Source of the DNA: Candidatus Electronema aureum
GTDB lineage: Bacteria > Desulfobacterota > Desulfobulbia > Desulfobulbales > Desulfobulbaceae
Assembly (NCBI GenBank): GCA_004284765.1
Contig: NQJD01000032.1
Coordinates: 1 to 28,062 of the forward strand
Length of the DNA stretch: 28,062 bases
Direction: 5' to 3'
Positions 1-28,062 of the stretch are shown one piece after another. A program made the translations under genes and the position numbers. A model generated the notes under the pieces. That model saw only the letters and a list, made by a program, of their open reading frames with translations. It was not told the DNA's origin and ran no database searches. Every line of letters starts with the position of its first letter. Positions within the stretch are counted from its first letter, which is position 1.

Positions 1-187
1 AGTATGCGAAGATGTCCTTATCACATTCGAGTTTGAAATACTCGCCGCAGATTTCCATAGTGATGACTTCTTCATCTGTTAAGGCAGGGTTAAATCCGCC
101 CCGCCGCAGCCGACATTGCTGCCTGATAACACCGTATTGTTCACAGACAAGCAGAAAGACAGCAATAACAAAATCGTCTCGATCCAT
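1..187 (-). CDS. DDE transposase, N-terminal 62 codons only (gene continues beyond the left edge); IS982/IS4-like by N-terminal motif
   Basis: Hand translation of the minus strand from ATG 187-185 gives MDRDDFVIAVFLLVCEQYGVIRQQCRLRRGGFNPALTDEEVITMEICGEYFKLECDKDIFAY, open to position 1. AAGGAG (plus-strand ctcctt, 195-200) lies 7 nt upstream. The motif RLRRGG..P.L.D.EVITMEI.GE resembles N-termini of PF01609-type IS transposases as I recall them; the family assignment is from memory only. The ORF is absent from the supplied track because it is cut by the window edge. Confidence 0.55.
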   Translation of the reverse strand, partial: MDRDDFVIAVFLLVCEQYGVIRQQCRLRRGGFNPALTDEEVITMEICGEYFKLECDKDIFAY

Positions 188-232
188 TGGCGCACTCCTT
201 GTGAATAGGGCTTAGATACCACTATTCTACAG

Positions 233-262
233 GATGCGCCCGATGGATCGGGCATCTTTTTT
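233..262 (+). terminator. Candidate rho-independent terminator with no plus-strand gene in the window
   Basis: gatgcgcccgat / atcgggcatc forms about 8 bp of stem with a 2-nt bulge (233-256), followed by TTTTTT (257-262) on the plus strand. On the minus strand the stem is preceded by A6 and is not followed by a U tract. Confidence 0.4.
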
Positions 263-321
263 AAGAGTTGCACATTAGGTATTTCTGTTGATTATTCTTG
301 GAAGGCGACTTTACTAAAAAA

Positions 322-1347
322 TTAAACCCACCGAACAAGGGTTGCTCCCCAGGAATAACCAACTCCAAACCCAACAAGCATTACGAGATCACCGGCTCTG
401 AGTTTTTCTTGTGATAGTGCATCGTTGAGTGCAATTGGAATGGTAGATGAAACCGTATTACCATAATCCTTAAATGATATGAAAAATTTATTTTCTGGCA
501 GTTTGAGTTTTTTGCAAAGATGTTCCAACATGAATTTGTTTGCTTGATGAAAAATAAACAGATCAATATCTTCCATTTTTTTTCCAGAGAGAAAAAGCAA
601 TTTTTTTACTGCATTAGGAACTGAGATCAAGGTAAAAGTAAAAATTTCTGCCCCGTTCATATACAAATGATCCTGAGAACGAAAATTGCCATGCTCATCT
701 TCTACAACTTCTGCCGACTCTTTACTACGAAGCAATCGTGATCCACCAGTTGGCACTATGAGATTTTTACCACCTGTGCCATCGGTACCATATACAAATG
801 GCCCAATTATTTCCTTAGTAGCACTGGAACGCTGAATTAACGTAGCTGTCGCAGCATCTCCAAACAATGTGCGAACACTTCTATCACTAGGGTGGATATA
901 TTTGCTGTATGTCTCAGCAGTAACCAGCAAAACATTGTAGGCCTGACCTGTTTCAATAAGACCTTTAGCTAGACCAAGTCCATAAATATATCCTGAACAT
1001 CCCAGATTAAAATCAAGTGCGCCACAACTATTTGGTAATCCGAGCCTGTCCTGCATTAAGCAGGCCGTCGTTGGCAGAAAGTAATCCGGGCTTTGTGTGC
1101 AGAGCAAGAGATAGTCAATTTCTTCCCGTTTGCAACTACTATTGATAAAAATTTTTTCGGCTGCACGAACTCCCAAATCAGAAGCACATTCATATTGTGC
1201 TGCAATTCGTCTGACCCTAATGCCAGTTTTCTGCTCAATTCTTTCAACGGACCAGTCCGGAAAATCTGTAGCAAGTATTTCATTAGTCAGAAAACATTCG
1301 GGCAATTCATATTCAATTAATTTAATGATTGCTGTTTTTTTTTTCAT
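322..1347 (-). CDS. 3-oxoacyl-ACP synthase III (KAS III / FabH-like), copy 1
   Basis: 341-aa ORF. The thiolase-fold KAS III signature is intact: active-site Cys in LGCSGYIYGL, His in IFHQANKFM, Asn in YGNTVSSTIP, and C-terminal GFGVGYSWGA. It is a paralogue of the ORF at 2773-3834. Confidence 0.85.
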   Translation of the reverse strand: MKKKTAIIKLIEYELPECFLTNEILATDFPDWSVERIEQKTGIRVRRIAAQYECASDLGVRAAEKIFINSSCKREEIDYLLLCTQSPDYFLPTTACLMQDRLGLPNSCGALDFNLGCSGYIYGLGLAKGLIETGQAYNVLLVTAETYSKYIHPSDRSVRTLFGDAATATLIQRSSATKEIIGPFVYGTDGTGGKNLIVPTGGSRLLRSKESAEVVEDEHGNFRSQDHLYMNGAEIFTFTLISVPNAVKKLLFLSGKKMEDIDLFIFHQANKFMLEHLCKKLKLPENKFFISFKDYGNTVSSTIPIALNDALSQEKLRAGDLVMLVGFGVGYSWGATLVRWV

Positions 1348-1353
1348 AATTCT

Positions 1354-1992
1354 TTAAAATCCAGCAACCTGTTTAGCGGGAACACCCATAACAGTTACAC
1401 CTGCCTTAACTGTTTTCAACACTACGCTTCCTGCGCCAACTATTGCATAATCGCCTACTTTTGCACTCGGCAACACAACAGCATGGCTTCCGAGGAAAAC
1501 CCCTTCACCTAAAACAGCATTGCCCGTTACATCACAATATGCACTAAGTGTCACGCCCTTACCTAGTACAGCATCATGACCAATACCGGAGTATGCATTG
1601 ATAGTGACAAAATCACCCAAAGTTACATTAGTTGTTATAGCTGACCTCGGACAAAAGATACACCCTTGTCCTATCTTATTGTTAAGACCGATTAAAGCAG
1701 TAGGATGAATTAAATTAATAAATTGCGCACCACGCGACATAAATATTTCACAAATAGATAATTTGATTCTTGGATCACCAATCGCACAGATAAATACTTC
1801 ATCCTGGGCAGGGATATAACTTGATGGATATCCAACAAGTTGACAAGGGCAGTCAAATCCCTGCAAAGCACGAAGATTTTCATCCAAGAAACCGTAAACA
1901 CGCCAATCATTTTGCACTGTCTGGCAATCAAGTGCCCAGCACAAAACTTCTCGACCAAAACCTCCTGCGCCTATAATAATCAATTTTTTCAT
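1354..1992 (-). CDS. NeuD/PglD-family sugar N-/O-acyltransferase (left-handed beta-helix, hexapeptide repeats)
   Basis: N-terminal Rossmann-like MKKLIIIGAGGFGREV followed by hexapeptide-repeat-rich sequence (GDFVTINAYSGIGHDAVLGKGVTLSAYCDVTGNAVLGEGVFLGSHAVV). Start set at ATG 1992 because the track ORF start at 2022 would overlap the upstream stop at 2000-2002. Confidence 0.8.
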   Translation of the reverse strand: MKKLIIIGAGGFGREVLCWALDCQTVQNDWRVYGFLDENLRALQGFDCPCQLVGYPSSYIPAQDEVFICAIGDPRIKLSICEIFMSRGAQFINLIHPTALIGLNNKIGQGCIFCPRSAITTNVTLGDFVTINAYSGIGHDAVLGKGVTLSAYCDVTGNAVLGEGVFLGSHAVVLPSAKVGDYAIVGAGSVVLKTVKAGVTVMGVPAKQVAGF

Positions 1993-1999
1993 AACATTT

Positions 2000-2758
2000 T
2001 CAATGAGCAGTATAGCCTCCATCGACCACTAAGGTGGTACCTGTAATCCAACGGCCAGTATCTGCTAAAAGGAATGCCACAGCACTGGAAACATCTCTTG
2101 GTTTTCCAATACCAAGAGGCTGATAAGCTACTATGTCTTGAAGCTGTTTGTCAGATAATGTTTTTTTCGCTATTTCTACCATTTCAGTTGCAACAAGCCC
2201 TGGAGCTACACAATTAACTCTGATTTTTTCTCTGGCCAGCTCTAATGCAGCCGATTTAGTTAATCCAATTAACGCTGATTTACTTGCACAATATTCAACA
2301 TGACCGATTTGTCCAATTAAACCAGCCACAGAAGAAATAAAAACTATACTGCCTCCGGAACGATTTATTTTTTTCTGTCTGAATCCCTTAGTCAGGCCAA
2401 CAGCGGCATTGACATTGATATTCATCAAATAATTGAAGCTTTCTTGTGTTACCATTTTAAATGGCCGTAAGGCCTCTACACCAGCACTATGCACAACACC
2501 ATCTAATGGCCCAGTTTTTTCCGTCATGCTGTTAAGCCATTTTGGAATTTCATCAACATTATGTAAATCAAACTGCTCTACAAAATGTCCACTTCCTGAC
2601 ATCATTTTGTATGTTTTTTCCAATTGTTCTATATTTCTCCCTACTATGACGATTGATGCGCCAAGTTCACTCAGGAATACAGCAACATCTCTTCCTATAC
2701 CCGAAGATGCACCTGTTACAACGAAGATGCGTCCTGAAATATCCATTGGGTTGATCAT
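2000..2758 (-). CDS. Short-chain dehydrogenase/reductase, 3-oxoacyl-ACP reductase (FabG)-like
   Basis: 252 aa. Cofactor motif TGASSGIGRDVA, catalytic Ser in SSVAG and YxxxK in YCASKSAL. C-terminal GRWITGTTLVVDGG is typical of classical SDRs. Confidence 0.85.
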   Translation of the reverse strand: MINPMDISGRIFVVTGASSGIGRDVAVFLSELGASIVIVGRNIEQLEKTYKMMSGSGHFVEQFDLHNVDEIPKWLNSMTEKTGPLDGVVHSAGVEALRPFKMVTQESFNYLMNINVNAAVGLTKGFRQKKINRSGGSIVFISSVAGLIGQIGHVEYCASKSALIGLTKSAALELAREKIRVNCVAPGLVATEMVEIAKKTLSDKQLQDIVAYQPLGIGKPRDVSSAVAFLLADTGRWITGTTLVVDGGYTAH

Positions 2759-2772
2759 GACATTCTCCTAAT

Positions 2773-3834
2773 CTATGGCACAAAAACAATATCCGGCATT
2801 ATAATTGGCCCAACATTGAGAGCAACCGCTCCCCAAGAGTAACCTACACCAAATCCTGAAAAAATCAATCGCAACTCTTTATTGCATAATTCTTCATGCA
2901 GCGAAGAAGATAAGGCAAGAGGAATAGAAGCTGAACTTGTATTTCCAAATTTTTCTAAAACAATAGGAACTTTATGCGGTGACAATTTCATCTTCTTTGT
3001 TAAAAAATTTAGTATAAATTTATTTGCTTGATGAAAAATAAAAAAATCGACATCATCTACAGTCCATGATGATTCATCAAGAACTGATCTGATCAATGGT
3101 GACAACCTTTCTAAGGTGAAAGAAAAAATCTCTGCGCCGTTCATGAACAGGTCTTCATCGCTGCGAATGTTATTATTTTCTCTTTCTGTTCTAATTTTGG
3201 TTGACTCGTTGGCAATTTTACGAAACCCTCCTGATGGCACAATCAGATTGTTTGCTCCATCACCATCAGTCCCCATAACAAAAGTCATAGGCTGCGCGTG
3301 AGCTGATTTTTCTAAAAGAGTGGCAGTGCCTGCATCTCCAAAGAGCAATGCGACTGATCTATCTTGAGGTGACAATAACTTATTGCTAGTGTCGCCCACC
3401 AAAAGCAATACGCGATCAATGTTGCCACCAACAATTAGACTAGAGGCTACCCAGAGGCCATAGATATAGCCGGAACAGCCCATGCTTATATCAAAACTTG
3501 CACACTCATTTGACAGCCCTAGGCGCTTTTGAAGTATACAGCTAGTTGCAGGCAGCCTGTAATCTGGGGTCTGAGACACAAAAATAAGCGCATCAACAGA
3601 ATCCTTTTTCCAGCTTGCTTCATGCAGGAGTCGTTCCGCCGCAAAGAAGCACAAATCAGAGGTGCAGAGGTGGGGAGGAGCAATATAACGGCTTTTTACA
3701 CCAATATTTGCACTAATTTTATAGACTTCATCTTCGCCAAACACTTTCATGTCATCGAAAATAGTTCTGATTTGCTCAGGAACAGCACTGGCAATACCAG
3801 ATATTTTCACTCCTGATATTTTTGATACAGACAT
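2773..3834 (-). CDS. 3-oxoacyl-ACP synthase III (KAS III / FabH-like), copy 2
   Basis: 353 aa. Cys in MGCSGYIYGL, His in IFHQANKFIL, Asn in FGNTSSASIP, and GFGVGYSWGA. Clearly paralogous to 322-1347. Confidence 0.85.
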   Translation of the reverse strand: MSVSKISGVKISGIASAVPEQIRTIFDDMKVFGEDEVYKISANIGVKSRYIAPPHLCTSDLCFFAAERLLHEASWKKDSVDALIFVSQTPDYRLPATSCILQKRLGLSNECASFDISMGCSGYIYGLWVASSLIVGGNIDRVLLLVGDTSNKLLSPQDRSVALLFGDAGTATLLEKSAHAQPMTFVMGTDGDGANNLIVPSGGFRKIANESTKIRTERENNNIRSDEDLFMNGAEIFSFTLERLSPLIRSVLDESSWTVDDVDFFIFHQANKFILNFLTKKMKLSPHKVPIVLEKFGNTSSASIPLALSSSLHEELCNKELRLIFSGFGVGYSWGAVALNVGPIIMPDIVFVP

Positions 3835-3879
3835 TCCCCCTCCAGCAATACCTTAAATTTTTTTTGGCAATAAAGAGCA

Positions 3880-4110
3880 TCAAATTATATTATCACCTAT
3901 CAATGCGACAAGATCATCTACAGATTTTGCATCTGCAATTTTTTTCGGAGACAATGTGATTCCAAGGCTTTCATCAATCATTGCAATAAAAGAAACGATA
4001 GCCAAGGAATCCCATCCAGGAATCGATTCAATAGTTTCATTACCAGTTATTGTACCTGGTTCAGCTTCTACAACACCTTCAAGTAAAACAATAAACTCTT
4101 GCTTATTCAT
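3880..4110 (-). CDS. Acyl carrier protein (stand-alone, polysaccharide-cluster type)
   Basis: 76 aa, acidic. Contains the phosphopantetheine attachment motif [10 protein letters not shown] (DSL). Its ATG overlaps the stop of the upstream gene by 4 nt (ATGA coupling at 4107-4110). Confidence 0.75.
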
Positions 4111-4727
4111 GGCGTTATCCTTTTTATAGTTCTTTGTTCTTTGAGTTGTGTACCTGTACCTTGAAAAGCTTCCATTGTCGCCTGTCCTTCTTGACTTATT
4201 CCCTCCCGCACGAACACTTTTTTTACAGTTAGCCAGAGAATTCTGAAATCGAGCAGAAGCGATTGATTATCTACGTACCAAACATCTAACTTGAATTTTT
4301 CATCCCAGCTTATGGCATTGCGGCCATTCACTTGCGCCCATCCCGTTATGCCAGGGCGTACCTCATGCCGCCGTGCTTGCTCTTGCGAGTAAAGTGGCAA
4401 GTATTCCATCAAGAGCGGGCGCGGGCCAACTAAGCACATTTCATTTTTTAAAACATTCCACAGTCCTGGTAATTCGTCAAGGCTGGTGGAGCGTAGAAAT
4501 TTACCGAAGGATGTTAAACGAACAGAATCTGGTAACAGTTCGCCATCAGCATCATAGGAATCTATCATAGTGCGGAATTTAACCATCTTAAATGGCGTAC
4601 CGTGTAAGCCGGGACGAAGCTGACAGAAAAAGACCGGTGAACCAAGTTTTACGCGCACCAGAAAAGCAATAATAAATAACATTGGCAACAGCAACAGCAA
4701 CACAAGAGCAATTAGCAGCCGCTTCAT
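4107..4727 (-). CDS. Small monotopic phosphoglycosyl transferase (PglC/WbaP C-terminal-domain family 'bacterial sugar transferase'), initiating enzyme
   Basis: 206 aa. One N-terminal hydrophobic re-entrant helix ([21 protein letters not shown]), then [47 protein letters not shown] and [14 protein letters not shown], which are the hallmark motifs of this family. Confidence 0.85.
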
Positions 4728-5953
4728 ATTCTGTTAATGAATAACCGATTGAAGATGTCACAAAAATGTACCACTCCGGCCTGCACTGACAATTTCTGAT
4801 CATAATAACGTTTTGCTTGTCTGCCCATTTCGTGCAGTTCTGAAGTCGGCATATTTGCCAAGCATTCAGCGACATCAGCTATAGATTCAGGATGTTCCGG
4901 TTGTGCTGTTAGACCGCCGCCAGATAACCGCACTAAATTAGCTGCATCTCCATTGACCGCCATAAGCAACGGTCTACCGATGCTCATATATGCTTGGGTT
5001 TTAGAAGGAATTGTAATTTCAAAAAGAGGATCGTTGCGTAAATGCACCAAAAGAGCATCCGCTTTCTTTAAATAGCTTCCTATTTCTAACATTGAAACAG
5101 GTGACAAAAAAATAACATTTTCTAATTTTTCTTTCAAAGAACGCTCTTTCAAGCGAGCTGCTTCCAATCCGTTTCCTATTATGACAAAACAGATACGAGA
5201 ACATCTTGATTTCAATATTGTAGCAGCATCGAGTACGGCATCAAGGGCTTGAGCAGGCCCTATATTACCTGCAAAAACTATACGAAAATATTTTTGAGCA
5301 GGAAAAATAGGAGATACTCTGGATTGGGAGCCTGCCAGTGCAACTTCATCGGCCCAATTATAAATCACATGGATTTTATTTTCAGGTACACCTCGCTGCA
5401 TCAGTAGCTCTTTGAAACCTGGAGAAAGCACGACAAGTTGATCTACATTTTTATATACCCATTCACATATTACTCCAATTATTTTTAATAATTTCTTGTT
5501 ATTGATCATACCTGTAGCTGCCAATGTATCAGGCCACATATCTTGAATATCGTACAGCACGGGAATACGACGAAAAAATCGAATCAAGCCAGCAGTAATA
5601 CCTATTGTTAGCGGCGGGTGATAGGCATAAATTACATCGACACGCCGAGCCATGAACAAACCATATATCAGCGACGACACAGCAAAACTCAAATAATTTA
5701 GCACACGTTTGACAACAGAATGACTGTGGTTAGGATATAGCGGCACACGTGTTATCCTAATTCCATCAATTAGTTCCCTCTGTAGCAATTTGATCCGATA
5801 GCCTGGATAAATTTTTCCGCCGGGATAGTTTGGGAAACCTGTCAGCACTTCCACCTCAAATCCCTGCCGCACCAGTTCACGAGCGAACACCATGCCCTTG
5901 AAAGTTGGTTCTGGATCAAACCATTGAGTAAGCAGCAAAATTCGTACAGGCAT
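4724..5953 (-). CDS. wbuB: GT4-family glycosyltransferase, WbuB-like (the type usually paired with fnlABC as the L-FucNAc transferase)
   Basis: N-terminus [52 protein letters not shown] matches my recollection of WbuB/WbjE-type enzymes. It sits directly downstream of fnlC. Start chosen at ATG 5953; the alternative ATG at 5971 would overlap fnlC by 16 nt. Confidence 0.75.
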
Positions 5954-5955
5954 GT

Positions 5956-7092
5956 TCAATACTTCTTCCATACCACACGATTCACATAATCGGTGTAACT
6001 GTGAACAATTCGTATCACTTTATCAGAAACATTTGGCATACTGTAATCTGCCACTTGGCGCAGACCACGCCTTTCCCCTCTCTGCTGAGTGGATAAAATA
6101 GCAAGCCCCTGCCGCACCCGTTCCACTTCCAATCCTACCATCATCACGGCAGCTTCTTCCATACCTTCAGGACGCTCATGAGCCTCACGAATGTTCAGGG
6201 CAGAAAAATTCAGAATAGATGATTCTTCACTGATAGTGCCGCTGTCTGAAAGTGTTGCTCGTGCTGATAGCTGCAATTTCACATAATCATGGAAACCTAG
6301 TGGCTTGAGTAGACGCACTAGCGGATGAAATTTTACTCCCGCATCATTAACCCGTTTTTGTGTGCGAGGATGGGTCGAAACGATTACTGGCAGGTCATGA
6401 TCTTCCGCTACAGCATTCAGTACATTTATCAATTTATCAAATGATTGCGGCGAATCAATATTTTCTTCACGATGTGCACTCACCACAAAATAACCATCCT
6501 CTGTCAGTCCAAGGCGTGTCAAAACCTCAGATGCATCAATGCGTGGGCGGTAATGCGTCAGCACCTCAAACATTGGGCTGCCTGTTTTAATCACCATGTC
6601 CGGCGGCAGCCCTTCGCGCAACAGATATTCGCGGGCAATCGTGCTGTAGGTAAGATTGATATCCGCCGTATGGTCAACGATGCGACGATTGATCTCCTCC
6701 GGCACTCGCTGGTCAAAGCAGCGGTTCCCAGCCTCCATGTGAAAGATCGGAATCTTGCGGCGTTTGGCCGGGATCACCGCTAGGCAACTATTAGTATCAC
6801 CGAGTACCAGCATGGCATCAGGCTGCACTTCAGCCAGCACCCGATCAGCCCCGATAATCAAATTGCCGATGGTATGTGCTGCGCCGGTACTATTTGCGGC
6901 ACTGCTTAAGAAATAATCCGGTTTGCGCAGACCTAAATCATCAAAAAAAATCTGGTTTAGCTCGTAATCGTAGTTCTGTCCGGTATGCACCAAAATATGT
7001 TCGCAGTGTTCATCCAGCCGTGCAATGACCCTTGAGAGACGAATAATCTCTGGTCTTGTGCCAACCACGGTCATGACTTTCAATTTTTTCAT
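5956..7092 (-). CDS. fnlC: UDP-N-acetylglucosamine 2-epimerase (non-hydrolysing), FnlC/WbjD/Cap5G type
   Basis: [53 protein letters not shown] plus later [10 protein letters not shown] and HPRT motifs. Start set at ATG 7092, 1 nt past the fnlB stop; the longer track ORF to 7161 overlaps fnlB. Confidence 0.85.
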
Positions 7093-7093
7093 C

Positions 7094-8200
7094 TCATACC
7101 CTGCAGGTAATCGTGTCCGGTCGTTCGCGGTCAAACATTTCGTTGGCCCACAGCATGACAATCATTTCTTCGCTTCCCACATTAGTAATGTCGTGCGTCC
7201 AGCCCGGCACGGTTTCGACCACCTGCGGCTTATCGCCAAAAGTGAACATCTCGCAGGTTTCTCCGGTCAGCACATGCCGAAAACCGAACCGAGCGGCCCC
7301 CTTGATCACTAAAAATTTTTCGGTCTTGCTGTGATGATAATGCCCGCCCCGTGTTACGCCGGGATGCGCGGTGAAAAATGAAAACTGGCCAGAATCGTGT
7401 GTCTTCAGCATCTCGACAAACACGCCGCGCTTATCTCCATGGCATGGCAGGTCATAGACAAATTTATCTGTTGGCAGATAGCTGACATACGTTGAATACA
7501 AAGCTCGCACCAGCCCTGTTCCCACACGCTCGGCCACAAGATGAGTGCGGCAACGCTTGAATGCTTCAATTTGTGCTGCCAATTCACCCAAAGTGATTAT
7601 ATATTCAGGCTGAATCGCACCCCAGTGCAGACCAGTTTGCATCGAAGGCAGTGCTGACAGAAATTCGCTGATCACATCATCTACATACACTATCCGTAAA
7701 CTGGCTTGCGGGTCGTTGATCTGTACTGGAAAATCGTTGGCGATGTTGTGGCAGAACGTGGCGACCACGGAGTTGTAATTTGGCCTGCACCACTTACCGA
7801 ACACACCAGGCAGTCTGTAGATCAATGCGGGATTGCTTGTTTCCGTAGCGAGCCGCTCAACAACCTGTTCAGCCGCTTTTTTGCTCCGTCCGTAGGGATT
7901 GTCTAATTCCGCTTGAGTGCTTGAAGCCAGAATCAGCGGGATTCTGCGCCCGCTTGTCATAATGGCAGTGCAAAGCATCTCCGTCAGCCCAGTGTTGACC
8001 TTGGCAAACTCGCCAATATCCTTAGGACGATTTTCTCCGGCCAGATGAACTACGGCATCAGCCTGCTCTATCTTTGCCCGCAGCGCATCAAGATCATCAC
8101 TGCGCCCGAACCGGATGGTATCAAAACCGGGCAACTCACCAAGGCGAACAGTCAGATTCTTACCTATAAATCCGTTGGAGCCGGTGATCAGAACCTGCAT
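7094..8200 (-). CDS. fnlB: UDP-2-acetamido-2,6-dideoxy-hexose reductase/epimerase, FnlB/WbjC/Cap5F type (SDR N-domain plus cupin-like C-domain)
   Basis: 368 aa. [16 protein letters not shown] Rossmann start. The C-terminal half ([43 protein letters not shown]) looks cupin-like, as in CapF. It lies between fnlA and fnlC. Confidence 0.85.
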
Positions 8201-8201
8201 T

Positions 8202-9230
8202 TTATTCCTCAGGATCGGCCTGCTCGCCGCGTGCTATTGCCTGCATGAAACGCAGCTTCATTAGCAAAGCTTTCATTCCTTCAACATCTAACCTGACTGT
8301 GTTATGCGAGTTATAATCAGCCGCTTCGGAAATTTTAATCTCGCCCTGCTCGACAAACTTGCCATAGTTCAAGTCACGCAAATCTGGAGGAATTCGGTAA
8401 TATGCGCCCAAATCTTGGGCTGCTGCCATTTCTTCCCGGCTCAACAGGGCTTCGTAGAGCTTTTCGCCGTGGCGGGTGCCGATGGTATTTATTTCATGTC
8501 CCGGTACATTCATCAGTTCGGTCAGAGCCTTGGCGAGAGTTGCAATTGTCGCCGCCGGTGCCTTCTGAATAAAAATATCGCCGGGCCTCCCATGTGTGAA
8601 AGCATAGAACACCAAATCCACCGCATCATCCAAGGTCATCATGAATCGAGTCATGTTCGGATCAGTGATGGTGATCGGTTTTCCGGCTCGAATCTGCCCA
8701 ATAAACAAAGGAATAACCGAACCTCGAGAAGCCATGACATTGCCGTAACGGGTGATACAGATGACAGTCGATTTGCTCCCCCTCGATTTGGCAACAATCA
8801 CCTTCTCCATCATTGCCTTGGAAATGCCCATTGCATTGATAGGATAAACAGCTTTGTCGGTACTCAGGCAGACCACCCGCTGTACATTGCACACCATCGC
8901 AGCTTCCAAGACATTTTCTGTGCCCAGCACATTCGTTTTGACCGCCTCCAACGGATGAAATTCACAAGAAGGTACCTGCTTCAAGGCCGCCGCGTGATAA
9001 ATGAAATCAACCCCGCGAACAGCATTCAACACAGACTGCGGATCACGTACATCACCGATGTAAAACTTGAGCTTCGGGCTGTTGTACTGCTTCCGCATGT
9101 CATCCTGTTTTTTCTCGTCGCGGCTGAGTATGCGGATTTCACTCAGATCAGAATCAAGAAAACGGCGAAGGACAGCGTTGCCGAAAGAACCGGTGCCACC
9201 GGTGATAAGGAGTATTTTACTAAAAAACAT
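8202..9230 (-). CDS. fnlA: UDP-GlcNAc 4,6-dehydratase/5-epimerase, FnlA/WbjB/Cap5E type
   Basis: 342 aa. ILLITGGTGSFGNAVLRRFL, HAAALKQVPSCEF, and the Polysacc_synt_2-like core CLSTDKAVYPINAMGISKAMMEK. Confidence 0.9.
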   Translation of the reverse strand: MFFSKILLITGGTGSFGNAVLRRFLDSDLSEIRILSRDEKKQDDMRKQYNSPKLKFYIGDVRDPQSVLNAVRGVDFIYHAAALKQVPSCEFHPLEAVKTNVLGTENVLEAAMVCNVQRVVCLSTDKAVYPINAMGISKAMMEKVIVAKSRGSKSTVICITRYGNVMASRGSVIPLFIGQIRAGKPITITDPNMTRFMMTLDDAVDLVFYAFTHGRPGDIFIQKAPAATIATLAKALTELMNVPGHEINTIGTRHGEKLYEALLSREEMAAAQDLGAYYRIPPDLRDLNYGKFVEQGEIKISEAADYNSHNTVRLDVEGMKALLMKLRFMQAIARGEQADPEE

Positions 9231-9235
9231 AAAAA

Positions 9236-10399
9236 TTAAATGAGATAATTACAAGCTGTTTTAAAAAGCTGACGATTAGATTCAAGAATTGAAGTATCAT
9301 TAAGATGTAACCAAGCATAACGATGAGCAGCCTCACGGTGCTTTGTAAATTCATCTACACTGAAACCAGCCCAGCGTTCAATTGCATCAACCCACACCTG
9401 AACATCTGCGAGCGGCAGCACCTCAACCGCACCATCAGGGTCAGGCGACCAAGGTGTCTGATTACTGACAACTACCGCTGTGCCTGCATTCAGTGCCTCA
9501 AAAATGACATGGCCAAAATTTTCGCCCTGCGTAGGAAAGACAAACAGGTCGTGTGCAGAAAATGCTGCTGATACATCCTGCGGAATTAACTCACCACAGT
9601 ATGTTATTGACACATGCGGCGGCAGGCGGCTGATTATGGACGTGCATTGCGCCCAATAATCTATGTCTTCCAGAGGGCCATATATCGATAGCTGCACCGG
9701 CACGGATACTTTTGTCAGCACATCAAGCAAGTAATCCAGATTTTTTATTGGAGAAATGCGGGATAAAAAAACAAGCCGTAGTTTCCCTGATTTTCTTCGT
9801 ATTTCTATATGACTAGATGTATCAATATGCTGCTGCAAAGAAAGCAAATCCTGCGCTACATGCACCATTGAAATCTCACCAATATTTTTACGAATATCCT
9901 CTGTTTCCAATAAACTGGAAGCTTGCCAGATGAAATCCTTATAAAGGCCCAAGGCTTTGACAACGGCTATGTAATTTTGTTTTTTGAATCCCTTGATCGC
10001 AAGTGCGCCAGCTGAAAATTCCCCTCTTGGGGCAATAATAACTGGTGTTTTTGGGATGCAGCCAAGCCATTTGAGCAGAACGGGAATACCAGTGCTATGC
10101 GGACAAAAGAAACTGTTCAAGTACAGCACGTCATAGGGTGTCTGTCGTAAAAGAGCTGCAATACCTTGAACGGAAAATATGTCAGGTGAAGCATAAAATA
10201 CTCGTGCCTTGCCAACATAATTCCATTCATTGATTTTTATATCTGAATATGGTACTTCTGAGTTTAGATCACGATCTCTCGTCATAATAAAAAATTCTAA
10301 CTCATTACCGAGACGATCTACCATATTTACAATTGTTCGAATTGGCCCACCAGCTTTAAAACCAGGAAGATAACAAGATGTAAATACAAAAATTTTCAT
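9236..10399 (-). CDS. Glycosyltransferase, GT4/GT1 (GT-B fold)
   Basis: MKIFVFTSCYLPGFKAGGPIRTIVNMVDRL N-terminus. C-terminal half has FVFPTQGENFGHVIFEALNAGTAVVVS (E-x7-E-type motif). ATG 10399 is preferred over the TTG at 10408. Confidence 0.75.
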   Translation of the reverse strand: MKIFVFTSCYLPGFKAGGPIRTIVNMVDRLGNELEFFIMTRDRDLNSEVPYSDIKINEWNYVGKARVFYASPDIFSVQGIAALLRQTPYDVLYLNSFFCPHSTGIPVLLKWLGCIPKTPVIIAPRGEFSAGALAIKGFKKQNYIAVVKALGLYKDFIWQASSLLETEDIRKNIGEISMVHVAQDLLSLQQHIDTSSHIEIRRKSGKLRLVFLSRISPIKNLDYLLDVLTKVSVPVQLSIYGPLEDIDYWAQCTSIISRLPPHVSITYCGELIPQDVSAAFSAHDLFVFPTQGENFGHVIFEALNAGTAVVVSNQTPWSPDPDGAVEVLPLADVQVWVDAIERWAGFSVDEFTKHREAAHRYAWLHLNDTSILESNRQLFKTACNYLI

Positions 10400-10410
10400 T
10401 TTACGCAACG

Positions 10411-11649
10411 TTAAGAAATAAATTCAAAAAATCTTTCAACCTGTTTTAGAGCATTTTTTTTAGTTAAAATAAATTCTCTTGCAGATAAAGCAAGAGCCTT
10501 CCGCTCAGAACAAGGAATATTAAAAACTCTAACGATTGCATTTTTAATGGTTTCTCCGCATGCTGTATTTACAGTATAGCAATATCGATAATATTCTTCT
10601 GGTATACCATCAAGTCGATACATCAATGTCGGAGTTCCAGATGCTAAATACTCCATGGTTTTAGATGGAAAAGAATATTTATTAAATTCTCCGACATTAC
10701 TTCTGGGATTTATTAACAAATCAACTTTTTTTTGTAAAACGAGTATATTATCCATAGATAATATACCAAGATATTTTATTTTAGAATTAAAATTACACAT
10801 TGATTTTATATAGTTAACAGATGCCCCTCCCCCGCATATCCATAATTCAATTTCAGAATCATGAATTTCATTAAAATCATCAACTAATTTTTTCACACCG
10901 TATCGCTCGTCTACTGTTCCACAATACATCAAAATTTTTTTACTATCGAAATAACAACTTGAATTCTCAGGAAAATAAAGATGTACCTGTTCGGTAGATG
11001 CTTCTCTGTGTTGATATATCCCTTCAATTACAATACATTTATTTTTACAAATATCAAGAATAGATTGCATTTGCTCTGTGAGAATAACAAAAAAATCCAT
11101 CTTCTTTAAAAGAAATTTAATAATCTTTTTTTCAAAAAAAGAAATATAAAATTTATAGAAATAATTACAATCTCCAGGGAAATCTGGAAGATCTGTGATT
11201 ATAACACAGCGTTTTATCTTTTTGTTTTTATAACCACAAAACACAGAAGATGCTACATATGCCACGTTCAACGAATACGAAATTAAAATATATTCATCAT
11301 GATTTTCTACTAATTCTTTATTTAACGTTTTTCTTATATTTATAAATTTATTTATATTCTTAATTAAAGGAAAATTAAGATAACTTATTCCTTTAATTTT
11401 TAAAGGAAAATCCTGAATTTTTTTTTTAATATAGCTTAATTTGTGATTAATTGGCCAGCTACCAAAAAATGGAGCGGTCACAATAAGAATATCCGATTCA
11501 AGGACTGCTTTTAAACCTGAAATAAATGCCTGCTGAAATCTTTCTGCGGCATATTGTGGAGGTGACATAGAAAAATTATGTTCCACACCATATAGAGAAT
11601 ATGGTGTTATTCCGCATATAAAAATAACTTTTTTAGTTTTCATCGGCAT
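10411..11649 (-). CDS. Glycosyltransferase, GT-B fold (GT4-like), very AT-rich
   Basis: C-terminal LINPRSNVGEFNKYSFPSKTMEYLASGTPTLMY resembles the GT4 EX7E region. The likely ATG is at 11649 (MPMKTKKVIFICG) or 11643, and the track ORF begins at a TTG at 11694. A hand count of 11281-11340 gives 9 G+C of 60. Confidence 0.65.
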   Translation of the reverse strand: MPMKTKKVIFICGITPYSLYGVEHNFSMSPPQYAAERFQQAFISGLKAVLESDILIVTAPFFGSWPINHKLSYIKKKIQDFPLKIKGISYLNFPLIKNINKFINIRKTLNKELVENHDEYILISYSLNVAYVASSVFCGYKNKKIKRCVIITDLPDFPGDCNYFYKFYISFFEKKIIKFLLKKMDFFVILTEQMQSILDICKNKCIVIEGIYQHREASTEQVHLYFPENSSCYFDSKKILMYCGTVDERYGVKKLVDDFNEIHDSEIELWICGGGASVNYIKSMCNFNSKIKYLGILSMDNILVLQKKVDLLINPRSNVGEFNKYSFPSKTMEYLASGTPTLMYRLDGIPEEYYRYCYTVNTACGETIKNAIVRVFNIPCSERKALALSAREFILTKKNALKQVERFFEFIS

Positions 11650-11722
11650 TAGGCAGAGAAATAAAGGCAATGAAATTGTTGTCCGAAATTTCAAACAAAC
11701 AACTCCGTTACTTACGGTAGAA

Positions 11723-12691
11723 TTATTTATTTTTTATTTCATAAATAATACTATAATTATTCTTTGATGTTGCATGCCTTTTTTTGAAGAAAAACCAAAA
11801 AAAACGATTTCCAAAAATACTAAAAATAAAAATTAACCATTTATTTTTATTTTGTAAATCATATACAAGAGCTAACCATTTAAAATATATACTACCGGCA
11901 TATGTAACAGATGAACGGCCATGAGAAGCATACAATGATGAAATAAAAAAATTTCTAAAATGCAAGATATCGGTTTCTTTTTCTATAAAAGAACCCCATT
12001 TTTCTATTATTATATCTAAGCTATATATTCTTTTTTTCAAATTCATACTCGTTCGAGCATGACAATGATGTCGCATAATAGAGAGACCTAAATTTAGGCC
12101 CACAAATGGCCCAAGCATTGATAACTTAATCCACATGTCATAATCTTGAAAACTCATTAATTTTTCATCAAACATCCCCGCTGCGATAGCCTTTTCTTTT
12201 TTAACAACAACTAATGAAGTGGATTCAGGGCATAATCCTCGGAAAAAATCAATCGGTAGCATAATCTCTTTTATTTTTACCTTATCAGCTAAAAAATCAA
12301 AATCTTCGTAATATCCATATTGAGAACAATATACAGCAACAGCATTTGGTGTTTTGTTAAAGGCTTCCATTTGAAGCTCTAATTTATTTGGTAGCCAGAC
12401 ATCATCATCATCTAAAAAAGCTATGTAATTATACTTAGCACTCAAAATGCCAGAATTTCTTGCGCCGCATCCCCCTTTATTTCTAAAATTTTTAATAGCA
12501 TCAACGCCTTCAGATAGACATATTTTTTTTACTTCCTCTGATAAAACTGGATCAGAATTGTCATCGATAACTAATATTTCTATATTTCTATATGTTTGTT
12601 TTTTTGCAGACTCTATTGCTTTTTTTAAATAATTATTTCTGTTAAATGTTGCGATGATAACGCTAACAAATTCAAATGCTATTTCTTTCAT
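11723..12691 (-). CDS. Glycosyltransferase family 2
   Basis: VSVIIATFNRNNYLKKAIESAKKQTYRNIEILVIDDNSD and the DxD-type FLDDDDVWLPNKL. ATG at 12691 (MKEIAFEF) overlaps the end of the preceding gene by 20 nt. Confidence 0.8.
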   Translation of the reverse strand: MKEIAFEFVSVIIATFNRNNYLKKAIESAKKQTYRNIEILVIDDNSDPVLSEEVKKICLSEGVDAIKNFRNKGGCGARNSGILSAKYNYIAFLDDDDVWLPNKLELQMEAFNKTPNAVAVYCSQYGYYEDFDFLADKVKIKEIMLPIDFFRGLCPESTSLVVVKKEKAIAAGMFDEKLMSFQDYDMWIKLSMLGPFVGLNLGLSIMRHHCHARTSMNLKKRIYSLDIIIEKWGSFIEKETDILHFRNFFISSLYASHGRSSVTYAGSIYFKWLALVYDLQNKNKWLIFIFSIFGNRFFWFFFKKRHATSKNNYSIIYEIKNK

Positions 12692-13838
12692 TATTAACAA
12701 TAAGTAGTATATAGTATAAATAAATCAACTTGACGAATCCTGTACTTACATTTAATACAGGACCTTTAAAATTTGAGATGAAAATTACACCAAACAAGAT
12801 AAAAGAAATTACAAAACCACTTGCTTTCCATAATCTACGAAACATATATATGTTTAAGCATGACAATAAAAACAAATACAATAATCCACCGAAAAAAATT
12901 TGATTGATATATCCAATATCAGATCGCATTCCTGCATTATTCCAAATATCAATACCTTCACCAAATAAGCAGCCAGAAACAGTCTCAGGATAAAAAAACA
13001 TATCATTAATTAACGTATTGTATGTCGTGTTTTCATTATAATTATGAAAGAAATCTACGGATTCTGTAAAAAAACTAGCTGCCCACTTTAATGTCTCATT
13101 AGATGCTGACATATTCTTTACAAGAAACAAACATAAGGCTATTAATATAGCTACCCGGAAAATTTTTCCGGAATTATGCTTGTATTGCAATACGATGATG
13201 GAGGAAATACCAAAAAAAAGTATAATAAAACCAATTCTTGCGTTGATAGCTATGGATATTATTAATAATATAGAAGATATGTAAAAAAAACGTTTTTGAT
13301 TATACAATAACGAAATTATTACAATAATAGCATTTGTAATTGAATATGAAAACGTAGAACCTTCAGCAATGGAAAAACTTCTTATTCCAGAAGCCGACAA
13401 GGGATCGTGAATCAATGTAGATTTAACATAGAAATTAACATCTGGAACAACAAACAATATAAAACTTATAGTTGCAGCAACTATACTAGTTAAATAAATA
13501 AATGATATTACTTTTTTGGTATCAAACCCTACAATAATATGTAATATGTAATATGGAACAATAAAACATTCAATAATAAAAACAATATTTATATAAATAT
13601 ATCTTAAAGACAGGTCGATATTGCGCGGCATAAGCAGCACACAATAAAATATCGTAAGAAAAACAAAAAAAAATTCTATATGTAGAAGCTTTACAAAAGC
13701 AGCATTATTTTTTTTTGAAAAGAGATGAAATAATGCTGGTAGCCAAAAAAATTTTGTAAGCCCAAAGTTTACTACCTGAAATATTGGATTATATATATAT
13801 ATATATAATAACACTATTGTAACAATTCTAAAAATCAT
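12672..13838 (-). CDS. wzy: Polytopic membrane protein, putative O-antigen/capsule repeat-unit polymerase (Wzy-like)
   Basis: 388 aa. It consists almost entirely of hydrophobic segments (roughly 10 by eye) with one longer loop, is extremely AT-rich, and sits between wzx and the GT genes. Assignment is by topology and context only, because Wzy proteins lack strong motifs. Confidence 0.55.
   Translation of the reverse strand: MIFRIVTIVLLYIYIYNPIFQVVNFGLTKFFWLPALFHLFSKKNNAAFVKLLHIEFFFVFLTIFYCVLLMPRNIDLSLRYIYINIVFIIECFIVPYYILHIIVGFDTKKVISFIYLTSIVAATISFILFVVPDVNFYVKSTLIHDPLSASGIRSFSIAEGSTFSYSITNAIIVIISLLYNQKRFFYISSILLIISIAINARIGFIILFFGISSIIVLQYKHNSGKIFRVAILIALCLFLVKNMSASNETLKWAASFFTESVDFFHNYNENTTYNTLINDMFFYPETVSGCLFGEGIDIWNNAGMRSDIGYINQIFFGGLLYLFLLSCLNIYMFRRLWKASGFVISFILFGVIFISNFKGPVLNVSTGFVKLIYLYYILLIVNNERNSI
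13790..13807. repeat. (TA)9 dinucleotide microsatellite inside codons 11-16 of the putative wzy
   Basis: Direct count: t13790 to a13807 is tatatatatatatatata, encoding L-Y-I-Y-I-Y on the minus strand. Confidence 0.9.
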
Positions 13839-13920
13839 TTTTACTCTATTTAGGCGAATAATTTTTCAAAAATAAAAAGTATTTTATATGCTTAACAAAC
13901 ACTCGATGTTAAGACCTTCC

Positions 13921-14530
13921 TTAGTCTCCTCCCCAAGCAAGCCTCAACATCGCATTTACCCAATCCCGATTAACTTTACAGCTTATTCCCCAATAAAGTG
14001 GCGCAGCCAATGCAATACCTACAGTTAAACGAAGTGGAGAACTTTCAATGTGACTTGATAAAAAATAAGCTGAAGCAACAGCCACACCAGCAATCAGCAT
14101 TGGCTTGAGCGCAGCAGAAGAATATTCAAGCAGACTTGCATGACAAAGCGGTCGTACCAAGATATACCATCCGGGGATGAACATAACGAATGACAAACCA
14201 AGCAATGCCCAAGCCAAACCTTCCGCTCCGAATCGAGAACCTGTCCAAAGAGCTGGGGGGACAATAAAAATCATTGCAAAATTCCATTTCATCGCTAAAC
14301 TTGCCCGCCCCATCCCCATCAGCAGGCTGCCTACTGGATTGCCTGCTGATCGCAAAAACCCCCAGACGGCCAAAATGCGCAGTAAGTCAACAGAACCTGT
14401 CCACTTACTGCCGAACAGCATATATACCACCTCTGGAGCAAAAAAAGCAAGACCCGCATACAGAGGTGCGTTAGTGGATGCTGTCATGTTCAACGTGTTG
14501 AGATAGATCAGGCGTACACGCTGGATATCT
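13921..14530 (-). pseudogene. Relic of a MOP-superfamily polysaccharide flippase (Wzx/RfbX-like): C-terminal ~200 codons only
   Basis: The 190-aa track ORF starts at a TTG, and the frame stays open 12 more codons upstream to a TAA at 14530-14532 (DIQRVRLIYLNTLNMTAS...). Content such as LYAGLAFFAPEVVYMLFGSKW, then RSAGNPVGSLLMGMGRA and four more TM segments, looks like the last third of a Polysacc_synt_C-type flippase. There is no N-terminal ~250 aa and no RBS. G+C is visibly higher than in both neighbours (32 of 60 at 14281-14340). Confidence 0.6.
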
Positions 14531-14579
14531 TAGACAGTAAGCGGGAAAACAAATTACGCGAAACGCTGTATATTTTCAT

Positions 14580-15203
14580 TTATTTTTTACTAAACACAAA
14601 AAAACGATGATAAGGATTTTCCCATACCCGATAAGTTTTAATCAGGCAGATATGTTGTGAAAAATCGGCAATCACTCGCGAAAGGGGGTAATCTCTCTTG
14701 TTGATTTCCCAATAGTGTTCGCCATCAAATTTATGAACACATGTGCATAGCTGGGGCCGCGGAATAAAAAAATTATATGCGCCAAATTTTGGCAGATGAA
14801 TCCGATAGTACCAAACGTTTTTTGCATCAGGCAGGCTAATTATCACGTGATGGCGACTAACACGTACCATCTCGATGAATGCTTGTAGCGATACCTCATA
14901 CGGCAAATGTTCAAGTATCTGAAAAGCGCAGACAACATCATAAAAAGCATGGGGAAAATGCATATTGGTAGCTGAACCAACATGATCTGGTTTAAGGTCA
15001 GGATCAATATCTAATGTTTCTATTTTGAAACCGAACGTCTGGAGAGCGGCCTTTAAAAGACCTGATCCGAGTCCAATTTCAAGCACATTCTCTGGCTTCA
15101 CTCTCTGAATTTCATCAACCTGATGCCAAATACTGCCCCAGCGATTCTTAGTCATATAACGATTGAATTCATAATGTGTTTTTTCAACTTGTTTTTTATT
15201 CAT
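14580..15203 (-). CDS. Class I SAM-dependent methyltransferase
   Basis: 207 aa. Motif I is VLEIGLGSGLL, with an acidic post-I residue in TLDID and motif-II-like YDVVCAFQILEHL. The ATG overlaps the wzx stop by 8 nt. Confidence 0.8.
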   Translation of the reverse strand: MNKKQVEKTHYEFNRYMTKNRWGSIWHQVDEIQRVKPENVLEIGLGSGLLKAALQTFGFKIETLDIDPDLKPDHVGSATNMHFPHAFYDVVCAFQILEHLPYEVSLQAFIEMVRVSRHHVIISLPDAKNVWYYRIHLPKFGAYNFFIPRPQLCTCVHKFDGEHYWEINKRDYPLSRVIADFSQHICLIKTYRVWENPYHRFFVFSKK

Positions 15204-16527
15204 TTTTTGAGTATACTTTTATATTTTTTCCGCTATGAAATATGACCCAAGAAATCAGCCACGCATAAGCAATGACACCAAGTATAGAAAACAGGGCAAT
15301 AGCCGTCACATCGCTTCCAAATACTGCATAACCGATATAAAGAGCCAAAATTTTCGTTCCAGTACTGAATATTTCGTATATAAGAAGTCCACCCTGAAGC
15401 TGTAGTGGAGCAATAGCAGTCACGGCAGGTTTATTAATATATTGAAAAAAAAGCCAGACACCCAACCATTGTCCATAAATTCCAGCCGTCTTCCATTCGG
15501 AACCAAATATAAAAGCAAACAACGATGGTCCAGCAAAAATTATAACAGCAAATGGAAGTACACCGATCAATGCCAATCCAAGAGTCGCTTTGATGATTAA
15601 CGATTTCACATCTTCTCCACGAAAAATTGCCTCATTAATACGTGGATAGAAAACCTGAGAAACTGACCCACCAATCAAGTTTATTGGCATCGCTAAAACA
15701 GACAAGGTGAGAGTGTAGTGCCCGACTGCTGTTGCCCCAAAAAAAGTGGCCAGTAGCATCACAGGAAGACTCTGCGAAATTGCATTCAACAGAACCTGTG
15801 GTGCTCGATAAAGAAGGAAATCGCTGTGCCGCTTGGCAAGACACCACGCATTCGACGGAAGCAGTTCATTTTTTGGGGTATCTATAGGCACTTTATGGAA
15901 ATTCAGCATAGCTATCAATACGTTAACCATGCCGCTCAATATATTTGTTATAATTAACACTATAGCCGAAGGATAGACAATTCCTACGCATGTCTTGATT
16001 ATGCTTACGAGCGAAGCCTGAAAAATAGCGACCTTAGCTGTTAAAGAAAAGAATTTTTTTCGTATAAACCACTGATTTGATATTACACTAGCAGTAGAAA
16101 TAAGCATAAATACAGGGACAAAATATATGTAGTTAGAAATATTTTGAGAATCTAAAAGATATAGGATTTCAGATTTAAAATAAAATATAATAAAAAAAGT
16201 GATCCCTGAGGTAAGTATGGAAATATAAAATGATAGGCGTACTATAGCAAGCGCATCTGCATCGTGTTTTGGTAAAACAATCGCTGTCGGATAAGTCATT
16301 GCAGCAATTGTTGCCATTGTGTTGGCAATAGACATAAATATACCTTGAACACCATAAGCATTAGCACCATAGATTCTTGCAATTAATGGCGAAAAAAATA
16401 TTGTAATGATCTGTGCTATTGCTGTACCGCTAGTAATTAAAATAATATTATGAATAAACGGACGTTTTAAAAAATGGAACGACCACTTTTTGAAACTATA
16501 ATAATTTTTGTAAGGGTTAATTGACAA
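15196..16527 (-). CDS. wzx: Oligosaccharide-unit flippase, MOP superfamily (Wzx)
   Basis: 443 aa with about 12 hydrophobic segments. N-terminus ...NIILITSGTAIAQIITIFFSPLIARIYGANAYGVQG is typical of Polysacc_synt flippases. TTG start at 16527 with GAGG 8 nt upstream; there is no in-frame ATG nearby and a stop lies 3 codons upstream. Confidence 0.8.
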   Translation of the reverse strand: MSINPYKNYYSFKKWSFHFLKRPFIHNIILITSGTAIAQIITIFFSPLIARIYGANAYGVQGIFMSIANTMATIAAMTYPTAIVLPKHDADALAIVRLSFYISILTSGITFFIIFYFKSEILYLLDSQNISNYIYFVPVFMLISTASVISNQWFIRKKFFSLTAKVAIFQASLVSIIKTCVGIVYPSAIVLIITNILSGMVNVLIAMLNFHKVPIDTPKNELLPSNAWCLAKRHSDFLLYRAPQVLLNAISQSLPVMLLATFFGATAVGHYTLTLSVLAMPINLIGGSVSQVFYPRINEAIFRGEDVKSLIIKATLGLALIGVLPFAVIIFAGPSLFAFIFGSEWKTAGIYGQWLGVWLFFQYINKPAVTAIAPLQLQGGLLIYEIFSTGTKILALYIGYAVFGSDVTAIALFSILGVIAYAWLISWVIFHSGKNIKVYSKNE

Positions 16528-16546
16528 ATGATGGCCTCAAATTGAG

Positions 16547-16576
16547 ATTGTAGCGGACAATGTAGAGGCGTGTTAC
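16547..16576 (-). promoter_or_regulatory. Candidate sigma70-type promoter for the polysaccharide operon
   Basis: On the minus strand: GTAACA (plus 16571-16576), an 18-nt spacer, then TACAAT (plus 16547-16552), about 20 nt upstream of the wzx TTG. Pattern match by eye only. Confidence 0.25.
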
Positions 16577-16756
16577 GAGTTCATGATAAAAATTTGTTTT
16601 TGAAAACGACAGGGTTTTTCGCGTATACCGGGCGTTTAACTGACGGTAAAAAAAAACCTTTAGGTGGCAGCTTTTAGCAAATTTACAGAGTTAGGTTGAG
16701 TAAATATTGATTCATTCCTTTTGCAGGGTCTGTTTGTCACCTCAGATATAATTTCG

Positions 16757-17215
16757 TTAATCTGGCCAAAAATCCTGATTTAATGCTTCAGACGACATCC
16801 AAGGACATTGCTTGGGGAAGGTTTGTTCTGGCAGTCCCGTCTCATCAGTCGCCGCCGCTCGCGCATCCTCATACGCACTACGCATAATCTCGTCCAGCTT
16901 GTTCTTCAACCCCGGATTTCTTTGCAGATGCTTTGGTATTTTGCGCCGTTGCTCTTTGATCGTGTTGACCCAGCTTCTGCCGCGATATTCCGGCTGATAA
17001 ATCCATTTTAATAAATGCGCAAACAGCAATTCAAGACGGCTTTCTAAAGCATTTTCTTCACTTCTTCCCATGCATTCAACTTCTTCGAGCAAATTTTCAA
17101 GATCAACTGCATCAAGCCGTCCGGCTTTAATCAAAGCCGCCTGTTCCTGAATCCATCCGTAAAAATCAGTGTCGTATTGCGTTGCGATACCCATGAACTG
17201 CTGCTCCAATCCCAT
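16757..17215 (-). CDS. DUF29 family protein (helical bundle, function unknown)
   Basis: YDTDFYGWIQEQAALIKAGRLDAVDLENLLEEVECMGRSEENALESRLELLFAHLLKWIYQPEYRGRSW matches the DUF29 pattern I know (DFY.W...QA..L......D..NL.EE.E.MG.SE). The true start may be the second ATG at 17194, which has GGAG 9 nt upstream. Confidence 0.85.
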   Translation of the reverse strand: MGLEQQFMGIATQYDTDFYGWIQEQAALIKAGRLDAVDLENLLEEVECMGRSEENALESRLELLFAHLLKWIYQPEYRGRSWVNTIKEQRRKIPKHLQRNPGLKNKLDEIMRSAYEDARAAATDETGLPEQTFPKQCPWMSSEALNQDFWPD

Positions 17216-17352
17216 ACCATCGCCGCAGTCTTTCTTAACTTGCAGCCTTGCCTCTCATCCATTATCCTACTGCGTTCATTTCCAAAAATTCTTCTTTGAG
17301 TTTCAGGCAGGAAGCATGGTATAATAGATCAAAATTCAGCGCAAGGAAAAAA

Positions 17353-17829
17353 ATGATCGAGAGAGAAAAAACAGCGAACAGGGCCGCAGAGCTATTTGCG
17401 GAAGGTTTTCATTGCAGCCAAGCGGTACTACACGCCTGTGCCGGGCTGTTTCGAGAAGAGCCGCCGCCCTCGGAGTTGACAGCGGCAATGTCCGCATTTT
17501 CCGGTGGAATGGGTATGAGTGGCCAAACCTGCGGTGCGCTTTCAGGGGCTTTGGCAGCCATTGGCTTTGCCTTGGGGAAAACCACTCCAAAAGGAACAAA
17601 TCATCAGCAGTTGAATCAACTTGGCCATGAAATGGTCAGGGAATTCACTCGGATCACCAGCGAATACGGCGGGATAAACTGTGCCGATATCGCCAAGATT
17701 GACTGGCAGGACAGCGAGGCGGTGCAGCGGTTCCGCACAGACCCAAATAGCACCCGGAAATGCTGCGTCCGCGTGGTTAGAGAAACAGGCGGTTGTTTGC
17801 ATGATTTAGTCAGGAAGCATCTTGCGTAA
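17353..17829 (+). CDS. C_GCAxxG_C_C family protein (putative redox-active Cys protein)
   Basis: Ordered family cysteines: FHCSQAV, GQTCGALSGA (GCAxxG-type), INCADI, and KCC near the C-terminus. ATG 17353 is preceded by AAGGAAAAAA. The 35-codon extension in the track ORF (17248) has no support. Confidence 0.8.
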   Translation: MIEREKTANRAAELFAEGFHCSQAVLHACAGLFREEPPPSELTAAMSAFSGGMGMSGQTCGALSGALAAIGFALGKTTPKGTNHQQLNQLGHEMVREFTRITSEYGGINCADIAKIDWQDSEAVQRFRTDPNSTRKCCVRVVRETGGCLHDLVRKHLA

Positions 17830-17926
17830 CACAACAGGCTGCCGGGTAGTTCCGACAGCAAATCTGCTGCCCTAACTTATTGTGCGGGCAGCGCAGTTCA
17901 ACCACAAAACATGGGAGGGAGAGAAG

Positions 17927-18325
17927 ATGAAGACAGGAAAACGTCAACTTCTGGGCCTGGCGGTTTCCGCCTTGGTCATGGCAGCCTTGAGCGGCTGCGG
18001 ACGGTATGCAAAAACAGAATTTGTAATGACACCCCCGTCCTCGCCTGAAGGCCAGATGTGCCTGATGAAATGCGAAAAGGACAGAAAACAGTCGATGGAC
18101 AACGAGTATCTCCAGCAAAAGAATTGCGAGCATCACAATCGGATGGTGCGTTTAGAGTTTGAGCGCTGCATCGCTTCCGGTGCAACCAACTGTTATCACG
18201 CCAGCGCACTGCCGTGTCCTTCTCCGCGTGCTGACCGCTGGGAGAATGAATACCGTCACTGCTATCAGAGCTGCGGCGGCTCCGTCAACACCAAAGAGGT
18301 GTGTACTGGCGGCTGGTGTCTATAA
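17927..18325 (+). CDS. Cys-rich lipoprotein, unknown function
   Basis: ATG 17927 is preceded by GGGAGGGAGAGAAG. Signal peptide MKTGKRQLLGLAVSALVMAALSGC has a classic LSGC lipobox. The mature ~110 aa carries 11 further cysteines beyond the lipobox Cys. A strong terminator follows. Confidence 0.65.
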   Translation: MKTGKRQLLGLAVSALVMAALSGCGRYAKTEFVMTPPSSPEGQMCLMKCEKDRKQSMDNEYLQQKNCEHHNRMVRLEFERCIASGATNCYHASALPCPSPRADRWENEYRHCYQSCGGSVNTKEVCTGGWCL

Positions 18326-19573
<1,248 letters not shown>

Positions 19574-19920
19574 ATTTTTTGAATTACTTCAATAATAGTG
19601 AAAGAAAATGCCGCCAGCAAAATCTAATGATACTGATTCAAATCAAGTTCCAGTTCCAGAGGAAATAAGAAGGCATCCAGAAGAAACTGTTATAGCAGGG
19701 GGAAATACATATCTCAGGCAATAAACCGCTTGAGGACAGAGTGGTGATAGAAGCCGAATTGATAAGGAGAATTTATAATTTCTACAGAAGAAACAGTATC
19801 TTCATTAAAAAATGATATTAGTGCCCAGAAAAAAGAATACGATTCTATTTTTGAAAAAATTATCCTTGAAAAGGAGTCGAGTAAAAATGATATATCGATA
19901 ATTTTTTTGTAATATTTCTT

Positions 19921-20178
19921 TTGTTATGTTTTACTTATATTTTATTTGGATCAATCGCTTCTGGATTTGGTTTGGACGTAAAACTGACTGAATCGACAAA
20001 CGCATTAATAGAGCTTGTTAAAATTGTAGTATTTCTTTTGGCAATGTTAATTTTTGGTTTCCATTTTGGGACAAATTCTTCTGCATCCTTAAAGACAGGA
20101 CTTCTTAATATTTTAGATTATCTCAAAAAACAATCCGATAATACGAAAAATTCAAATAAAATTCAAGTAAATGAGTAA
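19921..20178 (+). CDS. Hypothetical small membrane protein (doubtful gene)
   Basis: This is the only ORF of 60 aa or more in the AT-rich gap. It has a TTG start, no visible RBS, and two hydrophobic stretches (CFTYILFGSIASGFGL, IVVFLLAMLIFGF). It could be a chance ORF in AT-rich DNA. Confidence 0.2.
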   Translation: MLCFTYILFGSIASGFGLDVKLTESTNALIELVKIVVFLLAMLIFGFHFGTNSSASLKTGLLNILDYLKKQSDNTKNSNKIQVNE

Positions 20179-20267
20179 AAATATATTAACAATTCATAAT
20201 TAAAATCCAGATAGGCTAATGTCTTTTCAAGACAACAGTACGCAGGAACGAGAAAAGTTAGAACTAT

Positions 20268-21224
20268 ATGAATGTATTCTTAACTGGAGACATCGGCGGC
20301 ACCAACAGCAGGTTTGCCTGTTTTCAGCAGGAAGGCAACAAGCTTCTGCTGGAAAGCGCGATAGCGGTCAAGACAAATGATTTTGCTTCCTTCGAGGAAC
20401 TGCTGAACGCGCTGAAAGAAAACGGCAGCCAATTTGACGTGCAGCAGCACCGTAAATTTGTCCTCGCCATTCCAGGTCCTGTAACTCCGGCAGATGTGCT
20501 CTCTTTCCCCAATATAAAATGGGCCATCAGCAAATCCAGCCTGAAGAAGCTCTATCCTGACACAGAAATTTTCTTCATCAACGATTTCAGTGCGCAAGCC
20601 TATGGCTGCCTCACCGAGGCGGTGGCTGATGCGCTGCCGTTAATCAAAACAGAACAGACGCGGGATGATATTGCCATCGTTGGTGCCGGCACAGGACTTG
20701 GCCATGGCACACTGAAAAAAACAGCACAAAGCGGCTATCTGCATCTTCCTTCTGAAGCCGGGCAAATTCCTTTCCCTTTTGCAAACGATGAATTTGAGCA
20801 GAAATACCGAACATTCATCATTCAGCAAATAGGCATAGCCACTCTCGTTGGCGACGATGTCGTTTCTGGCAGAGGTCTTGCCATTCTGCACCAATTCATC
20901 ACCGGAAAATTGCTGTCTCCCAGCGAGATAGCCGCAGAACTTGATGCCACATCTGAAACAACGCAGTGGTTCGCCAAATTTTACGCCAGAGTTTGCCGGA
21001 ATTATGTCCTCAGCACCTTGGCAGGCGGTGGCAAGCTATTTATCTCCGGCGGTGTGGCGATTAAGAATCCTTTCTTATTGGATAACAATGCCTTCAGAAA
21101 TGAATTTCTGCAAGGCTCAGACACAGCGCAGGACGTGCTGGCCCATATCGCAGTTTCGCTGATCCACGATGAGCGAATCGGGCTGTTTGGCACGGCTTAT
21201 TACGCATCAAAACTAGTATGTTAG
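20268..21224 (+). CDS. glk: Glucokinase
   Basis: 318 aa. LTGDIGGTNSRFA (phosphate-1 motif), FINDFSAQA, IVGAGTGLGHG, SEAGQIPF, VSGRGL and LFISGGVA are colinear with Glk-family (ROK-unrelated) glucokinases. Confidence 0.9.
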   Translation: MNVFLTGDIGGTNSRFACFQQEGNKLLLESAIAVKTNDFASFEELLNALKENGSQFDVQQHRKFVLAIPGPVTPADVLSFPNIKWAISKSSLKKLYPDTEIFFINDFSAQAYGCLTEAVADALPLIKTEQTRDDIAIVGAGTGLGHGTLKKTAQSGYLHLPSEAGQIPFPFANDEFEQKYRTFIIQQIGIATLVGDDVVSGRGLAILHQFITGKLLSPSEIAAELDATSETTQWFAKFYARVCRNYVLSTLAGGGKLFISGGVAIKNPFLLDNNAFRNEFLQGSDTAQDVLAHIAVSLIHDERIGLFGTAYYASKLVC

Positions 21225-21257
21225 ATGGTTACGCTTGTACTTGTATTTACAAAATGA

Positions 21258-21284
21258 AGGGTGAATTCAAGTTCCAAGTGCAAC
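21258..21284. repeat. IS30-relic terminal inverted repeat (transposase 3' end)
   Basis: gggtgaattcaagttccaagtgcaacc matches the reverse complement of 22031-22057 (gggtgaattcaacttgtaagtgcaact) at 23 of 27 positions, counted by hand. Confidence 0.7.
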
Positions 21285-21955
21285 CGTTAAGTAGTCTCGC
21301 CAAAATAGCTCTTTTGGTGTTTTAAATCCAAGAGATTTTCGAGGCCTGTTGTTGAGCTTTTCCATAATAGCTTTGACATCCTGTGTGTCCAGCGTGTCAA
21401 AGCTCGCTCCTTTTGGGAGGTATTGCCGTATAAGTCCGTTCGTATTTTCGTTAAGCCCGGCGTTGCCAAGCCTGATACGGATGCGCGAAGAAGCAGTCTG
21501 CCTGAAGCGTGCTTGCGAACTCCTGATGCAAGGCAAATTCCTTGCCGTTGTCGCAGGTTAGGGTATGAACTTGGTCTTGGCAGGGAAGAAGGGCTTGGAC
21601 AAGTGCCTGATTGACGCTATTTGCCCGTTTATTCGGGGAAAAAGCGATAACTCGCGTCTTCCGTTCAGCCAAGGTGACAAAAACAGCTCCTCCCCGACGA
21701 CCGATCACCGTATCTATCTCCCAATCACCAATCCGAGAACGTTCTTCAACGATGCTGGGGCGATGATCTATCGAGACCCGGTTTTTATTTAATCTTGCCC
21801 CGGTCGGTCAGTGCTGCCATAACCTGCAATTCTCGACCGATAGTTGATCTGTGTCGGCCAAGCTGCAAGGCTATCGCTGATTTCTGATGCCCTGCTTGCT
21901 TTAAGGCGTAAATTTGGTTACGCTCTGCTTCGGTGAGTTGTGTGTAGTTTTTCAT
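21267..21955 (-). pseudogene. IS30-family DDE transposase, disrupted
   Basis: Piece 1 (hand-translated from ATG 21955): MKNYTQLTEAERNQIYALKQAGHQKSAIALQLGRHRSTIGREL, then QVMAALTDRGKIK and a stop at 21785. Only the HTH is present, and roughly 100 aa expected after it are missing. Piece 2: NRVSIDHRPSIVEERSRIGDWEIDTVIG...TCDNGKEF...HPYQAWQRR, carrying two catalytic D residues. Piece 3 follows a 1-nt frameshift near 21470: GLNENTNGLIRQYLPKG...LNNRPRKSLGFKTPKELF, carrying the catalytic E. Confidence 0.8.
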
Positions 21956-22030
21956 CCGTGCTCCTCTTGCTTGCCGGTAAGAAATGAGCCATCATGCTAC
22001 CACAACTCACTTTTCTTACAACTAGACAAA

Positions 22031-22057
22031 AGTTGCACTTACAAGTTGAATTCACCC
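22031..22057. repeat. IS30-relic terminal inverted repeat (transposase 5' end)
   Basis: Partner of 21258-21284. It ends 1 nt before the TAG stop (22059-22061) of the neighbouring lipoprotein gene. Confidence 0.7.
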
Positions 22058-22058
22058 A

Positions 22059-23393
22059 CTATTGCGCTTGCGCAAAAAGGGGATTTGTTTTGACCGCCGA
22101 GTGAACAATTTCGAGGAGGATGGCTTTTTCTTTTGCGCCTGGCTGAATTCCAGCTTCGGCATACATCTTTGCAATTTGAACCAGTTGGTTAGATTGCCAT
22201 CTCCAAGAAGAATCTCCACTTACTTTTGCCATGCCGTCTCTTACTATCCCAATAAATTTAGCCAACAAGCGGGCTGCGTCCTCCTTCTGTCCTGTTTTGA
22301 CTGCAATACGTGCCAATAAAGGAATTTTTTCAGAATCATCAAGAATTTTGTCAATTATTTCTTTTGCTTGATCAAAAAATCCAGCCTCAGCGTAGTGGGT
22401 TGCAATTCCCATTAATGACAAATTATACGACCTATCGTTATACGACGGATCATTTCTTCTTTTTTCATCAATCAGTTCATATGACTTTGAAAACATTTCA
22501 AGAGATTTTTCTTTTTGACCAGACTTGGCATACCCGTCCGCAACCAAAAGCAACACTCGTGCTCTGACTGCCGGTTCTTTAATATGAGCAGCTATGTCAA
22601 TTGCTTGCAGGCGAATTTCAGCCGCATTATTTTCTTTCTTTTCAATTTCATTGGCAACTGTCGCTAATGCTAAACTTTTCCATAAGGGTTCATCAATTTT
22701 ATTTGCAATATCAATTGCTCGGCTGATGTTTCCGCATATCGCATATCCGATTGAAATTGATTGCAAAACTGAGTCATTCTTATTATCATTTTCTTGTTTA
22801 AGAAGTTGAGAAAGCAGTCTTTCTCCTTTTTCTTTCTGACCAATCTTTGCATAGCTAATTGCAACATGAGAGAACATTGACAACTCAAAGCCATTCCCTT
22901 TGATCGTTTTTTCCAATTGCTCCAACAATGCTGTCGCCTTCTCGTTTTTTCCTGCTTCAGCATGGTTTTCTGCAATTGCAATCAACGCAACAGTCAGCGC
23001 AACAGCCTTGTCATGAGTATTTCCTTCCATTGCTTCAGCAACGACAAACGCAGCCTCCAGCGGCGACTGCTCCGCCTCGGCAAGCAGCTTCACCGCCTCT
23101 TCCTTCTCTTGAAACTGCCGCAGTGTCAAACCAAGTATCTTGGTCTGGCCGGACAGCAATCCGACCGCAACAGTGGAAGCAGGATAATCTGTCAATATCG
23201 CATCAATTGTCTTTCTGGCATCCTGATACGCTGCATAGTCTGCCGAGAAATCTTTTTCCTTCCGCTGCTGTGCACTCTGAAGAAGCTGCGATGCCTCCAC
23301 ATACAGCTTGTTTGCCTTCTCATTCGGGTCAGCAGAGCACCCGCCGCAAACCAGCACCAAGACAAGCATCAGCCAGATCAAACGCGCTTTCAT
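22059..23393 (-). CDS. Secreted or lipid-anchored repeat protein (TPR/HEAT-like helical repeats), unknown function
   Basis: Start at ATG 23393: MKARLIWLMLVLVLVCGGCSADP, a signal peptide with a Cys-containing cleavage region. At least 8 degenerate ~35-40-aa repeats follow, of the form hydrophobic-IA..YA.AGQKEKA..LL (AENHAEAGKNEKATALL, SYAKIGQKEKGERLL, DGYAKSGQKEKSLEMF, THYAEAGFFDQAKEII, IAVKTGQKEDAARLL, KMYAEAGIQPGAKEKA). Confidence 0.7.
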   Translation of the reverse strand: MKARLIWLMLVLVLVCGGCSADPNEKANKLYVEASQLLQSAQQRKEKDFSADYAAYQDARKTIDAILTDYPASTVAVGLLSGQTKILGLTLRQFQEKEEAVKLLAEAEQSPLEAAFVVAEAMEGNTHDKAVALTVALIAIAENHAEAGKNEKATALLEQLEKTIKGNGFELSMFSHVAISYAKIGQKEKGERLLSQLLKQENDNKNDSVLQSISIGYAICGNISRAIDIANKIDEPLWKSLALATVANEIEKKENNAAEIRLQAIDIAAHIKEPAVRARVLLLVADGYAKSGQKEKSLEMFSKSYELIDEKRRNDPSYNDRSYNLSLMGIATHYAEAGFFDQAKEIIDKILDDSEKIPLLARIAVKTGQKEDAARLLAKFIGIVRDGMAKVSGDSSWRWQSNQLVQIAKMYAEAGIQPGAKEKAILLEIVHSAVKTNPLFAQAQ

Positions 23394-23503
23394 TTTTCGT
23401 TTCCTTGTTATTTTCCCAGTTATAACGATTGTAAACAAAACATATCCTGTTTTGCATAGAGACGCAAAGGCAGGAACAACGGCGACCTGCCCTTGCCCCC
23501 TTT

Positions 23504-26500
23504 CTACAACGGCAAAATATGCACTTCCTCCCTCGTCGGGTGCATCCCGCGCAGGAAGAGACCGCTGCGTCCGTCAATGGAGACCGGGTCGCCGAAGCTG
23601 ATGCGGAAGCCGTTGATCATCGCGTGCGCACTGGCCTCGAAGACCTGCAAATCACGGCAGCCGACCACGCAGGTCTTCTCCAATCTGGTCGCCACCACTG
23701 AGGCGTGCGAAGTCTGGCCGCCGCGCGCGGTCAGCAGGCCGTCAGACATGGAGATTTCCCGAATGTCCTCTGGCACGGTGTCCTGCCGGATGAGGATCAG
23801 CGGCACATTCGGCTGCTCGCTGCGGAGCTGGCGGATGTTCTCGTCAGTAAACACCGCCAGCCCGGAAAGCGCGGAGCCGCTCACGCCGATGCCTTTACCG
23901 AGCAGCGCGGCCTGCTGCGCCTCAGTCTCCTCAAAGACCCGGAAGTGCTCCTTCTTCTTGATGGTGATCATGTCGCGGGTCTGGAGGATGTACAAATCCT
24001 CCGGCTCCGGCCCTTCAAAGGTGAACTCAATCTCCTGCGGGTTCCACTCCTTCGTATAGACCAGATCGCGGGCGATGCTGAGAAGCCGCTCATAGATCTT
24101 GGGGAAACGCCGCTCCAAGGTCTGCTCGGCGGAACGTCCATCCAATTCCGCCTGCTCGACCGAGATCGGGTAGCTGGTGACAAGGCCGGAAACAATGTCC
24201 TCGCCTTGGTCGCTGGAGGCGTAATCGCCCCAGAGCGCGACCCGCCGCACCTTGCGGTAGGGATGGGCGGTGAAGAGCACGCCGCTGCCCGCCTGCTGGC
24301 TGCGGTTGCCATAGACCATCGCCTGTACGGTCACTGCTGTGCCCCAGTCGTCAGAGACATCCATCAGATGGCGGTACTGACGGGCCTTGTGGGTGTTCCA
24401 CGACTCCAGCACCATTTCCACCGCGCCGATGAGCTGAAGCCACGGGTCTTCCGGCGCATTGCATCCATGCCGCCGCAGGGCGTTGCGGTACTCCAAGGCC
24501 AGCTCGCGCATCTGCACCGGCGAGAACTCCCGCTTCAGGCGGACATTGTAGCGTTTCTTGTGCGCGTTCATCATGCTGCCGAATTCCTCGCGGCCCATGC
24601 CGGTGCCCATCGCCCACGATTGCAGGAAGCGGCGGTAGTTGTCCCAGAGAAAATACTTCTGCTCCGGGTGATGGGCTACCAGCTCCTCCAGCAGGTCTTC
24701 ATTCAAACCAACGTTGTGAATAGTGGCCATCATGCCGGGCATGGAGATCGCCGAGCCGGAGCGCACTGAGAGCAGGAGCGGCGTGTCCGGCGAGCCGAAG
24801 CTGCGGCCTGTCTGCTCCTCAATGCCGGTGATCGCCGCCCGCAGCCGCTGCATGAACTCCTCTTTGGCCTTGGTGAAACGCTGCACCGCAGGCCAGCAGC
24901 GGAAGATCTCGGTGGTGATGATGAAGGCAGGCGGCACCGGCTTGCCGTCATTGGCCAAGAGCATAAGGTTGAAGCCCTTGTTGCCGAGATGAATGAGGTT
25001 GTGGGTGCGAAGGTTCTCGTTGTGGAGCGAGGAGATGGTAGTCTCCGGGTTGTAAGTCATGAGCAGGTCAATGGTCTGCTCGTCAAGAATGTCGCGCTGG
25101 GCCTCCAAGGTCTGGATGATCCGGGTGATGAAGTTGTCAAGATGCTGTAGACCGAAGGTGGTGGCGATGAGATCACGGAAGAACGACTCGGACAACCGGT
25201 GGATGGTTGACGGCATGTCCTCGTCATCCCAGAGCGGGCGGAACTTGGTCAGCAGATTCTCTCTGCCGATCTGCGGGATAATGATCGAGAGGTTGTTCTG
25301 ATGCACATTGGTGTAGTGTGCATAGATCACGTCTTTGACCCCTTCCGACAGCCCGCGCACGATGTCTAAATGCTGGGTGTAGGTGAATCGCTTCATGCTG
25401 ATCGAAGCGTCCAGCAGGCTGGTGTAGGTGTCCAGGCGGCGGCTGGTGATGCCGTCAATCTTCAAAGCACGGATGTAGAAGCTCAAGGCTTGAGCAATGC
25501 GGATGAAGGTCGCCTGGGTGATGAAGCCAAGGTTGATGGAGAGATTCAGCCGCTCAAGGTAGATGTTGGCAAGGGTCTCCAAGCGGAAGGCGAGGCCGAG
25601 CGCGTCGAACTTGCGCTCGGAATAGCGGCCATAAACTGAGGGAATGTCCACCGCGATATGGCGCTTGTAGTATATCTCTTCCTTCGGCTCAAATTTTTTA
25701 TCGCTGAGGATAACCTGCTTGAGCTGCTCCAAGTGGGTGAGCAAAGCATCCAAGCAGCTGCACGTGTCGCCGTTTTCGAGCACCATCAGCAGCTCCTCCA
25801 TCTCCGGGAAGCCGTTCTGGGCCGCGTGCTGGAGCTGACAGCGCAGCTCCTCCATGCCAAGGCTATACTTGTGATGCAGCAAACGGTGCATCCGCACGAG
25901 CAGATCAAAGCGTTTGCGCTCGCCAGCGGAGAGGTCGGTCTGCCGCTCCAGCCAGGCTTTGCGCTCAGCCTCGTCCCAGGTCAGCAGCTCATCCACATTG
26001 CTGTATTCCATCTCATCACGGACGCGCCGGGCAAGAATGTGCAGCTCGTCCACAAAGGGGCCGGAGGTCTGCACTTGGCCCAGTATCTCCTCTGGCAGAT
26101 ACGGTTTAAGGCCGTTCTTGTCCAAGGTGAGCCAGAAAACAAAGATCGCCCGGATGAAGCCGACAATCAAATTCGAGGATTCGACATGCGACTGCTTGCG
26201 GAGGAAATGGATGAGCACGTCATGCCGCTTGTGCAGCTCGTCTAATTCAGTGGAGACATCGCGCAGCTCGCCCTCTGCGCCGATCTCGTTGAAGAAGACC
26301 GGCATCAGCTTGGTGAACTGCTTGGCGAGATTGTAAATCGGCTTGATCGGGTGATTGAGCAGCTGGGTGATGTCGCGCTGGAAGAGATCCGTGTCTTTGA
26401 CGCAGGTGCCAGTCAGGCGGATGTTGATGATCAGGGCAGAGAAAAGCGTTGAGCACCATTTCGGCTCCTGCATGATCAGATTCAGCCAGACCCGGATGTT

Positions 26501-27751
26501 GGCCAAATGCGCCGGGTTGGTGATCGGCTGCCAGTCTTCGTCCACGCCCATGACATTGGCATATTGAAAGCCGAAGCGCACGGTCTCAAAGAGGAAGGCT
26601 TCCACTAAACGCGAATTGCCGCGCTGGAAGACCTCGCCGCCAATGACTTGGATGCACTGGAGCGATGTGTGCGGGTATTTGCGCACATTCGCCTTGAGGA
26701 GATGAAAGGTGGTGGTGAAGAACTGCTCGATCTCGTCAAAGCTCTGGCGGCGGATGAGCTGGACAAGCGAGCGGTTGATCTCGCGCAGGGTCTCCTCATG
26801 AATGAGCGAGAGACCGGCGGTGTCCATGATGCGGAAGAGGAAGAAGAGCTTGCGGTTCTCGATCATGGTCGGATCCGTCTCGCCGCCTTCCTCGCCCAGT
26901 TTGGCCGGGATTTCCCGATAGAGCCGGACCACATCAATATGCGCGGGCAGCTCCAGCATCTCGCTCAGGGCCTGGTACGGGTCTTCCTCAATATTGATCA
27001 GCTCCAAGGCGGCAAGATGCTCGCGCATCCGGGCGTGCGAAATGGCGGCTAACTGCGGCCCGGCCTGCCAGTCCCCGCAGAAGGTGCCGCACTGCGACTC
27101 AAACCAAGGCTGCGGGTCTTCCTCCTTCAGCCAGCAGGCGTAGTTGAGGCTGAGGACTTTCCGCAGCAATTTGGCCGCCGCCGCGCAGGAATAGTTCTGC
27201 TCCCCGGCCTTGCGCCCTAAATTGGTGAGCTGCTCGGCCATTTTCTTCAGCGGATGATGGCCTTGCACCATCTGCATCATCACCCCGCTGTCCATCTCGT
27301 CCAAGCGGACAAGCTGCTCGAAGAAGGCATTGAGCGCGCCGCCGTAACGCGGCAGCGTCTGCGGCGTGAGCGAGCTGATCAGCTTGTCGGCATAAGCAAG
27401 CAGGGCCTCGACGGTCTGCGCGACGACCTTGCTGTTCTTGCGCGAGTCCTTGAGCGCGTCAAGGAAGATTGAGCTGAACAGTGCGAAGCAGTCCGGCCCC
27501 TGCTCATGGCTGAGGTAGTGGCTGATGTTCTTGAGGACAAAGGGCCGCAGCTCGCTGATGATGAGCTGCCAGTTGCGGTAGGGGTGGCTGATCTCGTACA
27601 GCAGGTGCTCAAGCCGCGAGGCAAGCCCCTGATAGCGGGCCACCACCTCCTGAAGCGGCCTCCAGCGCGGGGAGATTTCAACAGTGCTGGCGGTTTGCTG
27701 GAAGTTGGCTTCAAGAGCTTTGGAGATGATGGGCGGCGGCTGGGTGGGCAT
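23504..27751 (-). CDS. Giant dikinase-like protein: unrecognised ~910-aa N-terminal region, then a PPDK/PEP-synthase-type ATP-grasp nucleotide-binding domain and a phosphohistidine swivel domain; no PEP/pyruvate TIM-barrel domain
   Basis: ATG 27751 is preceded by GAGGAAATC; the track ORF starts 10 codons earlier at a TTG. The last ~495 aa are colinear with the first two-thirds of pyruvate phosphate dikinase: LGNKGFNLMLLANDGKPVPPAFIITTE, LLLSVRSGSAISMPGMMATIHNVGLN, WDNYRRFLQSW, GTAVTVQAMVYGN, GSGVLFTAHP, DQGEDIVSGLVT, LYILQTRD, ILIRQDTVPEDI, and GLLTARGGQTSHASVVATR with its His codon at 23705-23707. The ORF stops 66 aa after that His. Confidence 0.85.
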   Translation of the reverse strand: MPTQPPPIISKALEANFQQTASTVEISPRWRPLQEVVARYQGLASRLEHLLYEISHPYRNWQLIISELRPFVLKNISHYLSHEQGPDCFALFSSIFLDALKDSRKNSKVVAQTVEALLAYADKLISSLTPQTLPRYGGALNAFFEQLVRLDEMDSGVMMQMVQGHHPLKKMAEQLTNLGRKAGEQNYSCAAAAKLLRKVLSLNYACWLKEEDPQPWFESQCGTFCGDWQAGPQLAAISHARMREHLAALELINIEEDPYQALSEMLELPAHIDVVRLYREIPAKLGEEGGETDPTMIENRKLFFLFRIMDTAGLSLIHEETLREINRSLVQLIRRQSFDEIEQFFTTTFHLLKANVRKYPHTSLQCIQVIGGEVFQRGNSRLVEAFLFETVRFGFQYANVMGVDEDWQPITNPAHLANIRVWLNLIMQEPKWCSTLFSALIINIRLTGTCVKDTDLFQRDITQLLNHPIKPIYNLAKQFTKLMPVFFNEIGAEGELRDVSTELDELHKRHDVLIHFLRKQSHVESSNLIVGFIRAIFVFWLTLDKNGLKPYLPEEILGQVQTSGPFVDELHILARRVRDEMEYSNVDELLTWDEAERKAWLERQTDLSAGERKRFDLLVRMHRLLHHKYSLGMEELRCQLQHAAQNGFPEMEELLMVLENGDTCSCLDALLTHLEQLKQVILSDKKFEPKEEIYYKRHIAVDIPSVYGRYSERKFDALGLAFRLETLANIYLERLNLSINLGFITQATFIRIAQALSFYIRALKIDGITSRRLDTYTSLLDASISMKRFTYTQHLDIVRGLSEGVKDVIYAHYTNVHQNNLSIIIPQIGRENLLTKFRPLWDDEDMPSTIHRLSESFFRDLIATTFGLQHLDNFITRIIQTLEAQRDILDEQTIDLLMTYNPETTISSLHNENLRTHNLIHLGNKGFNLMLLANDGKPVPPAFIITTEIFRCWPAVQRFTKAKEEFMQRLRAAITGIEEQTGRSFGSPDTPLLLSVRSGSAISMPGMMATIHNVGLNEDLLEELVAHHPEQKYFLWDNYRRFLQSWAMGTGMGREEFGSMMNAHKKRYNVRLKREFSPVQMRELALEYRNALRRHGCNAPEDPWLQLIGAVEMVLESWNTHKARQYRHLMDVSDDWGTAVTVQAMVYGNRSQQAGSGVLFTAHPYRKVRRVALWGDYASSDQGEDIVSGLVTSYPISVEQAELDGRSAEQTLERRFPKIYERLLSIARDLVYTKEWNPQEIEFTFEGPEPEDLYILQTRDMITIKKKEHFRVFEETEAQQAALLGKGIGVSGSALSGLAVFTDENIRQLRSEQPNVPLILIRQDTVPEDIREISMSDGLLTARGGQTSHASVVATRLEKTCVVGCRDLQVFEASAHAMINGFRISFGDPVSIDGRSGLFLRGMHPTREEVHILPL

Positions 27752-27961
27752 GATTTCCTCGTTTCGTAATGGCAGCAGCAAGATGGCGGCGTTCTCTCAA
27801 CCTTGGCGGTTCTCTTTGTAATCCAGCCAGAATAATAACCCTGCCAAGGCGACTAAGGCAACATGAAGCCGCATTCTCATTCATGTGGCACATAAAATTT
27901 GATGATTTTCTCTGAACACTGTGCTATGTTAAGAGCTCACCTTACGCACCCAGATGGCGTA

Positions 27962-28062
27962 AGATACCTGCATGACAAAAAAGAACCTGCTTGATTTATA
28001 CAGCGAGTATCTCATTAGTTCCTTCGGTCAAACGACGGCGACCGGTCTTTCAGCATTGTTGA
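27962..28062 (+). CDS. Transposase, N-terminal 33 codons (gene continues beyond the right edge); IS4/IS701-like by N-terminal motif
   Basis: ATG 27962 gives MTKKNLLDLYSEYLISSFGQTTATGLSALL..., open to the window end. The motif LLD.YS.YLISSFG.TTATGLS.LL is one I recall from the N-termini of a widespread DDE transposase group. The fragment is short, there is no clear RBS, and the family is assigned from memory only. Confidence 0.5.

Follow-up and report, generated by a model that had tools for sequence, protein, structure and literature searches.

The locus examined here raises the question of what a protein with the catalytic modules of pyruvate phosphate dikinase (PPDK) phosphorylates when the domain that binds PEP and pyruvate is missing. 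The window, a stretch of 28,062 nucleotides from the cable bacterium Candidatus Electronema aureum, carries a complete ORF of 1415 aa plus stop (23504..27751, minus strand), whose product consists of an all-alpha N-terminal domain, a PPDK-type ATP-grasp domain and a phospho-histidine swivel domain, in this order. The ribosome-binding site GAGGAA (27755..27760, minus strand), read from the sequence, lies 3 nt 5' of the ATG at 27751, in agreement with the good RBS noted in the preliminary description. The alternative start TTG at 27781, which would add 10 aa, is disfavoured by the database protein P0001, which is 99% identical and likewise 1415 aa long. Among the database relatives, the architecture recurs at 1412–1444 aa in hundreds of independent assemblies. 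The long ORF, whose continuity had been marked for checking, is thereby reproduced across independent genomes, and the dikinase gene is therefore genuine and not an artefact of assembly or fusion.

The gene downstream of the dikinase (22059-23438, minus strand) gave weak TPR matches, in line with the TPR-like product described before. It is followed by an IS30-like remnant (21267-21955) and a glucokinase gene (20268-21224). On the other side, a plus-strand ORF that starts at 27972 and runs off the window has an N-terminus that may be transposase-like.

The C-terminal part of the protein is a PPDK module with intact motifs. Pfam matches were obtained to PPDK_N (E = 6.5e-28) and PEP-utilizers (E = 6.1e-16), and a phmmer search against PDB sequences aligned aa 918–1408 with residues 16–513 of Clostridium symbiosum PPDK (E = 4e-71). 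The ATP-grasp (nucleotide-binding) domain covers aa 918–1260 (23972..25000, minus strand) with conserved K925, R997, E1240/E1242, Q1257 and R1259; in the alignment, K22, R92, E323, Q335 and R337 of PPDK correspond to K925, R997, E1242, Q1257 and R1259. The swivel (PEP-utilizers mobile) domain, placed by Pfam and the PPDK alignment, covers aa 1285–1400 (23552..23899, minus strand). The PPDK alignment and the relatives identify the catalytic histidine as His1349 (codon 23705..23707, minus strand) within GGQTSHA, 66 residues from the C-terminal end. The ATP-grasp residues are invariant or nearly so across 27–72 diverse relatives, and the TSH motif is conserved too, which speaks against degenerate catalytic motifs. 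PEP-utilizers_C was not found in the 1415-aa protein by the Pfam search, and the PPDK alignment ends at the start of the linker to the TIM barrel; the PEP/pyruvate TIM barrel is absent. The assignment of the last ~495 aa, the position of the histidine codon and the loss of the barrel, all first read by eye, were thus confirmed. Among NCBIfam models, the protein scored 347 bits with TIGR01828 (PPDK), far under the curated cut-off of 843, 67.5 with the PEP synthase (PEPS) model (cut-off 740) and 289 with NF004531 (VadK-type; cut-off 456).

The N-terminal domain (aa 1–915; 25007..27751, minus strand) is presumed to bind the acceptor or a partner. Profile searches of this region gave no match in Pfam, NCBIfam, PADLOC or PDB sequences. 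The confident AF2 model (pLDDT 85.8, pTM 0.73) shows an all-alpha domain with a single beta-hairpin, and the core of aa 340–915 was modelled separately (pLDDT 86.5, pTM 0.78). No PDB fold match to these models was found by Foldseek (best E-values 1.5e-3 and 0.16, TM-scores ≤0.2), the only structural neighbours being insignificant alpha-solenoid scaffolds. The helix-rich character of the ~910 aa and the lack of a placeable motif, both stated in the preliminary description, therefore hold by sequence and by fold, and the searches that it proposed for this region led to no characterised family. All 28 residues that do not vary between phyla fall in the conserved core (aa 340–915; 25007..26734, minus strand): F395, H415, D453, D455, L456, L465, P484, G491, E493, G494, R497, D504, D511, R518, K519, H522, K628, Y629, E691, K696, H698, S705, Y707, G708, R723, G767, R859 and D872. 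No cysteine is among them. As 18 of the 28 are Asp, Glu, Arg, Lys or His, the pattern is more what one expects of a catalytic or acceptor site than of a passive scaffold. The sole beta-hairpin (aa 690–711; 25619..25684, minus strand), with the motif E-x-I-Y-x-K-R-H-I-A-x-x-I-P-S-x-Y-G-x-Y, contains the invariant E691, K696, H698, S705, Y707 and G708 and is a candidate element of the acceptor site.

With the N-terminal domain alone as query, 589 clusters at 50% identity were retrieved, and the domain is present in at least 566 species genomes. The family includes members in Desulfobulbales, Nitrospirota, Thermodesulfovibrio, Actinomycetota, Thermoleophilia/Miltoncostaeaceae, Bacteroidales, Myxococcota and Magnetococcus, among others. 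The relatives are named PPDK, PEP synthase or "PEP/pyruvate-binding domain protein" in the databases, as anticipated from the belief that only domain-level annotations exist. In some members, a hemerythrin sensor domain is fused to the N-terminus, and this variant has no gap neighbour.

The survey of co-occurring genes, suggested earlier together with that of the spread, yielded a new finding, namely that glyceraldehyde-3-phosphate dehydrogenase (GAPDH) genes are the genomic partner of this family. A GAPDH gene adjoins the dikinase in eight of nine loci outside Desulfobulbales. In seven of these (L085, L086, L087, L089, L090, L092, L093), the dikinase is immediately followed, on its own strand and at a distance of −4 to 108 nt, by the gene of a distinct "long" GAPDH of 401–420 aa; in L091, a canonical gap gene is adjacent and divergent. 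In Desulfobulbales, gap lies directly upstream on the same strand within 1.5 kb in 49 of 74 evaluable loci; a glgA-like gene and aroC are also seen upstream there. Outside this order, an aldehyde dehydrogenase gene directly precedes the dikinase in L090. GAPDH is the only neighbour shared across phyla, the others being lineage-specific. A reciprocal test in metagenomes found the dikinase directly upstream in 10/10 evaluable long-GAPDH loci (17/17 overall), while canonical gap loci had the dikinase in 0/63 and pgk directly downstream in 45/63. The gene order in L086 is dikinase, long gap, gap, pgk, tpi, with one kinase-type gene beside each dehydrogenase. Since at least two loci with the module (L086, L095) also have pgk, the dikinase is no simple replacement of phosphoglycerate kinase (PGK). 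The long GAPDH has four conserved family-specific insertions. Its GAPDH active site is complete, with Cys149, His176, Thr179, Arg195, Arg231 and the STGAA loop all retained, so that it probably still handles the 3-phospho acyl-phosphate/aldehyde pair. In the clade of Desulfobulbus, Electrothrix and Electronema, no gap occurs within 10 kb of the dikinase; the cable-bacterium clade, with the window, has lost the linkage. The argument from GAPDH thus reaches the gene in the window through orthology, members with a long GAPDH partner being 27–45% identical to its product. The earlier remark that the acceptor cannot be read from the neighbours stands for the window itself; it does not hold for the relatives, whose GAPDH linkage hints at the acceptor. 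The position of relatives directly next to GAPDH genes in many phyla suggests that central sugar metabolism includes an enzyme step not yet described.

With its motifs intact, its N-terminal domain matchless and its reading frame genuine, the protein fits the proposal of a dikinase whose acceptor is set by the large N-terminal region. It is quite probable that this dikinase-type enzyme is functionally tied to GAPDH and triose-phosphate metabolism. Our best reading of the whole is a tentative one: a His-phosphocarrier dikinase that works with GAPDH, the conversion of 3-phosphoglycerate (3-PG) to 1,3-bisphosphoglycerate (1,3-BPG) being favoured. The ATP-grasp domain would bind ATP and pyrophosphorylate His1349 with release of AMP; the beta-phosphoryl would stay on the histidine, and the gamma-phosphoryl would go to Pi or water. 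The His domain, on its single linker, would swing to a second site, located in the conserved core of the all-alpha domain and not in a TIM barrel. The metabolite acted upon there is proposed to be one made or consumed by GAPDH because orthologues in at least six phyla form a two-gene unit with GAPDH, usually the long form. In the favoured reaction, the carboxylate of 3-PG would be phosphorylated to 1,3-BPG, with ATP converted to AMP and either Pi or PPi; reduction of 1,3-BPG to glyceraldehyde 3-phosphate (GAP) would fall to the partner GAPDH. Such an enzyme would serve gluconeogenesis as a strongly driven counterpart of PGK; a reverse, AMP/PPi-using route making ATP is also conceivable. The specific pair 3-PG/1,3-BPG is rather doubtful. 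We know of no carboxylate acceptor in the dikinase superfamily, whose characterised acceptors are all hydroxyl or enolate oxygens (pyruvate, glucan, rifampin, phenol), and this counts against 3-PG.

The adjacency of gap also counts against the favoured reading, as it would be expected equally of an ordinary gluconeogenic PEP synthase. So do the pgk genes of L086 and L095 and the missing gap neighbour in the window's clade and in the hemerythrin-fused variant. The protein might be a true PEP synthase or PPDK with a non-homologous all-alpha domain instead of the TIM barrel as its pyruvate/PEP site, gap being simply a clustered, co-regulated gene. Its C-terminal module is indeed nearest to bona fide PPDK (TIGR01828 and the PDB match), the family has gap, pgk and tpi as neighbours and is present in organisms that depend on gluconeogenesis (autotrophs or acetate users), and a canonical PPDK/PEPS gene was seen in no fetched locus, which says little at ~20 kb read per genome. 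PPDK, however, uses a Cys as proton donor, whereas the N-terminal domain has no invariant Cys and no likeness to any PEP- or pyruvate-binding fold. PEP-utilizers_C is undetectable, the PPDK and PEPS scores fall far under their cut-offs, and the one-to-one pairing with long GAPDH is tighter than co-regulation demands, all of which makes this enzyme unlikely. To our knowledge, the known relatives all phosphorylate hydroxyl- or enol-type O-nucleophiles, which would suit a dikinase for another three-carbon hydroxyl acceptor feeding the partner dehydrogenase (glyceraldehyde to GAP, glycerate to 2- or 3-PG, dihydroxyacetone to DHAP) or for a phospho-sugar acid such as 4-phosphoerythronate. The GAPDH linkage, the aldehyde dehydrogenase gene in L090, the glgA-like gene and aroC in Desulfobulbales and the glucokinase gene in the window are consistent with it. 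These extra neighbours are lineage-specific, however, GAPDH alone being common across phyla, and nothing indicates that these organisms metabolise free glyceraldehyde or glycerate; such an acceptor is also improbable.

We infer that the phosphoryl group is passed to a small molecule. A protein-directed role is also possible, because VadK (Rv1127c) of M. tuberculosis, a TIM-less PPDK derivative of ATP-grasp and His domain only, seems to be a kinase that regulates partner enzymes: it binds methylcitrate-cycle enzymes, and its autophosphorylation on His422 was shown experimentally (PMC13400623). Similarly, the ATP-grasp domain could charge His1349 while the helical domain docks the GAPDH tetramer or other enzymes, and triose-phosphate flux could be tuned by whether the protein is phosphorylated or by transfer of the phosphoryl group to the partner. 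The alpha-solenoid neighbours of the N-terminal domain, the long-GAPDH insertions as potential docking surfaces and the hemerythrin sensor domain of some members would agree with this. The solenoid matches are insignificant, however, the NF004531 score is under its cut-off, and the 18 invariant residues that are charged or His, distributed across many elements of secondary structure, are more typical of a site for a small molecule and a metal than of a protein interface. A regulatory kinase is thus distinctly unlikely, and the His-phosphocarrier dikinase working with GAPDH is preferred.

Compared with PPDK (EC 2.7.9.1; C. symbiosum 1KBL), the cable-bacterium protein shares the ATP-grasp and the swivel domain with its T-S-H motif, central in PPDK, and conserves all key ATP-site residues. 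It differs in lacking the C-terminal TIM barrel, in the unrelated 915-aa all-alpha domain that precedes the ATP-grasp and in its His domain, which forms the very C-terminal end and is attached by one tether. VadK likewise derives from PPDK by loss of the barrel, with the ATP-grasp and phospho-His domains retained, but it has ~490 aa without an extra domain and is tied to the methylcitrate cycle, whereas the cable-bacterium family has the conserved N-terminal fusion and is tied to GAPDH. A common logic of ATP-grasp, phospho-histidine and family-specific acceptor domain is followed by PigC/RedH/HapC, phenylphosphate synthase, hydroxyphenylethanone kinase and glucan-water dikinase. Rifampin phosphotransferase (RPH) also combines an ATP-grasp, a swivelling phospho-His domain, C-terminal as here, and its own acceptor domain in place of the TIM barrel (PMC4844700). 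As in RPH and the PEP-synthase-like dikinases (PRK06241 group), a third, family-specific domain replaces the barrel; unlike theirs, it precedes the ATP-grasp, is three times as large and shows no sequence relationship. NCBIfam matches to these groups reach 21–35 bits against cut-offs of 866–1350 and cover the ATP-grasp only, and Pfam detected no CBM or RIF-binding domain in the 1415-aa protein. The gap-pgk operon, finally, also places the gene of a phosphoryl-transfer enzyme beside that of a phosphorylating GAPDH. The dikinase has no sequence or fold relationship to PGK, and its chemistry, if analogous, would be AMP-forming via a phospho-His intermediate; we propose that the dikinase/long-gap pair may be a functional analogue of gap-pgk.

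The gene at 23504-27751 on the minus strand gives an unbroken translation of 1415 residues (the dikinase), with a ribosome-binding site, GAGGAA, ahead of the ATG at 27751. A protein of Candidatus Electronema sp. JC (P0001) is of equal length and 99% identical to it, which assigns the window to a freshwater cable bacterium of the Desulfobulbaceae. Pfam matched PPDK_N (PF01326) at aa 963-1204 (E = 6.5e-28) and the PEP-utilizers mobile domain (PF00391) at aa 1318-1397 (E = 6.1e-16). In a phmmer search of PDB sequences, aa 918-1408 aligned with residues 16-513 of the pyruvate, phosphate dikinase (PPDK) of Clostridium symbiosum (1KBL; E = 4e-71), and the aligned stretch spans the ATP-grasp and swivel domains and stops where the TIM-barrel linker starts. 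The PPDK residues K22, R92, E323, Q335 and R337 correspond to K925, R997, E1242, Q1257 and R1259, and alignments of 27-72 diverse homologues showed little or no variation at these positions. Alignment to PPDK placed the codon of the catalytic His1349, within GGQTSHA, at 23705-23707 (minus strand), precisely as the preliminary description had stated, and the protein ends 66 aa past this residue. The absence of a PEP/pyruvate TIM barrel, claimed in the same description, was also borne out, as Pfam gave no PEP-utilizers_C match (PF02896) in the dikinase. A permuted or hidden PEP/pyruvate domain was ruled out because there was neither a PF02896 match nor a PDB sequence match, and the N-terminal models contained no barrel. 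At the residue level, the phosphotransfer parts are shown to be intact, and one C-terminal tether holds the His swivel domain.

The N-terminal region of ~910 aa had been described as free of placeable motifs, and our searches agreed with this. Pfam did not match aa 1-915 (the N-domain) in the dikinase and eight relatives at 27-47% identity (E ≤ 1), NCBIfam and PADLOC gave no match, and a profile run against the full set of PDB sequences reached a best E-value of only 0.06. The AlphaFold2 model of aa 1-915, built on a 67-sequence alignment (mean pLDDT 85.8, pTM 0.73), is all helix save one beta-hairpin at aa 690-711, and a second model covered the conserved core, aa 340-915 (pLDDT 86.5, pTM 0.78). 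Likeness to the PEP carboxylase, terpene-synthase, DhaL and (alpha/alpha)6-barrel folds, which were considered as candidates, was absent from the Foldseek PDB hits of both models. Among the 67 sequences, which come from several phyla, 28 N-domain residues were invariant, and 18 of them are Asp, Glu, Arg, Lys or His. The invariant residues group in the motifs D453-T-D455-L-F-Q-R-D, N-E-I-G491-A-E493-G494-x-L-R497-D-V-S-T-x-x-D504, D511-x(6)-R518-K519-Q-x-H522 and E691-x-I-Y-x-K696-R-H698-I-A-x-x-I-P-S705-x-Y707-G708. Judged from this alignment, the conservation pattern is of the active-site type.

When the N-domain was used as a query, a word-indexed search retrieved 953 proteins, and the best 120 of these were all from Desulfobulbaceae, with 1412-1444 aa and 65-99% identity. 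An exhaustive search of 1.84 billion representatives found 589 clusters (50% identity), 206 of them below 1e-30, and full-length members of 1350-1540 aa down to ~27% identity. When one genome of each GTDB species was scanned, the family turned up in at least 566 genomes. Named members belong to Magnetococcus marinus MC-1, Thermodesulfovibrio, Bacteroidales, Miltoncostaeaceae/Thermoleophilia, Myxococcota and Desulfobacterota, and a partial sequence was found in Dehalococcoidia. The recurrence of the same architecture in hundreds of assemblies confirms that the long ORF is continuous and rules out an assembly or fusion artefact. The relatives are named "pyruvate phosphate dikinase", "phosphoenolpyruvate synthase", "PEP-utilizing enzyme", "PEP/pyruvate-binding domain-containing protein" or "hypothetical protein" in the databases, so the earlier guess that they carry merely domain-level labels was correct.

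The immediate neighbours in the window say little about function. Downstream of the dikinase gene lies a gene for a weakly TPR-like protein (22059-23438, minus strand), followed by a fragmented IS30-like transposase (21267-21955, minus strand), whose HTH_38 and rve pieces lie in separate reading frames. This remnant sits between the TPR-like gene and a glucokinase gene (20268-21224), two genes from the dikinase, and is probably a decayed insertion sequence. On the other side, a divergent ORF starting MTKKNLLDLYSEYLISSFGQTTATGLSALL (27972-28062, plus strand) continues past the window end; Pfam gave no match on its 30 residues, and its N-terminus may resemble IS4/IS701-type transposases. In the closest MAG locus (L005) this place is taken by a gene with a TIR domain, and the locus carries a 309-bp duplicate of the dikinase 5' end (window 27447-27754) ~1.5 kb upstream of its own copy. 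It shares 94% nucleotide identity with the window across the dikinase gene and is collinear with it over 23415-27774 only, which indicates that both flanks are rearranged. Farther away, a long cluster at 322-16527 (minus strand; scanned from 11723 onward) includes glycosyltransferase, methyltransferase and polysaccharide-export (Polysacc_synt) genes and is probably a surface-polysaccharide locus. Membership in a defence system was ruled out, since PADLOC had no hits for the dikinase gene or its downstream neighbour.

Genomic context of the relatives provided new information, namely a linkage to glyceraldehyde-3-phosphate dehydrogenase (GAPDH). We collected 80 Desulfobulbales species loci, 74 of which had enough upstream sequence for evaluation. 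In 49 of the 74, the same strand carried a canonical 334-aa GAPDH gene (gap) no more than 1.5 kb upstream, usually at less than 400 bp. The gap gene was not found in the window, nor within 10 kb in the Electronema, Electrothrix and Desulfobulbus loci; the cable-bacterium dikinase is a family member that has lost the gap linkage, and for this reason the function proposed for the gene in the window is inferred from its orthologues. Outside Desulfobulbales, nine loci (L085-L093) were sampled, and a GAPDH-family gene adjoined the dikinase gene in eight. Seven of these carry a 401-420-aa GAPDH (the long GAPDH) directly downstream on the same strand, with -4 to 108 nt between the two genes: Magnetococcus L085 (14399-15634), L086 (12342-13589) and L087 (12198-13451), Thermodesulfovibrio L089 (10106-11332) and L090 (10114-11319), Miltoncostaeaceae L092 (10209-11447) and Thermoleophilia L093 (10216-11478). 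In the Bacteroidales locus (L091) a canonical gap is divergently adjacent, and L088 is the sole locus of the nine with no GAPDH neighbour.

As a reciprocal test, JGI metagenome contigs were searched with the long-GAPDH alignment, and the dikinase was then sought in the returned loci. The search yielded 17 loci with a long GAPDH at 48-61% identity (L094-L110), and the dikinase was directly upstream in all ten that had at least 1 kb of upstream sequence (L094, L097-L105). The same scan returned 63 canonical gap loci; none had the dikinase, and pgk was directly downstream of gap in 45. Taking genomes (7) and metagenomes (10) together, the long GAPDH adjoins the dikinase in 17/17 evaluable loci. 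We define this pair as a two-gene module; the dikinase of the window, with no GAPDH-family gene next to it on its strand, falls outside the module. The two GAPDH types flank the dikinase in L103 (canonical gap upstream, long gap downstream), and L086 has the order dikinase, long gap, gap, pgk, tpi. No second PPDK-like gene was observed in the fetched loci (~20 kb per genome).

Across phyla, identity among the long GAPDHs is 50-57%, as against only ~32-37% to canonical GAPDH. Cys149, His176, Thr179, Arg195, Arg231 and the S-T-G-A-A loop are retained, the catalytic Cys, the His and the anion-site residues all being intact. Four conserved insertions (~12, 8, 9 and 30 residues), which contain an invariant E-T-H-T-R-T, were found in no solved structure. 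The NAD-specifying dinucleotide-binding motif N-D-L is replaced by G-R-E/D-V-G with loss of its Asp. In Rossmann folds such a replacement is generally read as a sign of NADP(H), and this suggests that the long GAPDH uses NADP(H).

Several other genes accompany the dikinase in single lineages. In Desulfobulbales, gap is often preceded by a glgA-like glycogen synthase gene and aroC, which stand before gap and the dikinase in L022 (7028-8884) and 42 other loci; the glgA-like protein has ~570-620 aa with a long low-complexity N-terminal extension and scores below the GlgA cut-off. Both genes were set aside as family partners, being upstream in Desulfobulbales only. Likewise, a ~200-aa His_Phos_1 (phosphoglycerate-mutase-like) gene directly upstream in Electrothrix (L004:9323-9919, L007:9247-9921, L008:2-487), whose product could be a phosphoglycerate-related enzyme or a phospho-His phosphatase, was set aside because it occurs there only. 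An HMA-domain heavy-metal P-type ATPase gene lies just downstream in several Desulfobulbaceae (L001:14511-17480, L002:14339-17284, L020:16778-19912) and a few kb downstream in the actinobacterial L092 (14714-16212), and an ArsR/ArsP/thioredoxin cluster lies upstream in L093. This proximity may be coincidental, and the ATPase (L001-L003 and ~8 other loci) was set aside as lineage-specific. In one lineage (L090), an aldehyde dehydrogenase gene (Aldedh, 531 aa; 4403-5998) stops 3 nt short of the dikinase start, so that the operon order is Aldedh, dikinase, long GAPDH. The L088 protein (8001-12623; P0287/P0160, 1540 aa) carries an N-terminal hemerythrin domain, and this fusion suggests that O2, redox or iron sensing is coupled to the dikinase.

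The cycle of PPDK-type enzymes, with histidine as the phosphocarrier, is textbook enzymology. In PPDK, PEP synthase, rifampin phosphotransferase, glucan-water dikinase and phenylphosphate synthase, ATP pyrophosphorylates the histidine and AMP is released, while the gamma-phosphate passes to Pi or water and the His-bound beta-phosphate to a family-specific third domain (PMC4844700, PMC5371819). By analogy, the dikinase is predicted to autophosphorylate its histidine from the ATP beta-phosphate, release AMP and transfer the phosphate to an acceptor. The third domain would be the N-terminal alpha domain, and the acceptor would be a metabolite in common with GAPDH. We consider it likely that this is a dikinase-type enzyme functionally tied to GAPDH and triose-phosphate metabolism. 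The reaction that we favour would convert 3-phosphoglycerate (3-PG) to 1,3-bisphosphoglycerate (1,3-BPG) via phospho-histidine, with ATP/AMP and Pi or PPi. It is favoured because the position of the dikinase relative to the long GAPDH mirrors that of pgk relative to canonical gap, because the partner GAPDH keeps the substrate-phosphate and inorganic-phosphate sites, and because a kinase with an acyl-phosphate reductase is a recurrent metabolic design, as in PGK-GAPDH, aspartokinase-ASA dehydrogenase and glutamate kinase with its reductase. The AMP-forming step would also strongly favour the gluconeogenic direction. Run in reverse with AMP and PPi, the reaction would conserve extra energy, like PPDK in PPi-dependent glycolysis.

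This particular acceptor pair is only a tentative assignment, and the dikinase and GAPDH forming an unrecognised reaction pair, a "3-phosphoglycerate dikinase" bypassing PGK in lower glycolysis/gluconeogenesis, is a similarly doubtful proposal. To our knowledge, carboxylate phosphorylation is known for no superfamily member, which counts against the 3-PG reading, as does the presence of PGK alongside the dikinase in L086 and L095. That the enzyme is a dikinase with a different three-carbon hydroxyl compound as acceptor, such as glyceraldehyde, glycerate or dihydroxyacetone, or with a phospho-sugar acid in this role, seems unlikely to us. The PPDK-like C-terminal module would also suit a genuine PEP synthase/PPDK that binds pyruvate at a non-homologous site and whose gene stands beside gap in a gluconeogenic cluster; this reading leaves the one-to-one pairing with a specialised GAPDH unexplained, the dikinase has no PEP-binding signature, and we regard it as improbable. 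A regulatory kinase whose helical N-domain docks GAPDH would resemble VadK (Rv1127c) of M. tuberculosis, the nearest precedent for His autophosphorylation. VadK is derived from PPDK, lacks the TIM barrel, autophosphorylates on His422 and also binds enzymes of the methylcitrate cycle (PMC13400623). The hemerythrin-fused variants fit such a sensory role, but the dense invariant charged residues of the N-domain speak for catalysis, and a regulatory function appears quite improbable.

In at least six phyla and hundreds of genomes, a PPDK/PEP synthase label is attached to a protein with no pyruvate/PEP-binding domain, and metabolic reconstructions relying on this label may be wrong because that domain is absent. 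Cable bacteria, sulfate reducers, Thermodesulfovibrio and magnetotactic cocci are among those concerned. Since it is paired almost obligately with a distinct GAPDH subfamily, an enzyme whose fold has no known counterpart stands beside the best-studied biochemical pathway. If 3-PG/1,3-BPG is the acceptor pair, it would mean a new AMP/PPi energy-coupling option for lower glycolysis/gluconeogenesis in anaerobes. With a "3-phosphoglycerate dikinase", the PEP-utilising enzyme superfamily would gain its first member that forms an acyl phosphate; this enzyme would have an acceptor domain of new fold and might channel the labile intermediate into its dedicated long GAPDH. If the role is instead regulatory, the VadK principle, itself a recent description, would apply to GAPDH as well. 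VadK excepted, the literature that we searched had nothing relevant on a phosphoglycerate dikinase, the long GAPDH, or the family and its accessions.

The dikinase has the ATP-grasp and phospho-His domains of the His-phosphocarrier dikinase superfamily in one polypeptide with intact catalytic residues, and by sequence-level criteria it qualifies as a member. It has the ATP-grasp residues and the G-G-x-T-S-H-A histidine in common with PPDK (TIGR01828, EC 2.7.9.1) but is missing the C-terminal TIM barrel (PF02896), and its score of 346.9 bits is far below the NCBIfam equivalog cut-off of 843.45. For PEP synthase/pyruvate, water dikinase (TIGR01418) the score was 67.5 bits against a cut-off of 739.75, the TIM barrel again being absent from the dikinase. 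The VadK type (NF004531) has two domains in ~490-530 aa, whereas the dikinase scored 289.3 bits against a cut-off of 456 and has an extra 915-aa domain. The match to rifampin phosphotransferase (NF041857) was limited to residues 1109-1202 (26.8 bits versus 999), and the RIF-binding domain that this enzyme has between the ATP-grasp and His domains is not found in the dikinase. The N-terminal CBM45/CBM20 modules of glucan-water dikinase were not found by Pfam (E ≤ 1) in the dikinase or 8 diverse members; CBMs are beta-sandwiches, whereas the N-domain model is all-alpha. Compared with these systems, the family combines a known phosphotransfer engine with an acceptor domain and a conserved GAPDH partnership that are both undescribed.
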